In this document: one piece after another, positions 1-64,000 of the stretch | Layout of the letters: each line of letters begins with the position of its first letter | Numbering within the stretch: position 1 is the first letter of the stretch | NCBI GenBank assembly: GCA_048939995.1 | Contig: JBHLOY010000003.1 | Coordinates: forward strand, 192,001 to 256,000 | DNA: 64,000 bases | Source: Promethearchaeota archaeon | Lineage (GTDB): Archaea > Asgardarchaeota > Lokiarchaeia > Sigyniarchaeales > SOKP01 | Reading direction: 5' to 3' | Made by a program: the position numbers and the translations under genes | Notes under the pieces: model-generated | What the model was told of the DNA's origin: nothing | Seen by the model: only the letters and a program-made list of their open reading frames with translations | Databases searched by the model: none

Positions 1-1259
1 TCTTTAATATTATCTAATCCACAGATCCAAGATACTACTCTTTCTACTCCTAATCCATACCCAGAATGAGGAACACTTCCAAATTTCCTTAACTCAAAAT
101 ACCATTGATAATTTTTAGGGTCTTCCCCCTGCTCTTTTAATCTCTTGATCATATCATCTACTAGTAGACTTCTTTCTGATCCTCCTATTATTTCACAATA
201 TCCTTCTGGGGCTAGCATATCAAAGCATAATGCTTCTTTGGGATTTTTTATACTAGGTGGTTTGTAAAAACCCATAATTTCCGTTGGATAATGGGTAACG
301 ACAACAGGTACTTTAAAATGGTCAGCAATTTTAGCTTCTTCAATAGTTCTTAAATCTTTACCCCAAGGTACATCCATTTTATATTTTTGGCTAAGAATTT
401 CCAACGCTTCTGCATATTTTATTGTCGGATATTCTGCTTCTGCATAGTGTTCAAGTAATTTGACATCTCTTTCCAAAATCTTAAGTTCTCTCCTATTATT
501 TTTTAGAACTTCTTGAAGAATAAATCTAATTTCGGATTTAGCAACTTCAGTAATTTCTTCTAATTTCATCCATGCTGCTTCCATTTCAGCCATCCAAAAT
601 TCAGCTAAATGCCTTGAAGTTTTTGATCTTTCAGCTCTAAACGTGGGCCCCATATTATAAATTTTACCTAATGAAAATATACCTGCTTCAGCATATAATT
701 GCCATGTTTGACTTAAATAAATCTTATCTTCAAAATATTTCACTTCAAATAGCGTAGCTCCTCCTTCAGATTGAGTAGGTTGGAATATTGGGGCATCAAA
801 TTCATAATATCCATGACTTCTAAAAAATCCATGTATGGCTCCTACAATTGTATGTCTAATTTTAAGAACTGCTGTTAACTTTCTAGATCTTAACCATAAA
901 TGTCTATTATCATATAAGAGTTCAGGGGACTGATGCTCTGTAATTGGGAAAGGTTCAGCAATTTGAATAATTTCTAGATTGGATACGGTAATCTCATAAC
1001 CAGTAGGGGCTCTTTCATCCTTTCTTAATTCACCTGAAATTTCAACAGAAGATTCAATTGTCAATTTATTAGCTTTCTCGAATATTTCGGGTTTTTTACT
1101 CTTAGAAATAACACATTGTATTATATCAGACTCATCTCTCAAGACTATAAAAACAAATTTATTTGATGCTCTGTGTCTATATACCCATCCTCTTAGATGT
1201 ACTTTTCCAGAACCTTTTTTTAACGCCTCTTCGATGGTGAAATACTTTAATTCTGTCAT
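1..1259 (-). CDS. asnS: Asparaginyl-tRNA synthetase (3' end runs off the window)
   Basis: Not in the ORF track; translated by hand from ATG at 1259: MTELKYFTIEEALKKGSGKVHLRGWVYRHR..FIVLRD, LLYDNRHLWLRS, YLSQTWQLYAE, GPTFRAERSKTSRHLAEFWMAEME, GSVPHSGYGLGVER (class II aaRS motifs 2 and 3). Confidence 0.93.
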   Translation of the reverse strand, partial: MTELKYFTIEEALKKGSGKVHLRGWVYRHRASNKFVFIVLRDESDIIQCVISKSKKPEIFEKANKLTIESSVEISGELRKDERAPTGYEITVSNLEIIQIAEPFPITEHQSPELLYDNRHLWLRSRKLTAVLKIRHTIVGAIHGFFRSHGYYEFDAPIFQPTQSEGGATLFEVKYFEDKIYLSQTWQLYAEAGIFSLGKIYNMGPTFRAERSKTSRHLAEFWMAEMEAAWMKLEEITEVAKSEIRFILQEVLKNNRRELKILERDVKLLEHYAEAEYPTIKYAEALEILSQKYKMDVPWGKDLRTIEEAKIADHFKVPVVVTHYPTEIMGFYKPPSIKNPKEALCFDMLAPEGYCEIIGGSERSLLVDDMIKRLKEQGEDPKNYQWYFELRKFGSVPHSGYGLGVERVVSWICGLDNIK

Positions 1260-1409
1260 TCTTAAAATTCAACACTTCAATTAGTATATATATATGAAAA
1301 TTGAGGATTTCTAAAAAATTTCACTAAAAGTAACAAGTTATTTCATGAAAAGCCTTTAATTTGAAATACTTTTAAAATCTAATGATAAAGTATAGAATAA
1401 AACCAATTA

Positions 1410-1958
1410 TTATAATATAAAAATCGCAGCAGCCACTACTGAGGCCCATTCGTTTTCGTTTGGAACAGTAGCTGAAGAAGTGATACTTTTTGTTTCTACA
1501 ATTTTGCCTTCCATTTTAAAGACTTCTTTTTTTTCGTCATAATTTGCATCTGGATCAAAAGGTATTCCCAATGTTGTTGCTAGCATTTCTGCAGCTAGAT
1601 CTTCCGCAAAATCTCCAACATTTTCAGGTTTTGTGCCAAAAGCATGATGTTCACTTAAATATCCATAATGGCCTATATCAGCCGGTTTTGCTACACCTAT
1701 AGAAGCACAAATTAAGCGATTATATTCATTAGAATCTGCTCTAGCAATGACTGCATAAACAATCTGACCCGGGCGAAGTTGCTCTAAGCCCCTACCTGGA
1801 TCTATTTCGATACAATATGGTGGCAAGATAGAAGAAACGTTTACTAAATTATATTTTTCAATTCCCGCCTCTCTAAGAGCTTGTTCGAACGCTGCTAGCT
1901 TCGATTTATGAAAACCTTTCCCTTTTACAAAAAAAACCTTTTTTGGAACGAGAGACAT
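1410..1958 (-). CDS. pdaD: Pyruvoyl-dependent arginine decarboxylase
   Basis: AFEQALREAGIEKYNLVNVSSILPP self-cleavage Ser-Ser motif; GYLSEHH. Confidence 0.92.
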   Translation of the reverse strand: MSLVPKKVFFVKGKGFHKSKLAAFEQALREAGIEKYNLVNVSSILPPYCIEIDPGRGLEQLRPGQIVYAVIARADSNEYNRLICASIGVAKPADIGHYGYLSEHHAFGTKPENVGDFAEDLAAEMLATTLGIPFDPDANYDEKKEVFKMEGKIVETKSITSSATVPNENEWASVVAAAIFIL

Positions 1959-2309
1959 ATCTTAGCTTTAAATTTAATTCTTATATTTATTATAATAATA
2001 ATAAATACTAAAATTATTTAAATTTAATTAAAACTTATGAATAAAGTACAATACTATTAAAATAAGGTTTAAAAGACTTACCAATTCTTAATCCTTTCAT
2101 ATGGATTCTAATTTGTTATAAGTAAATATTACGTACTTCTTCTTAAAGATTATAATTTCTTGAAGATCAATTAAGTTAAACATAGGGAACAAAACGTAAA
2201 ATTCTTCTTAGGTTTGAGCATGATTTTTTATGAAAAACATATTTACATTTTTTTAATCAATATAATATTTTAGTGTTATTTAAAACATTTAAAGCATTTT
2301 TATTAATTT

Positions 2310-3299
2310 ATGAAGGAGTATCATTTAGAAGATTTCCTTATTAAAAAAATAACTCCATTTAGCGTATATAATGTGAAAAATGTCGATGACTTGTTAAATT
2401 CCTTAAAAAATTGTGGGTTTCAAGGAAGAAATTTAGGAAAAGCCCTTGATATTTTGTATAAGATGGTTACTGACAACCAGATTTTAACTGTTTTAACACT
2501 TTCTGGTGCGATGGTTCCCGCTGGGATGGGTGAAATAATATGTGCTTTAATTGAAAATCATCTTATTGATGTTATAGTGAGTACAGGAGCAAATATTATT
2601 CATGATTTAGTAGATGTTGCCTCTAATATTGGACATTACATTGGAAGCCCTAATAGTGATGATGAGGAATTATTTAAAGTTCGTATTAATAGAATCTATG
2701 ATACATTTTTACCTGAAGATAATTATAAAAAGGCAGAAAATTTAATTTTAGATATATTGCATAACACTTTTGATTCCAAGCAAATTGAAATTACTCCATC
2801 TGATCTTCTTAAAAGAATAGGAGAAAATCTCAAATCAAGATGTATTCTTTCACTAGCTGCTGAGCATAATGTTCCTATTTTTGTTCCTGCATTTTCTGAT
2901 TCAGAATTTGCGTTAGATATGATTAAATATTCTATCAGAGATGGGTATAAATTTACTCTTGATATTTTTGGTGATGTGTTAAGATTCGCTGATATCATTA
3001 AAGAAGCAAGAGAATATGGAACTGTTATAATTGGGGGAGGTGTACCACGAAATTGGGCTCAACAAATATTTCCACTATTAGATCAAATTGATCATATTGA
3101 AACAATGGGATTTAATTATTCCGTAAGAATACATACTGCTACAGAGTATGATGGTGGTCTTTCTGGGTGTACTATTAGTGAATCTAAATCTTGGGGCAAA
3201 TATTCCTTGGAATCTAAATATGTTAGTGTTTGGTGTGATGCTACGATTGCTTTACCTATATTGATTACTGGGTTATTTCAACGTTTAAAAATCATTTAA
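2310..3299 (+). CDS. dys: Deoxyhypusine synthase family protein, paralogue 1
   Basis: GFQGRNLG, LSGAMVPAG, STGANIIHD, RINRIYD, GGGVPRNW, DGGLSG..ESKSWGK (catalytic Lys), CDATIALP. Confidence 0.9.
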   Translation: MKEYHLEDFLIKKITPFSVYNVKNVDDLLNSLKNCGFQGRNLGKALDILYKMVTDNQILTVLTLSGAMVPAGMGEIICALIENHLIDVIVSTGANIIHDLVDVASNIGHYIGSPNSDDEELFKVRINRIYDTFLPEDNYKKAENLILDILHNTFDSKQIEITPSDLLKRIGENLKSRCILSLAAEHNVPIFVPAFSDSEFALDMIKYSIRDGYKFTLDIFGDVLRFADIIKEAREYGTVIIGGGVPRNWAQQIFPLLDQIDHIETMGFNYSVRIHTATEYDGGLSGCTISESKSWGKYSLESKYVSVWCDATIALPILITGLFQRLKII

Positions 3300-3351
3300 T
3301 TTATAAAAAATGTGCCATTAATTTTTAAATTGGTATCTGATTACTTTCTAT

Positions 3352-4353
3352 ATGCCTTTTACTCTAAACGAAAACTATCTCATAAGAAAAGTTACACCAT
3401 TGGAGATCTCTAAAATCAAAAATATTGATGATTTATTGGAATCAATAAAATATTGTGGTTTCCAAGGGAGAAATTTAGGAAAAGCTGCTGAAATCCTTTA
3501 TGAAATGTTTTTAGATGATACTTGTCTTACTATTCTAACTTTAAGTGGAGCTATGGTTCCTGCTGGAATGGGAATGGTTATATGTGAATTAATAGAAAAC
3601 AAATTAATTGATGTAATTATTTCAACAGGAGCAAATATTACTCACGACTTTATTGATGCAATCGTAAAAGGAGGCCATTATTTAGGAAGTGATAAAGTAG
3701 ATGATGAGGATTTATTTAAGCACCGAATAAATAGAATATATGACGTATTTCTTCCCGAAATTAATTATAATCTTGCAGAAAATGAATTACTTAGAATACT
3801 AAGGATTAAATTTCCAGATAAGAAATTTGAAATAACACCCTCAGATTTTTTTCAAATAATTGGAAAAGAAATTAAAACAAGAAGCATTTTATCGAGTGCT
3901 GCAAATAATGATATTCCAATATTTGTCCCCGCTATTTCTGATTCTGAATTTGCATTAGACTTAGTTAAATTCACCGAGACAGAAGGTTTTGATATAGATT
4001 TTAGAGTTCTTAAAGATGTTAAAAAGTTTGCAAGAATAATCAAGAAAGCAGATTCATGTGGTACATTTATCATAGGAGGGGGAGTTCCTAGAAATTGGGC
4101 TCAACAAATTTATCCTTATATTGAGAATGTAGAGAAATTAAGAAGGGAAGATTATGAATTTGGCTATAAATATTCTGTAAGAATTCACACTGCTACAGAA
4201 AAAGATGGTGGTTTAAGTGGCTGTAGCTTAAGTGAAAGCAAATCTTGGGGAAAATATTCAATTGACGCAAAATACGTAAGCGTATGGTGTGATGCTACAA
4301 TTGCATTACCAATATTAATTACTGGAGTTATGCAAAGATTAAATATAATCTAA
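3352..4353 (+). CDS. dys: Deoxyhypusine synthase family protein, paralogue 2
   Basis: Same motif set as the upstream gene, including ESKSWGK; tandem duplicate. Confidence 0.9.
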   Translation: MPFTLNENYLIRKVTPLEISKIKNIDDLLESIKYCGFQGRNLGKAAEILYEMFLDDTCLTILTLSGAMVPAGMGMVICELIENKLIDVIISTGANITHDFIDAIVKGGHYLGSDKVDDEDLFKHRINRIYDVFLPEINYNLAENELLRILRIKFPDKKFEITPSDFFQIIGKEIKTRSILSSAANNDIPIFVPAISDSEFALDLVKFTETEGFDIDFRVLKDVKKFARIIKKADSCGTFIIGGGVPRNWAQQIYPYIENVEKLRREDYEFGYKYSVRIHTATEKDGGLSGCSLSESKSWGKYSIDAKYVSVWCDATIALPILITGVMQRLNII

Positions 4354-4366
4354 TGAATTGACTTTA

Positions 4367-5152
4367 TTAAGAATCTTCTTGTTTTCTAAGAAGATATTTT
4401 GAGAAAATATTCATATAAAGGCATTCTTCGGGAGGCATCTCCATGGTTAATTTTGGCTTATCTGCAAATTCCACATCTGCTCCTTGAATAATAACTATGG
4501 GTGTTTGTTTGTCCGCTTCACTTAGTAAAAACTGAGCAGCGCTTGCAAGGTCATCTGCTATAGCTCTCATAGTTATCTCTAAAGGTCTGTTAAAAAGATC
4601 TGGTTTTCCTCGGAGATCCTCGATAGGTTCAAATCCAGCCGTTGCTATGGCAATACCTATAGTACCTTTTCTTAAAGGTTGAACACGAGAATCTACTATA
4701 ATAATACCAAGTCTCTCCAAATTAAACTCGCTTTTTAACTCTTTCCAATAATTCCAAACCACACTTTCAAGATGTTTTGGGAGTAATACAACCTTACCCA
4801 ATCCTGCATTAGATTGATCTATTCCAGAGTTTGCAATTAAAAAATCGTTTACTTTAGTTAAAATTACATGTTTCATTCCTCCTAAAACCATAGAGGCTTC
4901 TTCTAATATGAGTTGAACGAACCTCTCATCCATATCATACTTTTTTGCTTGTTCTTTAGCTTTTCTCGAGATATTTTTAACATCTGATAATCTAACAACT
5001 CTTCCTTGGGACGTTGCTACTACTTTCTCTGCTATAACAACAATATCCCCTTCATTCAGGGAACCTTTTGACTTTTTAATACTATTAATAATAATTTTGA
5101 GAAGATCATCATTTTCCTTAATTAGTGGGAGTTTAATTGCAAATAGTTCCAT
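4367..5152 (-). CDS. cofE: CofE-family gamma-glutamyl ligase (F420-0:glutamate ligase, or alternative folylpolyglutamate synthase)
   Basis: LPLIKENDDL, GDIVVIAEKVVATSQGR, ANSGIDQSN, DLRGKPDLFNRPLEIT..AIADDLASAA. Confidence 0.85.
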   Translation of the reverse strand: MELFAIKLPLIKENDDLLKIIINSIKKSKGSLNEGDIVVIAEKVVATSQGRVVRLSDVKNISRKAKEQAKKYDMDERFVQLILEEASMVLGGMKHVILTKVNDFLIANSGIDQSNAGLGKVVLLPKHLESVVWNYWKELKSEFNLERLGIIIVDSRVQPLRKGTIGIAIATAGFEPIEDLRGKPDLFNRPLEITMRAIADDLASAAQFLLSEADKQTPIVIIQGADVEFADKPKLTMEMPPEECLYMNIFSKYLLRKQEDS

Positions 5153-5207
5153 GCTAACTAAAAAAATTAAACTTATTTGATATAGTTTTTTACAATTATA
5201 GATAACC

Positions 5208-6071
5208 TTGAAGAAAATATATACAAAATTATTTGATTTTTTTGAGATTGGGGATGATTATCCACCCATTGTGATGGGTGTGTTAAATCTAAGCCCTGAA
5301 TCGTTCTATCAAGGTTCTGTTTATGAAGACCTTGAAAAAATGAAAATAGCAGCCTTAGAGATGATTGATAATGGAGCTAAAATGTTGGACTTAGGGGCAA
5401 GATCAACTGCTCCATGGTCTAAGAAAATCACAATTGAAGAAGAAATCAGTAGATTTAAACCAGCAATGGAAGTATTATGCAATATCATTCCGAACGACAT
5501 TATAATTTCTGTTGATACTCAATATATGCAGGTCGCTCAAGAAGCTCTTGAAATTTCAAAAAAGAATGGTAAAAAGATAATTATTAATGATGTTAGTTGT
5601 CTTAAAACAGATCCATTATTGGCACATTTCGTTAATGAGAATGATCTCCCAATTATTTTAATGGCTTCTAAAAACATACCCGGTGATTTATTAACAATAG
5701 AAGAGATTATTTATGAATTTAAGAAAACGATTAAAGATTTAAAATCTAAAGGATATGATATAGAGAAAGTTATATTGGACCCTGGCATTGGACATTGGAT
5801 TGAAGAAAAGACATATAAATACGATTTAAAAATAATAGCAAACCTAAATACATTAAGAATCTTGAATAGACCAGTTCTGATTGCTATTTCTAGAAAATCC
5901 TTTATAGGAACTGCTTTAAACATCCCTGACCCAGAAAATAGATTAAGTGGCACTCTTTCAGCAACAGCTATAGCCGTATATAATGGCACCCATATAATTC
6001 GAACTCATGATGTAACCCATCAGTTAAATGAAATCGTTGAACTGGCTTATCATGTAAGAAAAAGTAAATAA
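5208..6071 (+). CDS. folP: Dihydropteroate synthase
   Basis: VMGVLNLSPESF, DLGARSTAP, ISVDT, IINDVS, ILDPGIG, SRKSFIG, IIRTHDV. Confidence 0.92.
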   Translation: MKKIYTKLFDFFEIGDDYPPIVMGVLNLSPESFYQGSVYEDLEKMKIAALEMIDNGAKMLDLGARSTAPWSKKITIEEEISRFKPAMEVLCNIIPNDIIISVDTQYMQVAQEALEISKKNGKKIIINDVSCLKTDPLLAHFVNENDLPIILMASKNIPGDLLTIEEIIYEFKKTIKDLKSKGYDIEKVILDPGIGHWIEEKTYKYDLKIIANLNTLRILNRPVLIAISRKSFIGTALNIPDPENRLSGTLSATAIAVYNGTHIIRTHDVTHQLNEIVELAYHVRKSK

Positions 6072-6359
6072 TTTGACTCTAATTTTTAATATTAATTATC
6101 TTTTAATAGAACGCCCGATTGAATTAAAGTTCAAGAAATATAAATCTAATTTTATAAAAAGCTTTAATTCTAAATGGATTCTATGAAATACGCTTTAGAA
6201 ATTGAAAACAATTTAATTTTAGGTAAAAGAAAACTATGCTTATATTTAAATTAGCGGAATTACTTACATTATATGTATAATGTTAAATAATCTCATTAGT
6301 TCAATTAAGAATTGATTAATTTAACTTTACATCAGAATTTACATTGGAATAGATCTTTT

Positions 6360-8369
6360 ATGTCTGATAAGGAAACTTATGATGCAGAGGATATTAAAGT
6401 TCTTAAAGGCTTGGATGGCGTTCGAAAGCGCCCAGCGATGTATATTGGCGATACTGGGAAGAAAGGACTCCATCATCTGATTTTTGAGGTATTAGATAAT
6501 TCTGTCGATGAGGCTATTAGTGGATTTGCAAGTGAAATAAAAATAATCTTAAACATAGATAATTCTGTCCAAATACACGATAATGGACGTGGCATACCAA
6601 TTGATAACCATCCTGAGTTCAATAAACCTGCATTAGAAGTAATATTAGAGCATTTACATTCTGGAGGCAAGTTTGATAAGAAAAGCTATAAGATATCTGG
6701 TGGTTTGCATGGCGTTGGTCTATCTGTTGTTAATGCACTGACAGAATGGTTAGAAGTAGAAATTTGCAGAGATGGACAATTATATAAGCAGAGATTCTCT
6801 AAGGGTAAGAAAATTTCTGAACCAGAAACAAAAAAAAGTAATAGTAAAAAAAGTTATACTAAAATATCATTTTATCCTGATCCTGAAATTTTTGAATTTG
6901 ATCCAAAAGAACCTATTTTCAGTTTTTCTCTGATTGCTAATAGAGTAAGAGAATTAGCTTTCCTTACTCCACAAGCGAGATTCGAACTTCTCAATAAAAG
7001 CAATGATGATAAGGTAGAATATCATTTCGAGGGTGGTATTAAAGAATTTATAGCTTATTTGAATAAAGATAAACAACCTTTGCATGATGATATAATTTGT
7101 ATTAATGATACTTATCAGGATGAAGATGGTTCTACTACTTATTGTGATATTGCTTTACAATATAATCAAGGATATCAAACAAATATTCTTTCTTATGCAA
7201 ATACTATTAATACAATTGAGGGAGGAACACATCTCACTGCTTTTAAATCAGCGTTAACAAGAACGTTTAACTCTTATATTGAGAATTATATGGAGAAAAA
7301 GTACAAGGATCATTTATTAAGTGGATCTGATACTCGGGAAGGTTTATCAGCAGTTATTTCAGTAAAGATACCTGATCCTCAATTTGAAAGTCAAACGAAA
7401 ATCAAACTTGGGAATCCAGAGCTTAGGCAAATTGTAAGTCAAATAACTACCGATAAGTTGACTCAATATTTGGAAGAACATCCTGAAACTGGTAAAAAGA
7501 TCGTTCTGAAGACTATAAATGCAAAACTAGCTCGAGAAGCCGCACAAAAAGCAAGACAACTTATTCGACGTAAATCTGCTTTAGATAGTGCCAGGATGCC
7601 CGGAAAATTAGCAGATTGTTCATCAGATAACCCTGAAAAAACCGAAATATTTATTGTGGAAGGAAATTCAGCTGGAGGATCAGCGAAACAAGGTAGGGAC
7701 AGAACTTACCAAGCAATACTCCCCCTTAGAGGTAAAATTCTAAATGTAGAAAAAGCAAGGATGGATAAAATATTAAAAAATAACGAGATTCAATCCATTA
7801 TAAAAGCACTGGGAGTTGGAATTTATGAAGAGAACTCTTTAAATGGAACCAATGGAGATCATGAAGAAAATGATGATACAGATGACACTTTTGATTTAAG
7901 TAAGTTAAGATACCATAAAATTGTTATTATGGTTGATGCGGATATTGATGGAAAGCATATTGAGACGCTTCTTCTCACCTTCTTTTTTAGATATATGAGA
8001 CCTTTAATAGATGAAGGTCATTTATACATTGCTTGTCCTCCTTTATATCAAATTTCTTATAAAAAGTCTAAGCACTATGTTTATACAGACCAAGAAAGAG
8101 ATAGAATATTAGGGGAATTAAAAGATAAATATAAGTTAAAGAATACAGATACGATAAAAATTCAAAGATATAAGGGTTTAGGTGAAATGAACCCAGATGA
8201 ACTTTATGAGACGACAATGAATCGAGAAACTAGAAAATTAAAAAAGGTCACGTACGAGGATTATCTAGAAAATGATTTAATCTTTTCAAAATTGATGGGA
8301 AAAGAAGTAAAACCTCGAAAAAAATTCATAATTAGCAATTTTGATGAAGTAAATATTTTGGATATTTAG
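6360..8369 (+). CDS. gyrB: DNA gyrase subunit B
   Basis: VRKRPAMYIG, EVLDNSVDE, DNGRGIP, GGLHGVG, VEGNSAGGSAKQGRDR, PLRGKILN, DADIDG, RYKGLGEMN; ATG 6360 preferred over TTG 6312. Confidence 0.96.
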   Translation: MSDKETYDAEDIKVLKGLDGVRKRPAMYIGDTGKKGLHHLIFEVLDNSVDEAISGFASEIKIILNIDNSVQIHDNGRGIPIDNHPEFNKPALEVILEHLHSGGKFDKKSYKISGGLHGVGLSVVNALTEWLEVEICRDGQLYKQRFSKGKKISEPETKKSNSKKSYTKISFYPDPEIFEFDPKEPIFSFSLIANRVRELAFLTPQARFELLNKSNDDKVEYHFEGGIKEFIAYLNKDKQPLHDDIICINDTYQDEDGSTTYCDIALQYNQGYQTNILSYANTINTIEGGTHLTAFKSALTRTFNSYIENYMEKKYKDHLLSGSDTREGLSAVISVKIPDPQFESQTKIKLGNPELRQIVSQITTDKLTQYLEEHPETGKKIVLKTINAKLAREAAQKARQLIRRKSALDSARMPGKLADCSSDNPEKTEIFIVEGNSAGGSAKQGRDRTYQAILPLRGKILNVEKARMDKILKNNEIQSIIKALGVGIYEENSLNGTNGDHEENDDTDDTFDLSKLRYHKIVIMVDADIDGKHIETLLLTFFFRYMRPLIDEGHLYIACPPLYQISYKKSKHYVYTDQERDRILGELKDKYKLKNTDTIKIQRYKGLGEMNPDELYETTMNRETRKLKKVTYEDYLENDLIFSKLMGKEVKPRKKFIISNFDEVNILDI

Positions 8370-8406
8370 TAAAATTTATTTTTTAACTTAATAAGAGGTT
8401 AATAAG

Positions 8407-10845
8407 TTGAGTTCAGAAAATATTGAAGAGATAATGTTAAAAAATGAGATGAAAAGTAGTTATATCGACTACGCAATGTCCGTTGTTGTTGGAAGGGCTA
8501 TACCCGATGTAAGAGACGGACTTAAACCTGTTAATCGAAGAATTATTTATGCTATGGCACAAAATAATTGGAATCACACGAGTTCTCATGTCAAATGTGC
8601 TAAAATTGTCGGTGAAACTCTTGGAAATTACCATCCCCATGGAGACATGGCAGTTTATAATGCGCTTGTTAGGATGGGTCAAGATTTTTCTTTAAGATAT
8701 CTATTAATAGACCCTCAAGGAAATTTTGGCTCTATTGATGGAGATGAACCAGCAGCTTACAGATATACAGAAGCGCGATTATCTCAGATTTCAGAAGAAC
8801 TAATTGAAGATATCGACAAAGAAACTGTCAATTTTCAACCTAATTTTGACAATTCTACAATAGAACCTATATATTTACCAGGTAAATTACCTAATATTTT
8901 AATAAATGGAACAAAAGGAATTGCGGTTGGAATGGCCACATCTATGCCGCCTCATAATTTAACTGAAATTTGTGAAGGGATTATCGCTACAATTGATGAT
9001 CCTGAAATATCAATACAAGAACTCTTAGAAATTATCAAAGGACCCGATTTTCCTACTGGTGGAATAATCACTGATACTAATGGGATATATAATGCTTATT
9101 CAACTGGAAATGCAACAATTACGATTCAGGGAAAAATAGAAACAGAAACTAAAGGGGATAAGACTCAACTAATTATTACTGAAATTCCCTATTTAATCAA
9201 TAAATCAACTTTAATAGAATCAATTGCTAAGCTAATAAAAAATGGAGTATTAAAGGACATAAAAGATTTAAGAGATGAATCTGACAAGAGTGGGATGCGA
9301 ATTGTAATAGAATTAACTAAAAATGGTCATCCAATTATAATAAAAAATATTTTGTTTAAAAGAACGAGCTTATTAACTAGTTTTAGCATTACTAACCTAG
9401 TTCTAATCAATGAAGGAAAACAACCAAAAATCTTAACATTAAAGGAAATAATTCAGGAATATATTACTCATAGACTTGTTATAATCCAAAAGAGGACTGA
9501 TTACAAGTTAAGAAAAACTCAAGAAAGACTTCATAAAGTAGAAGGTTTACTTATCGCTCTGAATAATATTGATGATGTTGTTGATATAATCAAAAAATCA
9601 AAGGACGTTAATGAGGCTAAAAGTAAGTTAATTGAAAAGTACAGTTTTACTGATATTCAAGTTCAGGCAATTTTAGGGATGCCTTTATCCCGTTTAACTA
9701 ATCTAGAACATCAGAAATTAGTTGATGAAGAGAAATCCTTAAACGAAGATATCAAATTATGCAAAAAAATTTTGGCAGATAAACAAGTGCAACATAATAT
9801 TATTAAGCGAGAATTAAGAGATTTAATCAAAAAATATGGAGATAAACGAAGAACAAAAATAGAATTTGTCCCCTCAGAAGAATTTAAAGAGATTGAAAAA
9901 AAAGATTTGATTAAGAACGAACCGACGATAGTAATTTTTACAAAAAATCAATATATAAAAAGGATTTCAGTGCAAGAATATCAAACTCAAGCAAGAGGAG
10001 GCCGCGGCAAGAAAGGCATGACTGTTAGAGAAGAGGACTTTATCACAGATTTATTTGTAGCATCTACTCATGATACTATTTTAATATTTACATCAAAAGG
10101 GAGAGTTTATTCTATAAAATGTTATGATATTCCTTTACAAACAAGAACGGCAAGAGGAAAACCAATCGTTAATTTCATTGCCTTACAAGAAGATGAAAAG
10201 ATAGCTGATATGATTCCAATTAATAATTTTGATACTATTGAGATGCTTTTGATGACAACGAAATATGGGATAATTAAAAAGACACCTTTAAAAGCATTTT
10301 CTAAATTTAAAAGTACTGGAGTAAGAGCTCAAAGAATTCGTTCTGATGATGAATTAGTTAGTGTAAAAAAACTCTCAAATGAATTGCAGGATATCTTTAT
10401 AGCTACAAAGTTAGGCTATGCTGTTCGATTTGATGAATCAGAATTGAGAGAATTAGGAAAATATTCTATGGGTGTAAAAGGTGCTGACCTAAGAGAGGGA
10501 GATGCTGTTATTGATACACTATTAGTAAATAATGATGACATTATTCTAACTTTAACTGAAAATGGTTATGGACAGAGGACCCTTGTAAAAGAATATCGAA
10601 AAACAGGAAGGGGAGTAAAAGGGGTGAAGAACATTACATTAAATCATACTAAAAATGATAAAGTTATTGCAATTAAAATTGCAAAACATATGGATATGTT
10701 AATTGGTACTGAACAAGGGCAAGTTATTAGAGTTCCAGTAGATTCAATACGAATCACTCATAGAAAAGCTAAAGGAGTAAGAGTAATAAAACTTTATGAA
10801 GGGGATTCTGTAGTAGCAATCGGAAAGTGTGAAAAAGAAGATTAA
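8407..10845 (+). CDS. gyrA: DNA gyrase subunit A
   Basis: RAIPDVRDGLKP, YHPHGD, AAYRYTEARL (catalytic Tyr), GyrA-box QARGGRGK, C-terminal pinwheel repeats. Confidence 0.96.
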   Translation: MSSENIEEIMLKNEMKSSYIDYAMSVVVGRAIPDVRDGLKPVNRRIIYAMAQNNWNHTSSHVKCAKIVGETLGNYHPHGDMAVYNALVRMGQDFSLRYLLIDPQGNFGSIDGDEPAAYRYTEARLSQISEELIEDIDKETVNFQPNFDNSTIEPIYLPGKLPNILINGTKGIAVGMATSMPPHNLTEICEGIIATIDDPEISIQELLEIIKGPDFPTGGIITDTNGIYNAYSTGNATITIQGKIETETKGDKTQLIITEIPYLINKSTLIESIAKLIKNGVLKDIKDLRDESDKSGMRIVIELTKNGHPIIIKNILFKRTSLLTSFSITNLVLINEGKQPKILTLKEIIQEYITHRLVIIQKRTDYKLRKTQERLHKVEGLLIALNNIDDVVDIIKKSKDVNEAKSKLIEKYSFTDIQVQAILGMPLSRLTNLEHQKLVDEEKSLNEDIKLCKKILADKQVQHNIIKRELRDLIKKYGDKRRTKIEFVPSEEFKEIEKKDLIKNEPTIVIFTKNQYIKRISVQEYQTQARGGRGKKGMTVREEDFITDLFVASTHDTILIFTSKGRVYSIKCYDIPLQTRTARGKPIVNFIALQEDEKIADMIPINNFDTIEMLLMTTKYGIIKKTPLKAFSKFKSTGVRAQRIRSDDELVSVKKLSNELQDIFIATKLGYAVRFDESELRELGKYSMGVKGADLREGDAVIDTLLVNNDDIILTLTENGYGQRTLVKEYRKTGRGVKGVKNITLNHTKNDKVIAIKIAKHMDMLIGTEQGQVIRVPVDSIRITHRKAKGVRVIKLYEGDSVVAIGKCEKED

Positions 10846-10851
10846 ACACTC

Positions 10852-11205
10852 TTACTTTTGAAGATAAGGTATAAGGCATAAAAATACAAGGCTATCAGTC
10901 CCAGTGTTATTAATTCCATGTTCTTCATTGGGAGGAATATAAATTGCATCACCCGGTTGTACTCTTATTTCTTCTGAATCATTAAAAAATACTCCAGATC
11001 CATACAATATATAAATTTCATGATCCTGAGAGTGATTATGTAATGGAACTTTCCCATTTGGCCTAATTTCGAATCTCCTCATAGCAAAATTATGTGCACC
11101 ATCATTTTCATCAATTAACCAACGGACGTATACATCTTCAACAGGAGTTCCATCACTCAAAGTTGCTGGTTTATTTTCTATATCTTTAAAATACTTTTTT
11201 AACAT
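10852..11205 (-). CDS. Cupin domain protein
   Basis: FAMRRFEI..PLHNHSQDHEIYIL..GDAIYIPPNEEHG cupin motifs. Confidence 0.88.
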   Translation of the reverse strand: MLKKYFKDIENKPATLSDGTPVEDVYVRWLIDENDGAHNFAMRRFEIRPNGKVPLHNHSQDHEIYILYGSGVFFNDSEEIRVQPGDAIYIPPNEEHGINNTGTDSLVFLCLIPYLQK

Positions 11206-11270
11206 AAAGTAAATAATTTATAATCAATTAAAATAATATCTTATAATATAAATAAATAAGGGAAGTAAAA

Positions 11271-12194
11271 TTGAGCACAGAATATAATTTAGGGTTTGAT
11301 TACTCTCATAAAAATAAATTTATTATTGAAGATCCTGCTTTTAACGACTTTATTGAGTTTCTATTTAATTCTGATTTGAAATTGGGAAAAATTGAGGAAG
11401 GTATTACGTATGAAAAGTTATCTCGCTATAATGTATTCATTATTGGAGTCCCTATGGCCGAGGCTTTTTTAGAACTCAATGAAATCAACGATCTAATTCA
11501 ATATGTTAAAGATGGAGGATCATTATTAATTCTGAATGATAAAGGAGGAGATAAAGCAAATAAAAATAATTTATCTGAACTCTCTTCCAATTTTGGAATT
11601 AAATTCAATTCAGATCAACTATTTGATAATGAAAATTTCTCAACAGATAATTTTCGACCAGTTATTAAAAATTTTAAAAAACATTTTCTCACCAGAGAAA
11701 TTAATCAAATAGTTCACTCTGGAGGGTGTACCCTAGAAATCATTGAAAATCTTGAGGATAAAGACTTAGATGTAACAGCAGTAGCATTTTCATCTGAGGA
11801 TTCTGCTTGGCACAAATATCTTAGTGAAGGACAATGGTTTGATGAGCCAGTAAAAAAATTTGTGATAATTGCAGCTGCGCGTTATAGCCTTGGTAAAGTA
11901 GTTGCGATTGGCAATTTATCTCTCTTTTCAAGCTTCCATGAAGTTTACGGCATCCATGCGGCGGATAACTTTAAATTAATTGCAAACCTTGTCTCATGGC
12001 TTATGAATAAAGCCCATTCAAAAGAGGCTCAATTGGCTCAACCATTTTATACAACGATACCCATCGACCAAGACTTATACTACTGGATAAAGGAAAAGCT
12101 TGATGAGGCTAGATGGAAAAATATACAGGAAGTTATCAATTTTGCCCTGAAAGTAGTAAAATTTAGAATGAAACAGCAAATTCAAGAAGAATAG
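11271..12194 (+). CDS. GATase-like/GIFT (IFT52/GldG-like) domain protein with probable C-terminal ribbon-helix-helix
   Basis: FDYSHKN, EINDLIQYVKDGGSLLIL, FGIKFNSD, GKVVAIGNLSLF, DNFKLIANLVSWL; tail TIPIDQDLYYWIKEKL..IQEVINFALK. Confidence 0.6.
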   Translation: MSTEYNLGFDYSHKNKFIIEDPAFNDFIEFLFNSDLKLGKIEEGITYEKLSRYNVFIIGVPMAEAFLELNEINDLIQYVKDGGSLLILNDKGGDKANKNNLSELSSNFGIKFNSDQLFDNENFSTDNFRPVIKNFKKHFLTREINQIVHSGGCTLEIIENLEDKDLDVTAVAFSSEDSAWHKYLSEGQWFDEPVKKFVIIAAARYSLGKVVAIGNLSLFSSFHEVYGIHAADNFKLIANLVSWLMNKAHSKEAQLAQPFYTTIPIDQDLYYWIKEKLDEARWKNIQEVINFALKVVKFRMKQQIQEE

Positions 12195-12197
12195 AGA

Positions 12198-12749
12198 GTG
12201 GAAATATTGATTAAATCAAATAAAGACGAGTTATTAATTGGCGTACTTTCAGATACTCATGTGCCCCATAGAGCTTCTGTAATACCTCAGAAAATTATAG
12301 AAGATTTTAAAGGAAGAGATGTTGACTATGTGTTTCATTTAGGAGACTTTACGTCTTTTAAGGTTTATCAACAACTTATTACAAATTTCGGCAGAGAAAA
12401 AGTGATCGCAATACGTGGAAATATGGATTTTGATAAAAATTTAGCAAAAGAATTACCAGAAAGAATAGAAATGGTAATACTTGGTCATAGAGTCTTAATG
12501 GTCCACGGTATGGGAGGTCCAAATATGATCATTAAGCATCTAATAAAAAAGTTGAACCTCCTTAACTCTAATTATGATATTGTAATCTTTGGACATACTC
12601 ATAGACCAGTTAATAAAAAAGAAAGTGGTATCTTATTCTTTAACCCTGGAACTACCACTCCTATAGATAATATGCTAACTATGGTGAGTTCTTATGGATA
12701 TCTCAAGATTTCTATTAATAAAGTTGAACGCGAAATTATATATCTTTAA
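12198..12749 (+). CDS. YfcE/MJ0936/Vps29-family metallophosphoesterase
   Basis: SDTH, HLGD, RGNMD, VHG, FGHTH, NPG motifs. Confidence 0.88.
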   Translation: MEILIKSNKDELLIGVLSDTHVPHRASVIPQKIIEDFKGRDVDYVFHLGDFTSFKVYQQLITNFGREKVIAIRGNMDFDKNLAKELPERIEMVILGHRVLMVHGMGGPNMIIKHLIKKLNLLNSNYDIVIFGHTHRPVNKKESGILFFNPGTTTPIDNMLTMVSSYGYLKISINKVEREIIYL

Positions 12750-12833
12750 GTTGTTTAATTCGTAATGAAATGGCTAATAGCCACTTGATTCAATCCGAAA
12801 AATTAGCTGAAAATAGATAAAAAAAGCAAATAA

Positions 12834-13448
12834 CTAAAAGCCAGCAATTGATTTTCCTGAAAGCTTTTTATAATGATTCAATACTGCTTGTCGAGCAGCA
12901 TATACAAATGCTCTCTTCACATTAACTCCTTGAATCGCAATTGTCTCATATACTAGACAATGATTTAATCTAGCAGTATCTAACACTTGCCTGATCTTTG
13001 AGATTTCCACAATTTCCTCCAAATCTCTTTTGTTAGCGAGCAAAACAATTGGCACTTCAGGAGGATCAAATTCTTTCACTGGAATAAGTTTATCACCATA
13101 AAATTTTAATAGCTCCTTAAGCGACCAAATATTTTCTTGCCATTGATCAATTAGAGAGTCCCACGTGAAAATTACAGCATCAGTCCCTTTTAACACGGTC
13201 TGTCTTTGAAATTTATGGCGTCTTTGTCCTGCCACGGTGTAAACCTGAAACACTACATTAGATACCCGAGCAACAACACGATCAAAAAAGAGAGTCCGAC
13301 CAGTAGGATCTTGTATTTGTTGCATGTCACCACTTGCTAAACCCTCTTTATGGTATACCCATTCGAGTGCGGTAGTTTTACCACCAAGGCTTGGTCCATA
13401 AAAACAAATTTTAAAGACTAATGTTCCATCTCCTCTACGTGAAGGCAC
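12834..13448 (-). CDS. MglA-like small GTPase (Ras superfamily)
   Basis: G1 YGPSLGGKTT, G2 GRTLFFD, G3 YTVAGQ (MglA-type TxxGQ), G4 NKRD; GTG start with GGAGTGA upstream. Confidence 0.9.
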   Translation of the reverse strand: MPSRRGDGTLVFKICFYGPSLGGKTTALEWVYHKEGLASGDMQQIQDPTGRTLFFDRVVARVSNVVFQVYTVAGQRRHKFQRQTVLKGTDAVIFTWDSLIDQWQENIWSLKELLKFYGDKLIPVKEFDPPEVPIVLLANKRDLEEIVEISKIRQVLDTARLNHCLVYETIAIQGVNVKRAFVYAARQAVLNHYKKLSGKSIAGF

Positions 13449-13642
13449 TTTTTATTCACTCCATAGTATTCTTATGATGTTATTAAAAATTCTCGTTTTT
13501 TAGTTTTACCTATTAGAAATAATATAAAACTTATTTTATATAAAAATTTCTTTTCCAAAAAAGATTATTATAATCTTAAATTCTCAAGCCTTTTTAAAAA
13601 AGAAGTTTAATACTAGATTATTAACCGGAGATTTTTAATTCT

Positions 13643-14710
13643 ATGACAACGGACTCTTATGAAAAATTAAGAGAATTCCTTGATCAATTTCCAATAGGAT
13701 TTCGTAAAACAAGATCAGGGGTTGAACTTAAAATCTTAAAGCGCCTATTTACCGAAGAAGAGGCTGAACTAGCTACATTTTTAACCATACGACCAGAACA
13801 AGCTCGAACTATAGCAAGAAGAACTGGGAAGGATTTATATCAAATAAAAAAGAAACTTGAATCAATGGCAAAAAGAGGACTTATTTTTCGAACACGTAGA
13901 GAAAATAAGACACTTTACAACGCTATCCCGTTTATGATTGGTTTGTATGAATATTCTATTAAAAAAATTGATAAAGAATTAGCTAAACTCTTTAATGAAT
14001 ATTACAATACAGCTGGCCTTGAAGAGATGGGAGCAAGCGACGTTCCAGGTTTTAAGGTCATTCCGTTGCAAGAAACCATACAACCTGATACTACCCTTTT
14101 TCCCTATCAGAAACTCCAAGAATCAATAAGGAATTCAAGAGTAATTTCTGTAACTGATTGTATCTGCAGAAAAGAGGCCCAACTGCTAGGAGAAGGATGT
14201 AATTATCCTATAGAGACTTGTTTAAGTTTTGGAGTTGCTGCGGAATACTATATCGAAAATGGTATTGGGCGCAGGATAACATTTGAAGAGGCGATTCAAA
14301 TACTTAAAAAAGCTGATGAAGCTGGTTTAGTTCATGCGGGAGCTAACTCAAAACACCTTTCAAACATATGTAATTGTTGCCCTTGTTGTTGCGGCTCAAT
14401 GAAAGGTATGACTCAATTTGGTCAAGATAAACATAAATTTATGAATGCAATATTTGAATCAACAATTGAGAAAGAATTATGCGTCGCTTGTGGAAGTTGC
14501 ATAGAAAGATGTCCCGTAAAAGCTATATCTCTAGAGGATATTGCTATTGTCGATCGAGATTTATGTTTAGGATGTGGTTTATGCGCAAGTGTTTGCCCAG
14601 AACAAGCAATCATTTTGAAGCTTAGGGATGATCGTGAAGAACCTTTTGACCGAGTGTTAGAAATGGGGATGGCTATGATTGAAGGAAAACGAAAAAATAC
14701 GATAAAATAA
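13643..14710 (+). CDS. 4Fe-4S ferredoxin-domain protein with N-terminal winged-helix
   Basis: CICR..C..ETC, ICNCCPCCC, two CxxCxxCxxxCP clusters at C-terminus. Confidence 0.85.
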   Translation: MTTDSYEKLREFLDQFPIGFRKTRSGVELKILKRLFTEEEAELATFLTIRPEQARTIARRTGKDLYQIKKKLESMAKRGLIFRTRRENKTLYNAIPFMIGLYEYSIKKIDKELAKLFNEYYNTAGLEEMGASDVPGFKVIPLQETIQPDTTLFPYQKLQESIRNSRVISVTDCICRKEAQLLGEGCNYPIETCLSFGVAAEYYIENGIGRRITFEEAIQILKKADEAGLVHAGANSKHLSNICNCCPCCCGSMKGMTQFGQDKHKFMNAIFESTIEKELCVACGSCIERCPVKAISLEDIAIVDRDLCLGCGLCASVCPEQAIILKLRDDREEPFDRVLEMGMAMIEGKRKNTIK

Positions 14711-14786
14711 GGTTTTGTAAAAAAGATGTAAATTTAAATGTTTTTTCATATTACAAATATAATCTCATATTAAAGGTGGAATCTCA

Positions 14787-15092
14787 ATGTCAAAAGCAGC
14801 AGGAATCGCTTTAAGCATTATTGGAGGGATTATATCAATAGTTCTTTTTGGTTTTTTATTATTAGTTATATATCCTGAGTTCCTAATTTTTGGGAGCCTA
14901 TTTATCCTAATTTTCCAAACTGTTGTGATTATAGGTGGAATCATTTCAATTTTAGGAGGTATCATTTCCATATTTGCTAAAACGCAGAAAAGCATAAGTT
15001 TCGCCTGGATTACAATACTTATTGGAGCAATTTTAGGAGGAGGAAATATTCTTTCAATTATAGGTGCTGTACAAATAAAAAGAGCTATATAA
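14787..15092 (+). CDS. Small membrane protein
   Basis: About three Gly-rich hydrophobic helices; AAGGTGG upstream of ATG. Confidence 0.65.
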   Translation: MSKAAGIALSIIGGIISIVLFGFLLLVIYPEFLIFGSLFILIFQTVVIIGGIISILGGIISIFAKTQKSISFAWITILIGAILGGGNILSIIGAVQIKRAI

Positions 15093-15129
15093 AAAAATAT
15101 CTTATGCTTCTTTTTTTAGTATAATGTTA

Positions 15130-15576
15130 CTACTGAAAAAATGTCCAAAAAGGCCAGATGAATGCCAACCCGAAGAAAATAGCAGTTAACAACAAGATTA
15201 TCTGGCCTGCTGATAACATTTTCGATGCTTTTTTATTTTTTAAATCCAAATCAGCCATGAATTGGAAAATATCCGATGAAGTTTTATGTTTAATCATAAT
15301 TCGATAAGTATGTTCCTCAACTTTATAAAAACTCCTTGAAGCGAAAATAAATAGAAAAAATGCACTGATTAACAGAAGTACAACACCATTTGATTGAAAA
15401 ATATCTAGATTCTGTGAGATTGAAATAATAAATATCAAAGAACTAAGAGAAAAGCCAGCATATAGCCCACATAATGTTTTACGAGAGGAAGACGTTCCTG
15501 TAATATATTTTACCAATGAATCAAGTTCTTTCCTTCCATCAACTTTTTGTGTGCTATTAATATCTTCTTGAACTAT
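15130..15576 (-). pseudogene. Membrane protein with an apparent 5' single-base frameshift (main ORF 15130..15516)
   Basis: Three TM segments; GGTGA + ATA at 15576 reads MVQEDINSTQKVD and joins the main frame (WKEELDSLVKY) if one T is restored near 15537. Confidence 0.4.
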
Positions 15577-15658
15577 CTTTAATCACCAAAGCTGCCAAAT
15601 TCAAATTATAGCGATAAAATTTCATTAAATTTCTGCTTACAGTATAAGCCTTAATAAT

Positions 15659-15889
15659 TCAATATTCGATACTATTTACTAATATTTCTAACATTTTTTC
15701 AAATTCTAAAAGCAAAGAATTACCATTCCTGCCTTTCAATTCGAAACCCTTGATTAATACTGAATTAAATAAGGATTCTTCCTTAAAGAGAAATTCCTCT
15801 AGAGACAACTTAAAATCATCGAGACTTTTATTATTAATCTCACCAAACTCAGCTATTTCGAACTCATCCACCAAATTTTGATTAATCAT
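15659..15889 (-). CDS. Hypothetical acidic protein
   Basis: 76-aa ORF, AGGT upstream, no recognisable motif. Confidence 0.35.
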   Translation of the reverse strand: MINQNLVDEFEIAEFGEINNKSLDDFKLSLEEFLFKEESLFNSVLIKGFELKGRNGNSLLLEFEKMLEILVNSIEY

Positions 15890-16299
15890 ATTAATTAGTT
15901 TACCTAATCTCCCTAAGTTTTAATATCTTCATAAAGCTTTTTCTTTTCATAAAAAAAGTTTTAAAGAATTCTTAAATATTACAAATGTTTAATTTCTTTA
16001 TAAAATTTATTAATAGTGAGAAAATTGAACGATCTAATGTCAATTAGTTTCATCTTCCCATCATTTTTCAATTTTAGATGCGATCTTAAACATAGACAAC
16101 TTTCCTAATTATGTAATCTTCTTGTAAAATTTAAAATCATAATTTTCCCATCTTTGCATGAAATACCAATTTATTAAAATATATTTTACAAATTCTAAGT
16201 TATAAAAAATTTTAAAGCAAAAGAGAATTGAAGAAAATTCTTTTGTTTTCTACTAATTTTTTTTAAATATTAATTAAAATTAATTCTAATTGAGAATTT

Positions 16300-16611
16300 A
16301 TGAGTGATTCGAATATCGATTGCAATGATGAAGCTTGGGAGTATTATGATAAACTTACAGATGCATTAAACGGATTATTTGAAATTTTGAATTTAGCATT
16401 AGATCCAAATAGTATTTATTACAAGTGTGGGGTAGATAATTTAAATGCGGTAAAGAGTAGTTTGATTGATGTCCTTATGAAAGATTATGATACTTTAGAA
16501 CTTCAAGACACCTTACGTAGAATTGAATTTGACATAAAAAAGTCTCTATTTTTTGAAAATCCTAAGAAAAGTAATCAACAGAAGAAATCAGATAAAGAAG
16601 AAAATTTTTAA
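16300..16611 (+). CDS. Hypothetical helical protein
   Basis: 103-aa ORF with natural composition after a long AT-rich intergenic region. Confidence 0.6.
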   Translation: MSDSNIDCNDEAWEYYDKLTDALNGLFEILNLALDPNSIYYKCGVDNLNAVKSSLIDVLMKDYDTLELQDTLRRIEFDIKKSLFFENPKKSNQQKKSDKEENF

Positions 16612-16680
16612 ATAAGCAAGGAACATTAAATTTAGTTTTCTAAGAAAATTTTTATTTAAGATGTAAATTTCATAACGATT

Positions 16681-17361
16681 ATGTCAAAAAAAGTATCTAA
16701 ACCATTCCTTTTAGCTCTTGTAGTATTGGTTACAGCACTTCTTGGTTTAGGTTTATTTCTTTCCGCTGGAACTTTTCTTTGGCTTGAAGCATGGATTTAT
16801 TTATGCATCTTTTTTACTTTTTTTACAGTTTATATTTTTTATTTTAATAAAAATGATCCCGAAATGCTTCAGAAAAGAGCAAAACCAAAGTTCGAAAAAA
16901 CATGGGATAAAATAGTTGTGCTTCTTATGTTTTTTGGATTTTTTCCAACCTTTATATTACCCGGTTTTGAAAGAAGGTTTATCTGGTCAAATGTTACATT
17001 AATCGTTGAAATTATTGGATTTATTGGAATGTCATTAGGATTGATAATTATATTCCTCGTCATGAAAGAAAACACCTTTTTATCGAAAACTGTAGAGATT
17101 CAAAAAGATCGTGGTCATAAAGTAATTACTACTGGACCTTATAGAATTGTGCGCCATCCTATGTATCTAGGGTTTATTTTATTTATTTTGTTTTATTGTT
17201 TAGCGGTTGGTTCTCTTTATTCGCTTATTCCAGCTGGTCTTGGCACTATCGGTATATTGATACGTACAATTTTAGAAGATCGCCTATTGCATAAAGAACT
17301 TGAAGGATACAATGAATATGCCCAGAAGGTCAAGAAAAAATTAATTCCATTAATATGGTAA
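16681..17361 (+). CDS. Isoprenylcysteine carboxyl methyltransferase (ICMT/PEMT) family membrane protein
   Basis: ENTFLS..VEIQKDRGHKVITTGPYRIVRHPMYLG, EDRLLHKELEGYNEY. Confidence 0.88.
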   Translation: MSKKVSKPFLLALVVLVTALLGLGLFLSAGTFLWLEAWIYLCIFFTFFTVYIFYFNKNDPEMLQKRAKPKFEKTWDKIVVLLMFFGFFPTFILPGFERRFIWSNVTLIVEIIGFIGMSLGLIIIFLVMKENTFLSKTVEIQKDRGHKVITTGPYRIVRHPMYLGFILFILFYCLAVGSLYSLIPAGLGTIGILIRTILEDRLLHKELEGYNEYAQKVKKKLIPLIW

Positions 17362-17469
17362 GGAATCAATTTTGAACTAGAAATGACCATTATCTAAATA
17401 ATATTAAATTTTTTATAATGGTGCTAAATGTCTTAAATAATTGGATGAAAATAATTAATTAACAAATAA

Positions 17470-18324
17470 ATGCAATTTTTATTAGCACTGTCCTATTTTG
17501 ATCGAAAAATGGGACCTTGTGTATTTTATTCATATCCAGAGCATAAATTGAAAGAAGAAAATGCTTCAATCATTGCTAATTTAATGGACCAAATGATCTC
17601 AGAAGGATTCTTTACTCATTCATTTAATTCATTCTATACAATAAATTACTATTTTGAAATTGATTCAGAATGGGCTAGGGGAAAAAAAGAGTTCTTAATG
17701 ATATCAATAATATTTAAGCAACCAGTTTCTATTGAGACTGAGAAGGCATTATTTACTCTTTGTATTGAATTTATAGAATGGTTAAAAGCAAAAAAAGATA
17801 TTTTTAGTGCCTTTTATTTTAACACTGAGATAGATAATCAAAAGTATCATAATGATATCGAATATAATTTTAAGTTAATCATTGATTGGGTTCAAGAATT
17901 TAGTTTTGCAATAGAAGATGAGATTCAGAATAACCTAAAAGAGTTTAATATCTCTTCATTATTGGAGAAGCAAGAAGTTTTAGAAACTCTTAAGCTTTTA
18001 TCTGAGAAACCTTTACCAATAAGAGAATTGAAGACGTGGTATAATAAGGATTTTCCTCATAATAATTTTAACCAGCTTATTACTACATTGTTTAAGTGTT
18101 ACATTGTTTATATTCCAAAGATAGGAGGAAGGAAAGAAGCCCCTTTTAACGTTCATTTGACAAAAGAATTTAAAACTATAATTAAGCTAGTTGTTCTAAA
18201 AAACAAGCTTATTAAGGAATTTATAAAAAGCCATTTGTCAAAAGCTATACAAGATTTAGAAAAAAATTCCAAAGAATTTCATAAGTTTTTAGAAAGAGTA
18301 TTTTCTGAAAAACAGGTAATATAG
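17470..18324 (+). CDS. Longin/uDENN (folliculin-like) domain protein with C-terminal winged-helix-like region
   Basis: LSYFDRKMGPCVFYSYP first-strand motif; YFEIDSEWARG motif. Confidence 0.7.
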   Translation: MQFLLALSYFDRKMGPCVFYSYPEHKLKEENASIIANLMDQMISEGFFTHSFNSFYTINYYFEIDSEWARGKKEFLMISIIFKQPVSIETEKALFTLCIEFIEWLKAKKDIFSAFYFNTEIDNQKYHNDIEYNFKLIIDWVQEFSFAIEDEIQNNLKEFNISSLLEKQEVLETLKLLSEKPLPIRELKTWYNKDFPHNNFNQLITTLFKCYIVYIPKIGGRKEAPFNVHLTKEFKTIIKLVVLKNKLIKEFIKSHLSKAIQDLEKNSKEFHKFLERVFSEKQVI

Positions 18325-18325
18325 C

Positions 18326-19474
18326 TTAATAAAATGGATTATGAAACCTCTTCGTATCTCGTTTTTCTATGGTTTTTTGCCTGATTTCTTTATTGATTAA
18401 ACCTTCAATATGACACAAATATTCATATTCATCTGCTAAACATAACGTAATAGCAGTACCACGCTTATTCATGCGTGAAGTTCTTCCAATTCGATGTATA
18501 TATACATCAGGGTACTTAGGAACGTCATAATTGATTATGTGAGTAATATTTTCAATATCTAATCCTCTAGCAGCCACATCTGTTGCTATTAACATATTAA
18601 TTTTATGTTCTCTAAATGATTTTAAAATTTTTTCACGTTTATGTTGTGTTAATCTTCCAGAAATCATATCAACGCGATATTTAAAATTATTTTTTGACTT
18701 TAACTTGCTGGCTAACCATGAAGCTGTTTTCTTAGTATTAACAAATACTAAGGTATGGTGAGGATTTTCAATTTTTAATATCTGTAAAAATGTACTAAAT
18801 TTTTCTTCAAAACGATCTATTAAATAGTAATATTGCTTAGTATTACCAACCGTTAGGTCATCTTTACTAAGATTTATGAATTTAAAATCATTTTTTGAAT
18901 GCTTTTTTACCAATTTTCTAATCTGTGAATAAAGTGTTGCTGAAAAAAGCATAAATTGATATTCAGTTCTTATTTTGCTCAAAATATAGTTGACATCGGG
19001 GGCGAATCCCATATCAAATAGGCGATCAGCCTCATCAATTACAACAAATTTTATGTTGTTAAAATTTAATTTCTTTCTTTTGTAAATATCAATAAGTCTT
19101 CCTGGTGTTCCACATATAAAATTAACTCCCTTTTCTAGATCCTCAATTTGGCGATCTATTGATACTCCCCCATAAATTGTTGTAGATTTAATGGTATGAT
19201 TTCCTAATTCTTTTAAGACTTGATCTACTTGTTTTGCAAGTTCTCTTGTCGGTTCTAAAATCAAAACTTCATTCGATTTGCCACTTAATTTTTCAATAAT
19301 TGGTAGTAAGAAAGCTAATGTTTTTCCACTTCCAGTTTTAGCTTGAACCATTGTATGGTATCCGCTTAATATTGCAGGAATAGCAGTTTTTTGTACTGGA
19401 GTTGGTCGAATTATTTCTAACCTTTGTAAAGCATTAATTAAAAACTCACTAATGCCCAATTCTTTAAAACTCAA
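18326..19474 (-). CDS. DEAD-box RNA helicase
   Basis: Q motif PTPVQ, AKTGSGKT, PTRELA, TPGRL, DEAD, SAT, ARGLD, HRIGRTSR. Confidence 0.95.
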   Translation of the reverse strand: MSFKELGISEFLINALQRLEIIRPTPVQKTAIPAILSGYHTMVQAKTGSGKTLAFLLPIIEKLSGKSNEVLILEPTRELAKQVDQVLKELGNHTIKSTTIYGGVSIDRQIEDLEKGVNFICGTPGRLIDIYKRKKLNFNNIKFVVIDEADRLFDMGFAPDVNYILSKIRTEYQFMLFSATLYSQIRKLVKKHSKNDFKFINLSKDDLTVGNTKQYYYLIDRFEEKFSTFLQILKIENPHHTLVFVNTKKTASWLASKLKSKNNFKYRVDMISGRLTQHKREKILKSFREHKINMLIATDVAARGLDIENITHIINYDVPKYPDVYIHRIGRTSRMNKRGTAITLCLADEYEYLCHIEGLINKEIRQKTIEKRDTKRFHNPFY

Positions 19475-19633
19475 TTTTAATATAACCTTAAAAATCTTCT
19501 TATTTCTCTCTCGTCAAATAATAAAAAGGTTGATAAAAGAAAAACCTTTGTAATTTACACTATTAAATTTATTTAAAATTAGAAATTTATAGAAAACACA
19601 TTTCTCTAATTATCTTATTTTTTATTAATAAAT

Positions 19634-21805
19634 TTAAATTTCAAATATCACTTGCTTTGTAAGAATATCTAACTTTTGGAGTTTTTTATTCATAAAAATC
19701 CTCACTTTTGACGAGCTAATTTTAGGATTATTAAAAAAAAGATCTTGAACAACAGTTTCATACTTTTTTCCCTTATTAGCTAATTTTCGATGAACTGGAT
19801 TTTCATTATTGTAAATTGGTATTGGAAATGAAAAAGGTCTTTTATGGATATGGCGACTGGATTTGATTAATCTTATATTCTTACTGAGTATATTAGAATT
19901 AAGAATTGATGATAGAAAGTATGCTTCATTTGCCAAGTCAGTGGAAAGATAATAGTTTTCAGACCCTATTATTACATCTTTTTCTTGATTATCAAGGACT
20001 GCTGCCTTAATCATCGAACCGCTGGCATTATATACAACAATGAAACGTTTATTATGATATTGCTTTGAAAGTTTATTCCAATAATTAAGGTTTGAAAATA
20101 AAGTCTGAATTTTGCTTGTAGTTTTCTTCTTGTTTTGGTAAATTTCATTTAGCTCATTATATAGCTTAAACGCTTTGGGGTATCTTTTTAGATACAAGAC
20201 ATTAAATTCAAATTTTTCATCAATAGGTAAAAACACATTCCTTAGTTTCTTTATATAAAATGGAATTAAATCTATATTCAGAAAGCTTTGAAAACTAAAT
20301 CCTTTTTCTATTTCTCTATGTTCAAATTTAAAGAACCAATTTTTCTTAACTCGAGTTAAAATGTCTAGATCTGAGGATATTTCAAGAAATTTACTAGTTT
20401 CATGATCAATTTTAAAAAATACAAGACTTCTTGGAACTAAGGTAGCTCCTTGAAAAAATAAATTCTTGTATCCACTTACTGAAAGAGCATTTAGGTCTTT
20501 AATCTGTTTTTCAGGAAGTATTATTTTAGCACCATTTTTTTCTAGTTTAATAGTATCATATAACGCTGTTTCTTGGAGTTCCAAATTATCATTGAAAATT
20601 TTTGTAGGGATAGGATATTTATTTGAAATAGATTCTTCACTAAATCTCCCATTATATCGTGCTTTAAGACATATATGGTCGACATTAAAGAAATAGTTCT
20701 TTGGAAAATCCCAAATCTCTAAACTATCAAAAGTAGTAAACTTTCTGAACTTATAACAATGATCTCCGTTAAGCACACTTTTTGTAATTACAAAGAAGAT
20801 TTTTCCCCTTTTTTTTAAATATTCTCTTGGAATTGCATAAAAAAATATAGATGCTAATTCAATATGAGTAATGTATTGACTTGGAGGTTTTATACTTAAA
20901 GAATCAGCTAGCTCTCTAATTTTACGTTGGTAGGTCTTATTAAAAATATCTTTATATGTAAGCCATGGAGGATTTCCAATAACTAAGTCAAAAGAGTTCT
21001 TCAAATTATAGTTATTTTTTTCTGCTTGCATAGGGAAAAGTGTATCCATATAATTTAATGTAGGTCCCTTTAGTTTAGGTTCATTAGGGTTAAAAAAATC
21101 TAAGATAATTAGCTTGAGATTAACTTTAGCAGTCAATATAGCTATTGGATTAACATCAAATCCGTAAATATTGTTAATTGCATCAATCTTTTCATCATTT
21201 GGTTGCTTAGAATTTAATATTTTTAATAGGATCTCAATTAAAAATTTGCCTGAACCACATGAGGGATCTAAAACCTTTTTCCCTATTTCATAAAAATCTT
21301 CAACCATCATTCTCACTAAATTACTAGAAGTATAGAATTCTCCTAATCGATGTCTAGTTACAGGGATAATAATTTGTTGGTAAAGTTCATGAAATAAATC
21401 TTCATATGAAAAATCGACGTTATTTAAAATTTCATGTACCTTCTCAAATGTTGTATGAAACAATGAATTTAGATTAAAAACTTTAAATTCGTCAAAGTCA
21501 TCTTTCAACACTTCATAATAATGTTTCTGGGCATTTGGAACTTGTACCCCCCTCATTTTTTTTGTTAGAATTAGTCTTAGAATTTGAATATAATAGGAGT
21601 ATTTAATGAATAAATCATAACTAAGTTCAAGACCATTAACTTTCCGAAATAGAGTTTTAAAACCATTGAACTTCCCTTGTAATTTACTTCCTTTTCCAAC
21701 TTTTTTCTTTAAAAGGTTTTCAATTTCTTCTTTATAAATTTGGGAGTTTAATCCAAAAAATTTTACAATATAATCAGAATTTATTACTTTTTTATCCTCA
21801 ACCAT
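19634..21805 (-). CDS. N6-adenine DNA methyltransferase (type IIG/Eco57I-like MTase plus specificity region, no evident nuclease domain)
   Basis: LGEFYT, LDPSCGSGKFL, YGFDVNP, FDLVIGNPPW. Confidence 0.85.
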   Translation of the reverse strand: MVEDKKVINSDYIVKFFGLNSQIYKEEIENLLKKKVGKGSKLQGKFNGFKTLFRKVNGLELSYDLFIKYSYYIQILRLILTKKMRGVQVPNAQKHYYEVLKDDFDEFKVFNLNSLFHTTFEKVHEILNNVDFSYEDLFHELYQQIIIPVTRHRLGEFYTSSNLVRMMVEDFYEIGKKVLDPSCGSGKFLIEILLKILNSKQPNDEKIDAINNIYGFDVNPIAILTAKVNLKLIILDFFNPNEPKLKGPTLNYMDTLFPMQAEKNNYNLKNSFDLVIGNPPWLTYKDIFNKTYQRKIRELADSLSIKPPSQYITHIELASIFFYAIPREYLKKRGKIFFVITKSVLNGDHCYKFRKFTTFDSLEIWDFPKNYFFNVDHICLKARYNGRFSEESISNKYPIPTKIFNDNLELQETALYDTIKLEKNGAKIILPEKQIKDLNALSVSGYKNLFFQGATLVPRSLVFFKIDHETSKFLEISSDLDILTRVKKNWFFKFEHREIEKGFSFQSFLNIDLIPFYIKKLRNVFLPIDEKFEFNVLYLKRYPKAFKLYNELNEIYQNKKKTTSKIQTLFSNLNYWNKLSKQYHNKRFIVVYNASGSMIKAAVLDNQEKDVIIGSENYYLSTDLANEAYFLSSILNSNILSKNIRLIKSSRHIHKRPFSFPIPIYNNENPVHRKLANKGKKYETVVQDLFFNNPKISSSKVRIFMNKKLQKLDILTKQVIFEI

Positions 21806-21933
21806 CCTTTATCAAATATCCAATCCCAATCGAAATTATCCTCAGAGCTAATCTCTACTTTTGATGTGAAATTTAATTCTATATCTTTAATCTGCTTAGT
21901 ATTTTCTTTTTCTTTATCTCTATTCTGATTCAT
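21784..21933 (-). CDS. Putative 49-aa small protein
   Basis: Hand translation MNQNRDKEKENTKQIKDIELNFTSKVEISSEDNFDWDWIFDKGWLRIKK; fills the gap between co-oriented genes. Confidence 0.4.
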   Translation of the reverse strand: MNQNRDKEKENTKQIKDIELNFTSKVEISSEDNFDWDWIFDKGWLRIKK

Positions 21934-21952
21934 CTTCGTTTTAACTTTTAAT

Positions 21953-22492
21953 TTAATTCCTCATAAAAGTTGGAAGCATCATACTAAAAATCTGAGCGAT
22001 ACTCCGTAATTTTGTAGTCTCCTTGATGATAGTTACAATTAATATTGATTTTTCTAATTCATCTTTATCCAAAGACCCTCCAGAGTATATAGCTTTTTCT
22101 GAATTAAATAATAATAAATATCTAACATTGGGGTTATTTATTATATTTATTCCCTCTGTTTGTTTTAAAGCATCATAAATTTCTTGGTAACCTTTTGGAA
22201 TCCCCCCCCTATCATTAGTAATTATTAAAACTGGAACTCCTCTTTTAGCTAGTCTTTTTAACTCAGTAGCATAAAACATGTCTACTTTTGGTGAAACTAT
22301 ATTTAATTGTGTTCCCGTGGAATTAATAAATTCAATTAATTCATCATTTAATCTATATTTTTTATTAGAACCGCCTGAAGATACTAAATTCATCATTCCT
22401 ACGAGAGATAATACCTTGCTTTCTAATTCTTGTACTTGTTTCTTAAGCTTCTGATTTTCAATCCGAAGCTCAGTAAGTCTATTTTCTGACAA
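21953..22492 (-). CDS. Coiled-coil plus PLD-like fold protein lacking the HKD motif
   Basis: N-terminal heptads; LNIVSP..ELKRLAKRGVPVLIITN..VRYLLLFNSEKAIYSGGSL aligns with PLD-like HxKxxxxD..GSxN but is degenerate. Confidence 0.55.
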   Translation of the reverse strand: MSENRLTELRIENQKLKKQVQELESKVLSLVGMMNLVSSGGSNKKYRLNDELIEFINSTGTQLNIVSPKVDMFYATELKRLAKRGVPVLIITNDRGGIPKGYQEIYDALKQTEGINIINNPNVRYLLLFNSEKAIYSGGSLDKDELEKSILIVTIIKETTKLRSIAQIFSMMLPTFMRN

Positions 22493-22574
22493 AGTTAATT
22501 ATTAAAATATTTAATTTTTATATACTATTTAAAATACTAAATTTTTATAAATCTTTCTTAAAAGAAATTTGGCT

Positions 22575-25157
22575 TCAAATTAACTTTTTCCAAGGTTTTC
22601 CGAAAAGCACATAACTTGAAATAGCTAGAGAGCTTTGTAAGTCAATACTTACACTTCCTTGTGAATCGCTTATATCCTTAAACTTGCTTTCAACAAGCTT
22701 AGTTACTTTATTAGCCATACATGCTTGTCGAGCTTTTAAAAGAGCTATCCCTTGGTTCTCTTTATTAAATAAGTTTATATAAAAATTAGCGTTAATTTCT
22801 TTTGTCTCATCATCAAAAATAGGATAATTGCGTGTGACAATACCGGTAATCTTCTCATAATCAAACTGTTTTCCGACTTCTCCTAAAATATGTGGAGCAT
22901 TCCTAATTTTGTTCCCATTAATATCAAAAACTTGGGTATTGAAAAATAAAAACGGTTGAATATTTGTGTTATTTCTTCTTATCGAATCTTGGATTTCTTT
23001 TATTGTAAGTATTTGACTATCATTAGTAATAAAGAAACTATCATTTGGATTCCAAGGAGAATAAAAGAGATTTCCTACAAAATGAATAATATGATTTGGA
23101 ACATCCATAATATGTGATAAGATAGCTTTTTTTGTTGAGTTTATTCCCGTAAGTATGGTTATACTTTCGATTTCCTTTACCTCATTAAAGAACTCCGTAA
23201 TAAAGTTTAATTCATTAGCGCCAGAGACAAATGGAAAAATTAACTCTTTATTTTTCGTAGTTTCATTCCATTTAAAAGGTCCTTGAGTATTTATAGAGTC
23301 AATCAATAATATATGATATTTAATGGGTGGAGTGTTAATTTCATTCCCTCCTTTTATATCCTGTTCAAAAGTGACACCACCTAAAGGTGGTTCTCCAATT
23401 ACATACCCTATTGAATATTTCAATAGAAAGAAATTATTATCATAAACTAACTCGAAAGGAATAGTCATTTGATCCAATATAAAATAGATTTCTGGTATAA
23501 ATGTTAGAGTCTCGATCTCAAACTGCTTTAATAGTTTTCTTATTGGTTTGGGAAGAAAAATGAATAATAATTTTCCAAATTCCATAAGATTAAAGTCATA
23601 TTTCTTGACTTCATGATTAGAAAAGATATCATTATAAATTTCATTAATTTGAGTATCATTCCAATATTCATTTAAAACTTTTCCATTAATTACTTTTCCA
23701 TCTTTTGACATCATTCTGTAAGAGATTAGCCCTTCTTTATTAATTCTAAGAATTATTTGTTTAATTATGAATTGATCTAATTCGAAATGGAATGATTCCC
23801 CCTCAAATGAATAAATATTTTGTTGCAATAATTCCGTCTCATGATATAATACAGCAGGATCTAAGATCATAGATTTGAGGTTTTTATCTAAAAACGGAAT
23901 AATTTTACGAGCAAGATTATAATCTTCTTCTTCAAATAATGCGCGATAGAACATTGTGCGCCAGAAATCTCTAGGTTCCAACGAAAAAAACATAGAGTTA
24001 AATTGCCAGAGATAATTACATGTATAAAAATAATGAAAAATTTGTGAATTACTCTCGGGTATCTTTAAATGATTATTCAATTTTTCAAGAGATTGTAGGA
24101 GAAAACTTTTTTCTTTCATATCAACAAAATTTTTACAAGCCTCAACCCATAATTCAATTAAATTATTGTCGTATCCTAAATCTGTTTCAGCAATAAATAT
24201 ATCTTCAAGAAAGTCATAAATTTCGAAAGCTATTTCAAACCTATTCCGCGTAATAGCGAAATTTATGTAACTTCTGATATAGGTTATAGCATCAACGAAA
24301 GATTGAAACTTTTTGATCTTTTCAAAAAGAATCTTTACAATTACTAAGATCCAAGAGAACTCTCCAATATTATTCAAGTAATAGATTAACTCTTCAAGAT
24401 CTACCAAAATCTCTTTAAAATTTCTTTCATTTATTGATACTCTACTTAACTTACCGAACTCATCCTTTAAATATCCTGGAAGGCGATTAACTAAAATTTT
24501 AGTCATAATTTGTACAAAATCAGATGAGTCTTCCACCAAATTATACTTAGAATTTATATTTTCTAAAAAAATATACAAAAACAAGGCCCTTTTATTAGGT
24601 TCTAATTTAAATAGAGTTTTTCCTAATATTTCAGTACTAAAATGAAAAAATTCTTGAGGTATAACAGATTTTCTCAAATACATTAATAGAATCTGCAATT
24701 CAATTAATTTCTGATACTCCTGCTTCTCAATAACCTTTACACAAAAAGAATTTATATATTTGGTAATCCCTTGTTGGGATAAATCATCCATTTTAATGAA
24801 TGATTGAAGTAGTGCAGTTCCAAAATTATTAAAAATATAAAAATCATCTATTTTTGATAAAAATGAAAAGAATCGTTTATAGGCATCAACATATTTAATC
24901 ATATCGATATCTACTTTTCCTTCTTTTCTTTGAATCAAAGAATTAATGTACATCCACCAAGAATTTGATATAATCATCATTAATTGATGCTTTTTCTGAA
25001 TGTCTAGCCATTCAGTTTTTTCAACCTCAAAATAAAGATCAGTTAGCAGTCTATCTGCCCATCTATGGTTCCCAGATTGTAGCAAACGCCTACCTTGTAT
25101 TACTTTTTGTTGGAAATCCTCTAAAAAAGTGCTTTTTTTATTTAAGATAGTTGTCAT
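22575..25157 (-). CDS. Helical-repeat protein with C-terminal CHAT (caspase/separase-clan) domain, catalytic residues degenerate
   Basis: GKLLF..LP, IPFELVYD..FLLKYSIG, HIIHFVGN (cf. HFxGHG), FLFFNTQ (cf. FLNAC), GIALLKARQ, SYVLFGKP. Confidence 0.7.
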   Translation of the reverse strand: MTTILNKKSTFLEDFQQKVIQGRRLLQSGNHRWADRLLTDLYFEVEKTEWLDIQKKHQLMMIISNSWWMYINSLIQRKEGKVDIDMIKYVDAYKRFFSFLSKIDDFYIFNNFGTALLQSFIKMDDLSQQGITKYINSFCVKVIEKQEYQKLIELQILLMYLRKSVIPQEFFHFSTEILGKTLFKLEPNKRALFLYIFLENINSKYNLVEDSSDFVQIMTKILVNRLPGYLKDEFGKLSRVSINERNFKEILVDLEELIYYLNNIGEFSWILVIVKILFEKIKKFQSFVDAITYIRSYINFAITRNRFEIAFEIYDFLEDIFIAETDLGYDNNLIELWVEACKNFVDMKEKSFLLQSLEKLNNHLKIPESNSQIFHYFYTCNYLWQFNSMFFSLEPRDFWRTMFYRALFEEEDYNLARKIIPFLDKNLKSMILDPAVLYHETELLQQNIYSFEGESFHFELDQFIIKQIILRINKEGLISYRMMSKDGKVINGKVLNEYWNDTQINEIYNDIFSNHEVKKYDFNLMEFGKLLFIFLPKPIRKLLKQFEIETLTFIPEIYFILDQMTIPFELVYDNNFFLLKYSIGYVIGEPPLGGVTFEQDIKGGNEINTPPIKYHILLIDSINTQGPFKWNETTKNKELIFPFVSGANELNFITEFFNEVKEIESITILTGINSTKKAILSHIMDVPNHIIHFVGNLFYSPWNPNDSFFITNDSQILTIKEIQDSIRRNNTNIQPFLFFNTQVFDINGNKIRNAPHILGEVGKQFDYEKITGIVTRNYPIFDDETKEINANFYINLFNKENQGIALLKARQACMANKVTKLVESKFKDISDSQGSVSIDLQSSLAISSYVLFGKPWKKLI

Positions 25158-25184
25158 AAACTTAAACTCTTTTTTATTTTGGTG

Positions 25185-26327
25185 CTATAAATTTGGGTTC
25201 TCAATCCAACCTTTATCTAACTTTTCTTTAGTATATAATATTGATGCACCTATCCATCCCATATTTTCTCTGCCAGAAGCCGCTATAACTTTAATTTTGT
25301 CTTTTATTTTCTCAGAGAAGTATTTTTGTAATTCAAATTGAATTCTCTTATCTAATCCAGTGATCAAACTTCCACCTCCTGATAAAATAATATTCCCCAA
25401 TAAATCTTCCCAATTTTCTCTTTCCCAGGTCTTAATTACTTTTGAAATGGATTCTGGAAGACCTATATAATCTACATGAGCAAGTTTTGGATTGAATAGG
25501 GGTTCAGATAATAGAAACCGTTCTAAATTTATTTTTAAATCAGATCCATCAGGAAGATCTATTACTCTATCATATTTCGTTACTCCCCCTTTCACTTTTT
25601 TTAGCTCTTCTTGAGGATTTAGCACACATAATGACAATTTTTCTTTAATTTCTTTTGCAATTGATTTATCAATATAGACATTTTTTGATGTGCCAATACG
25701 GGTTAAAATTAAATTCAAAAAGTAACTTGTCAAATCTTTACCGGCAATAGGAAAAACATCTCGGGCCATTATATTGGTGAAACCATGAAATATTGTAGAT
25801 ATATAAGTGTTAGATTCTCCCATACTCACAATAACCCCACTAGCTTTTTGAAGTGTGGAAAGAATAGCTTGACTTTCATGCAAAAAAAGGAGGTATGGAA
25901 ATTTTAATGAATTAAAAAATAAGTGTTGTAATTTCGATTTCTCTAAATCTGACATGAAAAAAGGAGATATGATAATTAAAGGGTGCTTAAATTGATCTTC
26001 TTTATTGATTTTTAGCTGTTTATAATAATGTAAAAAGAACTTAAGCAAAATGTTAAAATTGTGTTCTTTTTTAAATTCATGAATTTTTAGAATATTTTGA
26101 TATTTCAGTGCCTGGTGTCCTACCAAATGAGGTGTCTGATCATTCTGAAAAAATAATTCTTCTAGGCCCTCAATGACATCAGAAGAGAATAAATAATCAG
26201 AAACGTCAACATATACACTTGGAGCAATAATATCTGGAAAATCTTCACCTGCCCATCCTATTCTTGAATTTGCGGTCCCAATATCAAGGATTAAAGGATT
26301 AGTCTGATCTCTTAATTTCGATGCCAT
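25185..26327 (-). CDS. Divergent actin / actin-related protein (Asgard)
   Basis: LILDIGTANSRIGWAGEDFP, AGKDLTSY, EIKEKL, LPDG..ERFLLSEPLFNP, NIILSGGGS, WIGASIL. Confidence 0.92.
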   Translation of the reverse strand: MASKLRDQTNPLILDIGTANSRIGWAGEDFPDIIAPSVYVDVSDYLFSSDVIEGLEELFFQNDQTPHLVGHQALKYQNILKIHEFKKEHNFNILLKFFLHYYKQLKINKEDQFKHPLIIISPFFMSDLEKSKLQHLFFNSLKFPYLLFLHESQAILSTLQKASGVIVSMGESNTYISTIFHGFTNIMARDVFPIAGKDLTSYFLNLILTRIGTSKNVYIDKSIAKEIKEKLSLCVLNPQEELKKVKGGVTKYDRVIDLPDGSDLKINLERFLLSEPLFNPKLAHVDYIGLPESISKVIKTWERENWEDLLGNIILSGGGSLITGLDKRIQFELQKYFSEKIKDKIKVIAASGRENMGWIGASILYTKEKLDKGWIENPNL

Positions 26328-26357
26328 AAAAAATCTTCTTCTACATTAATTCCAAAT

Positions 26358-27107
26358 TTAGAGAATTCTTTGTTGATGAACGTACTCGTCAGCAAGTCTC
26401 TTAAGTTGATATTCTTTAATCTGCAACTCTAATAAACCTAATACTTTTTTAAACTCACTCGACATAGATTCTATGTCAACATCTGCAAGCTTCTCAACTT
26501 CATCCCGCTTAATTTTAAATTGTTCTAAGTTAAATTGAATTTTTTCATGTAATTTATTGATTGAACTAACTAAATCCTCTGTATTCTTCTTAGTGATTTT
26601 TCTCATTTTCCTAAGAATTGCTAAAATAGCTGACACAGAATTCTCCCACATTTCATAGCGTTCATTATATCCTTGAAAAAAGTCCTCAAAGAATTGAGCT
26701 AACTTGAAATAGATACTATCTTTCTTAGAAATTGAAGACTTCTTAGTAAGCTCTTTTACTGATGAAATTACTTCTTTTTCTTCTTTTACACTCTCTACAG
26801 GTTTCTCCACACTTTTCTCTTTTTCAGTTACCGTAGTTCGGTCCTTAGTTTGACCACGTTCTGATAGTGGCACCTCTTCCATCATATAATCTTCAGCAAT
26901 TTTCTTTTTAGCTTCATATGAAAGTTGAGGTTCAATTTTCTTCTCTTCTTCTTTTGGTGCTATATAACCAGTATCTTCTGAAAATGCTTTAAGTAAATCT
27001 TGTAAAGCGGTTTCAGTTTTCTTTGAACTCTTTAATGCTGTATCAAGAGTGTAACTAGAAACTGTATCTTCTTCCTTTACCTTTTCTTTTTTCTTTTTCT
27101 TTCCCAT
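26358..27107 (-). CDS. Hypothetical protein, disordered Lys/Glu-rich N-terminus and C-terminal coiled coil
   Basis: Composition and heptad pattern; directly upstream of the actin gene. Confidence 0.7.
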   Translation of the reverse strand: MGKKKKKEKVKEEDTVSSYTLDTALKSSKKTETALQDLLKAFSEDTGYIAPKEEEKKIEPQLSYEAKKKIAEDYMMEEVPLSERGQTKDRTTVTEKEKSVEKPVESVKEEKEVISSVKELTKKSSISKKDSIYFKLAQFFEDFFQGYNERYEMWENSVSAILAILRKMRKITKKNTEDLVSSINKLHEKIQFNLEQFKIKRDEVEKLADVDIESMSSEFKKVLGLLELQIKEYQLKRLADEYVHQQRIL

Positions 27108-27138
27108 TTGAAGTGATCAACATTTTCTGTTTATTATA

Positions 27139-27540
27139 TTATTCTAATGGAAGAACTTCTACTTTTATAGCCTCTCCTTTTTCTCTTAGAACTTTTCTAA
27201 GCTCGTCAAGATTATCTGGGCTTTCAGAAATCACTGTCCATTCAGCAGTCTTATCTTTTTCGATAATTACTGCTTCACTATACATCATACTAAGACCTTG
27301 TTCCCCAAACGTACCAGCAAGTTTTGCAAGCGCTCCTGGAACATCTTTCATAGTTATTCTTAGCTTTATTGGCCTTTTTTCATCTGATAAACCTATAGGC
27401 GTAATCTTAATTTCTTTATTTTCTGAATCAGCTACTAACATTAGCTGAGAATTCGTTGTAAGGCCCAAACTCTTTCGAATTAACTGAGGAATTACAATTC
27501 TGCCTCTATTATCAATTGTGATCACTCTGACTTCTTTCAT
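27139..27540 (-). CDS. AbrB/MazE DNA-binding domain plus ACT domain regulator
   Basis: IDNRGRIVIPQLIRKSLGL (AbrB); ITMKDVPGALAKLAGTFGEQGLSM (ACT). Confidence 0.85.
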   Translation of the reverse strand: MKEVRVITIDNRGRIVIPQLIRKSLGLTTNSQLMLVADSENKEIKITPIGLSDEKRPIKLRITMKDVPGALAKLAGTFGEQGLSMMYSEAVIIEKDKTAEWTVISESPDNLDELRKVLREKGEAIKVEVLPLE

Positions 27541-27718
27541 AGTATCAAGTTTTTGTAATTTTAGTTATAATTATTATTAAATTTCGAATATAAAAATTTT
27601 ATATTTAGACGTATGTTAAAAAAGAGATTTAAGAAAAAAATTTATCTTTAATTAAGTTTAAATAACATTTCTATTTAATTTTACACTTTAAAGTTTCTAT
27701 AAGCTTTTTCTATTAGCT

Positions 27719-28108
27719 TTATTCTTGAATTGCTTTTAAATGAGCTTTTGCATTGAGTGGTAATAAAGGTGCACATGCCATGAGTTTACTAACATCTCCT
27801 TCAACAACGTATGATCCAGACATAGTTGCCTGAATTGGGTCAGATTCTCCCGAATTAACTTTCTTAATCGTTTCAAAGTTTGTCTTATGAATAATTATTG
27901 GAACTTTAGTCCCCGAATATTGACCCATTCCCCAATCCATCTTACTTTTATTAATGAATTGCCAGTAACTCATCTCTGGTTTATCAGTAATTTTATATTG
28001 AAATACCAATGGTGCAACTGGTTCTAATAGTTGTGCTAAACCTTGTAACTCATTATAGGCTTTCATGAAACGTGAAAGATATTGTTTCCATTCTTCTTTT
28101 GTCTCCAA
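27719..28108 (-). CDS. SCP2 sterol/lipid-binding domain protein
   Basis: VFQYKI..TNFETIKKVNSGESDPIQATMSGSYVVEGDVSKLM; likely TTG start at 28108 after GGAGGTGA (track ORF extends to 28261). Confidence 0.8.
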   Translation of the reverse strand: METKEEWKQYLSRFMKAYNELQGLAQLLEPVAPLVFQYKITDKPEMSYWQFINKSKMDWGMGQYSGTKVPIIIHKTNFETIKKVNSGESDPIQATMSGSYVVEGDVSKLMACAPLLPLNAKAHLKAIQE

Positions 28109-28443
28109 ATTTATTTTCACCTCCTTTATTTTTTGATTCTTAATTTTTGGTTTGTTAAAATTGATATGATTAATTATAATGCCTTTTTCACTGACTTTTT
28201 GAGTCATTAGTTCTATATCATATGTTGGAGATCTTATATCCTCTACTTCTTCATTACTCATGCAATTTAAAGGATCTATTGCTTTCTCTATTAAGAAATA
28301 TAATATATCCTATCCGAAGGGTTGAGGAACCAATTGAAGTGTAATTGAAATGATCAAATTTGTTATTATTGTAATCTCTAGTAGTTATAAACTTCATATT
28401 TATTGATTTCCCTTGATTATTTTAATTTTTAAATAGAGATAAT

Positions 28444-29616
28444 CTACATATAAGAATCAAGGCCCGCTTTACAACCCATTCCTAAGAAATCTACCATCGC
28501 GCCGTTATAGTCATTTTCGATTTTATAGTAAAGACCTTTATTTGTAAATGTAACTCCCCAAATGAACTTACTTGATTTGCTTTGAAGTGGAGTTTTCTCA
28601 ACAAAATCTTTCATTAAGGGATGTAAATGCACTGGAACCTCCTTTGGGTCATCACACGCCATCCCAAAGCACAAACGTTCTAACTCTTCTGAAGTCCAAT
28701 TAAAAGTAAAATTTAGATGGACTGCTTTACGACAACTTTCCATTATTTCGCTAGAGGCGGGCTTGAGTCCTAAGTCCTCAACAAGTGCAATAGTGCTTTC
28801 GTATAGGGATCTAGCAGGCTGCTTAAGCATAAAGTAAATATTGGTGGTATTATGCAAGAAATCAAATGCAAAAAGACTAAATGCTGTTAAACCATGTTTA
28901 TCAAAGTATTCTCTATAATTTTTCATACTTTCTGGGATTGACTTCATCGTATAAATTGGATCTATGGAACCTGGTACTATGAATGGCCAAATCTTTGATA
29001 AACCACTTGTTGCATCTATATCCACCCCATAACCCATTATATCAAATGTGTTTATAACCTCTACTATCATATCATGGATAGGATGTCCATTCTTCTCGAT
29101 TAATTTTTTATTTACAGCTGTAGTATAAGGATCTGGATTATGAGGGATAAAGAATTCAACATATCGTACGGCTACATCTCTTTTTTCGGCTGGTTTTGTT
29201 GTTGTTCTCATCGATATTGGTGCCCCTCTAAAGAATTTTTCATAAGCATTTAATGTCCTCCAAATAGCTTCTTCATTAAATGCTACTCTAGTAAAATTAC
29301 AAATAATTGAAATATCCTTTACCATCTGAGTGAGATCTGTATTGCATTTAAAATTAGATTGTACCTTTGGTAGGTATTTATCATAATTTATTCCAAGCTT
29401 TTGTAGATCTCCTATCATAGTTGGTTGAAAAGCTGGAGGGGTTACTTCAAACAAAGCTACTACTAAATCAATCTCAGCTACTTCACTTCCATTGCGTTCT
29501 ATACATTTTTTTTCCGCAGCTTCAAAAAGTGCTGGTCTTACAGCTGGTCTCACCATTTCTGGGATTCCTAAAATTACCTTCTCAAAAAGGCTTTTTACTT
29601 CTGGTTGCCATTTCAT
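28444..29616 (-). CDS. ABBA-family aromatic prenyltransferase (NphB/CloQ-like) with N-terminal DUF2621-like module
   Basis: YGVDIDATSGLSKIWPF, FAFDFLHNTTNIYF, FTFNWTSEELERLCFG, YYKIENDY follow the PT-barrel strand motifs of NphB/CloQ. Confidence 0.8.
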   Translation of the reverse strand: MKWQPEVKSLFEKVILGIPEMVRPAVRPALFEAAEKKCIERNGSEVAEIDLVVALFEVTPPAFQPTMIGDLQKLGINYDKYLPKVQSNFKCNTDLTQMVKDISIICNFTRVAFNEEAIWRTLNAYEKFFRGAPISMRTTTKPAEKRDVAVRYVEFFIPHNPDPYTTAVNKKLIEKNGHPIHDMIVEVINTFDIMGYGVDIDATSGLSKIWPFIVPGSIDPIYTMKSIPESMKNYREYFDKHGLTAFSLFAFDFLHNTTNIYFMLKQPARSLYESTIALVEDLGLKPASSEIMESCRKAVHLNFTFNWTSEELERLCFGMACDDPKEVPVHLHPLMKDFVEKTPLQSKSSKFIWGVTFTNKGLYYKIENDYNGAMVDFLGMGCKAGLDSYM

Positions 29617-29645
29617 TTTATTTTAACCTCTTCTATTTTAATTAA

Positions 29646-31061
29646 TTAATTTTGATATTTTGCAAATTGAATTTGGCTCAATTCAGCAAACCCTTCTGGA
29701 TTATTGAAACCAAGACCTGGCATCATCCATCTTGGATTTTTCTCACCATATTGCCTCAATAGGTGGAATAAGTCTGTCTCTTTAATTTGTGGTGATATAT
29801 AAAACCTAGGTTTTAGTAAATTCTCATTCTGTTGTATTATTCCCTCTTCTTCAGCAATACGTTGAAGTGGAGTATGGGGGTAGATTCTCATCCCTATAAA
29901 TATGATAACATCTCCATCACCTTGCCATAGATTTCTCTTATAGTTTTCTAAAGTTTCTAACCGATCTAACGAGATTCTAATACTTTTAAGAGTCTCTCCT
30001 GGGCCTCCAACAATAACATGTATCAATTGTTCGATTCCTAAATCAAAGCACTTTTTTGAAGTAAGAATCGCATCATCTGAAGTTCTTTCTTTATTCATAT
30101 TTTTTAACATCTCTTCAGAAAGAGATTCTATACCCGTAGCAAAGTGAATAGCACCACTTTCTCTCATCATCGGCATTAAATCAAGAAATTTTCTACTAGG
30201 AACGTAATTTGCTCCCCAGTTAATATCAATTTTTTGTTTAATAATCTCTTGACATGTTTCCTTTACGTGATCATAATTTAAGTTGAATAAACTATCTACA
30301 ATAAAAATATTTTTAATTCCATAATTGTTTATTATTATATCTAATTCTTCTGCAATGTTTTTCGGAGATCGATAACGAACATTGGACCCTTCTATGTATT
30401 TATAACTACAATAAATACAATTCATTGGGCAACCGCGTTTAGTTTGAATATTAGCCCAAATCGGACCCGATTTTTTCATAGGATCAATAAGGTATGCATC
30501 ATTATCTATTAAGGCCCTTAATGGAAAAGGAAGTTCATTTAAATTTTCAACTCGCCATGGTGGACTTTGGTGGTATTTACCCGTATTGCTTAGAAAGCAT
30601 ACACCGCGTTCAATTTTTTTGGGATTCTCATGATTTTTAATCTTTTCTAATATTTCAGCAAATACAAGTTCACCATCCCCAACAACGCCTATATCGTGCT
30701 TTAAATCACGTAAAATCTCCTCCGAAAAAATAGAAAACCCTGCTCCACCTAAAATTATTGGAATATGGGGCTCAACTAGTTGTTTAAGGTATTGAAGAAT
30801 ATTTTTAACGGGTAGATAAAAAAATAGATTCCCAGGATAAGTAGTTGAATCGACATTTCTGATCGAAAAACCTATTACGTGAGGATTAAAGTCATATATT
30901 GCTTTCGAAATATCTTGTTTATAATTATTACTTAAAGTCAAATCTAGTAACTTCACTTCATGACCTCGATTCATTAAGAAAGAAGCTAAATATGCTTCTC
31001 CTATTGGAGGTACCATCACATGGACTATCTCTCGACTTCCAGAAATTATTAACACTCTCAC
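29646..31061 (-). CDS. B12-binding radical SAM protein (class B methyltransferase-like)
   Basis: PPIGEAYLAS..GHEVKLLDL, IGFSIRNVD, ILGGAG, VGDGE, QTKRGCPMNCIYC, GIESLS, GGPGET. Confidence 0.9.
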   Translation of the reverse strand: MRVLIISGSREIVHVMVPPIGEAYLASFLMNRGHEVKLLDLTLSNNYKQDISKAIYDFNPHVIGFSIRNVDSTTYPGNLFFYLPVKNILQYLKQLVEPHIPIILGGAGFSIFSEEILRDLKHDIGVVGDGELVFAEILEKIKNHENPKKIERGVCFLSNTGKYHQSPPWRVENLNELPFPLRALIDNDAYLIDPMKKSGPIWANIQTKRGCPMNCIYCSYKYIEGSNVRYRSPKNIAEELDIIINNYGIKNIFIVDSLFNLNYDHVKETCQEIIKQKIDINWGANYVPSRKFLDLMPMMRESGAIHFATGIESLSEEMLKNMNKERTSDDAILTSKKCFDLGIEQLIHVIVGGPGETLKSIRISLDRLETLENYKRNLWQGDGDVIIFIGMRIYPHTPLQRIAEEEGIIQQNENLLKPRFYISPQIKETDLFHLLRQYGEKNPRWMMPGLGFNNPEGFAELSQIQFAKYQN

Positions 31062-31090
31062 AGTTTTTCTACCCCAATTAATCTCTAATG

Positions 31091-32488
31091 TTATTTTTCA
31101 AGTAATTCAATTTTTTTAGCCACATTAACTTCATGTTTGTGATCATTTTCATGCCAGCAGAATGGAAATGAGCCAAAGAAATCTCCAGTAATATATTCTG
31201 CAGTTACTCGACAACCACCACCGCAATATTTGAGGTGATGACAATCTGCACATTTTCCTCTAATCTTTTTTCTATCACGAATATCCTTATATAGTTGGGA
31301 ATTTAATACATCTTCAAAATTATCCTTTAGGGCATTTCCTAACGTTAAAGAGGTAGGGTATCCCGCAGGATAAATAGTTCCATCTATTCCAATACCCATC
31401 ATTGTTCTACAAGCTAAACACCCTACCCCCCATTCAATTGCAGCCAATTCCTTGTCATCTTGTGGTTGTTCCATAAACGGAACCATATCATAAATTTCAT
31501 AGGCAGGTAGTGTGCCAGCTTTACCTTTTCTTATCGTTTCAATTGCATGCTTATATTTAAAATTATACATTTTTTTATATTCTTCTGTACTAAGCCCTAT
31601 TTCATTCCAAAATTGAGCTGCTCGATTTTGTTTAACTACACATCTAAAATATGGTTGTGAACCCCATCTCTCAGATAATTCTTTAAGTTCTTCTAATTCA
31701 TCAATATTTTGTTTCATGACTGTTATTGATGAACATACAAAAATCCCATACTTTAAGCAAAGATCTATAGCCTTTTTGGCATATACTAAGGAATTTGAGA
31801 ATCCTCGTATGTGATCATTCTTTTCTGGGTCTGCACTGTCAAAACTAACAAATATGTGACTAATATTATTAACTTTGCACATTTTAGCAAATTTTTCATT
31901 AAACTGAACTCCATTGGTGATAAGAGCATGAATATAGTCTTTTTCTTTGCAAAATCTCATGATCTCACCGATATCTTTTCGCAAGGTAGGTTCACCACCA
32001 AACCATACGAAACATGCATGTCTTCCTTGTTTTCTTAAGCCCATTTCAACATTATCTATTATCTGACACCATTGGTCCTTGGATAGTTCGGATCGTGGTG
32101 CAAGATCATCAGCAGCACAATGAATACATCTTTGGTTGCACTTATCTGTAAGATACATTGCAAAATGTATGTTTCCAGGATGGAATCCTCTTTCTAGTTT
32201 TTGCCAGGAGACTTTGAGGCGATCTTTTATATCTTTCAGTTCTATATAACGCTCAACATCAATGCCTAATTTAGTTAAATCTTCAACCATCACGGGTTTA
32301 AAGGCTTTAGGGATAATATCAAAAATCCCTAAGATTACATCTGGATCATTAATATAAGCACCGTTTCTTTCAAGACACCTTTTTTCTGCAGCCTCTACAA
32401 TTAAGGGTTCGACTGAAGGTCTAAACCCCTGGGGCATCTGTTCTACTATTCGATTAAATAATAGTTGTGTTTCTTTTTCCCATTCCAT
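31091..32488 (-). CDS. Radical SAM/SPASM protein with N-terminal DUF2621-like module (paralogue A)
   Basis: CNQRCIHC, FGGEPTLR, TNG, GCLAC, CADCHHLKYCGGGCR..C. Confidence 0.9.
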   Translation of the reverse strand: MEWEKETQLLFNRIVEQMPQGFRPSVEPLIVEAAEKRCLERNGAYINDPDVILGIFDIIPKAFKPVMVEDLTKLGIDVERYIELKDIKDRLKVSWQKLERGFHPGNIHFAMYLTDKCNQRCIHCAADDLAPRSELSKDQWCQIIDNVEMGLRKQGRHACFVWFGGEPTLRKDIGEIMRFCKEKDYIHALITNGVQFNEKFAKMCKVNNISHIFVSFDSADPEKNDHIRGFSNSLVYAKKAIDLCLKYGIFVCSSITVMKQNIDELEELKELSERWGSQPYFRCVVKQNRAAQFWNEIGLSTEEYKKMYNFKYKHAIETIRKGKAGTLPAYEIYDMVPFMEQPQDDKELAAIEWGVGCLACRTMMGIGIDGTIYPAGYPTSLTLGNALKDNFEDVLNSQLYKDIRDRKKIRGKCADCHHLKYCGGGCRVTAEYITGDFFGSFPFCWHENDHKHEVNVAKKIELLEK

Positions 32489-32500
32489 TAAATTACACCC

Positions 32501-33868
32501 TCAAGAGCAACCTTTATGATTGTGATCATCATTATGCCAACAAAATGGGAGTGCTGCCAAGAAATCACCTGTTTCATTTTCAGCATGAACTCTACATCCA
32601 CCTCCACATAAATCGAGATGATGACATGTGGAACATTTTCCTTTTATTTTTCTGTCTCTAATAGCTTTAAACATTTCACTTTCCATAATTTCATTGAAAT
32701 CTTGTTTGAAAACATTTCCTAAAGTTAATTTAGAGGGATAATCACATGGAAAAAAATCTCCATTGACATCAATACCTGAAACAGAACGACATGCTTGACA
32801 TCCTACGCCCCACTCTAATGCGGTTCGTTCTTCATCAGTACGAGGGCATTCCATAAAAGGGACCATATCATAAGTATATACTTTATTCAAGAAAGACGCT
32901 TCACCTTTTCTAATAGCCTCAACTGCATGCTTATATTTGAACTCGTAAAATTGGCGATATTCCTCATAACTTAATCCAATTTCATCCCAATTTTTATCCG
33001 CTGTACGTTGTTTAATTACCGCTCTAAAATAAGGTATAGCACCTAAAGTTTCTAATTTCTTTTTAATGTCCTCTAATTCATCAAAATTTTCTTTCTGAAC
33101 TGTTGCTGTACAAATTACCAAATGTCCATAATCTGTTGCTAATTTTATGGCTTTCTCAGCTGCCTCACCTGCTTTTGGAACCCCTCGAATTTTCGCTGCT
33201 CGTTCGGGATAAACACTATCATAACTGATAAATACATGATGCATCTTTGCCTCAGCACATAGTTTAGCTAAATCTTCTGTAAATAGTATTCCATTGGTAG
33301 AAATGGCTTGGTAATATCCTTTTTCACCGCAATATTTTATTAAATCTCCAAGATCTTTACGTAGAGTTGGTTCTCCACCAAACCATATATAACACCCCTT
33401 TCGACCTTGTTTTCTCAACGTTTGCTCCACATTTTCTATAATCTTTATCCACTCCTCTGTGGAAAATTCTGGACGATGTTCATACAATCCAGCAGCACAG
33501 TGTAGGCATTTTTGATTGCATCGATCAGTTAAATACATAGTAAAATGGTAGACTCCAGGAGCCCATGCTCCCCCAATTTCGTCCCATGTACGTGCATACT
33601 TTTTCCTGATCTCTGATAGTTTTACATATCTTCCTGTATCAATTCCTAATTTCTTTAAATCCTCGATTACTGTCGGTTGAAATGCTTCTGGCGTTATTTC
33701 AAACAGCGCTGATAATAAATCATCCCGACTTACAAATCCAGAGTTCCTAAGTATTGCAGTTTTTTCAGCAGCTTCCCGTAACATTGGAGCAACAGATAAA
33801 CGAAAAGCCTCAGGAACTTGTTCTGTGATCTGTTTATATAGATTTTCTATTTCTTTTGTCCAATCCAA
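32501..33868 (-). CDS. Radical SAM/SPASM protein with N-terminal DUF2621-like module (paralogue B)
   Basis: CNQKCLHC, FGGEPTLR, GCQAC..FPC, CSTCHHLDLCGGGCR..C. Confidence 0.9.
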   Translation of the reverse strand: MDWTKEIENLYKQITEQVPEAFRLSVAPMLREAAEKTAILRNSGFVSRDDLLSALFEITPEAFQPTVIEDLKKLGIDTGRYVKLSEIRKKYARTWDEIGGAWAPGVYHFTMYLTDRCNQKCLHCAAGLYEHRPEFSTEEWIKIIENVEQTLRKQGRKGCYIWFGGEPTLRKDLGDLIKYCGEKGYYQAISTNGILFTEDLAKLCAEAKMHHVFISYDSVYPERAAKIRGVPKAGEAAEKAIKLATDYGHLVICTATVQKENFDELEDIKKKLETLGAIPYFRAVIKQRTADKNWDEIGLSYEEYRQFYEFKYKHAVEAIRKGEASFLNKVYTYDMVPFMECPRTDEERTALEWGVGCQACRSVSGIDVNGDFFPCDYPSKLTLGNVFKQDFNEIMESEMFKAIRDRKIKGKCSTCHHLDLCGGGCRVHAENETGDFLAALPFCWHNDDHNHKGCS

Positions 33869-33989
33869 CTTTTTTACCTCTTTTTGTTTTTAAAATTATT
33901 TAATATATTTAAAAAAGATTTGAATTTAGTCTTAAAAGTCAACATAATATCAGAAAAGGTGTTATAATTAATTATAATAAAATCACCGC

Positions 33990-35399
33990 CTATTTTTTTA
34001 AAAGACCATGACGTTTTAGTCCATCCCTCATATCTGCTTGAAATGCTGCAGGAGTTCCTTCGATAAATGCTTCAATAATGTCTTCATTTTCAATCTCCAT
34101 AGAAGCCCTCTTTTTTGCCTTATCTTCTGCTAATGATGAAATTGCCATCCTTGCCATAGATTGGAATTGAGGGGGTGTTAATTTTATTAGCTCGTTAAAG
34201 ATTTTAATAGTTTCTGGGTTCCACGAAAGACCTGCTGTTTTCTTTTCTTCTTTAGGTTTAGCAGGTTCAACACCAAATTCACGACTTGTCAATATCTCTT
34301 CCATATATCTTTGTATAGATTGGACATATTTAGTCGATTCGTCTTTATCTAAATATACTGCCTTTTTCGCCCATTCTTCGCAGTAATTACATTCATCACA
34401 CATCGCTAAACAATTTTGTTTCTTAAAGAATTCAATAAAACCGTTTAACTTAGTATTATCGATTATTAGTTTCGATATTGACTCTTTTCTGATGGTTTGC
34501 CTAAATCCTGCAACTGGATCTTTTTCCTGCATACCTCCAAACGAAATTGAGAACCCTTCAATAATATCTATGAGATTTCCCTCGTATTTTCGGGATGAAA
34601 ATGCTTTTACCGATCTGATAATCCATGAAGTGGGCATCATACGTCCTGCGATTTTAAAGCTATGAATTCCAATCGCCTCGTAGTGAGATAAATCTTCGGG
34701 ACGAACCCATCTACATTTTATCACCTCAGTAGGATTCGAGAATTTGATACTACTACAGTTTAAAATGCATGTGTCAATATAACGGCATTCAAACTGTTGA
34801 TAAGTCTGAGAAGCGTGTCCCAAGATATTGTAATGGTATAGTCTAAACGGACATTGGTATAAACATCCATCTGTTAAGAGCAAAACGATTTTGCATTTTA
34901 CTGCTTTTTGTATTTTTTCTAAAGACTTGAAATCTCGATTTATCATTACATCAGGGGTAATCTCATCAGCACCAAGCGATTCATAAAATTTTGCACGATT
35001 CACGCTATTAACATGAGAAACAGTTGACACACGCACTTTGAGTTTAGGGAACTGCTCCTTAATTAGTTGTATTAATAAAGGAATCGACACAATAACATTA
35101 TCAGCACCAATATCACTAATCCATTGCAAATATTTGAGCAGTTCTTTATGATAGTACGGATCATATTCCATATTATTCATACAGGGAGCGTTCAAAGCGT
35201 AAGAAAACTTCATTTTATTCTTATGCACTTTACTAATATATTCTATAATCTCTTCTTCATTGACTTCTTTTAATAAGAAGAATGGGCGACCACCTCCTAC
35301 TATCGAATGAGGAGCTGTGCCGTAGAGATCGACAACGGGAAATTTCGCCAATGCGTCTATAAGATTTGTATCCCAATTCGTTGCTACATAAAAATTAAT
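33990..35399 (-). CDS. Peptidase U32 family Fe-S protein (UbiU/UbiV/TrhP-like hydroxylase) with C-terminal DUF2621-like module
   Basis: FSYALNAPC, RVSTVSHV, INRDF, GCLYQC..H..C..C, WVRPEDL, FKIAGR; frame is open upstream of the track start 35351 to ATT 35399 (MNFYVATNWD) behind AGGTGA. Confidence 0.85.
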   Translation of the reverse strand: MNFYVATNWDTNLIDALAKFPVVDLYGTAPHSIVGGGRPFFLLKEVNEEEIIEYISKVHKNKMKFSYALNAPCMNNMEYDPYYHKELLKYLQWISDIGADNVIVSIPLLIQLIKEQFPKLKVRVSTVSHVNSVNRAKFYESLGADEITPDVMINRDFKSLEKIQKAVKCKIVLLLTDGCLYQCPFRLYHYNILGHASQTYQQFECRYIDTCILNCSSIKFSNPTEVIKCRWVRPEDLSHYEAIGIHSFKIAGRMMPTSWIIRSVKAFSSRKYEGNLIDIIEGFSISFGGMQEKDPVAGFRQTIRKESISKLIIDNTKLNGFIEFFKKQNCLAMCDECNYCEEWAKKAVYLDKDESTKYVQSIQRYMEEILTSREFGVEPAKPKEEKKTAGLSWNPETIKIFNELIKLTPPQFQSMARMAISSLAEDKAKKRASMEIENEDIIEAFIEGTPAAFQADMRDGLKRHGLLKK

Positions 35400-35435
35400 T
35401 CTTTTTCACCTTTATTAGAGGTTTAAATATTTTTT

Positions 35436-35606
35436 TTAGATTTTTTTATTTAATTTTTTTTGAAATATTGATTTTAAATTACCTTTTAATAGTGAAATCT
35501 CGTCCCATTGTATAATAAGCGGGATTTGGACAATCATTTTTCCGCCTATTGGCGGAACCATTACATGATGTATTTCTCGACTCCCATTAATTATTAACAC
35601 ACGCAT
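35436..35606 (-). pseudogene. Internally deleted relic of a second B12-radical SAM paralogue
   Basis: Translates MRVLIINGSREIHHVMVPPIG, versus MRVLIISGSREIVHVMVPPIG at 31061; similarity then stops abruptly. Confidence 0.75.
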
Positions 35607-35747
35607 TTTCCTTGCTCACTAAGAAATATTTGGTTTACATATCGAATTTTTAATATTTGTTTTAGAAAACTTATTTTAAAATCTAGGTTCCGAAGGCAAG
35701 CCTGTTTTTTCGCAGCTTCGCGAGTAAATATAAAATCAGAAACGGAT

Positions 35748-36443
35748 TTAATTCTTAAACCCCCTCCCGTTGAAAATATTTGTTAGGATTAGATTATTAT
35801 AATTTTTTAAAAAAGATTTGACACGCCTAATAATTTTCAGGAATAGAATGATGGTAGAATTTTCAAATAATTTATTACTTTTATTTAAAGTAAATGAGAA
35901 TAATATATTATAGATTTTATCTTTAAAATGATAATGCGAATTATAAAGATATTCATGGTTTTTAACGTTAAATAGATTTTCGATCTCAAAAGCGTGATTA
36001 ATTAGTGGATACTTATTGATCTCATAAAAATTGAATAGTTTCTCTGCATCTTGAGCTAAATAGTAAGTTTCTTCAGATCCAGAAGCCCCTAGATACGAAT
36101 ACATTAAAATTGGATTAAATTCATCTAAACATACTCTTTTAAAATAGTGATAAATACTGCTTTGAATGTAACCAATAATATTAATTAAAATAAAGATATC
36201 AATTAAGTGCCCTAGACTAAATTGAAAACTGCTAAATGGTTCGGGCAGATACCATAGTAGATTTAAATTTGGCAAAATTGGAATAAAGAGGGAACTTCCT
36301 GTCCCTATATAATCATTCAAGAAAGAAGATATGCTTGAAATATCTCTTATAAATAAATAAAACAATGCGATTGGAATACATGAAAAAATAAAAAGTAAAA
36401 TAATGATTACTCTTAATTTATTAGATCTCTTATCATCCTGCAC
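35748..36443 (-). CDS. Hypothetical membrane protein (possibly degenerate)
   Basis: 231-aa ORF with two or three hydrophobic segments, GTG start after GGAG. Confidence 0.45.
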   Translation of the reverse strand: MQDDKRSNKLRVIIILLFIFSCIPIALFYLFIRDISSISSFLNDYIGTGSSLFIPILPNLNLLWYLPEPFSSFQFSLGHLIDIFILINIIGYIQSSIYHYFKRVCLDEFNPILMYSYLGASGSEETYYLAQDAEKLFNFYEINKYPLINHAFEIENLFNVKNHEYLYNSHYHFKDKIYNILFSFTLNKSNKLFENSTIILFLKIIRRVKSFLKNYNNLILTNIFNGRGFKN

Positions 36444-36675
36444 TTTCTATTACTCCAAATTATCTATTTAACGATGCTTTCCTTGAATTTGCATATTAAG
36501 GATTTTTCATACTTAGTAAGCTGCACTTATTTGCTTTAAAAATCTCTATTTTCTCCAAGGGATAAAAAGTATTTAGTCAAAAAATTACTCATTTAATTTA
36601 AATCTTTTTTAGGGAGTGCAATAAAAATTTACTTAACAGTCAAAAATCTCTATAATGAAGAATATAGTTACCTAA

Positions 36676-38577
36676 CTAGATCATTGCTCTCAATTCACTT
36701 TCAGTAATGATATTTACCCCTAATTCTTGGGCTTTTGTATATTTAGCAGTTGGTTCTGTAGAATTTGTAACTAAATAGCTGAGACCTTTAACCACGCTAG
36801 TTTTTACAACCCCTCCATGTTCCTTGATAAATTGGTGAACTTCATCTCGATTTTTAAATATTTCTAAGCTTCCGGTAATACAAAAGCTTAAACCTTCTAA
36901 TTCTCTTCCTATACTACTCTTGGCTTCCTTAATCTTTACCTTGTTAGTATTTAAAACCGCTTGCATTTCAGAATATAATTTTTTAACCCCATCGAGTAAG
37001 GTTTTTGCAGTAATATCAGCAAAACCATCAACATGAGATAGTTGATAAACCGTAGCATTTCTGATCTTATCTAAACTATCAAATCCTGCATCTATAATTC
37101 GCAGGGGCAATTCCTCTCCAATATTTTCGATATTAAATCCCGCAATAAACGTTGCTAAAGGGATTTCTTTTATGGCAAATAAATTGTCTAAAGCTTTTTT
37201 GGCTGAAGTTTGTTGTACTCCCTCAAATCGTGTTAAATCCCTAACTTCTAATTCATAGAGATCAGCAATAGTTTTCACCTTTCCTGTATCAAAAAGCGGC
37301 TTTAATATAAGCTTCTCGCTAAAATGTTTAACTCCTAACTTTCTAATCCACTTGACTAACCTGCGATAGTTTATTTTTGGACATCCTTTATTTGGACAAT
37401 ATAATCGAGTTCCTTCATTAATTAAGGGAGTATTACACACTTCGCATATATACGGAACCTTTATCTCTTTTGCATTTTCTGGAGTTCTAATTACTCTTTC
37501 AATTTTAGGAATGATATCACCCCTTTTACTTATAATAACTTCAGATCCTACTTTTAATCCCAATTCTTCAATTAAGTTAGGATTTGCTAGACTTGCTCTG
37601 CTTACAGTCGTTCCCATTAGAGTAACTGGTTCTACTATCCCCACTGGGGTGTAATTGTGACCACTAATACTCCATTCTACATCTAGAAGCGTTGTTTCAA
37701 TCTCTTCCGCTTGAAATTTGAAAGCTATTTGCTTCATTGGCTTAACTCTTTTTATATCCTCTAAATCAATCTCTGGACCTTTAATTACAAGACCATCGAT
37801 GTCAAAATTTAATGTAGCTCGAAAATTATTCATAATATTTTCCCAGACGTGAATTACTTCTTTAGACGTCTTTACAGTCTTAGTTTTTACCGAAGGAAAG
37901 CCTTGGTCTTTCAACCATTTTATTTTATCAGTCTCGTTTTTGAATACAACATCATCCCTCAGACTAATTGCATCATAATAAATTAAATTTAAATCATTTG
38001 TACCAATCCCATCCTTTCTTCGTACGATCCCTGCAGCTGCATTCCTACAATTTTGCTTATCAGAATATTTCTTTTCAAACACATCGTGATATAACATAAT
38101 TTCCCCCCGCACCGCACCAGTAAAATTATCTCGGAGTTTTGGAATAAACCCCTTCATGTTTACTACATTATATGAAACATCATCTCCAACTTTACCATCT
38201 CCTCTTGTAATTGCGTACCTAAAAATCCCACTGTCGTACTGTAACTCAATACTAATCCCATCCAACTTGAATTGAATTATATAGATGGAATAATTATGTT
38301 TTTTTGCCCATTTGGAAAATTCTGCTGGGGAGGTAACCTTATCTTGTGAGGTCATAGGGATAATATGTTCCCTTTTAGTAAACAATTCTGAATGGTCTAC
38401 TCCGACTTTATACAAAATAGGGTTTTTTGGATCAAGTTGGAATAATTCATCTTCCAGAGCATCGTATTTGGCATCCGAAATCTCTGGTGATTCGTTATAA
38501 TACAAATATCTATGACGTTGGATTTCGTTTACTAAATATTCAATTCGCTTATTTACATCTTCTCGCTGTTTAGCCAT
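36676..38577 (-). CDS. ligA: NAD-dependent DNA ligase
   Basis: YYN..ISDAKYD, KLDG, TRGDG..GDDVS, VRGE, RNAAAG, IDGLVIK, AFKF, Zn finger CEVC..C..C, HhH, BRCT (FCITGSL..GG..SV). Confidence 0.95.
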   Translation of the reverse strand: MAKQREDVNKRIEYLVNEIQRHRYLYYNESPEISDAKYDALEDELFQLDPKNPILYKVGVDHSELFTKREHIIPMTSQDKVTSPAEFSKWAKKHNYSIYIIQFKLDGISIELQYDSGIFRYAITRGDGKVGDDVSYNVVNMKGFIPKLRDNFTGAVRGEIMLYHDVFEKKYSDKQNCRNAAAGIVRRKDGIGTNDLNLIYYDAISLRDDVVFKNETDKIKWLKDQGFPSVKTKTVKTSKEVIHVWENIMNNFRATLNFDIDGLVIKGPEIDLEDIKRVKPMKQIAFKFQAEEIETTLLDVEWSISGHNYTPVGIVEPVTLMGTTVSRASLANPNLIEELGLKVGSEVIISKRGDIIPKIERVIRTPENAKEIKVPYICEVCNTPLINEGTRLYCPNKGCPKINYRRLVKWIRKLGVKHFSEKLILKPLFDTGKVKTIADLYELEVRDLTRFEGVQQTSAKKALDNLFAIKEIPLATFIAGFNIENIGEELPLRIIDAGFDSLDKIRNATVYQLSHVDGFADITAKTLLDGVKKLYSEMQAVLNTNKVKIKEAKSSIGRELEGLSFCITGSLEIFKNRDEVHQFIKEHGGVVKTSVVKGLSYLVTNSTEPTAKYTKAQELGVNIITESELRAMI

Positions 38578-38734
38578 AAATCTCCCTCACAGGTTAGTAA
38601 TGTCTTTTGAAAACTAAGGTTTCGTTAAATACTTTAAGGATAACTAGCTATATAAATATCACTTGAGCATATAATTAATGATTTTAAGAAAATTATTAAG
38701 ACTAAAAATCGTTATATTTCATGCGAAGGATAAA

Positions 38735-39421
38735 ATGTGGATAATTGGTCATTCAGCACTCGCCTACTTGTTTATTAAACCAATTTATATAGGCTTAAAG
38801 AAGGAACTGATTCCCAGACAAATAATACTCATTTTCATTTTTGCAAATATGTTAGATTCATTACATTTTGGCCCTCTTAGATGGATATCACATAATTTAG
38901 TTGGAGCACTAATTTATTCAGGAATTTGGATAATCATACTTCTAAAGTTAAATATTATCCATAAAAATGAAGTAATTTTTCTTTATCTTGCTGTATTTAC
39001 CCACATCTTAGGCGATTTTTTTATTTCAGGTTTTGATTTATTTCTAATAGTTCACATTTGGAATTTTAATTCAATTGAACATCTTACTATTGAATTTTTT
39101 ATAACACTATTATTTATTATTTCATTTATTTTCTCAAAAGATTATCGGAGATTAAAAGAATATTTAAGATTAAAGCCCGAAAAAGTCGAATTATTAAATA
39201 AGAAGAAATATTTTCAAAAACACAGATATTATTTTATAATAATTTTATTCTTTATCTATTACCTATTTCTTTTGACTCAGTTTCTGATATATAGCATAGA
39301 TCTTTGGAATAACATCACTATAGGATTTTCTTATTTAGCCGTAAAATTGTTAGTATTTTCTGTATTCTTAGGAGATATATCTCTCTTTTCGACAATAATA
39401 ATAAAAAGTTCAGTTGGTTGA
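38735..39421 (+). CDS. Membrane-bound metal-dependent hydrolase (YdjM-like)
   Basis: MWIIGH, ANMLD, WISHNL, THILGD motifs with multiple TM helices. Confidence 0.6.
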   Translation: MWIIGHSALAYLFIKPIYIGLKKELIPRQIILIFIFANMLDSLHFGPLRWISHNLVGALIYSGIWIIILLKLNIIHKNEVIFLYLAVFTHILGDFFISGFDLFLIVHIWNFNSIEHLTIEFFITLLFIISFIFSKDYRRLKEYLRLKPEKVELLNKKKYFQKHRYYFIIILFFIYYLFLLTQFLIYSIDLWNNITIGFSYLAVKLLVFSVFLGDISLFSTIIIKSSVG

Positions 39422-39459
39422 GTTTTTCTTGATGTATCTAGAAATTCTAATCAATAGTA

Positions 39460-41622
39460 TTATATTTCGTGTTTATGTGCTTTCAATTTTACTGTTAAAT
39501 CTCGAGCTCTTTTGGAATACCAAATTAATAACTCTCCTGCATCCTCTGGTTCAAAATATTCACCGCCACACAGCGAAGCAGCTCTTATCATAAGTTCTCT
39601 TTCAGGATTTCCTAAACCAACAATATATATTACCACATTTGGATTTTCTGCAAAAAGCTTTATCGTTTTAAAGAAGTCATCACCATCTGTAGGGACTCCA
39701 TCAGTTAAGAGTACAACCATTGTTGGCTGGTCAGGATTCATTTTATCAAATTCCGTAAGTACTTGGTGTGCTTTTGCCATAGCTTGTCCCATATTTGTGG
39801 CTTGTCCATAAGCATTTCCAATTCGATCCACTATCATGCGTGCTGCATCCTCAAGCACTCCCTTTTTACCGCTAGCTGAATCCATATAAAAGCTATCCAT
39901 AAATGGTAAAATTTGGGCTTCATCAGCGAATCGGATGACAGAGACTTTCTCTCCAAATCCTCTCCCTACCTTTTCACTTAGAAATAAAACTGCGGCAAAA
40001 GCAGCAGCAATACGTCGAGGTATATTGACTCCTGGTTTAAAATGTACAAGAAACTCTTGAATTTCTCGAGATTCCATTGCTGCCTTAATTCCTTCGATAG
40101 CGGGAGCAATATTGGTAACAAAAACATCGCGAGCCATCATACTTCTGCTTATATCGATGATTAGGATAGCATTAAAGGGTATTAGACCTGTTGGAGTCAA
40201 ATTAATAGCAGTATTCGGGGTGATTTGAGCAAAAATATCACCTGTCAAATCTGGAACTGTATTTAATAATGAACATGCGATATTGACTGAACTCCATCTT
40301 AGCTTTATTCCTTTGAATATAATATAATTAGATAACCATCCTTTTAGTGATTCTACATTTTGACGTGCTGTACTGATAATTTCCCACATATTTTCTCCAC
40401 TAATGGGATTAATACCCAGAGCCACATTCTGCAGGGATATAACAGGTCTGAGGTTTTTATAAACCTTGACTTCAAAGCTCCCAATACCCGAGGCTTCTAA
40501 AATCTCACTATCAATTATAATAGTATTAGAAGGAGTAGCTTCGGATATTTCTACTTTAGCAGCACCTATTGCTCCAGTAAGTTCATCTTCGAAGGCTAAA
40601 ATATCATCTTGATTGATTGATAATGTATATTGAGTTCTAGGGCTAACTAGGCAATATCCTAGGAGATTAGGCTGAGATTGAACTTCTAACATAATCACCG
40701 AAGCTTTTTCTATCGGAGGTTCTGTTGAGTACACAAGAATCTGTTCTGCTCGAATGTTAGTATCTTCTTTTGTATCTCTACTCATTCTGATTTCATTAGG
40801 ATTTATCATTGCTTCATTAATTCTGGCAGAACCTGTCGATCGAGTGAGTGGGTCCTCCCACGCAATAAGCAAACCGCTTGCTAATCCTAATTGATGAATA
40901 ATCGAGCTACTTAATTGTACTCTCCCACCTTCGATATTGTTATCTATTACTGGTGTAAGAATTACTCCGCCTTTTTGGCTTTGAAGCATGTATACATCAA
41001 TTCTATTGGGATATTGTTCTGCAGGTGTTGCTTGAGCCCCAAAATCTTGTTTGGTTGTAGAGGGCTGCAAGGATCCGGGTGTTGGAAAAGATGGTGATGG
41101 TATGGGTGTTGGGGTTACTTGTGGTGTTGGAGTAGGTACCGGTGGTTGAGGTACAGATTTAGGCTGAGGGGTGGGTGTATATGTGGGTTGTGGCGTTGGG
41201 GTAGATATTTGCTGAACTTTCGATGGTGGTGTTGGTTGTGGAATTGGAGGTATTATTTGAGGGGGTGGTGTAGGAAGAGGCGTAAGCCCAGGTTGAGTTT
41301 GTGGTTGTGGTTGAGGAGCACTACTGGGAACTTTAGGCATTTGTGTAGGGGTTGCTAACCCTGTTTGACTTGCAGGTCGGATTATTAATTCGACTCCACT
41401 AAATTCTAATATATCCACTATGTTTCTTGAAATTTGAGCAGCAAAATCTAAAACCATATTGGAAATTTCAACTGTACCACTTATTTTTTTACCATTATCA
41501 GGATTTTCTACTTCAACTGATGCACCATTAGAAACACCTAATTTGGTTGCATTTTCTTGGCAAACTACAACTTTTCCAGTGGTGTTTTCATTAACGTCAA
41601 CAAAAACTTTTAATTCAGACAT
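39460..41622 (-). CDS. vWA-domain protein with N-terminal Cdc48-N-like beta-barrel repeats and a Pro/Gln/Thr-rich linker
   Basis: MIDAS IDISRSM..ATNM..LLTDG; repeats of type G(K/R)V..LG(V/L)..G....E(N/D)P; ~110-aa PQPTP linker. Confidence 0.75.
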   Translation of the reverse strand: MSELKVFVDVNENTTGKVVVCQENATKLGVSNGASVEVENPDNGKKISGTVEISNMVLDFAAQISRNIVDILEFSGVELIIRPASQTGLATPTQMPKVPSSAPQPQPQTQPGLTPLPTPPPQIIPPIPQPTPPSKVQQISTPTPQPTYTPTPQPKSVPQPPVPTPTPQVTPTPIPSPSFPTPGSLQPSTTKQDFGAQATPAEQYPNRIDVYMLQSQKGGVILTPVIDNNIEGGRVQLSSSIIHQLGLASGLLIAWEDPLTRSTGSARINEAMINPNEIRMSRDTKEDTNIRAEQILVYSTEPPIEKASVIMLEVQSQPNLLGYCLVSPRTQYTLSINQDDILAFEDELTGAIGAAKVEISEATPSNTIIIDSEILEASGIGSFEVKVYKNLRPVISLQNVALGINPISGENMWEIISTARQNVESLKGWLSNYIIFKGIKLRWSSVNIACSLLNTVPDLTGDIFAQITPNTAINLTPTGLIPFNAILIIDISRSMMARDVFVTNIAPAIEGIKAAMESREIQEFLVHFKPGVNIPRRIAAAFAAVLFLSEKVGRGFGEKVSVIRFADEAQILPFMDSFYMDSASGKKGVLEDAARMIVDRIGNAYGQATNMGQAMAKAHQVLTEFDKMNPDQPTMVVLLTDGVPTDGDDFFKTIKLFAENPNVVIYIVGLGNPERELMIRAASLCGGEYFEPEDAGELLIWYSKRARDLTVKLKAHKHEI

Positions 41623-41723
41623 TCTCCATCATTTATTTATGCATTTCTGATATAAAAATATGTTCTATTATTCATTATAAGAATAATCTTACTTAATGAT
41701 TTATAAGTTTAAATAACCAAAAA

Positions 41724-42113
41724 TTACACTAATGGGTATCTCTTTGAGATTTCACTTGCATAATACCGAAATACTGATACAATCTTACCTAAATCTTCCA
41801 CTTTTCGGCTTGCCCCCATAAGGAAAAATCTACCAGCTGCACTAAGTATTATAAATGCATCTTCTCCTCGTAATACTACTTCTAATAAATCAGTATATCC
41901 AAGGGAATCAATTGCATCTTGACCACTTTGCATTACAACCGCACTTAAACTTGAAAATAGATCAGGATCCACCTCATAATCTGGTATACATGAGAAAGCG
42001 AGTCTCAAACCATCACGAGTAACAAGGGCAAGAGCTTCCAATTCTGTATATTCTGTTATGCTTCCGAGAAATTTGGATAAGCTATGAGCTTCATCTGGGG
42101 TTAAATCACTCAT
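41724..42113 (-). CDS. Roadblock/LAMTOR2 (MglB-like) domain protein
   Basis: LEALALVTRDGL..LFSSLSAVV..LLEVVLRGEDAFIILSAAG. Confidence 0.88.
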   Translation of the reverse strand: MSDLTPDEAHSLSKFLGSITEYTELEALALVTRDGLRLAFSCIPDYEVDPDLFSSLSAVVMQSGQDAIDSLGYTDLLEVVLRGEDAFIILSAAGRFFLMGASRKVEDLGKIVSVFRYYASEISKRYPLV

Positions 42114-42256
42114 ACAAATATATCTGGTTATTTTTTTGAATTTGATATTTTTAATTAATTAATAATTAATAAAAAGTTCAGACTTAAAAATTTATATTTC
42201 TGATTCTAATTTCAATTGAAGTATCAATTTAGTAAAAGAGAGAGATAAAAATGAAT

Positions 42257-43105
42257 TTATTTCTTTGTCTCTAATTGAGATTTAATTTGATCTTTTAATA
42301 TTTCTTTTTTAGACTTATATTCAACTGATGATCCTTCTTTTCCTTCTTGTCTCTTTAGAAATTCAATTGCAAGAATCTTACCATTTTCTGATAATATGCG
42401 TGGTGAATAATTTTCTGCAAAGAAGATTCCTTCAGGTACAGTGCCAACTTTAGAAATTTCTTTTGTTACTTCTTTTTTACCTAAAAAATTTTGAACTTTT
42501 TCGACCACTGAATAAGCGTGATTTCCAATAATTATCAATTCTCTTTCAAAACCATCTGGAATTTTGATTTCTTCTAACTTTTGCATGATCTGTTCGAAAT
42601 TCACATGAGTTTCATCTTGCATTAGTGTTGTAAAAGACTCTTGTCCTGTGTATAATGGGCCTGTATTCTGAATGGCACGATCTCGACTTCCTGCGATGTT
42701 CATACCTTCTGCTGGTTTGGGAGCTCCAAAAGGATCTTTTTCTCTTAAGGGATGAACTGCGGTTGCCGTTCTAGATGCGGGAGATTCATCTACTTTTATC
42801 TCTTTTGCAATACCTCCTTCTGTTTTACCTCCTATTAATTTTAAAAATTCCGATTCCTCTTCACCTTCATCTTGAGGCACGACGGCATAATGCATTCCAA
42901 CCTGACCACGAATTTCTTGGCTTCTTTTCGCTCCAATAAATTTCGCTCTCACGTTGCTTTCTATTCCTTTCCATAAGTAGACTTTCCTAAATTCATCTGA
43001 TACAAGAACGTAACATTCATCAGTTTTCAAAATTTCTTTAATCGAACCATCTGTTGTTATTTCGGTTGTAGTTCCATCCATATTAATTTTGAAGACTTGT
43101 GTCAT
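42257..43105 (-). CDS. Single gelsolin-domain protein with extra C-terminal domain (1DGelX-like)
   Basis: LKTDECYVL..KVYLWKGIESN..VPQDEGEEESEFLKLIG gelsolin repeat signature. Confidence 0.85.
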   Translation of the reverse strand: MTQVFKINMDGTTTEITTDGSIKEILKTDECYVLVSDEFRKVYLWKGIESNVRAKFIGAKRSQEIRGQVGMHYAVVPQDEGEEESEFLKLIGGKTEGGIAKEIKVDESPASRTATAVHPLREKDPFGAPKPAEGMNIAGSRDRAIQNTGPLYTGQESFTTLMQDETHVNFEQIMQKLEEIKIPDGFERELIIIGNHAYSVVEKVQNFLGKKEVTKEISKVGTVPEGIFFAENYSPRILSENGKILAIEFLKRQEGKEGSSVEYKSKKEILKDQIKSQLETKK

Positions 43106-43262
43106 TTTTTTTCCTCAACCGAGAATTCTCTATATAAAAACAAAGATAATTTTTTACTAATATAATAGGTAAAGAATTAATAAATTTTTATCTTCGGATA
43201 ATATTTTGTGTAAAATTCTAACGATTACATATAATTCCTTCATTTTTTGATCCCCAAAAGAG

Positions 43263-44828
43263 TTAATATTTTTGGAGTGATAATAATGCAAGGTCGATAT
43301 TTTTAATCATATCCATAGCGTTAAAACGTTGTCCTATATTTTGTTTACAATATTCACCCAAATATCCATTGAAAAATGCCGCTGAGCAAGCAGAATCAAA
43401 AACTTTATTATTTGTTGCTAAAAAGCATCCACAAAGCCCTGCTAAGACGTCTCCAGTCCCTCCAATAGACATTTCTGGACAACCAGTTCGATTTATTTTC
43501 AGTTTAACTCCATTAGTAATATAATCATATGGACCTTTAACTAAGAGTGTAATTTTAAATTTTTGTGCAAAATCGAATATAATTTTTCCCCTTTCTTCAA
43601 TATGATTATAAGATGGTAAATCGACATCAGTCATGATTTTAAATTCTCCAGCATGAGGAGTTAAGATTACATTTTGGCTTTTTATCAAATTCAAATGATT
43701 CTTAATTAACTTTAAAGCATCAGCATCAAGAACATAAGGTTTAGAGTTTTTCTTTAAATAATTCAGAATCTCTACTAAAAAATTTTCAGTATCTTTTTCT
43801 ACTCCTAACCCTGGACCTATTATTAATGAATTTGACCAGTCTAATAAGGGCTTTAACTCTTCAAATGCAGCGTCTGTTAACCAATCCCCGGGAGTTTGCC
43901 TCACTATGAGATTTGGAGAATAATTTCTAATAACATTCCCAATAATCTCTGGGACATAAGTTATTACTAAATCACAACCAAAATTAATACAAGTAAGAGA
44001 TGAATATGCAGGAGCTCCAGAATAATTTTTTGACCCTCCAATTACTAACAATCTCCCAAATTGCCCCTTATGATAATCTGTCTCTCTTATCTTTAATGTT
44101 GGAAGTAAATCTCCCCGACCAACAAACAAAGCAGCTTCTTGAGGAACTCCTATTGATCGAACTATTAATTCATTTATATACTCGGTTTTGGGGTGTAAAC
44201 CAACCTTAATTTTATGAAAAGTAATTACTAAATCTGCTTTTATCGCCTTATCCAAAACCTCACCCGTATTTGGATTTAATCCACTAGGCACGTCAATTGA
44301 AATTACCTTAATATTAAGTTGACTTCTAACTTCATTGATAAAATCTATTGCGGTAGCAGTCGGTTCTCTAACTCTCCCTTTTATTCCAGTGCCTAATAAT
44401 GCATCAACAATTAACTTAATATTTTTATCTTGTTCTATTAATAGTCCTATTTTACCAATATCAGTCGAATCTTTTATAATTTTTATTGTTATTGAAATTT
44501 CTAAGTTATACCTTATAATCTCCCAATTTAATTTTGCTTCTTCAGTGGAAATCTTTTCAGGATTACCTACTAAAACTACAATACTTTTTACTCCAAATGA
44601 ATTTAAATGACGAGCGACAACAAAACCATCGCCCCCATTATTTCCAGTTCCACAAAAGATTAAAACCTTAGAATATGAATCCAAATTATATTTATTGATA
44701 ATTTCTGTTGCGAATGAATACCCTGCACATTCCATTAAATGACTTTTGGGAATGCCTAACCACTCAGAGTTATTATCTAAAATATCCATCTCTTCAGATG
44801 TAATCCTTTCAGAATTATATCCCTCCAT
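43263..44828 (-). CDS. nnr: Bifunctional NAD(P)HX epimerase/dehydratase
   Basis: LMECAG, CGTGNNGGDG, DALLGTG, DVPSG, HKGQFGR..GGS..YSGAP, GPGLG, LDADAL, LTPHAGEF, GGTGDVLAG. Confidence 0.95.
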   Translation of the reverse strand: MEGYNSERITSEEMDILDNNSEWLGIPKSHLMECAGYSFATEIINKYNLDSYSKVLIFCGTGNNGGDGFVVARHLNSFGVKSIVVLVGNPEKISTEEAKLNWEIIRYNLEISITIKIIKDSTDIGKIGLLIEQDKNIKLIVDALLGTGIKGRVREPTATAIDFINEVRSQLNIKVISIDVPSGLNPNTGEVLDKAIKADLVITFHKIKVGLHPKTEYINELIVRSIGVPQEAALFVGRGDLLPTLKIRETDYHKGQFGRLLVIGGSKNYSGAPAYSSLTCINFGCDLVITYVPEIIGNVIRNYSPNLIVRQTPGDWLTDAAFEELKPLLDWSNSLIIGPGLGVEKDTENFLVEILNYLKKNSKPYVLDADALKLIKNHLNLIKSQNVILTPHAGEFKIMTDVDLPSYNHIEERGKIIFDFAQKFKITLLVKGPYDYITNGVKLKINRTGCPEMSIGGTGDVLAGLCGCFLATNNKVFDSACSAAFFNGYLGEYCKQNIGQRFNAMDMIKNIDLALLSLQKY

Positions 44829-44946
44829 AACAATTACATTAAGTCATAGACATAAAAAAAGGATTATCTAAAATTTTTATTCAAAAAAATTTTAATAGAA
44901 ATAAGGAGAGAATTTAATCTAAAAATTAATTAATTTCTGAAAGAAA

Positions 44947-45402
44947 ATGAGTGATATTGATTTAGGAAAATATAAGATTACACAGTTAGGATATGTATAT
45001 AAAGATATTAAAAAGCAAGTAGATCTACTTGAATCAACTTTAGGGATTCCAAAATTCGCATATTTTGAAAATAAAGGTGTAAATTATAAATATCGAGGCA
45101 AGGATACGAAAATTTGGAACAAATTAGCTCTGAGTAAAGGTATTGGACTTCAAATTGAATTAATTCAAATGATAAAGGGTGAATGTATTTATAGTGAGTT
45201 CATTGATGCTGGGAAGGAAGGATTACACCATTATGCTATCTTTGTCGATGAATTAAAACCCATAAAAGAAAATCTTTTAAGAAAGGGATTTGAAATTGTG
45301 CATGAAGGAACAACTGGTTCAGTTAATACCGTGCATTTTGATACTACACATTCTTTAGGAGTATATCTTGAATTCCAAGAACCTCGTAAAAGGAAAAGAT
45401 AG
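44947..45402 (+). CDS. VOC family protein (methylmalonyl-CoA epimerase-like)
   Basis: QLGYVYKD, QIELIQ, EGLHHYA, YLEF. Confidence 0.85.
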   Translation: MSDIDLGKYKITQLGYVYKDIKKQVDLLESTLGIPKFAYFENKGVNYKYRGKDTKIWNKLALSKGIGLQIELIQMIKGECIYSEFIDAGKEGLHHYAIFVDELKPIKENLLRKGFEIVHEGTTGSVNTVHFDTTHSLGVYLEFQEPRKRKR

Positions 45403-45432
45403 TATCTTTATGATATATAACTCTTCAATAGA

Positions 45433-45538
45433 TGCCGGTGGAGGGATATGAGCCCTCGACCTCCAGAGTTCATCTTTCTGACCCAATTCTACAGATGGAT
45501 TATGAGTCTGGCGCTATAACCAACTAAGCCACACCGGC
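45433..45538 (-). tRNA. tRNA with CAT anticodon (probably elongator tRNA-Met), 32-nt intron at about 45468..45499
   Basis: Acceptor GCCGGTG/CACCGGC; anticodon arm CCAGA-CTCATAA-[intron]-TCTGG; T arm GAGGG-CTCATAT-CCCTC. Confidence 0.85.
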
Positions 45539-45548
45539 ATAAGTATAA

Positions 45549-45651
45549 AGCCCCTGGGGGGATTTGAACCCCCGACCTTTGCCTTACCAAGGCTTAGCGT
45601 AGGATATAGAAATCACATCTTACAACGCTCTACCAGCTAAGCAACAGAGGC
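45549..45651 (-). tRNA. tRNA-Thr(GGT) with 30-nt intron at position 28/29 (45594..45623)
   Basis: Acceptor GCCTCTG/CAGGGGC; D arm GCTT..GAGC; spliced anticodon arm TTGCC-TTGGTAA-GGCAA; T loop TTCAAAT; BHB helix AGCG/CGCT. Confidence 0.9.
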
Positions 45652-45732
45652 TTTTTATTAATTAAAGTATTTGTTCATTAAAAATTTTTTTAATCATTAA
45701 AATAAATGAAAAAAAAAGAAGGATAATAAACT

Positions 45733-46398
45733 TTAGAGGAGACTAGTCAATAATGCTCCGAGAGTAATATAAAACTGAGCTAAAGTATAAGTAGTCATAA
45801 CAACGATTCGAATACCAGAAAATTTTTCTCCAAATGCTTCGATTGCCACAAATGAATCTGAGAATACAAAAAGAACTGAACCCATGTAGATAAATATAAA
45901 CGGTAATCCAGAATATTGTGCTAATCTAAAAATTGCAGCAAGATGCATAAGTAAAATAGCAGCCATATATACTAATACGGGGATTTTCATCTTTTCAGTC
46001 TTATTGATAAACTTTGGCACATTTATGATAATAATCAGAATAACTGGCCCAAGTAAAAACAAACCCCATAGAGGAAAGAGTGCGATATTGCTAATTGAAA
46101 GAAAGAATGAAATAATATAAAAAATTTGGTTTAAGAGAAACGATAACATCCCAAATAAAAACCACTTTTCTTGATTCTTGAGTCCTAGCAAAATATCACC
46201 TCCAAGGCCGAATATTAGAGCAACTACGATGAACCAATCGATTCGTCCAAATGGAGCTCCAAAAAGGTAAAAAAAGATAAGCATTGGCATTAAAAGTGCT
46301 TTAAAAATAATTGTTATTTTAAAGTTTTCTTTGATCTCCCCATAGAGTTCAATAATTACAACGATAAAGAAAAGAATAAGAAAGATATATTCCAACAT
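45733..46398 (-). CDS. YhhN/TMEM86 lysoplasmalogenase family membrane protein
   Basis: FKALLMP, ALIFGLGGDILL, GMLSFL, PVLVY, GSVLFVFSDS, TYTLAQ. Confidence 0.88.
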   Translation of the reverse strand: MLEYIFLILFFIVVIIELYGEIKENFKITIIFKALLMPMLIFFYLFGAPFGRIDWFIVVALIFGLGGDILLGLKNQEKWFLFGMLSFLLNQIFYIISFFLSISNIALFPLWGLFLLGPVILIIIINVPKFINKTEKMKIPVLVYMAAILLMHLAAIFRLAQYSGLPFIFIYMGSVLFVFSDSFVAIEAFGEKFSGIRIVVMTTYTLAQFYITLGALLTSLL

Positions 46399-46496
46399 TT
46401 TTTAATCAATTCTAGAAACTTATAATTAATTGAAGAATATATCTCAAAGATTTAAAGAATTATGGAATTATAGACAAAACTGAATAAGATAACGTT

Positions 46497-47408
46497 TTAC
46501 CTTTTCTTTTCAATTTTGTAAACTTTCGGGATTGATATATTAATTTTAGGAATATAGATTTTAGGTATTTTAATTTTTTGAATAGATTGAAGGGCGTTTT
46601 GATAATTTATAATTATTTCTTCTTGTCCTTTTAAGATATTTACTTCCTTATTTTCTATTTGATCCGTAACTGGTTCTTCTATTTTTAAATCTTTACTAAT
46701 TCCTTGAAGTTGAGTCTTCATTGGTTCTTCTATCGACTTGGGTGAAGATTCACCTATAATTTCTTTCTCTATAGACTCAAAATAATCTATTAGATTCAGT
46801 TTTTTTTTTTCAATAACAATTTTATAATTTCGCATAAGGTTTTCTGTAAAAGGGTATTTTTTAAGCTCATCTAAATCAAACACCCATCCAGAATGAGGAT
46901 CATATAGCAATCCAATGATTTTAATAAACGAAGGTAACTCCTCGGTTGATTTAAGCCTTTCAATTTGATTTGTTATATTCTTGATTTCATCTATGAAAGT
47001 CTTAAAAAAAATCTGAAGGCTTAATTCTACACTTGTTGCATATCGACTCACTTTCTTTAAAGCAGGTTTCGATAATTTTTCCAATAATTTAGATAAATGA
47101 ATTTTTGTCATTCCACAATCAAGATGGCCTAAAATAACAATAAATCTAATATTATATTCATAAATAGCTATCAGAAGAGATCGAAGAACATCTTCACTAT
47201 AGACATTCCCAGCGTTTCTCAAAATAAAAACATCTCCGGGTTCTAATTGAAAAATACGATGCACATCAATCCGGGGATCCATACAGGTAAGAATCAACAC
47301 TGGATATTTAAATTTTGAACGTGTAGTCACTTCTTCTGTTTCTTGTATGATCTTCCATAGATATTTATTATTTCCTTCTAATAGCTTTTGTCTAATGTCA
47401 TCAATCAT
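46497..47408 (-). CDS. Beta-class carbonic anhydrase with C-terminal extension
   Basis: LTCMDPR, LRNAGN, GHLDCG zinc ligands. Confidence 0.88.
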   Translation of the reverse strand: MIDDIRQKLLEGNNKYLWKIIQETEEVTTRSKFKYPVLILTCMDPRIDVHRIFQLEPGDVFILRNAGNVYSEDVLRSLLIAIYEYNIRFIVILGHLDCGMTKIHLSKLLEKLSKPALKKVSRYATSVELSLQIFFKTFIDEIKNITNQIERLKSTEELPSFIKIIGLLYDPHSGWVFDLDELKKYPFTENLMRNYKIVIEKKKLNLIDYFESIEKEIIGESSPKSIEEPMKTQLQGISKDLKIEEPVTDQIENKEVNILKGQEEIIINYQNALQSIQKIKIPKIYIPKINISIPKVYKIEKKR

Positions 47409-47479
47409 TTTTCTTCAATTTTAAGATTCCTAATTTAAATTAATTTAATAAAGGTTAATAAAAAAAATTGAATTTATTA

Positions 47480-48649
47480 CTACTTTTTAACTAATAATTC
47501 TTTGATATTTGAAAGATTACCATTGCCAAGAAAGTTCTTTATTTTGTCTGAGTATTCAGGTAAAAGCTGTAAGAATGGTAAAATTGCTTTAGATAAACTA
47601 CTAAATGCTTCATCTCCATTTCCCATGATAAACATTTTCTCAGGACTTAGATTCTTGAAAATTTCAGGCAAAATATTTGTTAACTGAACAGCTAAGAATC
47701 TTTGATCCGCAGAACTCATTGCCTCAACCTGTTTTTCAAATCCTTCAGCTTGGGCTAACATCTGTTGCTTTATACTTTCAGCTTCACCTTCTGCTTGCGC
47801 AATTAGCCTCTTTTTAATTTGTGCAGCATCTGCTTCGGCTTCAATCACCTTCTTTTGACGGTCTCCATCGGCTTCAATCTTTTTACGTTCTCTCTCTTGT
47901 TCAGCTATTGCAATTTCTTTTTCCTTCCTCCTTATTTCAATATCTCTCTGAACCATTTGTTCTTGTGTTCCGACTTCGTTCTGAACTTCTAACTCTCTTA
48001 TCCTTGATTCTCTTTCAGCGTCTGCTTTAGCTATACGAGCTTTTCGATATTCTATAGCTTGTTTAGTTGCTTCCATGTTCCTCTTTAATTCTGGTTCTAA
48101 AATGTTAACTTCTCTAATTTCTATCGATTCAATTACAAGGCCCCAATCTGCAGTGAGTTCGTGTAATTCCTTACTGACATGTTCAATTATTTCACGGCGT
48201 TCTCTAATTATTTTTTCGAGAGGCATATTAGCACAAGTAGTTCTGATTATCGCTTCTGCTGCATTTTTTAATATTTTTTCTACGTAATGATCATCTCGAG
48301 AAATCCATGATACTGCACTAAAAGCTTTTTCTGGATCGATAACTTTCCAAATTAGCATTCCTACAATAGAGATGTTTTGATATTCCATGGATACTACTTG
48401 TTCATGAGCTTCTAGAATAGTTTGGATGCTCGTAGTAGGAATTACGATATATTCGTCAATTAGTGGTAATAGCCAGATTCTTCCGCCTAATCCTGCGGAC
48501 TTTACTTTACCGTTTCTTAAATGAATGACAAATTGGTTTGTTTTGAACTTTCTATACCTTGTAGCCATGAATATGATAAATAAAACAGCAATTATCACAA
48601 CAGTAACGATGATGCCGATTATCATTCCATTAATCTCTTGAAATAGCAT
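47480..48649 (-). CDS. SPFH/flotillin-family membrane protein
   Basis: N-terminal TM, Band-7 domain (WGLVIESIEIREV), AEA/EA coiled-coil repeats. Confidence 0.9.
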   Translation of the reverse strand: MLFQEINGMIIGIIVTVVIIAVLFIIFMATRYRKFKTNQFVIHLRNGKVKSAGLGGRIWLLPLIDEYIVIPTTSIQTILEAHEQVVSMEYQNISIVGMLIWKVIDPEKAFSAVSWISRDDHYVEKILKNAAEAIIRTTCANMPLEKIIRERREIIEHVSKELHELTADWGLVIESIEIREVNILEPELKRNMEATKQAIEYRKARIAKADAERESRIRELEVQNEVGTQEQMVQRDIEIRRKEKEIAIAEQERERKKIEADGDRQKKVIEAEADAAQIKKRLIAQAEGEAESIKQQMLAQAEGFEKQVEAMSSADQRFLAVQLTNILPEIFKNLSPEKMFIMGNGDEAFSSLSKAILPFLQLLPEYSDKIKNFLGNGNLSNIKELLVKK

Positions 48650-48700
48650 TTCTTTTCACTTCCTCCTTACTTTTTTATTTTTATATTTTTGTATATATTC

Positions 48701-48750
48701 TTAATTTTTTATTTAGATTTTTAATTTTTTATTTAGATTTTTAATTTTTT
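48701..48750. repeat. 20-bp tandem repeat TTAATTTTTTATTTAGATTT x2.5
   Basis: Read directly at the stop codon of the NfeD-like gene. Confidence 0.8.
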
Positions 48751-49535
48751 TTAAAATCCTTAGATCTTCTATCCACTAGAAGTATTTCATTCCTTACACC
48801 AACTATATAGACCTTTTCTTCTCTATCAAAAACGTCTCCTTGCCTGAAAGGCATAACATTTACTTTTTCATATTTCATAGGAGTATTAGAGGGAATTTTA
48901 ATTACACCACCATTATCATCGACCTTTAAAACCACTTCTCCCTCTCTGCCGAGCAAATTTCGAGTTGAAGCTATAGTGTAGTGCGAAGAAATAGCAATTT
49001 TCTTCCAGAGAATTGAAATAATTTTTATAGAAATAATACTTGCGACAGGAGCTATTACAAACATTAGAAACTTAAGAAAAACTCCTATGATGTAATATGA
49101 TGTTATCCCTGAAATCCCAAAAACTAATAACCCAGCTGATAATAAAAGCATAAATGGTGCTGGAGTACCGGAGTCTTGAATATGATCTGCATAATCATGA
49201 TCTATCTGATCAGTATGGTCGACATGATCGAAATGATCTACGTGATCGATATGGTCTGCTTGGTCAATATGGTCAAAATGATCTAAGTGATCGATGTGGT
49301 CTACTTGGTCAATATGGTCAAGATGATCTAAGTGATCGATGTGGTCTACTTGGTCAATATGGTCAAGATGATCTAGGTGATCGATGTGGTCTACATGGTC
49401 AATATGGTCGATTTGATCTGTAGCTTGAAGATCATGGGTCGACATTTCAGCAAGAATTAATGAAATAATAGACATAATAATTCCGCCAATGAATAATCCA
49501 AGGCATATATTAAAAAAAATATCATATAAATCCAT
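48741..49535 (-). CDS. NfeD/YqiJ-like membrane protein with long Asp-His tripeptide repeat
   Basis: TM, (DH[I/L/V/F])n tract, two TMs, LLGREGEV..GVIKI OB-fold; upstream of the SPFH gene. Confidence 0.82.
   Translation of the reverse strand: MDLYDIFFNICLGLFIGGIIMSIISLILAEMSTHDLQATDQIDHIDHVDHIDHLDHLDHIDQVDHIDHLDHLDHIDQVDHIDHLDHFDHIDQADHIDHVDHFDHVDHTDQIDHDYADHIQDSGTPAPFMLLLSAGLLVFGISGITSYYIIGVFLKFLMFVIAPVASIISIKIISILWKKIAISSHYTIASTRNLLGREGEVVLKVDDNGGVIKIPSNTPMKYEKVNVMPFRQGDVFDREEKVYIVGVRNEILLVDRRSKDFKKN
49180..49420 (-). repeat. Coding 9-bp/45-bp hierarchical tandem repeat (DHIDHLDHLDHIDQV units)
   Basis: Recurrent GGTCAATATGGTCAAGATGATCTAAGTGATCGATGTGGTCTACTT units on the + strand. Confidence 0.85.
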
Positions 49536-49562
49536 TCGTTCTGAACCTCTAGTTTGATCAAA

Positions 49563-49763
49563 TTATAATATTATTAAAATTGAGATTATGAGTATAGTTA
49601 TTACAATTAAAGCGGTGTTAATTAAGATTACACGAAGTAAATTTGGTTTTTTGTGAAATTTCTTTCGAAATTTCTTCGAATTTATAACTATTCCATGAAA
49701 ATAAATCGATTTAGAATTATTCTCGTCCAAAACTCTTTCTGTCATGGTCACTTTCCTTATCAC
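49563..49763 (-). CDS. Small tail-anchored hypothetical protein
   Basis: Basic region followed by a C-terminal hydrophobic helix; GAGGTGA near the start. Confidence 0.5.
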   Translation of the reverse strand: MIRKVTMTERVLDENNSKSIYFHGIVINSKKFRKKFHKKPNLLRVILINTALIVITILIISILIIL

Positions 49764-49770
49764 CTCTTTT

Positions 49771-49914
49771 TTAATTTATAATAATTGATAACCTAATAGG
49801 AGTAGGGGTAGCAGTATTTGAATCAATATCTACCCCCACATCCATATCTAAATCGGTGTCTATGGCATCAAAACCGAATCTCGCCCGTGTAAGAAAAAAT
49901 AACTCATTATTCAT
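49771..49914 (-). pseudogene. 47-aa ORF resembling a fragment of a NfeD/YqiJ-like protein
   Basis: MNNELFFLTRARFGFDAIDTDLDMDVGVDIDSNTATPTPIRLSIIIN; DxDxD tract then TPTP, like DSGTPAPF in 48741..49535. Confidence 0.35.
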
Positions 49915-49933
49915 TTTCTTAAATTCACTTTAA

Positions 49934-50323
49934 TTAACTTTCTGATAACGAACTTCCACAATTGTGACAGTAATTTGCTTCCCTGTCTATTTTCACTCCG
50001 CAATATTGACAATACTGTGCTTGAATATCTATATCAGAATCTTCTTTTACTTCGATCGGCTTTATATTTGAATTTTGTACAACATAAGGATTTTTCCAAG
50101 AAGATTGACAATTATAATTATTACGATAATACGATTTATTCCGATTCTTAGAATTTTCAATGCTTACTGCAGCAATGATGATGATAATGATGAACACAAA
50201 AATTCCTGGCAATAGAGGGAAAATAAAATAACCTAGAGAGGAACGTAAGCTGAAAAATAATCCAAATATTACGAAGCCAATCATACATAAACCTATACTT
50301 ACAACTGAATTCTTTTGATGCAT
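49934..50323 (-). CDS. Membrane protein with C-terminal zinc ribbon
   Basis: Two TMs; YCQYCG..YCHNCG. Confidence 0.8.
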   Translation of the reverse strand: MHQKNSVVSIGLCMIGFVIFGLFFSLRSSLGYFIFPLLPGIFVFIIIIIIAAVSIENSKNRNKSYYRNNYNCQSSWKNPYVVQNSNIKPIEVKEDSDIDIQAQYCQYCGVKIDREANYCHNCGSSLSES

Positions 50324-50663
50324 TTTTCTTTAACTTTTATTTCAACTATATATACTAATATATTTCTCAATATATAGTTATGCAAACTCCCTATTTAAAA
50401 GTTTCGTTAAAACTATTTAGTTTAAAAAGAATCTGTTCTATAGCTCTATAATGCAATATATAGAATATATATCTCAATATAGACATTTATATACAAAATT
50501 GATAAAAATATCAAATATAAAGATATATATTTATAAGCTAACTTTTCTCAAGGTTTTCTATTAATTTTTTATTATACTAACTTTTATTAATATAAAAAAA
50601 TATATATTTGAAAAAGAATTATTTTCTTATATACAAGATTTAAGAATAAAGTTGGTGATTTAT

Positions 50664-51386
50664 ATGGCTGAAAAAGAAGGTGAAAAAAGCGAAGAAGCAA
50701 AAGGTAACCCTATTTATGTCAAAGTTTCTGATGAAACCCGAGCAAAAATTGATAAATTTAAAGAAGAGGGAAAAACCATATCAAGCATAATCGCAGAAGC
50801 TATAGATATATATGATACATACTCTTCATTGGCTCCTGATATAAAAAGTGTATTAAATAAATATCATCAAGATTTTGGAACAGATTTAGCTATTATCGAC
50901 GAAGCTTTAAAACTTTTTGATAAACAAAAAGATCCTGAAAAAGCAGATGATATTGACTTATGGTGTCGAGCTCGAGATGAATTGAAAATGATGTTAATAG
51001 GAAAAACTACATTTATTCAACTTCTAGCAGCTGCAGAAGCACCTGAGGAGAGTTTAGACCGCCCAATAAAGAAAAATATTGCATTAGATGTCATAGTATG
51101 GTATACTGGAAAACCTGCAAAAAGTTTAACCTTAGAAGAAATTATATACGCAATTCAGAAAATGTGGAATGTAGCAAATTATTTCTATTTTATAGATGTT
51201 AAAGAGACAGATGATGAATATTATATTATTTTTAAACATCATCAAAATCGGAGATATAGCAATTATTGGATGCGATATTTTCAAGAATTATTCTCCTCTT
51301 CCGATTTGCAATTTAAAGTATTAGTAGAAGGAGAAATTTTAGACGAAACGCTTTCTTTGACAATTAAAAAAGCCTACAAGAAATAA
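50664..51386 (+). CDS. Putative transcriptional regulator: ribbon-helix-helix plus V4R/HNOX-like ligand domain
   Basis: PIYVKVSDETRAKIDKF..TISSIIAEAIDIY (RHH); C-terminal FKH...YSNYW..YFQELF. Confidence 0.55.
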   Translation: MAEKEGEKSEEAKGNPIYVKVSDETRAKIDKFKEEGKTISSIIAEAIDIYDTYSSLAPDIKSVLNKYHQDFGTDLAIIDEALKLFDKQKDPEKADDIDLWCRARDELKMMLIGKTTFIQLLAAAEAPEESLDRPIKKNIALDVIVWYTGKPAKSLTLEEIIYAIQKMWNVANYFYFIDVKETDDEYYIIFKHHQNRRYSNYWMRYFQELFSSSDLQFKVLVEGEILDETLSLTIKKAYKK

Positions 51387-51435
51387 TCTCTCTTTTTACT
51401 AAAAAAAAGGAAAAAAAAATCGTTAAAATTTGGTT

Positions 51436-51804
51436 CTATTTGGCAGTTTCATCTTCCTGCATTATACCTAATTTATTTCCTTCAGTGTCTTTAAACATAT
51501 AGAAGTAGCCAACTCCGGGCACCACAATTTTCGGTGAAACAATAGTCCCTCCATTTTCTTCAATCTTTTCCTTGTATGCATTAACAGAAATTACGCTTAT
51601 ATAATTAAAGATTTGATCATTCGAATCCTCACGCCTTTGAATCCCACCATCAATTCCCTCCTCGTCTTTATCACCCGCTTTAATAGTCCAATACTCAACA
51701 GGACCTTGCCACTTTTCAATGTCCCATCCAAAAGTCTTTTTATAAAAATTTATTGCTCTTTTAGGATCATCAGCATTTATTTCAAAATGATTAATTTTTG
51801 GCAT
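51436..51804 (-). CDS. VOC/glyoxalase family protein
   Basis: True start ATG 51804 (MPKINHFEI), RAINFYKKTFGW, GG.., FKDTEGNKLGIMQ. Confidence 0.88.
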   Translation of the reverse strand: MPKINHFEINADDPKRAINFYKKTFGWDIEKWQGPVEYWTIKAGDKDEEGIDGGIQRREDSNDQIFNYISVISVNAYKEKIEENGGTIVSPKIVVPGVGYFYMFKDTEGNKLGIMQEDETAK

Positions 51805-51937
51805 AAAAATCACATTTTTTTTATTTCTATAAATTAAACTAATATCTAAGATGATATTTATGAATTTCTGATCAAAATATGTAATATAATCCAAATTTTG
51901 AAAATTTTTAAAGAATAATAAAAAAATTAAATATATT

Positions 51938-54900
51938 TCATTTTTCTGGTGATTTTTGAGAATAGTAAACATCTTCAAGGATTTCAAGGTATTCTATCAA
52001 TACTTTACTTGCTATAGATTTTTGTTCATATGATGTTTTAATGCCTCGTAAAAGATATTTGGGAAATATTAAATCTACATAGAAGTCAGATAAAAGAGCA
52101 TAATATTCATTATTAGCTTCATCGCGAAAAACAATCATCATATGATTCTCCCAAAGTAGTTTTAATGCCGTATACGGATCTTTTACTCCCTTTACTTTTA
52201 GCTTTTCTAATTCTTGTCTAGTTATTATTGAAGTTCTTAATAATCTCAATGTTAAATAAACCTGAGGATCGCTTAAAATTTTAACAACATTCAAATTATC
52301 TTCAATCGTAGGATGATAGCTTTGAAAGAATTCCTTAACTTTTTGTATATACTCTTTTTTAAATTGTTTTGGTAATCCCCGGCTAACAGGATTTTCTACT
52401 AAATTTATAGGAGGAACTCGCAACATATAGATGTCATTAATTAAAACAATTAATTCTGAAGGTAATCCCTTAATAGAAACCTGTTTTATAATACCCATCT
52501 TTAGCAAATCAGATAGAATAGCTTCTAAATCGACAAATGTCTCCATAAACTTATCTTTAAACCATATAGTTAACTCAGATTTGATAATTACTCCCATTTC
52601 ATTTAAATTTTCTATAATCATCCGCTTAGCTTCATCTTGATAGCTGAAAGCTAGTATTTCCTCATCACTAAGCGATGGATATAAGGATAAACGTCGGAAA
52701 TAAAATGGCATAAGTTGCTTATAAGAATCATCTTCAAAATTTTCTATGAGACCTCGAAAAACATCAACCAATCCTCCCTCATAAAGATCAGGATCATCGT
52801 CAAAATTTAAAATTAATAGAAGATAATAACCTTGTTCAGGTCCTGAATAGTAAGATAAAATGTTTGAAGTTTCAGTAGTTAACATTGTTATGCCTTTTTC
52901 TCCACTATATTCATGAGTACTATATACTTGCATACAAGTTTTTTCTGAAATTACAATTTTTTCTGGATATTTAGCTAAAATTTCTGTTCCAATTCGTTCA
53001 TTCCATCTCATGAGCGCCAATCCTATAGGATTTAATTCATGAACCTTCCCTATTTCACTGATTCTTCTTTGAGCTCTTTCGCTCTTTTTCACTTTTTCAG
53101 TTTTGATATTTAATATTTGACCTAGAGAAAGACCTACTTTATTCCATTTATGATTTACTTGTTGTACAATGAACTTTTCTTTATTGGGGTATAATAAAGA
53201 TTCCTCAATTGATTTCTGCTTTTTAATAGCTTTTTTCATAGCTCTTACTTTTCTTACAAAAACGGGTATTTTAGCACGGTGGTAAACTCTATATCCAACA
53301 AGACTTCCAACTATCGCAATCGTTGCTGCCACAATTAGTAAGAAATAGAAGGTTGGAAGCCCTGGAAAGATCTCTTCCATCTCAACGACAATTATAATAT
53401 CAAATTCTTGAGAGATATAATCCTCTTTTGTAATATTAATAGTTCCTGTAACTGTGGTAGAGGTGAAAAAGGCATCAATATTATCCGTATAGAAAGTAAA
53501 TGTGTAGGTACCATTCCCAATATACGTAAAATTGTACATATTACCACCTATCGTCAATATTACTGTAGCGTTAAGTAACCAACTATCTTGTTTTGTAGGA
53601 TCCGTTAAAATTAATTGTATTGGAACTGGATTGCCTTTCACTATACTTGTTCTTCTATTTTGGAAGTTATCGCTTAAAATAGGAGTCCCAATCTCTCGTT
53701 TGTTAATTGTTAAAAGCAACATTGCATTTTTACGATCATAATTATCTTTATCTAAAGCAATAATTAGAAGATATTCACCCACCATTCGTGATTGTGTATT
53801 AAAGTCTAAGATGTAAGTATTGTCTGAAGTTGTAATCATATTTTCTTGACCACTTTCAATTACATTACCTGCTTGATCATAGCGTTCCCAAAGATAATAT
53901 TGAGTTACTAAGTTTGTAATTTTATTTCCGCTTAAAGTATCCCTATATACAAATGTAAAATTAACCGTATCTTTAATGTAAATACTTTCAATTTTTCTGA
54001 AAAATTCTGAAGACTGGTTTAATAGGGTGGGGCGATTTAAAACATTTAATTTTAAATCTTTTATAGCTGAACTGAAATGGGCTTTTTGTGAAGTAAATCG
54101 TACAGTATATCGATCAGCATCAAGTAAAGACGTATCAATTGTCTTTAGGTAATATCCTAAGCTGGGATAATATGAAGTTGTTCCATAAATGGAAGGGCTC
54201 TCAACAACAACATATGATAAAGAGCCTATTGTTTCATATGATACTGTTCGTGAATATTTAATTGAAAATTGAAGCGTGAAATTTACCTGGAAACCAGTTT
54301 CAATAACTGTATGAAAGATTTGTTCTTTAGTGAACCCTCGTAGGGAAAAGGTTCCTATACCAAGAGTAAAATCAGATACCGCATACTTTTGTCCACCAAT
54401 GGTGATATTCATTGCTAAATATGAGGGGTGAAAATAAGTTGAACCACTTTTTATTTCTTTAACCCATAAAAATGCTTCGAGTTCATTCCAATGACTTTCA
54501 CCGGCGTCTACTTGAAAAAAACCTCCATTAGTGATTCCTGATTCTATTATCGTGAGATTAAGTGTTTCCAAACGGAGGTTCTGATAAAAACCTTGAACAT
54601 ATTCAACATAGATGATTGTATTAAAGATGATATTAGGCTGACTTTCAATTGTAAAAACAAATTTGTTGCCAATAGGATAGATGAGTCTATCATCGATGGT
54701 TAAGGAACCTGTTCCATTCGTATAACCATAATCTAGTGTATAGCTAAACCCTTCGTTTGTACTAACATTCAAGGAGCTCAAACTTGATAAATCTACAACA
54801 CTCCAATCAGAGGTGTTATAGCACTCAAATATCTCAAAACTGATGTTATTAATTGTCCAACCTTCCACTTCTGTTAAAATAGATATCTCATTACTAACAT

Positions 54901-57900
54901 TAAATTTTGAATATTGAACATCAATTGAATCTCTAATAAAGTATACATCTGCTATAATATCAATGGAGTTATCAAAAGAACCTCCAATTATGAACTCAAA
55001 AATGTTATTATGTGTAGGGCTAGCTTTATTTATATTTAAGGTAATTCCTTTCCACGTACGCCCCAAATAATCCCATCCACTATAATTGGAACTATGGAAC
55101 ATATAAAAGTTTCCAAAAGGGTCTTCAACGGTAATGTTAATGTCAGATACACCAACATTCCATGAAATATTATAAAGATTTAACACTATTTTGGATAAAT
55201 TCCAATGGGTTTCTAAATCAGAAATTAATAAATCAAATTCATGATTGATATTCTGGAAGAGAGCATTTTCTATAGTAAGGATTTCAGAATTACTGCCATA
55301 TGAGCTCAATGTCATATTAGCAGTTTCTAACCAATATACAGATTGATCAGAATCATTATTATCAGATTGATTTAATTCTAAGTCATTATTTAAAACGTCT
55401 AGCTGAAAAATTAAGTCAGAGGGAATAACATAGCCTGATTTATAAGCTGAAATTATAATTATATACTTTTTCGCACTCTCCAGTTGTTTTGTGTTTATCT
55501 CTATAAAGTGTCTCCCTAGGTTGCCTATCTCCTTTAAAAATGTTCCTGATTTTACAATGACCCCCCCAAATAATAAGTCATATGTCATTGAGTCTGCATA
55601 TGTAGGTCCTAAAAGATCTTTATAATCTTCTTCTACTTTACTAACATTAAATAAAGTCCGAAGCTTTAATACAGAACCCCAATCAATTTCAATATAATCT
55701 GTTGGATTTAATGATACCAACTCCGTTTGAAAATTACTTAAACCTGCTATCGAAAACCTAAATTCGTATGAATCTTTATTTACAACTGTAAAGCTATAAT
55801 TATTCCAATTAGGAAGGCCTCCAACAGTTCGATTGAAATCTTGGTTCCTTCCATAAAATTCGATTTGAAGACAATAGTCTCCATTAATCTCAAATGAATT
55901 CAACCACTTTAAAGTTGCTTTTCCATTTATGTTGGTGGTTAAATTAACAATACTTAATCCTAATGGATCGTTAACAGTTAACTTAAGTTTAACACCACTT
56001 ACTGGAGTAATTGGAGCATCAAAAGTTAGGACAGTAAATTCTACAGTAGTCAAATTTACTTGAATTGGGATAGTCTCATTAAAAGTAGTGATATCTCCTG
56101 AAGCAAGTTTGATAGTATGTGGGTTATAAATTGGATTGCTATAATATACCGAATAGTTATAAAAAGAGGGAGGTTCATCAACCCACCAAAATTTTGTATG
56201 TCCTGAAGAATCTATTACACACTTTTGTAGTGGTTGCGTAGCATTACCTACAATTATCCAACCAGATTCAACAGGATTGGAATCTACATCAATTATTTCA
56301 AAGAAATGAGTGCTCACATCACAAATTAGATTAATGGTTTGAAATGGTTGATCAAGCATAATTGCCTGAGATGTAGTATTTACAACTGCAACAATATTTC
56401 CAATATTTGAACGAATAGTTGCGGTAAAATTATATTCCCCTTCAAAGATGTCTGTGAAACTCACACTACCATTAATGCTGGTGATATCTTGTTCTATTAA
56501 ATCCAAATTCTGATACATTGAAATAGTAACATTAGGTAGTAAATTACCATATAAATCCAATGCGTTAATTAAAACATCTACTTCTATGACCGGTTTAGAA
56601 TGTTTTTCAGTACTTACATTGTAAAAATTATTAGGACTATATTGATTGTTATATTCAGTTTCAATCCATCCTTCCGATCTGTAATCATTTAATACCCGAA
56701 ATTCATCTAAATATCCCTTGAAGCTATTTGAAAATCTACCAAAATAAAAGGAACTCGTATCTGCAATAAGAGAATACCCTCCTATATTTGTCGAAGGCCC
56801 TAATTGACCATTATTATATGTTTTTAGGTAGGTTCCATCGTAGGAATATGTAATATAGTTCCATTCTAACCGATTAACCACTACATTATTATATGTCGTA
56901 CCACGAGTAACGAATTGAATGTCAGATTGATATCTTGCTGTACCTGGAGGGAACCCACTTAGCCTCCAAAATCGATTCAATCTAACAGAAGATAGTTTGT
57001 AAAATACTGACCCTTCTGTTGCTTCCATTTCTGCATCAGTTGCATAATTAGGGTAAACCCAAAAAGAAAAGGTAAATTTACTATCCCCATTAAAAAATTC
57101 TGATCCTCTATTGATAAGTATTCTATTATCACCCGATCCTGAAAAATATCTAGCTCCATCTATAATACTTGTTCCATAAAACTGAGTACCATAAGGAGTT
57201 CCATCATAATCATTTGAAGTTGAATCTTTAATATAATCCCCTGTGCCTGAGACTTCACTGAAGTGCCATACTGATTTATAATCCAGCCATACTCCTATTG
57301 GATTTTGGCGAGAATTCATAGTAAAATTGCCATAATGCATAATTATTTCAGTATCCTCTGCCGTAGATAAAAATGGTATACGTACCCAAGCAATCAATTG
57401 TGCGTGAGAACTATTATAGCCTTGATTAAATAATTCTATTTGGTGGTCTAACCATTGACCCCCAAATGAAAAGGCAATATCATCTCCATCAGATTGTACA
57501 TCAAAGCGCAAGTCTTTATCAAGAATAGAGACCAAAAGAGGAAAATTAACATGACTTCCTTCTCCAATTACTTTTGTGTGGTCGATTGTAATTATTTTAT
57601 GATAATCAAAGTAATCCGCATTTGGAGTAATCTCATTTACTACTTCTTCTCCTCCTACTGAACCAAATGAACTAGGATTATTCAGGTTATCATATTCTGT
57701 TTTTAACCAGTCATCTGACCGAGTTGTGGATGAAATTCTAACCTCGTCAATGATCGCATCAATAGGTCTATTTCCCGTAGGACTATTTCCAATTGTTATT
57801 GGCCAATTATTTTCACGCAAGGATCCTGTTTTAGCTAGTGTGAAAACAGTGTTTCCATCTAAAACAAGATTTATATTTGAGCCATCATATCTGATTGACA

Positions 57901-59932
57901 TTAAATACCATGTATCGATTGAGAGAGGACCTGATGTAGCTTCTAGCGTAGAAGTGCCAGTTAAATCATCATTTCCAGTTTTAATCCTTCCTCGCGAGAA
58001 ATATGGACCATTTTCGTTTAATGATTGATTGTATGAACCGAGCATCCATACATGATCTTGAGCATTATCACTCGTACCTGAATTCTTAGACAAAATACGA
58101 GCATCACTATACCCTGACCAAATTGAATCAAAAGATTCATATTTAACCCATGCTTGTATAGTTATCTTACTTCCTGAAACACTCCACGTTCCTATATTAA
58201 TATTATCACTTGCATCATCATGTTCAAAATCTTGGCCATCACCTATCTTTCCTTTCACATCTACTGAACCCGTATTAATTCCATCTCTATTATGAGAAGT
58301 GGCGTCCAAAAAGTCATCATCTAAATGATAAACACCTTCATAATTACTATCCCAAACACCCTCTGGGTTTTCTCGAGCGTTCATGGTGGAATTTCCATAA
58401 TACATAGTAATAGTTGTATTAATACTAGAATATAAATTAGGAATTTGAACCCATACGGTTAATTGAGCCTCTGTACTGCTATAGGATTGATTAAATATTA
58501 AAATATCATGATCTAACCAATCTCCGTCGGCTGCAAAAGCAATATCATCCCCATCTGACTGAGCATGGTATTTTAAATCCTTATCAACAATCGAAAACAA
58601 AAAGGGAAAATTGCTATGAATCCCACTCCCCGATACTTCATTATGATCTATTGTAATAAGTTTATAATAAGCGAAATAATGTGAATTTGGAGGCTCCCAA
58701 ACAACAGCCTTTTCATTTCCAATAGTAGAAAAAGAATTAGGATTATATTGATTATTGTATTCTGTTAATATCCAGCTACTTGAAAGAGTACTTTGGAGAA
58801 TCCTAAACTCTGAAATTGCCCCCGGACCCCAAACACCTGACCCGCCAAGCGTTGCTAAAATTGAAAATTGATCCCATGGTAGATGTGGATATCCGAGATC
58901 TGAACTACTATCATCTAAGTCTAATGTGCCATTTACATATTCATACGAACTTTGTAAACTCAAAGACCTAAAATAAGTAAATTGAAACCATTTATCAGCT
59001 GGCCATGAGTTTTTAATCCCATAAATTCCTTCACTATTATCTGTTGTTGTCTCTAAATAAACATTAACAGTTCCACTGGTTGTAAATCTCATTTCTGGTG
59101 ATAAATCGGGAGTATTACCTTGGAAAAAGGCCATATTAGGACTTCCACTGGCGATTGTATTATCAGGTTTAAACCAAGTTTGAAATGCCATATCATTTAT
59201 AGGACCATTGATACCATTTATGTAAAAATAATCATTACTTCCATCAACAGAAATTGCTGTGCCTACCTTTCCATCATAAAAACGTGTATCACTACTAAAT
59301 CCTGTTGTAGTTAAATCATAATCATTTGAAGTACTATCTAAAATATTAGAAGATGAAGGATCTTGATTCATATGCCATACCGCCACATAATTACTACTCC
59401 ATACTCCAGCTGGATTTTGTCGTGAATTCATTGTCGAGTTTCCATAATACATTCTAATGATTGTATCGATAGTAGCTGATAGTGCTGGAATTCGAACCCA
59501 AACAACCAATTTAGCATGTGTTGTATTATATGCTTGATCAAATAACTCAATTTCATGATCTAACCAAATATTGTTAGAAGAAAAAGCAATGTCATTTCCG
59601 TTAGATTGAACATCAGAACGTAAATCAGCATCAAAAATTGAGATGAGAAATGGAAAATTGGTAAGTCCACTAGTTCCTGAAACTTGATTATGATCTATGG
59701 TTATTGTTTTATAATAGGTGAAATAATTAGCATGGAGGGGAGCACTTAACTTCAATTTTTCATCATTAATATCTTTATTTTTCATAAATCCATTATTGGA
59801 TAATATTGATAAAAAAGGCATGCTGATTAACATCGGGAATAAAATTGTGAACAATAAGAATAGATATGCCTTAATTTTTCTTTTTGTCTTGATTGATATA
59901 ATTTTGTTAGCTTTCATCTTTATCAAATTCAA
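51938..59932 (-). CDS. Giant type-I membrane protein: 3x(DUF2341+LamG) ectodomain, Ig-like stalk, TM, cytoplasmic longin-like plus winged-helix region
   Basis: N-terminal hydrophobic signal; three YKTITIDH..NFP..GDDIAF..WV.IP..YYGN..GVW repeats, each followed by LamG (..IDEVRIS..W..EY.N); many NxS/T sequons; TM FYFLLIVAATIAIVGSLVGY; LMRWNERIGTEILAKYP. Confidence 0.85.
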   Translation of the reverse strand: MNLIKMKANKIISIKTKRKIKAYLFLLFTILFPMLISMPFLSILSNNGFMKNKDINDEKLKLSAPLHANYFTYYKTITIDHNQVSGTSGLTNFPFLISIFDADLRSDVQSNGNDIAFSSNNIWLDHEIELFDQAYNTTHAKLVVWVRIPALSATIDTIIRMYYGNSTMNSRQNPAGVWSSNYVAVWHMNQDPSSSNILDSTSNDYDLTTTGFSSDTRFYDGKVGTAISVDGSNDYFYINGINGPINDMAFQTWFKPDNTIASGSPNMAFFQGNTPDLSPEMRFTTSGTVNVYLETTTDNSEGIYGIKNSWPADKWFQFTYFRSLSLQSSYEYVNGTLDLDDSSSDLGYPHLPWDQFSILATLGGSGVWGPGAISEFRILQSTLSSSWILTEYNNQYNPNSFSTIGNEKAVVWEPPNSHYFAYYKLITIDHNEVSGSGIHSNFPFLFSIVDKDLKYHAQSDGDDIAFAADGDWLDHDILIFNQSYSSTEAQLTVWVQIPNLYSSINTTITMYYGNSTMNARENPEGVWDSNYEGVYHLDDDFLDATSHNRDGINTGSVDVKGKIGDGQDFEHDDASDNINIGTWSVSGSKITIQAWVKYESFDSIWSGYSDARILSKNSGTSDNAQDHVWMLGSYNQSLNENGPYFSRGRIKTGNDDLTGTSTLEATSGPLSIDTWYLMSIRYDGSNINLVLDGNTVFTLAKTGSLRENNWPITIGNSPTGNRPIDAIIDEVRISSTTRSDDWLKTEYDNLNNPSSFGSVGGEEVVNEITPNADYFDYHKIITIDHTKVIGEGSHVNFPLLVSILDKDLRFDVQSDGDDIAFSFGGQWLDHQIELFNQGYNSSHAQLIAWVRIPFLSTAEDTEIIMHYGNFTMNSRQNPIGVWLDYKSVWHFSEVSGTGDYIKDSTSNDYDGTPYGTQFYGTSIIDGARYFSGSGDNRILINRGSEFFNGDSKFTFSFWVYPNYATDAEMEATEGSVFYKLSSVRLNRFWRLSGFPPGTARYQSDIQFVTRGTTYNNVVVNRLEWNYITYSYDGTYLKTYNNGQLGPSTNIGGYSLIADTSSFYFGRFSNSFKGYLDEFRVLNDYRSEGWIETEYNNQYSPNNFYNVSTEKHSKPVIEVDVLINALDLYGNLLPNVTISMYQNLDLIEQDITSINGSVSFTDIFEGEYNFTATIRSNIGNIVAVVNTTSQAIMLDQPFQTINLICDVSTHFFEIIDVDSNPVESGWIIVGNATQPLQKCVIDSSGHTKFWWVDEPPSFYNYSVYYSNPIYNPHTIKLASGDITTFNETIPIQVNLTTVEFTVLTFDAPITPVSGVKLKLTVNDPLGLSIVNLTTNINGKATLKWLNSFEINGDYCLQIEFYGRNQDFNRTVGGLPNWNNYSFTVVNKDSYEFRFSIAGLSNFQTELVSLNPTDYIEIDWGSVLKLRTLFNVSKVEEDYKDLLGPTYADSMTYDLLFGGVIVKSGTFLKEIGNLGRHFIEINTKQLESAKKYIIIISAYKSGYVIPSDLIFQLDVLNNDLELNQSDNNDSDQSVYWLETANMTLSSYGSNSEILTIENALFQNINHEFDLLISDLETHWNLSKIVLNLYNISWNVGVSDINITVEDPFGNFYMFHSSNYSGWDYLGRTWKGITLNINKASPTHNNIFEFIIGGSFDNSIDIIADVYFIRDSIDVQYSKFNVSNEISILTEVEGWTINNISFEIFECYNTSDWSVVDLSSLSSLNVSTNEGFSYTLDYGYTNGTGSLTIDDRLIYPIGNKFVFTIESQPNIIFNTIIYVEYVQGFYQNLRLETLNLTIIESGITNGGFFQVDAGESHWNELEAFLWVKEIKSGSTYFHPSYLAMNITIGGQKYAVSDFTLGIGTFSLRGFTKEQIFHTVIETGFQVNFTLQFSIKYSRTVSYETIGSLSYVVVESPSIYGTTSYYPSLGYYLKTIDTSLLDADRYTVRFTSQKAHFSSAIKDLKLNVLNRPTLLNQSSEFFRKIESIYIKDTVNFTFVYRDTLSGNKITNLVTQYYLWERYDQAGNVIESGQENMITTSDNTYILDFNTQSRMVGEYLLIIALDKDNYDRKNAMLLLTINKREIGTPILSDNFQNRRTSIVKGNPVPIQLILTDPTKQDSWLLNATVILTIGGNMYNFTYIGNGTYTFTFYTDNIDAFFTSTTVTGTINITKEDYISQEFDIIIVVEMEEIFPGLPTFYFLLIVAATIAIVGSLVGYRVYHRAKIPVFVRKVRAMKKAIKKQKSIEESLLYPNKEKFIVQQVNHKWNKVGLSLGQILNIKTEKVKKSERAQRRISEIGKVHELNPIGLALMRWNERIGTEILAKYPEKIVISEKTCMQVYSTHEYSGEKGITMLTTETSNILSYYSGPEQGYYLLLILNFDDDPDLYEGGLVDVFRGLIENFEDDSYKQLMPFYFRRLSLYPSLSDEEILAFSYQDEAKRMIIENLNEMGVIIKSELTIWFKDKFMETFVDLEAILSDLLKMGIIKQVSIKGLPSELIVLINDIYMLRVPPINLVENPVSRGLPKQFKKEYIQKVKEFFQSYHPTIEDNLNVVKILSDPQVYLTLRLLRTSIITRQELEKLKVKGVKDPYTALKLLWENHMMIVFRDEANNEYYALLSDFYVDLIFPKYLLRGIKTSYEQKSIASKVLIEYLEILEDVYYSQKSPEK

Positions 59933-62900
59933 CTATAAAATAATTTTGTGTAAAATATATATATTAAAAAAAAAATAGTGTAATTTGTATTTATATTTGA
60001 AGTTTGCAAGAACAAGAGTAGCTTCACTCCCCTTTAGATTTTTCCAAGTTTTTTAAATTAAAATATACCTCTTCTAGAATTGTAAGATACTCAATTAAGG
60101 CTTTCTTATTTTTCGACTTTTGCTCATATTCAATTTTCACTGCTTTCAATAAATATTTTGGAAAAAGATATTCAATATAGACATCTGAAAGGAGTGCATA
60201 GTATTCAATGTTCTTATCATCATGATACACTTTTATCATCTGATTATCCCAGAGAATTTTTAAGACACCATAAATATCATCAACGCCTTTCTGTCTAAGC
60301 TTCTCAAGATCTTGTCTTGTTACGATCGCAGTTCTTAAAAGTCTCAAAGTCTCATATACTTGTGGATTAGTTAAGATCTTAGCTATTTTAATGTTGTCTT
60401 CTTCTGCTGGGCGATAATTCTGAAAAAAGCTCGTTACATCATTGGGATATTCAGTAGTAAATTGACGAGGTAAGCCATGGCTAGTTGGTTTATCAAGTAA
60501 TTTAAGTGGTGGGATTCTTAAGATAAATATATCATTAGTGAGAAAAACTAATTCTGATGGGATTTTCTTTACCGAACTAATTTTTATAATTTCTAGTTTA
60601 ACAAGTTCATTTAAGATCGCCTCCATATCAAAAAAGCCTTCCATATATTTATCTTTAAGCAATATTGTTAACTCTGATTTAGTTATAACTCCATCATCTC
60701 TTAGTAAATTGATAATAGTACGTATAATCTTGTTATGATAAGCAAGTGCAAGAGATTCTTCAGAACTAAGTGATGGATATAATGATAAGCGCTGAAAAAG
60801 TGGCTTAACCATCTGGATATTTAATTCATCCTCACGATTTTCTAAAAGAGTTTGTAAAATATTAGCCATTCCACCTTCATAAAGATCGGGATCATCATCT
60901 AAACCTAAAATTAAAACAAGATAATAACCTTGTTCAGGTCCAGCATAATAAGATAATAAATTTGATCCCTCTGTAGTTAACATTATAATCCCTTTTTCTC
61001 CACTATATTCATGTGTACTATATATTTGCATTAGCGTTTTACTCGATAACTGTATATCTTCGGGATATTTACTTAATACTTCCATTCCAATTCTCTCATC
61101 CCATTTCATTAAAAATAAACCACCTGGTTTTTTATCTTGGGTTTTAGTTATTTGTGAAGGCCTTCCTTTGATTATTGCTTCCTCTTTTTCTTTCTCAATG
61201 GTAATTCCAAGTATCTCTTCTATTGATAATCCAATCTTCGCCCAATCTTTTTTTATAATCTTCCCAATGAATACTTGTTTATCACTATAAAGTAGTGATT
61301 CAGCAATACTATCATCTTTTTTAATAGCTTTTTTCATTGCCCTTACTCTTCTTACAAAAGCGGGAATTTTGGCATAATGATAAACTCTATATCCAACGAT
61401 ACTTCCTACTATCGCGATAGTTGCAGCTAAAATTAGTAGGAAATAAAAGGTTGGCATCCCTGGAAAGATTTGTTCCATTTCAACGACAATAATAATATCA
61501 AATTCTTGAGAAATATAATCCTCTTTTGTGATATTGATAGTTCCTGTAAATGTAACCGATGTGAAAAAGGCATCAACATTATTCGTAGAAAACGTAAATG
61601 TGTATACACCATTCCCAATATGCGTAAAATTGTATACATTTCCACCCATCGTCAATATTACTGTAGCGTTAAGTAACCTAATATCATTTTTTGTAGGATC
61701 AGTCAGAATTAATTGTATTGGAACCAGATTGCCTTTCACTACACTTGTTTGTCTATTTTGGAAGTTATCACTTAAAATAGGAATCCCGATCTCTCGCTTT
61801 TTAATAGTCAAAAATAACATTGCATTCTTATAATCATAATTTATTCTTTCTAAAATAACAATTAGGAGATACTCCCCTACTAATCGTGATTGTGTATTAA
61901 AGTCTAAGATATAGGTATTATCCGTAGCGGTAATTATATTTCCTTGACCACTTTCAATTACATTACCTGCTTGATCATAGCGTTCCCAAAGGTAATATTT
62001 AGTTTCTAAGTTGGCAATTTTGGCTCCGCTTATTGCATCAGTATAGACAAAAGTGAAATTAACTGTATCCTTTATATAAATGCTTTCAATTTTTCTAAAA
62101 AAGTCTGAAGACTGGTTTAATAAAGTAGGGCGATTCAAGACATTCAAATTTAAATCTTTTATAGCTGCACCAAAATGGGCTTTTTGTAAAGTAAATCGTA
62201 CAGTATATTGATCAGTATCAAGCAAAGACGTATCAATTGTCTTTAGGTAATATCCTAAACTGGGATAATATGAAGCAGTTCCATAGATGGAAGGATTCTC
62301 AACAATTGAATACGATAAAGAACCTATTGTTTCATACGATACCGTTCGTGAATACTTGATTGAAAGTTGAAGGGTGAAATTTACCTGGAAAGCAGTTTCA
62401 ATAACCGCATGTAGGATTTGTTCTTTCGTAAAGCCTCTTAGCGAGAATGTTCCCATACCGAGAGTAACATCAGATATTGCATATTTTTGCCCTCCAATAG
62501 TGATATTCATTGCTAAATCTGAGGGGAGGAAATAAGTTGAACCACTTTTTATTTCTTTAACCCATAAAAATGCTTCGAGTTCATTCCAATGACTTTCGCC
62601 GGCGTCTACTTGTATCATACCTCCATTAGTGATCCCTGGTTCTACTATCGTGAGATTAAATGTTTCCAAACGGAGGTTCTGATAAAAGCCTTGAACATAT
62701 TCAACATAAATGATTGCATTAAAGATAATATAAGGCTGACTTTCAATTGTAAATACAAATTGGTTTCCAATAGAATAAATCTGTCTATCATCGATGGTTA
62801 AGGAGCCTGTTCCATTCGTATAGCCATGATCTAGTGCATATATAAACCCTTCGTTTGTACTAATATTCAGAATACTTAAACTTGATAAATCCACGACACT

Positions 62901-64000
62901 CCAATTAGAGGTGTTATAACACTCAAATATCTCAAAAGTGATGTTATCTATTGTCCAGCCTTCTACTTCCGTTAAAAGAGATATCTCATTGCTAACATTA
63001 AATTTTGAATATTGAACATTAATTGAATCTCTAATAAAGTATGCATCTGCTATAATATCAATGGGGCTATCAAAGGAACCCCCAATTATGAACTCAAAAA
63101 TGTTATTATGTGTAAGGCTAGCTTTATTTATATTTAAGGTAATTCCTTTCCACGTACGCCCCAAATAATCCCATCCACTATGATTGGAACTATGGAACAT
63201 ATAAAAGTTTCCAAAAGGGTCTTCAACGGTAATATTGATGTCAGATATACCAACATTCCATGAAATATTATAAAGATTTAATATTATTTTGGATAAATTC
63301 CAATGAGTTTCTAAATCAGAAATTAAGAAATCAAATTCATGATTGATATTCTGGAAGAGAGCATTTTCTATGGTAAGCATTTCAGAATTGCTGCCATATG
63401 AGCTTAATGTCATATTAGCAGTTTCTAACCAATATACAGATTGATCAGAATCAACATTTTCAGATTGATTTAATTCTAAGTCATTGTTTAAAATATCAAG
63501 CTGAAGAATTAAGTCAGAAGGAATAATAAAACCCGATTTATAAGCTGAAATTATAATTATATAACTTTTATCACTCTCAAGTTGGTTCGTATTTATCTCT
63601 ATAAAGTGTCTCCCTAGGTTGCCTATCTCCTTTGAAAATGTTCCTGACTTTACAGGAATACCTCCAAACAGCAAATCGTATCTCATTGAGTCTGCATAAG
63701 TAGGTCCTAAAAGATCTTTATATTCTTCTTCTACTTTACTAACATTAAACAATGTTCGAAGTTTTAATACAGAACCCCATTCAATTTCAATATAATCTGT
63801 TGGATTTAATGATATTAATTCTGTTTGAAAATTGCTCAAACCTGTTATTGAAAATCTAAATTCATATGAATCTTTATTTACAACTGTAAAAGTATAATTA
63901 TTCACTTCAGGAATCCCTCCAACAGTTCGATTAAAATCTTGATTCCTTCCATAAAATTCGATTTGAAGGCAATAGTCTCCACTGATCTCAAAAGAAGTCA
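53220..64000. repeat. Long direct duplication: 53220..55900 versus 61320..64000 (offset about 8.1 kb)
   Basis: Long near-identical nucleotide runs, e.g. GGTAATTCCTTTCCACGTACGCCCCAAATAATCCCATCCACTAT in both copies. Confidence 0.9.
60024..64000 (-). CDS. Paralogous giant type-I membrane protein (5' part outside the window)
   Basis: Frame stays open to the window end; stalk, TM and cytoplasmic longin-like region collinear with 51938..59932. Confidence 0.85.
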   Translation of the reverse strand, partial: TSFEISGDYCLQIEFYGRNQDFNRTVGGIPEVNNYTFTVVNKDSYEFRFSITGLSNFQTELISLNPTDYIEIEWGSVLKLRTLFNVSKVEEEYKDLLGPTYADSMRYDLLFGGIPVKSGTFSKEIGNLGRHFIEINTNQLESDKSYIIIISAYKSGFIIPSDLILQLDILNNDLELNQSENVDSDQSVYWLETANMTLSSYGSNSEMLTIENALFQNINHEFDFLISDLETHWNLSKIILNLYNISWNVGISDINITVEDPFGNFYMFHSSNHSGWDYLGRTWKGITLNINKASLTHNNIFEFIIGGSFDSPIDIIADAYFIRDSINVQYSKFNVSNEISLLTEVEGWTIDNITFEIFECYNTSNWSVVDLSSLSILNISTNEGFIYALDHGYTNGTGSLTIDDRQIYSIGNQFVFTIESQPYIIFNAIIYVEYVQGFYQNLRLETFNLTIVEPGITNGGMIQVDAGESHWNELEAFLWVKEIKSGSTYFLPSDLAMNITIGGQKYAISDVTLGMGTFSLRGFTKEQILHAVIETAFQVNFTLQLSIKYSRTVSYETIGSLSYSIVENPSIYGTASYYPSLGYYLKTIDTSLLDTDQYTVRFTLQKAHFGAAIKDLNLNVLNRPTLLNQSSDFFRKIESIYIKDTVNFTFVYTDAISGAKIANLETKYYLWERYDQAGNVIESGQGNIITATDNTYILDFNTQSRLVGEYLLIVILERINYDYKNAMLFLTIKKREIGIPILSDNFQNRQTSVVKGNLVPIQLILTDPTKNDIRLLNATVILTMGGNVYNFTHIGNGVYTFTFSTNNVDAFFTSVTFTGTINITKEDYISQEFDIIIVVEMEQIFPGMPTFYFLLILAATIAIVGSIVGYRVYHYAKIPAFVRRVRAMKKAIKKDDSIAESLLYSDKQVFIGKIIKKDWAKIGLSIEEILGITIEKEKEEAIIKGRPSQITKTQDKKPGGLFLMKWDERIGMEVLSKYPEDIQLSSKTLMQIYSTHEYSGEKGIIMLTTEGSNLLSYYAGPEQGYYLVLILGLDDDPDLYEGGMANILQTLLENREDELNIQMVKPLFQRLSLYPSLSSEESLALAYHNKIIRTIINLLRDDGVITKSELTILLKDKYMEGFFDMEAILNELVKLEIIKISSVKKIPSELVFLTNDIFILRIPPLKLLDKPTSHGLPRQFTTEYPNDVTSFFQNYRPAEEDNIKIAKILTNPQVYETLRLLRTAIVTRQDLEKLRQKGVDDIYGVLKILWDNQMIKVYHDDKNIEYYALLSDVYIEYLFPKYLLKAVKIEYEQKSKNKKALIEYLTILEEVYFNLKNLEKSKGE

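Follow-up and report, generated by a model that had tools for sequence, protein, structure and literature searches.

Four of the six enzymes encoded by a gene cluster of a Loki-type Asgard archaeon carry a fused DUF2621/PCP_red-like helical module of about 80 residues, which the initial annotation overlooked. The gene set recurs at 27 Asgard loci and is therefore not a chance assembly. The cluster is optional and is not described in the literature: as first supposed, no paper describing a pathway of this composition was found, nor any combining Asgard with 'aromatic prenyltransferase', in a search that lay mostly outside the subscription literature. By analogy with characterised relatives, we think it probable that the cluster specifies an accessory, O2-independent line that would prenylate, hydroxylate, methylate and radically modify an aromatic, lipophilic compound.

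Organisation and distribution of the cluster

The window, by which we mean the whole 64,000-nucleotide stretch of DNA analysed, contains six co-oriented open reading frames in the order and of the families first proposed, all on the minus strand (Table 1). Peptidase_U32, SPASM, B12-binding, PTase_Orf2 and SCP2 domains each score above the Pfam gathering cut-off. Gaps of 12, 29 and 29 bp separate the four middle genes, agreeing with the claimed 12–29 bp. The gap from the U32 gene (33990–35351 when read from TTG) to SPASM-2 is 121 bp, and that from the prenyltransferase to SCP2 is 182 bp for the longest SCP2 frame or about 323 bp from GTG 28120, the likeliest start, which gives a protein of 133 residues, similar in length to its homologues. 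Position 35606, the outer limit first given for the cluster, does not mark the beginning of the U32 gene; a truncated copy of the 5' end of the B12-radical SAM gene starts there: 19 of 21 residues are identical to the N-terminus of the intact enzyme (E 2e-10), and the DNA is 82% identical over 56 nt. A close relative (L001) carries two full-length B12 genes. A promoter and terminator scan of the locus returned only chance-level matches with a bacterial model, which is unsuited to an archaeal host.

Table 1. Features of the cluster and copies of the shared module, in window positions
Feature	Position	Strand	Basis or remark
SCP2 lipid-binding protein	27719..28120	-	Pfam SCP2; longest ORF from 28261
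ABBA aromatic prenyltransferase (predicted)	28444..29616	-	PTase_Orf2 match; in the model, module residues 1-84, PT-barrel ~92-380
B12-binding radical SAM enzyme, no module; probable C-methyltransferase	29646..31061	-	Pfam B12-binding + Radical_SAM
Radical SAM/SPASM paralogue 1 (SPASM-1), module at N-terminus	31091..32488	-	Pfam; 51% identical to SPASM-2
Radical SAM/SPASM paralogue 2 (SPASM-2), module at N-terminus	32501..33868	-	Pfam Radical_SAM + SPASM
U32-family Fe-S protein, module at C-terminus	33990..35399	-	Pfam U32; probable ATT start
Remnant of duplicated B12-radical SAM gene, short ORF	35439..35606	-	Codons 1-21 duplicate the N-terminus of 29646-31061
F4 membrane gene, upstream of the cluster and outside the limits first given	35748..36443	-	Conserved family
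Module copy 1, four-helix	29365..29616	-	N-terminus of ABBA
Module copy in SPASM-1	32237-32488	-
Module copy in SPASM-2	33617-33868	-
Module copy in U32	33996-34235	-
Stand-alone module copy, 83 aa	contig C13

The ABBA cluster is present in 32 of the 161 genomes of the Loki-type class, about one fifth. The expected co-conservation holds, and gene content is combinatorial, varying among genomes: the 27 loci include SPASM genes in 21, a U32-module gene in 24, the B12 enzyme in 20 and F4 in 19. Counting fused as well as separate domains, SCP2 is found in 25 loci, and the other two are cut contigs. The U32 gene occurs in 31 of the 32 ABBA genomes and in 13 of the 129 others; because 13 genomes carry U32-module genes without any ABBA gene, the substrate of the U32 enzyme need not be prenylated. 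Family f3, probably that of the cultured Lokis, yielded no cluster gene.

The F4 family usually lies directly before SPASM-2. Its N-terminal 110 or so residues are conserved and hydrophobic, and its tail is variable. The copy in the window aligns with 36% identity across 106 residues (E 1e-10), and no match was found in Pfam, NCBIfam or the Atlas.

The shared module

Copies of the module are 26–49% identical in pairs (E 4.6e-23 to 1.9e-6), and the predicted structure is all-helical (pLDDT 90.8). In Pfam searches the window copies score 16–22 bits against a cut-off of 27.7 and stay below the thresholds of both DUF2621 and PCP_red; by shape, the module matches DUF2621/PCP_red clusters of the Atlas with TM scores of 0.84–0.93. 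This weak sequence match and the modelled shape suggest that the module is a distant relative of DUF2621 (PF11084) and PCP_red (PF08369, the ChlB/BchB tail), with VIA Z of 5.5–6.1 to 2L09/2KRU. Unlike those families, the Asgard module is attached, N- or C-terminally, to enzymes of a single pathway that have at least three unrelated folds. A fold search against solved structures gave nothing clear, the highest Z being 8.2 with hits on AAA+ lids and other widespread helical bundles; this does not show that the fold is new. Complex prediction for two copies scored 0.01, which speaks neither for nor against their association, and a tree of the module has too few columns to order events. The term DUF2621 was found in no paper of the literature searched, most subscription titles lying outside the search.

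At one metagenomic locus (L053) the ABBA enzyme, the module and a SPASM enzyme form a single chain of 762 residues, beside three U32-module genes, a HemN-like radical SAM gene and methyltransferases. The module would act as a metabolon tag that holds the four enzymes together or on a common carrier. More tentatively, it may be an undescribed, general docking device of archaeal and bacterial enzymes that tailor aromatics anaerobically. With it the Asgard cluster would make prenyl-aromatic membrane lipids or redox carriers of a new class, which the lipid island described below would join to a phospholipid or glycolipid backbone. The enzymes counted under this reading are ABBA, U32, SPASM, HemN-like radical SAM proteins, and methyltransferases.

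The prenyltransferase

The ABBA protein matches PTase_Orf2 (PF11468) with 181.6 bits (E 3e-53; Pfam cut-off 22). It models as a ten-stranded antiparallel PT-barrel (pLDDT 93.5), as anticipated, and the solved structures closest to the barrel are without exception aromatic prenyltransferases; Foldseek TM scores range by target from 0.84 to 0.92 for AmbP3, FamD1, AmbP1 and EpzP, with rmsd near 2.2. In an alignment of 36 homologues R151, K208, N259, Y261, R314 and K365 are invariant. K208, N259, R314 and K365 line up with the diphosphate-binding motifs of NphB, EpzP and AmbP1, the NphB equivalents being K119, N173, R228 and K284. The position of NphB Y216 is occupied by N302. By its sequence and model, the protein belongs to the ABBA aromatic prenyltransferase family, and prenyl transfer to an aromatic acceptor is its predicted activity.

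With AmbP1/AmbP3/FamD1, EpzP, NphB and CloQ the protein shares the PT-barrel, 19–28% identity and the basic diphosphate-binding residues, and it is about equally distant from indole and phenazine prenyltransferases. It differs in its additional 84-residue module, its archaeal host and its anaerobic radical partners, in contrast to the O2-dependent oxygenases around known PTase_Orf2 enzymes.

The U32 protein and SCP2

The U32 protein matches Peptidase_U32 with 57.3 bits (cut-off 22.4), the good match being limited to model positions 2–64. Its first canonical start is TTG 35351. The non-canonical ATT 35399, preceded by a GGTGA site, is the probable start, since about 22 of 28 homologous genes begin with ATT, ATA, ATC or GTT, nearly all after a GGTG-type site. 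Numbered from TTG, its cysteines are C57, C163-X3-C167-X27-C195-X3-C199 and C314-X3-C318-X2-C321-X2-C324. They are judged from the sequence to be enough for an Fe-S cluster, with a spacing other than that of UbiU and UbiV; none of the UbiU/UbiV motifs (CX6CX16CX38C for UbiU, CXnCX12CX3C for UbiV, or CX6CX15CX3/4C; PMC6747719) occurs in it.

The likeness to UbiU/UbiV with UbiT, on which the initial annotation drew, holds in part. Both systems combine a U32 Fe-S protein with an SCP2 lipid carrier (PMC6747719, PMC10990095), and prephenate, the oxygen donor for UbiU/V (PMC10990095), can be supplied, as chorismate synthase and mutase are found in the genome. The U32 protein lacks the UbiU cysteine motif, is single in the window and carries an additional C-terminal four-cysteine motif and the module. 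Only this one member of its subfamily lies in the window; the other two U32 genes of the genome are canonical and unlinked. In 12 of the 27 loci a second pair, a 383-residue U32 protein and a U32-module-SCP2 fusion, resembles UbiV and UbiU-UbiT. The cluster also departs from the UbiT/UbiU/UbiV route in having ABBA in place of UbiA and radical SAM enzymes in place of UbiE/UbiG, with no 4-hydroxybenzoate route shown. By this analogy, the U32 protein is a probable, predicted prephenate-dependent hydroxylase.

SCP2 itself matches Pfam with 25.7 bits (cut-off 21.3). In relatives its domain is fused to ABBA, SPASM-type radical SAM enzymes, U32-module proteins or the module alone.

The radical SAM enzymes

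SPASM-2 has a CxxxCxxC motif at 117 and eight auxiliary-cluster cysteines (357, 360, 375, 412, 415, 421, 425 and 443). SPASM-1 has seven, with PAG for the PCD of SPASM-2; at this position most Loki orthologues have A or T and a few have C. No plasmid matches to SPASM-2 were found. The NCBIfam models for AhbD, AhbC and NirJ give the pair at most 139.4, 124.6 and 118.3 bits against cut-offs of 500, 650 and 515. The suggestion that these enzymes demethylate or decarboxylate thus finds no specific support, and a reading as haem biosynthesis (Ahb/Nir) is rejected. Tes-type tetraether synthesis is likewise rejected, the Tes model scoring 59.8 against 450.

In the B12-radical SAM enzyme C211, C215 and C218 of the CxxxCxxC core are invariant, and the B12-binding domain is above its cut-off. 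TIGR04072 (rSAM_ladder_B12, a lipid family of the ladderane island), the family named for it initially, is its best NCBIfam match, with a lipid-related context in both, yet at 278.8 bits the enzyme falls under the cut-off of 360 and, unlike TIGR04072 proteins, has no ACP or ketosynthase neighbours. It is 33–35% identical to enzymes of two bacterial polyketide/SCP2 clusters (L054 and L050).

Lipid island, bacterial relatives and the nature of the product

A wider lipid island surrounds the cluster, its genes often adjacent to cluster genes in relatives and, in this genome, on contigs other than that of the window. It comprises a second B12-radical SAM enzyme (F5), a CDP-alcohol transferase resembling inositol-phosphate synthase, a GT2 glycosyltransferase and a LuxE-like gene. 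In counts where kin are not independent, F5 occurs in 31 of 32 ABBA genomes against 22% of others, the CDP-alcohol transferase in 27 against 29% and the LuxE-like gene in 24 against 18%. Chorismate synthase, present in 151 of 161 genomes, is uninformative for co-occurrence.

In Firmicutes, two uncharacterised type II aromatic polyketide clusters (L051, from Gorillibacterium, and L054) encode enzymes of the same U32 subfamily (30–35% identical) with the same module, beside a ketosynthase (KS), chain-length factor, ACP and cyclases. L054 adds a HemN-radical SAM-module protein and a B12 homologue (33% identical to that of the window); HemN-like enzymes of the CoeI type methylate anthraquinones (PMC9714029). 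The Asgard cluster and genome, unlike these, lack KS, chain-length factor, ACP and cyclase, and have ABBA, SPASM and SCP2 instead; a search of the genome found neither LuxC nor a convincing ketosynthase. A search of the L050 and L051 genomes matched neither ABBA nor the control. These polyketide contexts and the SCP2 fusions uphold the idea of an aromatic, lipophilic target.

The lipid island could also be taken to mean that the set remodels non-aromatic membrane lipids, archaeal or of bacterial type, by methylation, hydroxylation and chain or head-group cross-linking, with the ABBA enzyme repurposed, for example, for O-prenylation. Nesting in the island, the TIGR04072 match and LuxE-LuxC pairs beside SPASM-module (L048) and U32-module (L057) genes fit such a role, but the barrel keeps the aromatic-prenyltransferase fold and its basic residues, homologous U32-module enzymes accompany aromatic polyketide synthases and the two SPASM enzymes are only remotely similar to Tes; we regard it as unlikely.

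The initial annotation named a membrane redox carrier or a meroterpenoid as the product. A respiratory, quinone-like carrier in which ABBA replaces a UbiA enzyme would suit the parallel with UbiU/V and UbiT, including the second U32 pair, and a genome in which no ring-forming gene of the menaquinone or futalosine pathway is found. Searches of this 98%-complete genome returned no MenF/TrpE/PhzE-type chorismate-binding (PF00425) or MqnA/D (PF02621) protein and did return the controls, and both pathways are rejected. The case for the carrier is nevertheless weak and the reading quite unlikely: ABBA is found in only 13 of 40 high-quality genomes and in 0 of 14 of family f3, gene content is combinatorial, and four UbiA-family genes are present elsewhere in the genome. 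Moreover, the donors of characterised ABBA enzymes are C5–C15, shorter than a classic membrane carrier would need.

It is very improbable that the cluster modifies a ribosomal peptide or the F4 protein, with the module as leader binder. SPASM enzymes, B12-radical SAM enzymes and prenyltransferases are frequent in RiPP clusters, and the common N-terminal domain resembles RiPP recognition elements, but no conserved precursor emerged (of 427 small ORFs across 28 loci, none recurs in more than three loci), the module is all-helical in the model, unlike a PqqD-type element, RiPP-maturase models of NCBIfam all score far below cut-off, no conserved peptidase or exporter is present and the SCP2 domains suggest a lipid. 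Least probable is a role in scavenging or detoxification, in which aromatics or quinones from sediment or syntrophic partners are re-tailored, as the missing ring-forming gene, the patchy distribution and isolated bacterial ABBA-module genes without pathway neighbours might hint, since no conserved transporter adjoins the cluster and biosynthesis better explains why lipid-synthesis genes co-occur with it.

A proposed tailoring line

In the accessory aromatic-tailoring line that we favour, the soluble ABBA enzyme would move a short prenyl group (C5–C15), probably without Mg2+, to an electron-rich aromatic acceptor, most simply one derived from shikimate (of the 4-hydroxyphenylpyruvate/tyrosine type) or else an aromatic acid that the LuxE-like enzyme has activated. 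The U32 protein would hydroxylate with oxygen from prephenate, the B12 enzyme would C-methylate, each SPASM enzyme would perform a different radical C-H step, and SCP2 would hold the greasy intermediates. The product probably feeds or decorates a phospholipid or glycolipid of the lipid island. The line is not complete, as had been claimed: the cluster has no ring-forming gene, its content varies and partner genes lie elsewhere.

Almost nothing is known so far of specialised small molecules or redox lipids in Asgard archaea, and ABBA offers a soluble, easily expressed entry enzyme. Most U32 subfamilies are still uncharacterised (PMC10990095), and with the divergent one found here prephenate-dependent hydroxylation would no longer be confined to ubiquinone and RNA. 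Because a broad range of anaerobic tailoring clusters bear the module, among them type II polyketide clusters in Firmicutes (one of these from the named strain Gorillibacterium sp. CAU 1737), it provides a handle for genome mining and may represent a new mode of pathway organisation.

Gene boundaries and conservation

The six open reading frames lie on the minus strand in the order given by the initial annotation, separated by gaps of 121, 12, 29, 29 and 182 bp, and its family calls stand, with Pfam matches above the cut-offs for U32, the two radical SAM/SPASM proteins, B12-radical SAM, PTase_Orf2 and SCP2. The cluster end placed at 35606 is instead the start of a shortened duplicate of the B12 gene, a scar of rearrangement; L001, the locus of a close relative, retains two B12 and two U32 genes. 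Because about 22 of the 28 homologous U32 genes in loci L001-L040 appear to start with ATT, ATA, ATC or GTT, nearly all after a GGTG-type site, the U32 gene most likely begins, judged from sequence, with the ATT at 35397-35399. This non-canonical start may represent conserved translational damping. The ABBA and SPASM genes mostly start with ATG, unlike U32. The SCP2 gene most likely starts with the GTG at 28120. The cluster borders an ordinary Asgard signature region, a conserved block that contains an actin-like gene and the gene for a helical protein of 860 aa.

The gene set is co-conserved beyond the window, in 27 loci, usually in the order F5 (a second B12-radical SAM enzyme), F4 (a membrane-protein family), SPASM-2, SPASM-1, B12, ABBA, SCP2 (or a second U32 pair), U32; in the window the order is rearranged, with U32 at the front. 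U32 with the module described below occurs in 24 of these loci, SPASM in 21, B12 in 20, F4 in 19, F5 in 16 and any SCP2 domain in 25. SCP2 is also found as a fusion partner, of ABBA in a 536-aa protein, of SPASM-type enzymes at ~503 aa and of U32-module proteins at ~680 aa. Two loci carry a third, divergent SPASM-module paralogue (L007, L065). Across the class, ABBA is present in 32 of 161 genomes (13 of the 40 of high quality) and window-type U32 in 44 of 161; 31 of the 32 ABBA genomes have U32. One family, f3, gave no match in its 14 genomes, which include single-contig genomes of 4.4, 6.0 and 4.3 Mb. The closest ABBA relatives, up to 78% identical, come mostly from Promethearchaeota genomes, which places the host among Loki-type Asgard archaea. 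The cluster is real and conserved, and no description of it was found in the searchable literature.

Features in the window, on contig C13 of the same genome (G000) and in homologous loci (L)
Feature	Coordinates	Strand	Remarks
SCP2	27719-28120 (probable start)	minus	
ABBA	28444-29616	minus	
B12-radical SAM	29646-31061	minus	
SPASM-1	31091-32488	minus	
SPASM-2	32501-33868	minus	
U32	33990-35399 (probable start)	minus	
B12-radical SAM 5'-end duplicate, truncated	35439-35606	minus	19/21 identical residues
F4	35748-36443	minus	
Actin-like gene	25185-26327	minus	
F5, then stand-alone 83-aa module	L028:8534-10295 (G000 C13:271533-273294)		nearest TIGR04190, under cut-off
Lipid island	L055:8158-17527 (G000 C13:74148-83526)		CDP-alcohol transferase, three GT2, LuxE-like, radical SAM, hydrolase, acetyltransferase, deacetylase-like gene
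Third SPASM-module paralogue	L007:15954-20355; L065:7926-12321		alongside SCP2 and FAD-binding/CCG Fe-S oxidoreductase pair
Odinarchaeota-labelled ABBA	L030:10001-10942		44% identical; lacks module and pathway neighbours
Polyketide clusters	L051:1500-15788; L054:42-21449		uncharacterised, Firmicutes
Lux-type locus	L048:7420-13425		high-GC bacterial
Fe-S locus	L058:2442-11996		U32-module near DUF2284 and DUF362 Fe-S genes, B12-radical SAMs

A module shared by four enzymes

Missing from the initial annotation is a module common to four of the proteins. The homologous stretch spans the N-terminal ~82 residues in ABBA and both SPASM proteins and the C-terminal ~78 in U32, with 26-49% identity between copies. 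Its predicted fold of four helices resembles DUF2621/PCP_red clusters (TM 0.84-0.93), yet it scores below the Pfam cut-offs. A profile search (E up to 0.001) retrieved 277 representatives, many of them free-standing proteins of 80-100 aa; fusion partners are ABBA (at either end), U32, SPASM, a methyltransferase, an HpaB-like protein and a 2Fe-2S domain, and a HemN-like radical SAM enzyme also bears the module. Among 400 Asgard genomes it occurs in 47, all within the window's class. The alignment shows neither a conserved catalytic residue nor a carrier serine. A role purely in docking an electron donor is unlikely, as ABBA does not require electrons, and a metabolon or carrier tag would fit better. 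The stand-alone module on C13 is 64% identical to the U32 tail; because the corresponding place in a close relative (G262) is taken by a complete U32-module gene, it may be a remnant of a U32 gene.

Enzyme families

The predicted ABBA model (PRENYLTRANSFERASE) is confident (pLDDT 93.5, pTM 0.91) and is closest to AmbP3, FamD1, AmbP1 and EpzP (TM 0.84-0.92 by target), followed by NphB and CloQ. Six residues, R151, K208, N259, Y261, R314 and K365, are invariant among 36 homologues and line up with the motifs that bind diphosphate in the enzymes of solved structure. Given this match and these retained residues, 28444-29616 models as a PT-barrel, as the initial proposal predicted. It is a member of the ABBA family. 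EpzP and the AmbP enzymes also have arginine at the position of R151, which, by analogy with known structures, suggests Mg-independent catalysis.

The U32 cysteines (C57..C163-X3-C167-X27-C195-X3-C199 and a C-terminal CX3CX2CX2C) differ from the UbiU/V motifs (PMC6747719); the protein would work like UbiU/V, but is not UbiU/V. The B12 enzyme scores under the TIGR04072 cut-off, and neither SPASM protein reaches that of the AhbC, AhbD or NirJ model. SPASM-1 lacks one auxiliary cysteine in most Lokiarchaeia, which hints at a role different from that of SPASM-2.

Contexts beyond the Loki loci

In a metagenomic locus of 48% GC (L053), ABBA, module and SPASM-1 form a single 762-aa chain, neighboured by a SPASM-2 orthologue (59%), three U32-module genes, a HemN-like radical SAM gene and methyltransferases. 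This fusion is direct evidence that ABBA and SPASM act in a single pathway. U32-module genes also lie inside type II polyketide clusters of Gorillibacterium sp. CAU 1737 (L051) and of a group with a Lachnospiraceae member (L054), together with a ketosynthase with its active cysteine, a partner without it, an ACP and cyclases. In these clusters U32-module, HemN-like and other radical SAM enzymes replace oxygenases; anthraquinone methylation is known for HemN-like enzymes (PMC9714029). L050 encodes a U32-module-SCP2x3-module protein with cyclases and a B12 homologue, and L048 encodes LuxE, LuxC and a LuxC-module-SPASM fusion. Together, these contexts suggest that the substrates are aromatic and lipophilic and the chemistry anaerobic. 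In L058, one enzyme looks EhpF/phenylacetate-CoA-ligase-like by eye, with no HMM match.

Substrate supply and function

The genome, 98% complete, encodes chorismate synthase and chorismate mutase and therefore can supply prephenate, from which UbiU/V take their oxygen (PMC10990095). It yielded no chorismate-binding enzyme, MqnA/D or LuxC and no convincing ketosynthase, so menaquinone, futalosine, phenazine or polyketide rings are unlikely to be made here. The simplest candidate acceptor would be a tyrosine/hydroxyphenylpyruvate-type or scavenged compound.

All enzyme families of the cluster are already known. We consider it probable that they form an accessory pathway in which an aromatic lipophile is prenylated, hydroxylated, methylated and tailored by radical chemistry without O2, with the shared module as organiser. 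Remodelling of a non-aromatic lipid is unlikely. Synthesis of a respiratory carrier, in the spirit of the quinone-like product first envisaged, is a little less likely again: gene content is combinatorial, certain loci lacking B12 and others ABBA or a SPASM gene, which is more in keeping with optional tailoring than with a respiratory pathway that is essential. A RiPP system is improbable, as there is no conserved precursor peptide and the SPASM pair fails all RiPP models; scavenging ranks marginally lower still.

The tailoring may connect to a wider lipid island. Recurrent flanking genes encode a CDP-alcohol phosphatidyltransferase (10 loci; closest to archaetidylinositol-phosphate synthase, under cut-off), a LuxE-like enzyme (8) and GT2 (7), which in the window's genome are grouped on C13. 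Within the class, F5 orthologues are present in 60 genomes, the transferase in 64 and the LuxE-like gene in 47, and the three tend strongly to occur together; the latter two are each found in 30-40% of the class. F5, transferase and LuxE-like genes are present in 31, 27 and 24 of the 32 ABBA genomes, against 22%, 29% and 18% of the rest, a pattern and not a p-value since kin are not independent. These observations suggest that the cluster decorates or feeds a product of the lipid island.

Follow-up and report, generated by a model that had tools for sequence, protein, structure and literature searches.

A mobile helical module of the DUF2621/PCP_red superfamily on unrelated enzymes of an Asgard archaeal gene cluster, and its possible role as a shared adaptor

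Here we describe an all-helical domain of about 80 residues that occurs four times in a 64,000-nucleotide window from a Promethearchaeota archaeon (GCA_048939995.1, JBHLOY010000003.1:192001-256000), N-terminally on an ABBA prenyltransferase (PTase) and on two SPASM radical SAM enzymes (rSAM A and rSAM B), and C-terminally on a U32 protein (Table 1). To judge from their sequences, all four segments go back to one mobile domain as paralogues. The module belongs to the PCP_red/DUF2621 superfamily, and the same non-catalytic domain is shared by several otherwise unrelated enzymes of a single pathway, in any position, as expected of a docking tag. We consider it quite possible, but stop short of calling it probable, that the module is a shared adaptor through which unrelated enzymes engage one partner. 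An earlier note on this DNA had reported all four segments, which lie on the minus strand, where we find them, and had described a mobile tag on three unrelated folds and at either terminus; this description is borne out, and relatives also carry the module internally, in tandem or as a stand-alone protein. Its further proposal of a docking or metabolon tag is upheld in part: the module is mobile, non-catalytic, under selection and, in relatives, recurrently fused to SCP2, but the rSAM and PTase junctions look rigid and bacterial copies are single.

Table 1. Module copies, host-enzyme regions and neighbouring genes in the window
Feature	Position	Strand	Details
Module copy 1	29365..29616	minus	aa 1-84 of ABBA prenyltransferase (P0001); DUF2621 E 0.021
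Module copy 2	32237..32488	minus	aa 1-84 of rSAM A, radical SAM/SPASM (P0003); DUF2621 E 2.8e-5
Module copy 3	33617..33868	minus	aa 1-84 of rSAM B, radical SAM/SPASM (P0004); DUF2621 E 5.4e-4, PCP_red E 0.13
Module copy 4	33993..34232	minus	aa 374-453, C-terminus of U32 protein (P0005); DUF2621 E 9.9e-6
PTase_Orf2 (ABBA aromatic prenyltransferase) catalytic barrel and stop codon	28444..29364	minus	Pfam PF11468 E 2.9e-53, aa 94-378
rSAM A radical SAM and SPASM core, connecting helix aa 78-96	31091..32236	minus	Pfam Radical_SAM, SPASM
rSAM B radical SAM and SPASM core	32501..33616	minus	Pfam; NCBIfam AhbD/NirJ1-like, under cut-off
U32-family domain and ~14-aa variable K/E/S-rich linker preceding module	34233..35351	minus	Peptidase_U32 E 1.8e-15; PDB 5d88 E 2.4e-7
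B12-binding radical SAM enzyme (P0002)	29646..31061	minus	Pfam B12-binding and Radical_SAM
SCP2 lipid-carrier protein (P0006), without module	27719..28261	minus	Pfam SCP2 E 1.5e-5
P0008, 231 aa, hydrophobic N-terminus, without module	35748..36443	minus	No Pfam match
56-aa ORF	35436..35606	minus	Initial ~21 residues duplicate the P0002 N-terminus (ORF comparison)

Alignment of the four segments was near gap-free, with 32-44% identity to the PTase copy and 12 invariant columns, including W3, E6, P19, A34, E35, R41, D50, P60, F63 and G75. Each module was also used singly as a phmmer query against 13,727 six-frame ORFs (at least 50 aa) from the whole 3.75-Mb genome; these searches retrieved only other modules, with no non-module match up to E=10. 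Matches among the three N-terminal copies had E 1e-19 to 1e-24, and those between N-terminal and U32-type copies E 5e-7 to 1e-3; the similarity among the modules of the window far exceeds chance. The genome-wide list comprises the four window copies and a fifth, P0009, a stand-alone protein of 83 aa encoded on contig C13, where it follows a B12-radical SAM gene at a distance of 38 bp. Copy 4 matches P0009 at E 3.7e-30 and is of a diverged "U32 type".

DUF2621 (PF11084) is the best sequence match of all four window copies, which score 15.3, 24.6, 20.4 and 26.0 bits, all below the Pfam gathering cut-off of 27.7 bits; relatives in the same module family pass it, among them P0031 with 35.8 bits. 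For PCP_red (PF08369; cut-off 32.5 bits), rSAM B gives the sole match among the window copies, at 12.8 bits, and no match at Pfam level occurs anywhere in the genome. The likeness to both families suggested in the earlier note is real for DUF2621, although below the cut-off, and confined to one window copy for PCP_red. Across a module family of 102 members, DUF2621 is matched at E<=0.01 by 79 (best 6e-12) and PCP_red by 26 (best 9e-8). The window modules, which begin at protein residues 1-3 or after the U32 domain, cover positions 56-138 of the 139 in the DUF2621 model (E 1e-5 to 2e-2) and leave positions 1-55 unmatched; they differ from DUF2621 in lacking this region and in having enzymes, not a membrane anchor, as fusion partners. 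The literature searched does not mention DUF2621. PCP_red forms the helical C-terminus of BchB/ChlB in dark-operative protochlorophyllide reductase (DPOR) and has the motif W-x15-P-x3-R ... A-E-x2-A-x2-R-G/N in common with the module, but its model spans only the first ~45 residues, its hosts differ, and no nitrogenase-like protein is found here.

The AF2 model of the rSAM A module alone (pLDDT 88.8) is all-helical apart from two one-residue bridges, with helices at residues 5-16, 20-40, 48-58, 61-73 and 79-82. A fold search of a structure atlas gave predicted-structure matches with TM 0.65-0.97 and rmsd of at most 1.8 Å, among them bacterial U32 proteins, FMN reductase/Flavodoxin_2, VOC, stand-alone copies and BchB-like nitrogenase-type proteins. 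Against Oxidored_nitro+PCP_red and PCP_red clusters the module scored TM 0.66 and 0.65 over 63 residues (rmsd 1.5-1.8 Å, both sides predicted), and in these models it shares its fold with the PCP_red region of BchB-like proteins. The nearest solved folds are AAA+ lid domains (Rpt3 C-domain 2dzn_B, RuvBL, MCM, BchI 1g8p) and the N-domain of pol-epsilon subunit B (2v6z), at Z 6.6-8.5 and rmsd 1.3-3.2 Å over 55-72 residues, a Z range that the tool describes as common for helical bundles. These folds share an A-x3-A-x-R-G-x3-V-x3-D helix-strand-helix pattern with the module, and several are protein-binding surfaces; the module has no ATPase domain, however, and the resemblance counts as analogy only. 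The module is non-catalytic: W3 and P60 are the only residues invariant in all 102 family members, with P19 and D50 close to it, and no Cys or His is conserved. Acidity is common to every module type (net charge -2.5 to -7.5, pI 4.5-5.6), and GRAVY is negative.

The host enzymes belong to a gene cluster conserved in 27 Promethearchaeota loci, which comprises the ABBA prenyltransferase, two SPASM radical SAM enzymes, one to three U32 Fe-S proteins, B12-radical SAM enzymes and an SCP2 carrier, and whose product is most likely a prenylated aromatic, quinone-like lipid made by an oxygen-independent route. PDB relatives of the prenyltransferase (EpzP, AmbP1/3, NphB, CloQ; ~300-335 aa) match it only from aa ~92 onward, and the module is therefore an add-on to this enzyme. 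The best NCBIfam matches of rSAM A are AhbD/NirJ-like and far under the cut-offs. The start codon of rSAM B is TTG. Within the Asgard loci the module keeps its N-terminal position on PTase and SPASM enzymes and its C-terminal position on U32; it is tandem on one U32 (locus L018) and internal in U32-module-SCP2 fusions of ~680 aa, which occur in at least 11 loci with a second U32 alongside. Beyond these loci, SCP2-module (P0144) and module-SCP2 (P0125) fusions were found, and such recurrent fusions link the module to the SCP2 carrier. In the window, P0002 is the sole cluster enzyme without a module; none of its 21 orthologues gave a module match, and across the 27 loci the module is never present on B12-radical SAM enzymes or on small SCP2 proteins. 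Elsewhere it occurs alone or on HpaB, class I methyltransferase, PNPOx-like, FMN reductase/Flavodoxin_2, VOC, 2Fe-2S ferredoxin, SCP2 and BchB-like proteins, with tandem copies on the thioredoxin-like 2Fe-2S ferredoxin P0134 and on P0128. Most of these partners come from enzyme families in which some members use aromatic or quinone-like compounds as substrates or provide such compounds with electrons.

In one Asgard archaeal family the module marks those soluble enzymes that carry out the tailoring steps of the conserved oxygen-independent cluster. As a shared adaptor, it would let each of them dock on a common partner, most likely SCP2 loaded with a greasy intermediate, or a complex around SCP2; the intermediate would then be passed from enzyme to enzyme. 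This would be analogous to the Ubi enzymes around UbiJ/UbiT, or to RiPP recognition elements binding one leader peptide on behalf of unrelated enzymes. The Ubi metabolon is centred on UbiJ. In the oxygen-independent ubiquinone hydroxylation by UbiT/UbiU/UbiV, U32 Fe-S proteins work with an SCP2 carrier (PMC6747719). The window likewise has Pfam U32 and SCP2 proteins, and relatives fuse the two and add a module-free second U32, like the UbiU/UbiV pair; the Ubi proteins, in contrast, are not known to have such a shared tag, UbiA takes the place of the soluble ABBA prenyltransferase, and the remaining enzymes of the Asgard cluster are radical SAM enzymes. The proposal starts from what the analysis establishes, namely the homology of the copies, their fold class, the lack of catalytic or metal-binding residues, their conservation, how old the fusions are and which partners occur; binding in trans, and the identity of what would be bound, we infer. 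It is favoured because one domain sits on unrelated folds in several positions, because SCP2 fusion and fission recur, because the module is non-catalytic, under selection and part of a wide mobile family, because the linkers of the U32 protein and of the fusions are variable and K/E-rich, and, by analogy only, because the nearest solved folds bind proteins.

Module identity among orthologues (68-80%) is close to that of the catalytic domains (68-82%), and the module is under selection as strong as theirs. Four of the five host types have modules that group into supported clades (support 0.91-0.98; that of rSAM B only after one divergent paralogue was set aside), so each fusion is old and there is no sign that the modules are exchangeable, which tells against the adaptor reading. 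So does the junction of the SPASM radical SAM enzymes and the prenyltransferase with their modules: it is of fixed length and highly conserved in orthologue alignments, and the full-length AF2 model of rSAM A (pTM 0.81) shows no pLDDT dip there and a continuous confident helix over residues 78-96. The linker before the U32 module, by comparison, is variable and K/E-rich in 20 orthologues, as is that of the U32-module-SCP2 fusions. Alignment and model together suggest that the rSAM/PTase junction is easier to reconcile with an integrated domain than with a loose tag.

The main competitor, which we consider unlikely but worth taking seriously, is a domain acting in cis, packed on its own catalytic domain or on that of a homodimer partner as a lid or extension of the pocket that binds a large, hydrophobic aromatic substrate. 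In DPOR, the helical C-terminal part of BchB reportedly extends across the protochlorophyllide pocket of the adjacent unit, a finding attributed to Muraki and colleagues (2010). Besides the junction, the fold match to PCP_red on BchB-like proteins argues for this explanation, as do the host-type clades, which imply long co-evolution with the host, and the single-module enzymes of bacterial clusters. It would, however, require a different interface on at least 10 unrelated folds and at either terminus, and the module is also found alone, in tandem and behind long flexible linkers.

Self-association of the module, by which enzymes with one tag would form homo-oligomers and clusters with several would form mixed assemblies, is the metabolon tag in its module-to-module form; we regard it as improbable. 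All enzymes of the window except the B12-radical SAM enzyme carry the module (in relatives a ~383-aa U32 is also without it), module-bearing Asgard genomes mostly have 2-10 matches each, electron suppliers (2Fe-2S ferredoxin, FMN reductase) are tagged too, and the tandem copies would fit such a function. Stand-alone copies, on the other hand, would have no obvious use, the B12-radical SAM enzymes would be excluded from the assembly, and the acidity of every module type offers no charge complementarity between modules. Bacterial relatives have a single module each, with no second tagged protein or SCP2 in the neighbourhoods examined, and module-to-module co-assembly therefore cannot be the general function. 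Acidity, the single bacterial copies and the absence of the module from B12-radical SAM enzymes and small SCP2, which are pathway members, also weigh against the shared adaptor.

Docking of an electron donor, in which the module would bring Fe-S enzymes (radical SAM, U32, BchB) together with a ferredoxin, flavodoxin or reductase, seems very unlikely: many hosts are Fe-S or flavin enzymes, and fusions to the 2Fe-2S ferredoxin, FMN reductase and PNPOx-like protein exist, but the prenyltransferase, methyltransferase, VOC and SCP2 hosts require no electrons and the B12-radical SAM enzymes, which do, lack the module. We give still less credence to a RiPP pathway in which the module is a new recognition element for a precursor peptide. 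Like the PqqD-like RiPP recognition elements, it is a non-catalytic domain of ~85 aa on several unrelated enzymes of one cluster, N-terminal on SPASM proteins and sometimes free; SPASM, B12-radical SAM and ABBA-fold prenyltransferase enzymes all occur in RiPP pathways, and the nearest solved folds of the rSAM A core (Foldseek) are the peptide maturases anSME, SkfB, SuiB and CteB. Those elements, however, are a winged helix with a three-stranded sheet, whereas the module is modelled as all-helical; no small ORF (at least 18 aa) recurs throughout the window and the 27 loci (at most 4 of 28 loci, those low-complexity), no precursor gene was found, and the U32 and SCP2 pair and fusions point to a lipid substrate. 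Least credible is that the module takes soluble enzymes directly to a substrate embedded in the membrane, a reading suggested by the ~55 extra N-terminal positions of the DUF2621 model, presumably the membrane anchor of Bacillus YneK, which we take to be the protein behind the DUF2621 match in B. subtilis; the modules themselves are acidic and hydrophilic, and the anchor of YneK is a separate N-terminal helix distinct from the module. YneK is a bitopic membrane protein (PMC3460841).

If the module is a shared adaptor, a widespread DUF2621/PCP_red domain would gain a role, soluble anaerobic enzymes would be seen to pass on a greasy intermediate without a membrane-bound scaffold, and a simple sequence flag would be at hand for picking out, from genomes, the proteins of pathways of this kind. 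The cluster that hosts it represents an apparently undescribed oxygen-independent prenyl-aromatic pathway and bears on whether the archaeal relatives of eukaryotes make quinone-like lipids. A bolder version, which we offer as a long shot, would make the module a small-molecule counterpart of the RiPP recognition element that binds SCP2 loaded with a prenylated intermediate and organises an oxygen-independent, quinone-like assembly line in Asgard archaea; this would also explain the bacterial fusions to aromatic-tailoring and redox enzymes and the presence of the domain in BchB.

The remaining observations concern the flanking genes. Orthologues of the SCP2 protein P0006 have 128-135 aa and can be aligned with it from aa 48 on; its ~47 N-terminal residues are similar to the linker found in U32-module-SCP2 fusions elsewhere (fusion alignment of relatives), and P0006 retains the linker of such a fusion, which is part of the case for recurrent fusion and fission with SCP2. 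In 21 of the 27 loci a homologue of P0008 (31-50% identity) is encoded upstream of rSAM B, and the protein is a member of the conserved cluster. The 56-aa ORF is a relic of rearrangement.

The same ~80-aa helical module was found on four enzymes of the cluster, namely the prenyltransferase (PTase), the two radical SAM/SPASM enzymes rSAM A and rSAM B, and the U32 protein, at coordinates that agree with those read from the sequence in the earlier note. Aligned, as that note had proposed, the four segments are near gap-free and share twelve invariant columns. When any single copy was used as a phmmer query against the full set of 13,727 six-frame ORFs from the 3.75-Mb genome, modules alone were recovered, with mutual E-values of 1e-19 to 1e-24 among the three N-terminal copies and of 5e-7 to 1e-3 between the U32 type and the N-terminal copies. 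A genome profile search added a fifth copy, P0009, which is of the U32 type and stands alone as an 83-aa ORF on contig C13 (L005:1483-1734), 38 bp downstream from a B12-radical SAM gene that resembles TIGR04190. Three genomes, this one and two others (L061:8277-8471 and L060:15605-15832), have small module-only ORFs close to B12-radical SAM genes or to partial duplicates of the cluster; the two from other Asgard genomes are truncated (64 and 75 aa). Because these truncated relics sit in similar places, P0009, too, may be a leftover of rearrangement and not a dedicated gene.

The cluster genes all lie on the minus strand, at 27.1-36.4 kb of the window, which has a G+C of ~31%.

Genes of the cluster in transcription order, with the location of the module
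Feature	Coordinates	Strand	Module	Remark
231-aa protein, hydrophobic N-terminus, without known family	35748-36443	-		conserved cluster
56-aa ORF, apparent relic of B12-radical SAM N-terminus	35436-35606	-		first ~21 residues a near-copy of the enzyme at 29646-31061
U32-family protein	33990-35351	-	aa 374-453	
rSAM B, radical SAM/SPASM	32501-33868	-	aa 1-84	paralogue of rSAM A
rSAM A, radical SAM/SPASM	31091-32488	-	aa 1-84	paralogue of rSAM B
B12-binding radical SAM enzyme	29646-31061	-	none	
ABBA aromatic prenyltransferase, PTase_Orf2	28444-29616	-	aa 1-84	
SCP2 protein	27719-28261	-		
AbrB-ACT (AbrB/MazE-ACT) protein	27139-27540	-		downstream of cluster; possible regulator of cluster

Between the genes for the 231-aa and U32 proteins, the 56-aa ORF looks, from its sequence, like what is left of a lost or rearranged paralogue. 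Promethearchaeota and other Asgard MAGs are the source of all close relatives of the PTase, and the literature searched contained nothing linking Asgard archaea with aromatic prenyltransferases. When longer homologues were sought by a word-based search, the only matches were U32 and radical SAM proteins of Asgard origin, which carry the annotation 'U32 family peptidase' or 'radical SAM protein'. At the borders of the cluster, the AbrB/MazE-ACT protein has counterparts of 93-95% identity in the same position in two related loci (L018 and L022), and directly upstream this archaeal genome encodes an NAD-dependent DNA ligase of the bacterial LigA type, with OB, HhH and BRCT domains (36676-38577, minus strand).

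Across 27 Asgard loci the common gene order is [Ta0216-like B12-rSAM] - [231-aa protein] - rSAM B (module) - rSAM A (module) - B12-rSAM (none) - PTase (module) - [SCP2] - U32 (module). At least 11 loci add a ~383-aa module-free U32 protein and a ~680-aa U32-module-SCP2 protein, a layout that recalls UbiU/UbiV plus UbiT (PMC6747719). In L018 the U32 orthologue (5158-6801) carries tandem modules, at aa 374-454 and 469-546, and lies beside another U32 paralogue that has a single module. The first ~47-48 aa of the window SCP2 ORF match the linker of the U32-module-SCP2 fusions of its relatives, and stand-alone SCP2 orthologues (128-135 aa) begin only at its residue 48; from these two features, the window gene probably split off from such a fusion, the alternative being that its true start lies further in.

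Within orthologous groups, the module is conserved to the same degree as the catalytic domain, at 68-80% versus 68-82% identity. In the module tree, the U32, rSAM-A, PTase and U32-SCP2 types resolve into one clade each (support 0.91-0.98), the rSAM-B modules do so only with one divergent paralogue set aside, and the three N-terminal types group together. These host-type clades argue that the fusions are ancient and are not being shuffled. The module was detected in 26 of 301 sampled genomes of the phylum; the window's own family, with 68 genomes, supplies 22 of these, most having 2-10 matches each. Within the genus its distribution is patchy (10/24).

The window copies match DUF2621 below the Pfam cut-off and over the last 83 model positions only, and PCP_red matches one of them, at E 0.13. 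Searching 1.84 billion representative proteins with a module profile gave 284 matches at E<=1e-3. Among the best 150, the 27 of more than 600 aa were left out as probably spurious, since their alignment consensus, on which alone they were judged, shows TPR/STAND-type repeats; many of these long proteins (P0024, P0074, P0083 and others in alignment A4) match by way of the repeat 'P-x-A-F-x-P-x-L-A-x-S-L-N-N-L' (also 'P-x-A-F-R-P-D-L-A-x-S-L-N-N-L'), a trap for any census using the module profile. DUF2621 is matched by 79 of 102 clean module segments (best 6e-12) and PCP_red by 26 (best 9e-8), and the module therefore bridges both Pfam families. The AlphaFold2 model is a bundle of four to five helices, predicted with confidence (pLDDT 88.8). 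Its matches in the predicted-structure atlas are clearer than those to experimental structures, with TM 0.65-0.97 and rmsd <=1.8 A; they cover Asgard radical SAM and prenyltransferase clusters (at their N-termini), stand-alone DUF2621 proteins of bacteria, a mostly bacterial U32 cluster of 321 members, FMN-reductase/Flavodoxin_2 proteins, VOC proteins, and PCP_red proteins including nitrogenase-like (BchB-type) ones. The module is a member of a superfamily that is known but uncharacterised. In the literature searched, no paper mentioned DUF2621 and nothing useful was found on PF08369 (PCP_red). B. subtilis has one DUF2621 match, which we take to be YneK. YneK is a bitopic membrane protein and a two-hybrid partner of DynA via its N-terminal 44 residues, outside the module region (PMC3460841).

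Neither sequence comparison nor Foldseek tied the module to an experimental structure. PDB sequence searches with two module profiles (A2, A5) returned nothing significant, the best E-values (0.03-0.1) going to designed and histone-fold proteins, and Foldseek against the PDB gave nothing at E<=0.001, with histone H2B and RuvBL at E ~0.1-0.3. The top VIA-align matches were AAA+ lid domains (Rpt3 C-domain, Z 8.5, then RuvBL, MCM and BchI, Z 7.6), with the pol-epsilon B N-domain at Z 6.6 and 2l09 at Z 6.5; BchB/ChlB chains were absent among the matches listed. AAA+ lid homology was not adopted, because the method itself rates Z-scores of 7-8.5 as common among helical bundles and non-diagnostic. 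Only W3 and P60 are shared by all 102 members; P19 and D50 are almost invariant, and no Cys or His is conserved, which makes a catalytic or metal-binding role unlikely.

The pattern best fits a shared adaptor, because the module appears non-catalytic, occurs on many folds and at any position, is at times free or doubled, and has repeatedly been fused to or split from SCP2. In the model we prefer, though tentatively, each tagged enzyme would engage, via its module, an SCP2-bound intermediate or an SCP2-centred complex. Multi-enzyme tagging of this kind is alike in logic to that by RiPP recognition elements but unlike it in fold. A four-chain complex prediction, with a separate alignment for each chain, combined the rSAM-A module, as partner, with SCP2, the B12-radical SAM enzyme and the U32-type module; it scored 0.01 against a mark of 0.32, in a four-chain design unlike the tool's calibration, and speaks in neither direction on binding.

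The docking tag of the earlier note is partly supported, as a mobile, non-catalytic domain that occurs in any position; a simple floppy tag is made less likely by three observations: the rSAM and PTase junctions keep a fixed length, are conserved and take the form of a confident helix in the model (full-length model pTM 0.81, with no dip in pLDDT at the junction), B12 enzymes are never tagged and bacterial relatives occur singly. These same three observations make an integrated lid or substrate-site extension, serving the module's own enzyme, the main rival to the shared adaptor, if an unlikely one; the C-terminal region of BchB presumably plays such a role in DPOR. The other explanations are weaker. 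Self-association of the module is distinctly less probable, and its use as a docking site for an electron donor is improbable. A RiPP-type leader reader is more doubtful again, as no conserved small ORF (>=18 aa) turned up across the 27 loci and the window, and direct membrane binding is the least credible, all module types being acidic and hydrophilic.

Beyond the Asgard cluster, the partner architectures comprise HpaB-module, module-class I methyltransferase, module-PNPOx-like protein, two modules followed by a thioredoxin-like 2Fe-2S ferredoxin, SCP2-module and module-SCP2, as well as FMN reductase, VOC and bacterial U32-module proteins. We take most module hosts to belong to enzyme families in which some members use hydrophobic aromatic or quinone-like compounds as substrates, or supply electrons to enzymes that do. 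The methyltransferase is the sole tagged protein of an aromatic-tailoring cluster, its neighbours being HpaB, an amidohydrolase, two HemN-like radical SAM enzymes, a P450 and a FAD mono-oxygenase. Two metagenome scans, for which the bacterial U32-module proteins P0127 and P0063 served as queries, recovered no related loci.

In the bacterial MAG GCA_040961595.1 (L048:121-1837), a 475-aa B12-binding radical SAM protein is followed, after a 23-bp gap, by a full-length 88-aa stand-alone module. The same pair recurs on a second contig (L050), and in a further locus (L049) the module follows a 46-aa ORF cut off at the contig edge. A role for the stand-alone module as a B12-radical SAM partner was considered, as P0009 and the bacterial copy P0048 each lie just downstream of such a gene, but was not retained: P0009 may be a relic, and other stand-alone copies occur in unrelated contexts. 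One further stand-alone copy lies within a type II polyketide cluster.

Elsewhere in the window, a eukaryote-like actin (Pfam Actin, E 1.7e-48) adjoins an 860-aa CHAT-domain protein and a 249-aa family-less protein (22575-27107, minus strand), and a giant 2664-aa ORF with Laminin_G_3 and DUF2341 domains is followed by a 1293-aa ORF without a Pfam match (51938-59932, minus strand).

Follow-up and report, generated by a model that had tools for sequence, protein, structure and literature searches.

Tandem giant surface proteins of a Lokiarchaeial archaeon carry a fused cytoplasmic longin/winged-helix module that lacks the arginine-finger loop

The window analysed here is the whole 64,000-nucleotide stretch of DNA at C28:192001-256000 of a 3.75-Mb, 30% GC genome. 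Two giant genes, A and B, lie next to each other in tandem on its minus strand; their proteins are 62.6% identical, and the majority of their named homologs come from Promethearchaeota/Lokiarchaeia. The probable start of A is the ATG at 59914, where its orthologs also begin. The in-window part of B comprises the stalk, the transmembrane (TM) helix and the tail, while the signal segment and the three DUF2341+LamG units of B are encoded beyond the window edge. No RNA holder was listed. The features are as follows.

51938..59932, minus strand: gene A, a surface protein with a fused longin/winged-helix module (2664 aa; probable start ATG 59914)
59801..59875, minus strand: N-terminal hydrophobic segment of A, a signal peptide or signal anchor, residues ~20-44
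56558..59740, minus strand: three DUF2341+LamG units of A, the putative adhesion or lectin tip (Pfam)
53363..56557, minus strand: sequon-rich stalk of A (89% nucleotide identity to the B stalk)
53294..53350, minus strand: TM helix of A, residues 2195-2213
53039..53293, minus strand: basic juxtamembrane segment of A, with a strongly conserved motif inside
52679..53032, minus strand: longin domain of A, with a W-D/N-x-x-x-G motif; the Arg-finger loop is deleted at about 52826-52849
51941..52678, minus strand: two winged-helix domains of A (at about 52439-52639 and 52091-52273) and helical linkers; the recognition helices are acidic
C28:259979 (window position 67979, beyond the window) to window position 60024, minus strand: gene B, 2651 aa
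60024..64000, minus strand: the part of gene B inside the window, residues ~1328-2651; the rest of the gene runs to 67979
61392..61448, minus strand: TM helix of B, residues 2178-2196
61131..61391, minus strand: basic juxtamembrane segment of B
60024..61130, minus strand: longin and tandem winged-helix module of B (60% identical to the A module)
17470..18324, plus strand: soluble longin with a GP motif and a W-A-R-G arginine-finger loop, a shortened member of the catalytic-type family

The earlier note on this DNA, made from the letters, had read the two genes as tandem giant proteins with three DUF2341+LamG units, a sequon-bearing stalk, a single TM helix, a basic juxtamembrane segment and a tail of about 350 residues, and this anatomy agrees with what we found. 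Pfam marks three LamG_3 and three DUF2341 stretches in A and the same counts in B, where the units were established from genome sequence outside the window. The three tip units of A are 34-39% identical to one another. The LamG/DUF2341 annotation does not establish carbohydrate binding by the tips, and a lectin or adhesin role is putative. Elsewhere in the genome, the same kind of tips is joined to different, unrelated cytoplasmic modules. The stalk spans ~1070 aa in both proteins and in A probably consists of beta-sandwich repeats; the leads are weak and Ig/transthyretin-like, and in an atlas feature search with the stalk all of them fell below 0.9. Each protein has one N-terminal hydrophobic segment and one internal TM helix, and the motifs that open the tail lie 358 and 362 aa from the two C-termini.

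The topology is established by the distribution of sequons and charges. Upstream of the TM helix there are 43 sequons in A and 41 in B, against none in the ~450 aa C-terminal to it, and in 76 fused homologs sequons number 2.65 per 100 aa ahead of the TM helix and 0.17 beyond it. The 20 aa before the helix contain no K/R and 4-5 D/E, while the 25 aa after it contain 9-10 K/R and no D/E in both A and B. The C-terminus is inside the cell because the sequons all precede the TM helix, the flanks are acidic before and K/R-rich after it, and AglB/STT3 is encoded in the same genome; the alternative that the tail lies outside the cell fails on this evidence. With an export signal, one TM helix, a positive-inside tail, sequons confined to the ectodomain and AglB/STT3, both proteins qualify as type-I single-pass surface glycoproteins, with presumed glycans. 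The junction between TM helix and module was crossed without difference by contigs from independent runs, and the 76 homologs are also fused; an assembly artefact or frameshift was rejected on these grounds.

The 366-aa cytoplasmic module was predicted with AlphaFold2 from 136 sequences at a pLDDT of 92.4 and a pTM of 0.86. Its residues 1-120 adopt the longin topology beta-beta-alpha-beta-beta-beta-alpha-alpha (E6-13, E17-24, H32-45, E49-54, E58-64, E71-78, H83-99, H106-118), so the note's proposal that the tail is a longin withstood its structural check. The six best Foldseek matches, those below E 1e-3 (E 3e-4 to 1e-3), were all GATOR1/SEA chains. The top VIA-align match was GATOR1 chain 8fw5_B (Z 12.3, rmsd 2.6, 119 aa), which we take to be NPRL2 judging from chain and length, followed by VAMP7 (Z 11.9), SEA (11.6), DENND1A (11.3) and a Lokiarchaeal longin (10.8). 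Many longins matched at Z 10-12 over 106-127 aa, roadblocks lower at Z about 9, and AP/COPI longins were also present at Z 8-10. VAMP7 and DENND1A lie within 1 Z unit of the NPRL2/3-complex top match, at 9-12% identity. The longin assignment of the predicted module is firm; the NPRL2-specific assignment is a tie with VAMP7 and DENN longins.

The rest of the module consists of two winged helices, as the note had expected, seen both in the model and in structure searches, where the matches were generic with Z up to 9.2. NPRL2/3 have a longin followed by winged helices in the same order (PMC5681675), yet the whole-chain TM-score against GATOR1/SEA chains is about 0.2-0.35. When the winged-helix part was searched alone, NPRL2/3 were not among the top 50 in either search, though the two may well be related all the same. 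Pfam, NCBIfam and PDB-sequence searches did not recognise the module, apart from a weak winged-helix match, and gave no Pfam NPR2/NPR3 match. The weak similarities of this part are to ArsR/MarR regulators (best E 2e-4) and to the winged helices of ESCRT-II, Nse1/3 and cullin WHB. A winged helix resembling ArsR/MarR in a single-pass protein would suit a ToxR/CadC-type transcription regulator, anchored in the membrane and binding DNA through its winged helices once a signal arrives from outside. However, both recognition helices are acidic (exposed positions carry D/E in 50-86% of sequences), a conserved basic wing is missing, the net charge averages -12 for the module (-9 for the longin) across the family, and the domain arrangement follows eukaryote-type longins. 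We consider such a regulator very improbable.

The note had also pointed to a kinship with the soluble longin at 17470, without its ARG motif, and profile comparison bears this out. The family of the 17470 protein has GP and W-A-R-G motifs and was found in 31 of 31 genomes in the search of relatives. HHalign aligned the module profile to it with 99.8% probability over 327 columns, and the profile alignment places an 8-residue deletion in the module exactly at the Arg-finger loop (beta4-beta5). Any arginine in the loop region occurs in only 19 of 132 module homologs, so that the finger which marks the catalytic longin GAP subunits (NPRL2, FLCN, SMCR8 and Asgard GP+Arg longins) is missing. By these alignments, the module is a paralog, over its full length, of the GP+Arg-finger longins of Asgard archaea; its finger loop is deleted, and it is probably non-catalytic for that reason. 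The GP motif before beta2 is likewise broken: the glycine is kept in 95% of the module family, the proline in only 12%, and A has T and B has M at this site. The remaining motif residues are conserved (W 91%, D 82%, G 95%), and the W-D..G spacing equals C9orf72 W33-D34..G38, as given in PMC12290439. Since W, D and G are kept with this spacing and both proline and finger are absent, the module looks, from its motifs, like the non-catalytic member of a catalytic/non-catalytic longin pair. Finger-bearing paralogs in the same genome, among them C5:13699 and the 17470 longin, match the GP+Arg class, which is tied to eukaryotic GAP longins in PMC12290439; the 17470 longin is a candidate partner of the module.

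Several known systems resemble the module in part. GATOR1/SEACIT NPRL2-NPRL3 (yeast Npr2-Npr3), the GAP for RagA/B, shares the N-terminal longin and two winged helices (PMC5681675), provided the six best Foldseek matches and the best VIA-align match, and combines finger-bearing and finger-less paralogs, which also coexist in this genome; NPRL2/3 are, however, soluble, tethered by DEPDC5 and KICSTOR and free of any ectodomain fusion. C9orf72, the non-catalytic partner of SMCR8, and FNIP, the partner of FLCN, are finger-less longins like the module, which differs from them in lacking the GP proline, in having winged helices instead of DENN lobes and in belonging to a membrane-spanning protein. 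The longin SNAREs VAMP7, Sec22 and Ykt6 are membrane-attached as A and B are, and VAMP7 ties on fold (Z 11.9), but they are tail-anchored, carry a SNARE motif and lack an ectodomain. The Asgard NPRL2-like and FLCN/SMCR8-type longins belong to the same superfamily; in the portions of the reports available (bioRxiv 10.1101/2020.10.19.343400; PMC12290439), they are soluble or fused to two-component domains, and a finger-less family coupled to surface proteins is not mentioned there. Published work already covers NPRL2-like and GP+Arg longins of Asgard archaea as well as longin-GTPase fusions. Our literature search, with subscription journals mostly outside its scope, returned no paper on a surface-protein/longin fusion or on a finger-less longin/winged-helix family coupled to giant surface proteins. 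A and B represent a real, well-supported architecture, a variant of longin GTPase-regulator systems to which we can assign a function only by inference.

The distribution of the module shows how the fusion arose. Among 201 genomes of the phylum, 146 encode the module, mostly as its own gene, while TM-fused frames appeared in four genomes among the 150 matches listed, all of one Lokiarchaeial family. Besides A and B, the genome of the window has a third fused copy, on C17, and two unfused pairs on C10, in each of which a ~1450-aa single-pass protein is directly followed by a soluble module of ~367 aa. The module is present in 30 of 30 relatives and soluble throughout; the best soluble copies lie 0-4 nt downstream of a TM-protein gene, and the last ~350 aa of the preceding TM protein match A 1950-2290 with E down to 1e-81 across the order. 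The juxtamembrane segment of A is homologous to the entire cytoplasmic tail of the unfused surface proteins. In a quick midpoint-rooted tree of 76 rows, limited to sequences with at least 40% identity to the C10 module and excluding distant paralogs, a single clade (SH-aLRT 96) unites 48 fused sequences with one fragment; one further fused sequence, on a long branch, lies outside it, and the A, B and C17 copies fall into separate subclades. The fusion is derived and, among the matches listed, confined to one Lokiarchaeial family, and the split pair of surface protein and module is the old, Asgard-wide unit. The earlier note had suggested relevance to eukaryogenesis; the fused protein itself is not ancestral to eukaryotes, given its restriction to one family among these matches. 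The juxtamembrane motif remained strongly conserved after fusion and is basic, and the longin is acidic, which fits a retained contact between tail and adaptor.

The two genes show an uneven divergence. Identity between A and B is 45% for the tips, 87% for the stalks and 60% for the modules; at fourfold sites the stalks still agree at 79% and the modules at 27%. With the ortholog in genome G155 as reference, 211 stalk sites are common to A and B versus 40 common to orthologs, while its tips side with A at 412 versus 47 informative sites and its module does so at 82 versus 29. This pattern indicates that the stalks are homogenised within the genome by gene conversion and that each tip set keeps its own tail. 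No exchange of tips between the two genes by way of the homogenised stalk was seen, as the G155 tips and module both side with A. Hypervariable tips were also rejected: identity between orthologs is 73-85% in the tips, similar to or above the 75% of the module. Dedicated input-output pairs would fit the stable tip-tail pairing, but simple non-crossover conversion would fit it equally well.

In three of four genomes, fused copies have a longin-Arf-like GTPase gene at their flank. Head-to-head with B lies a 684-aa gene encoding longin, Arf-like GTPase, putative roadblock and Rab-like GTPase; G1 and G3 of its first G domain are degenerate. An intact 344-aa longin-Arf-like GTPase sits between the two C10 pairs, and all seven of the closest members of its subfamily adjoin a module gene. 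In G155 a GTPase of the same family is directly downstream of the fused gene and in G178 it is convergent, so the linkage survived three different arrangements, although these genomes are close kin and hence not independent. The best-scoring family for the linked GTPase is Arf. No such gene was found near the C17 fused copy and several soluble paralogs, and the longer GTPase subfamily is mostly without module linkage. In MK-D1, gene order is a poor predictor of GTPase-regulator pairs (PMC10933270). Complex prediction of the cytoplasmic region of B with the neighbouring longin-GTPase and GTP/Mg gave a score of 0.01, which is evidence in neither direction. A link of the module to GTPases is suggested by this neighbourhood together with the paralogy to GP+Arg-finger longins.

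We tentatively read A and B as an adhesin-tethered, non-catalytic platform for small-GTPase regulation, concentrated where the surface protein binds or clusters, and give this reading a little less than an even chance. Outside, an adhesin- or lectin-like tip would be carried on the long stalk; inside, a covalently attached adaptor would have the NPRL2/3-like architecture of a longin and two winged helices. In most Asgard archaea the adaptor is a protein of its own; in the relatives examined its gene comes right behind that of the surface protein, on whose basic inner tail the adaptor probably docks. In A and B the two are joined in one chain. Within a small-GTPase regulator of the longin type, the finger-less adaptor would most likely serve as a docking platform or as the half without catalysis. 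Candidate partners are the longin-Arf-like GTPase encoded alongside and a finger-bearing paralog, the latter in the manner of NPRL3 with NPRL2. Binding and clustering of the tips on a surface would concentrate GTPase regulation at that membrane patch. The pairing of tips with their own tails despite stalk recombination was counted in favour; the missing GP proline, the degenerate first G domain beside B, the C17 copy without a GTPase gene and the work of longins without GTPases, in SNAREs and adaptins, were counted against. The note's idea of a receptor coupled directly to GTPases stands in part: the GTPase link is suggested, but the long stalk and the absent catalytic finger oppose direct coupling. 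Direct conformational transmission is unlikely because the stalk is ~1000 aa long, and an outside-in signal, if any, would pass via clustering or force rather than conformational relay.

The same GTPase neighbourhood, with its Arf-type member, would also serve an inside-out adaptor, in which an Arf-like GTPase directs the longin in placing, sorting or retrieving the surface protein (in protrusions, vesicles or at a pole) with no outside sensing, much as AP/COPI coat longin subunits grip cargo tails under Arf control. The AP/COPI fold matches, a conserved tail motif positioned like a sorting signal and a long stalk that disfavours conformational signalling speak for this. Coat adaptors, however, serve many cargoes, while each surface protein here has a dedicated, even fused, module that is paralogous to GAP-type longins, and we find this explanation rather unlikely. 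It is similarly doubtful that the module is a GTPase-independent foot that oligomerises the adhesin or ties it to the cytoskeleton or another scaffold, the GTPase neighbours being historical. Such a foot would account for the missing finger, the likeness of the tandem winged helices to scaffold proteins, the unrelated modules on the same tips and the incomplete linkage, but not for the recurrence of one GTPase family in different orientations or the descent shared with GAP-type longins.

A bolder version of the GTPase platform takes plexins as its model. Plexins are single-pass adhesion/guidance receptors that are activated by clustering and have an intracellular small-GTPase regulatory domain, an active RasGAP-fold domain; the likeness to A and B is one of functional analogy and not homology. 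Asgard archaea would then have a family of contact receptors of this kind: paralog-specific lectin or adhesin tips would cluster on a partner cell, and the finger-less NPRL3-like longin would recruit a finger-bearing NPRL2-like paralog, which switches an Arf/Rag-like GTPase at the contact. We regard this as improbable; if true, prokaryotes would have a pathway from the cell surface to a small GTPase, with the archaeal relative of GATOR1 as its intracellular half.

In Asgard archaea, dozens of small GTPases and longins have no assigned partner, and the cell surface bears many large proteins that are unexplained (PMC10933270, PMC9834061). The natural fusion names a concrete trio of surface protein, longin adaptor and candidate GTPase, whose intracellular parts are all small and soluble and hence expressible and assayable, and it offers a testable physical link from the cell surface to the eukaryote-like GTPase machinery of the lineage. 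The fusion appears lineage-restricted, and its value lies in what it says about the older split system. If the GTPase link is true, it would show at which site of the membrane a longin regulator of archaea acts, and by what route pairs of a catalytic and a non-catalytic longin, such as NPRL2/NPRL3, may have come about.

Just outside the window, on the same contig of the source genome (C28), lies a gene for a double-GTPase protein; two other genes of note are in the window itself:

C28:260265-262319 (L001:10265-12319 in locus numbering): double-GTPase protein
window 12834-13448, reverse strand: MglA-like small GTPase, recognised by eye and with Pfam Ras/Arf matches
window 47480-49535, reverse strand: SPFH/flotillin gene

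The double-GTPase protein contains, in order, a longin, a degenerate Arf-like domain, a helical segment, a roadblock-like segment that was recognised by eye, and a canonical Rab-like domain. A distance of 4 kb separates the MglA-like GTPase from the longin at 17470 that carries the Arg finger. The SPFH/flotillin gene sits behind a membrane protein, NfeD-like by eye, that carries a long His/Asp-rich repeat.

Distant soluble paralogs of the longin-winged-helix module were found at four loci of the genome:

C28:327395 and C17:53181: each beside a ~540-aa TM protein with a similar basic tail, and also adjoining a ~650-730-aa gene with helical-bundle matches
C7:70318: an MglA-like GTPase is encoded 0.9 kb away
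C28:126996: a lone longin

Among soluble module homologs, P0212, P0238, P0242, P0269 and P0177 have long C-terminal extensions (180-690 aa). Behind the conserved split pair, a surface-protein gene followed by a soluble module gene, there is repeatedly a gene of ~450 aa in convergent orientation (C10:12768-14138; loci L009-L019), whose product appears RuBisCO-like by eye.

We also observed a second type of single-pass surface protein, with a cytoplasmic part of ~240-250 aa, at three loci:

C16:2363-6319: second-type surface protein
C17:440401-443934: second-type surface protein
C28:448770-452093: second-type surface protein

Judged by eye, its tail may begin like a classical longin and end like a winged helix; a Pfam search with the C16 tail gave no match.

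DUF2341+LamG tips like those of the tandem proteins A and B are also attached to other cytoplasmic modules elsewhere in the genome:

C14:4419, C6:140603, C17:348694, C17:519775, C31:36925-51740 and C6:26224: DUF2341+LamG tips with other modules

These alternative tails include a helical-repeat type of ~250 aa and another type of ~285-360 aa, which occurs in tandem on C31. The presence of the same tips on several different cytoplasmic modules suggests that tips and tails form a combinatorial family in this genome.
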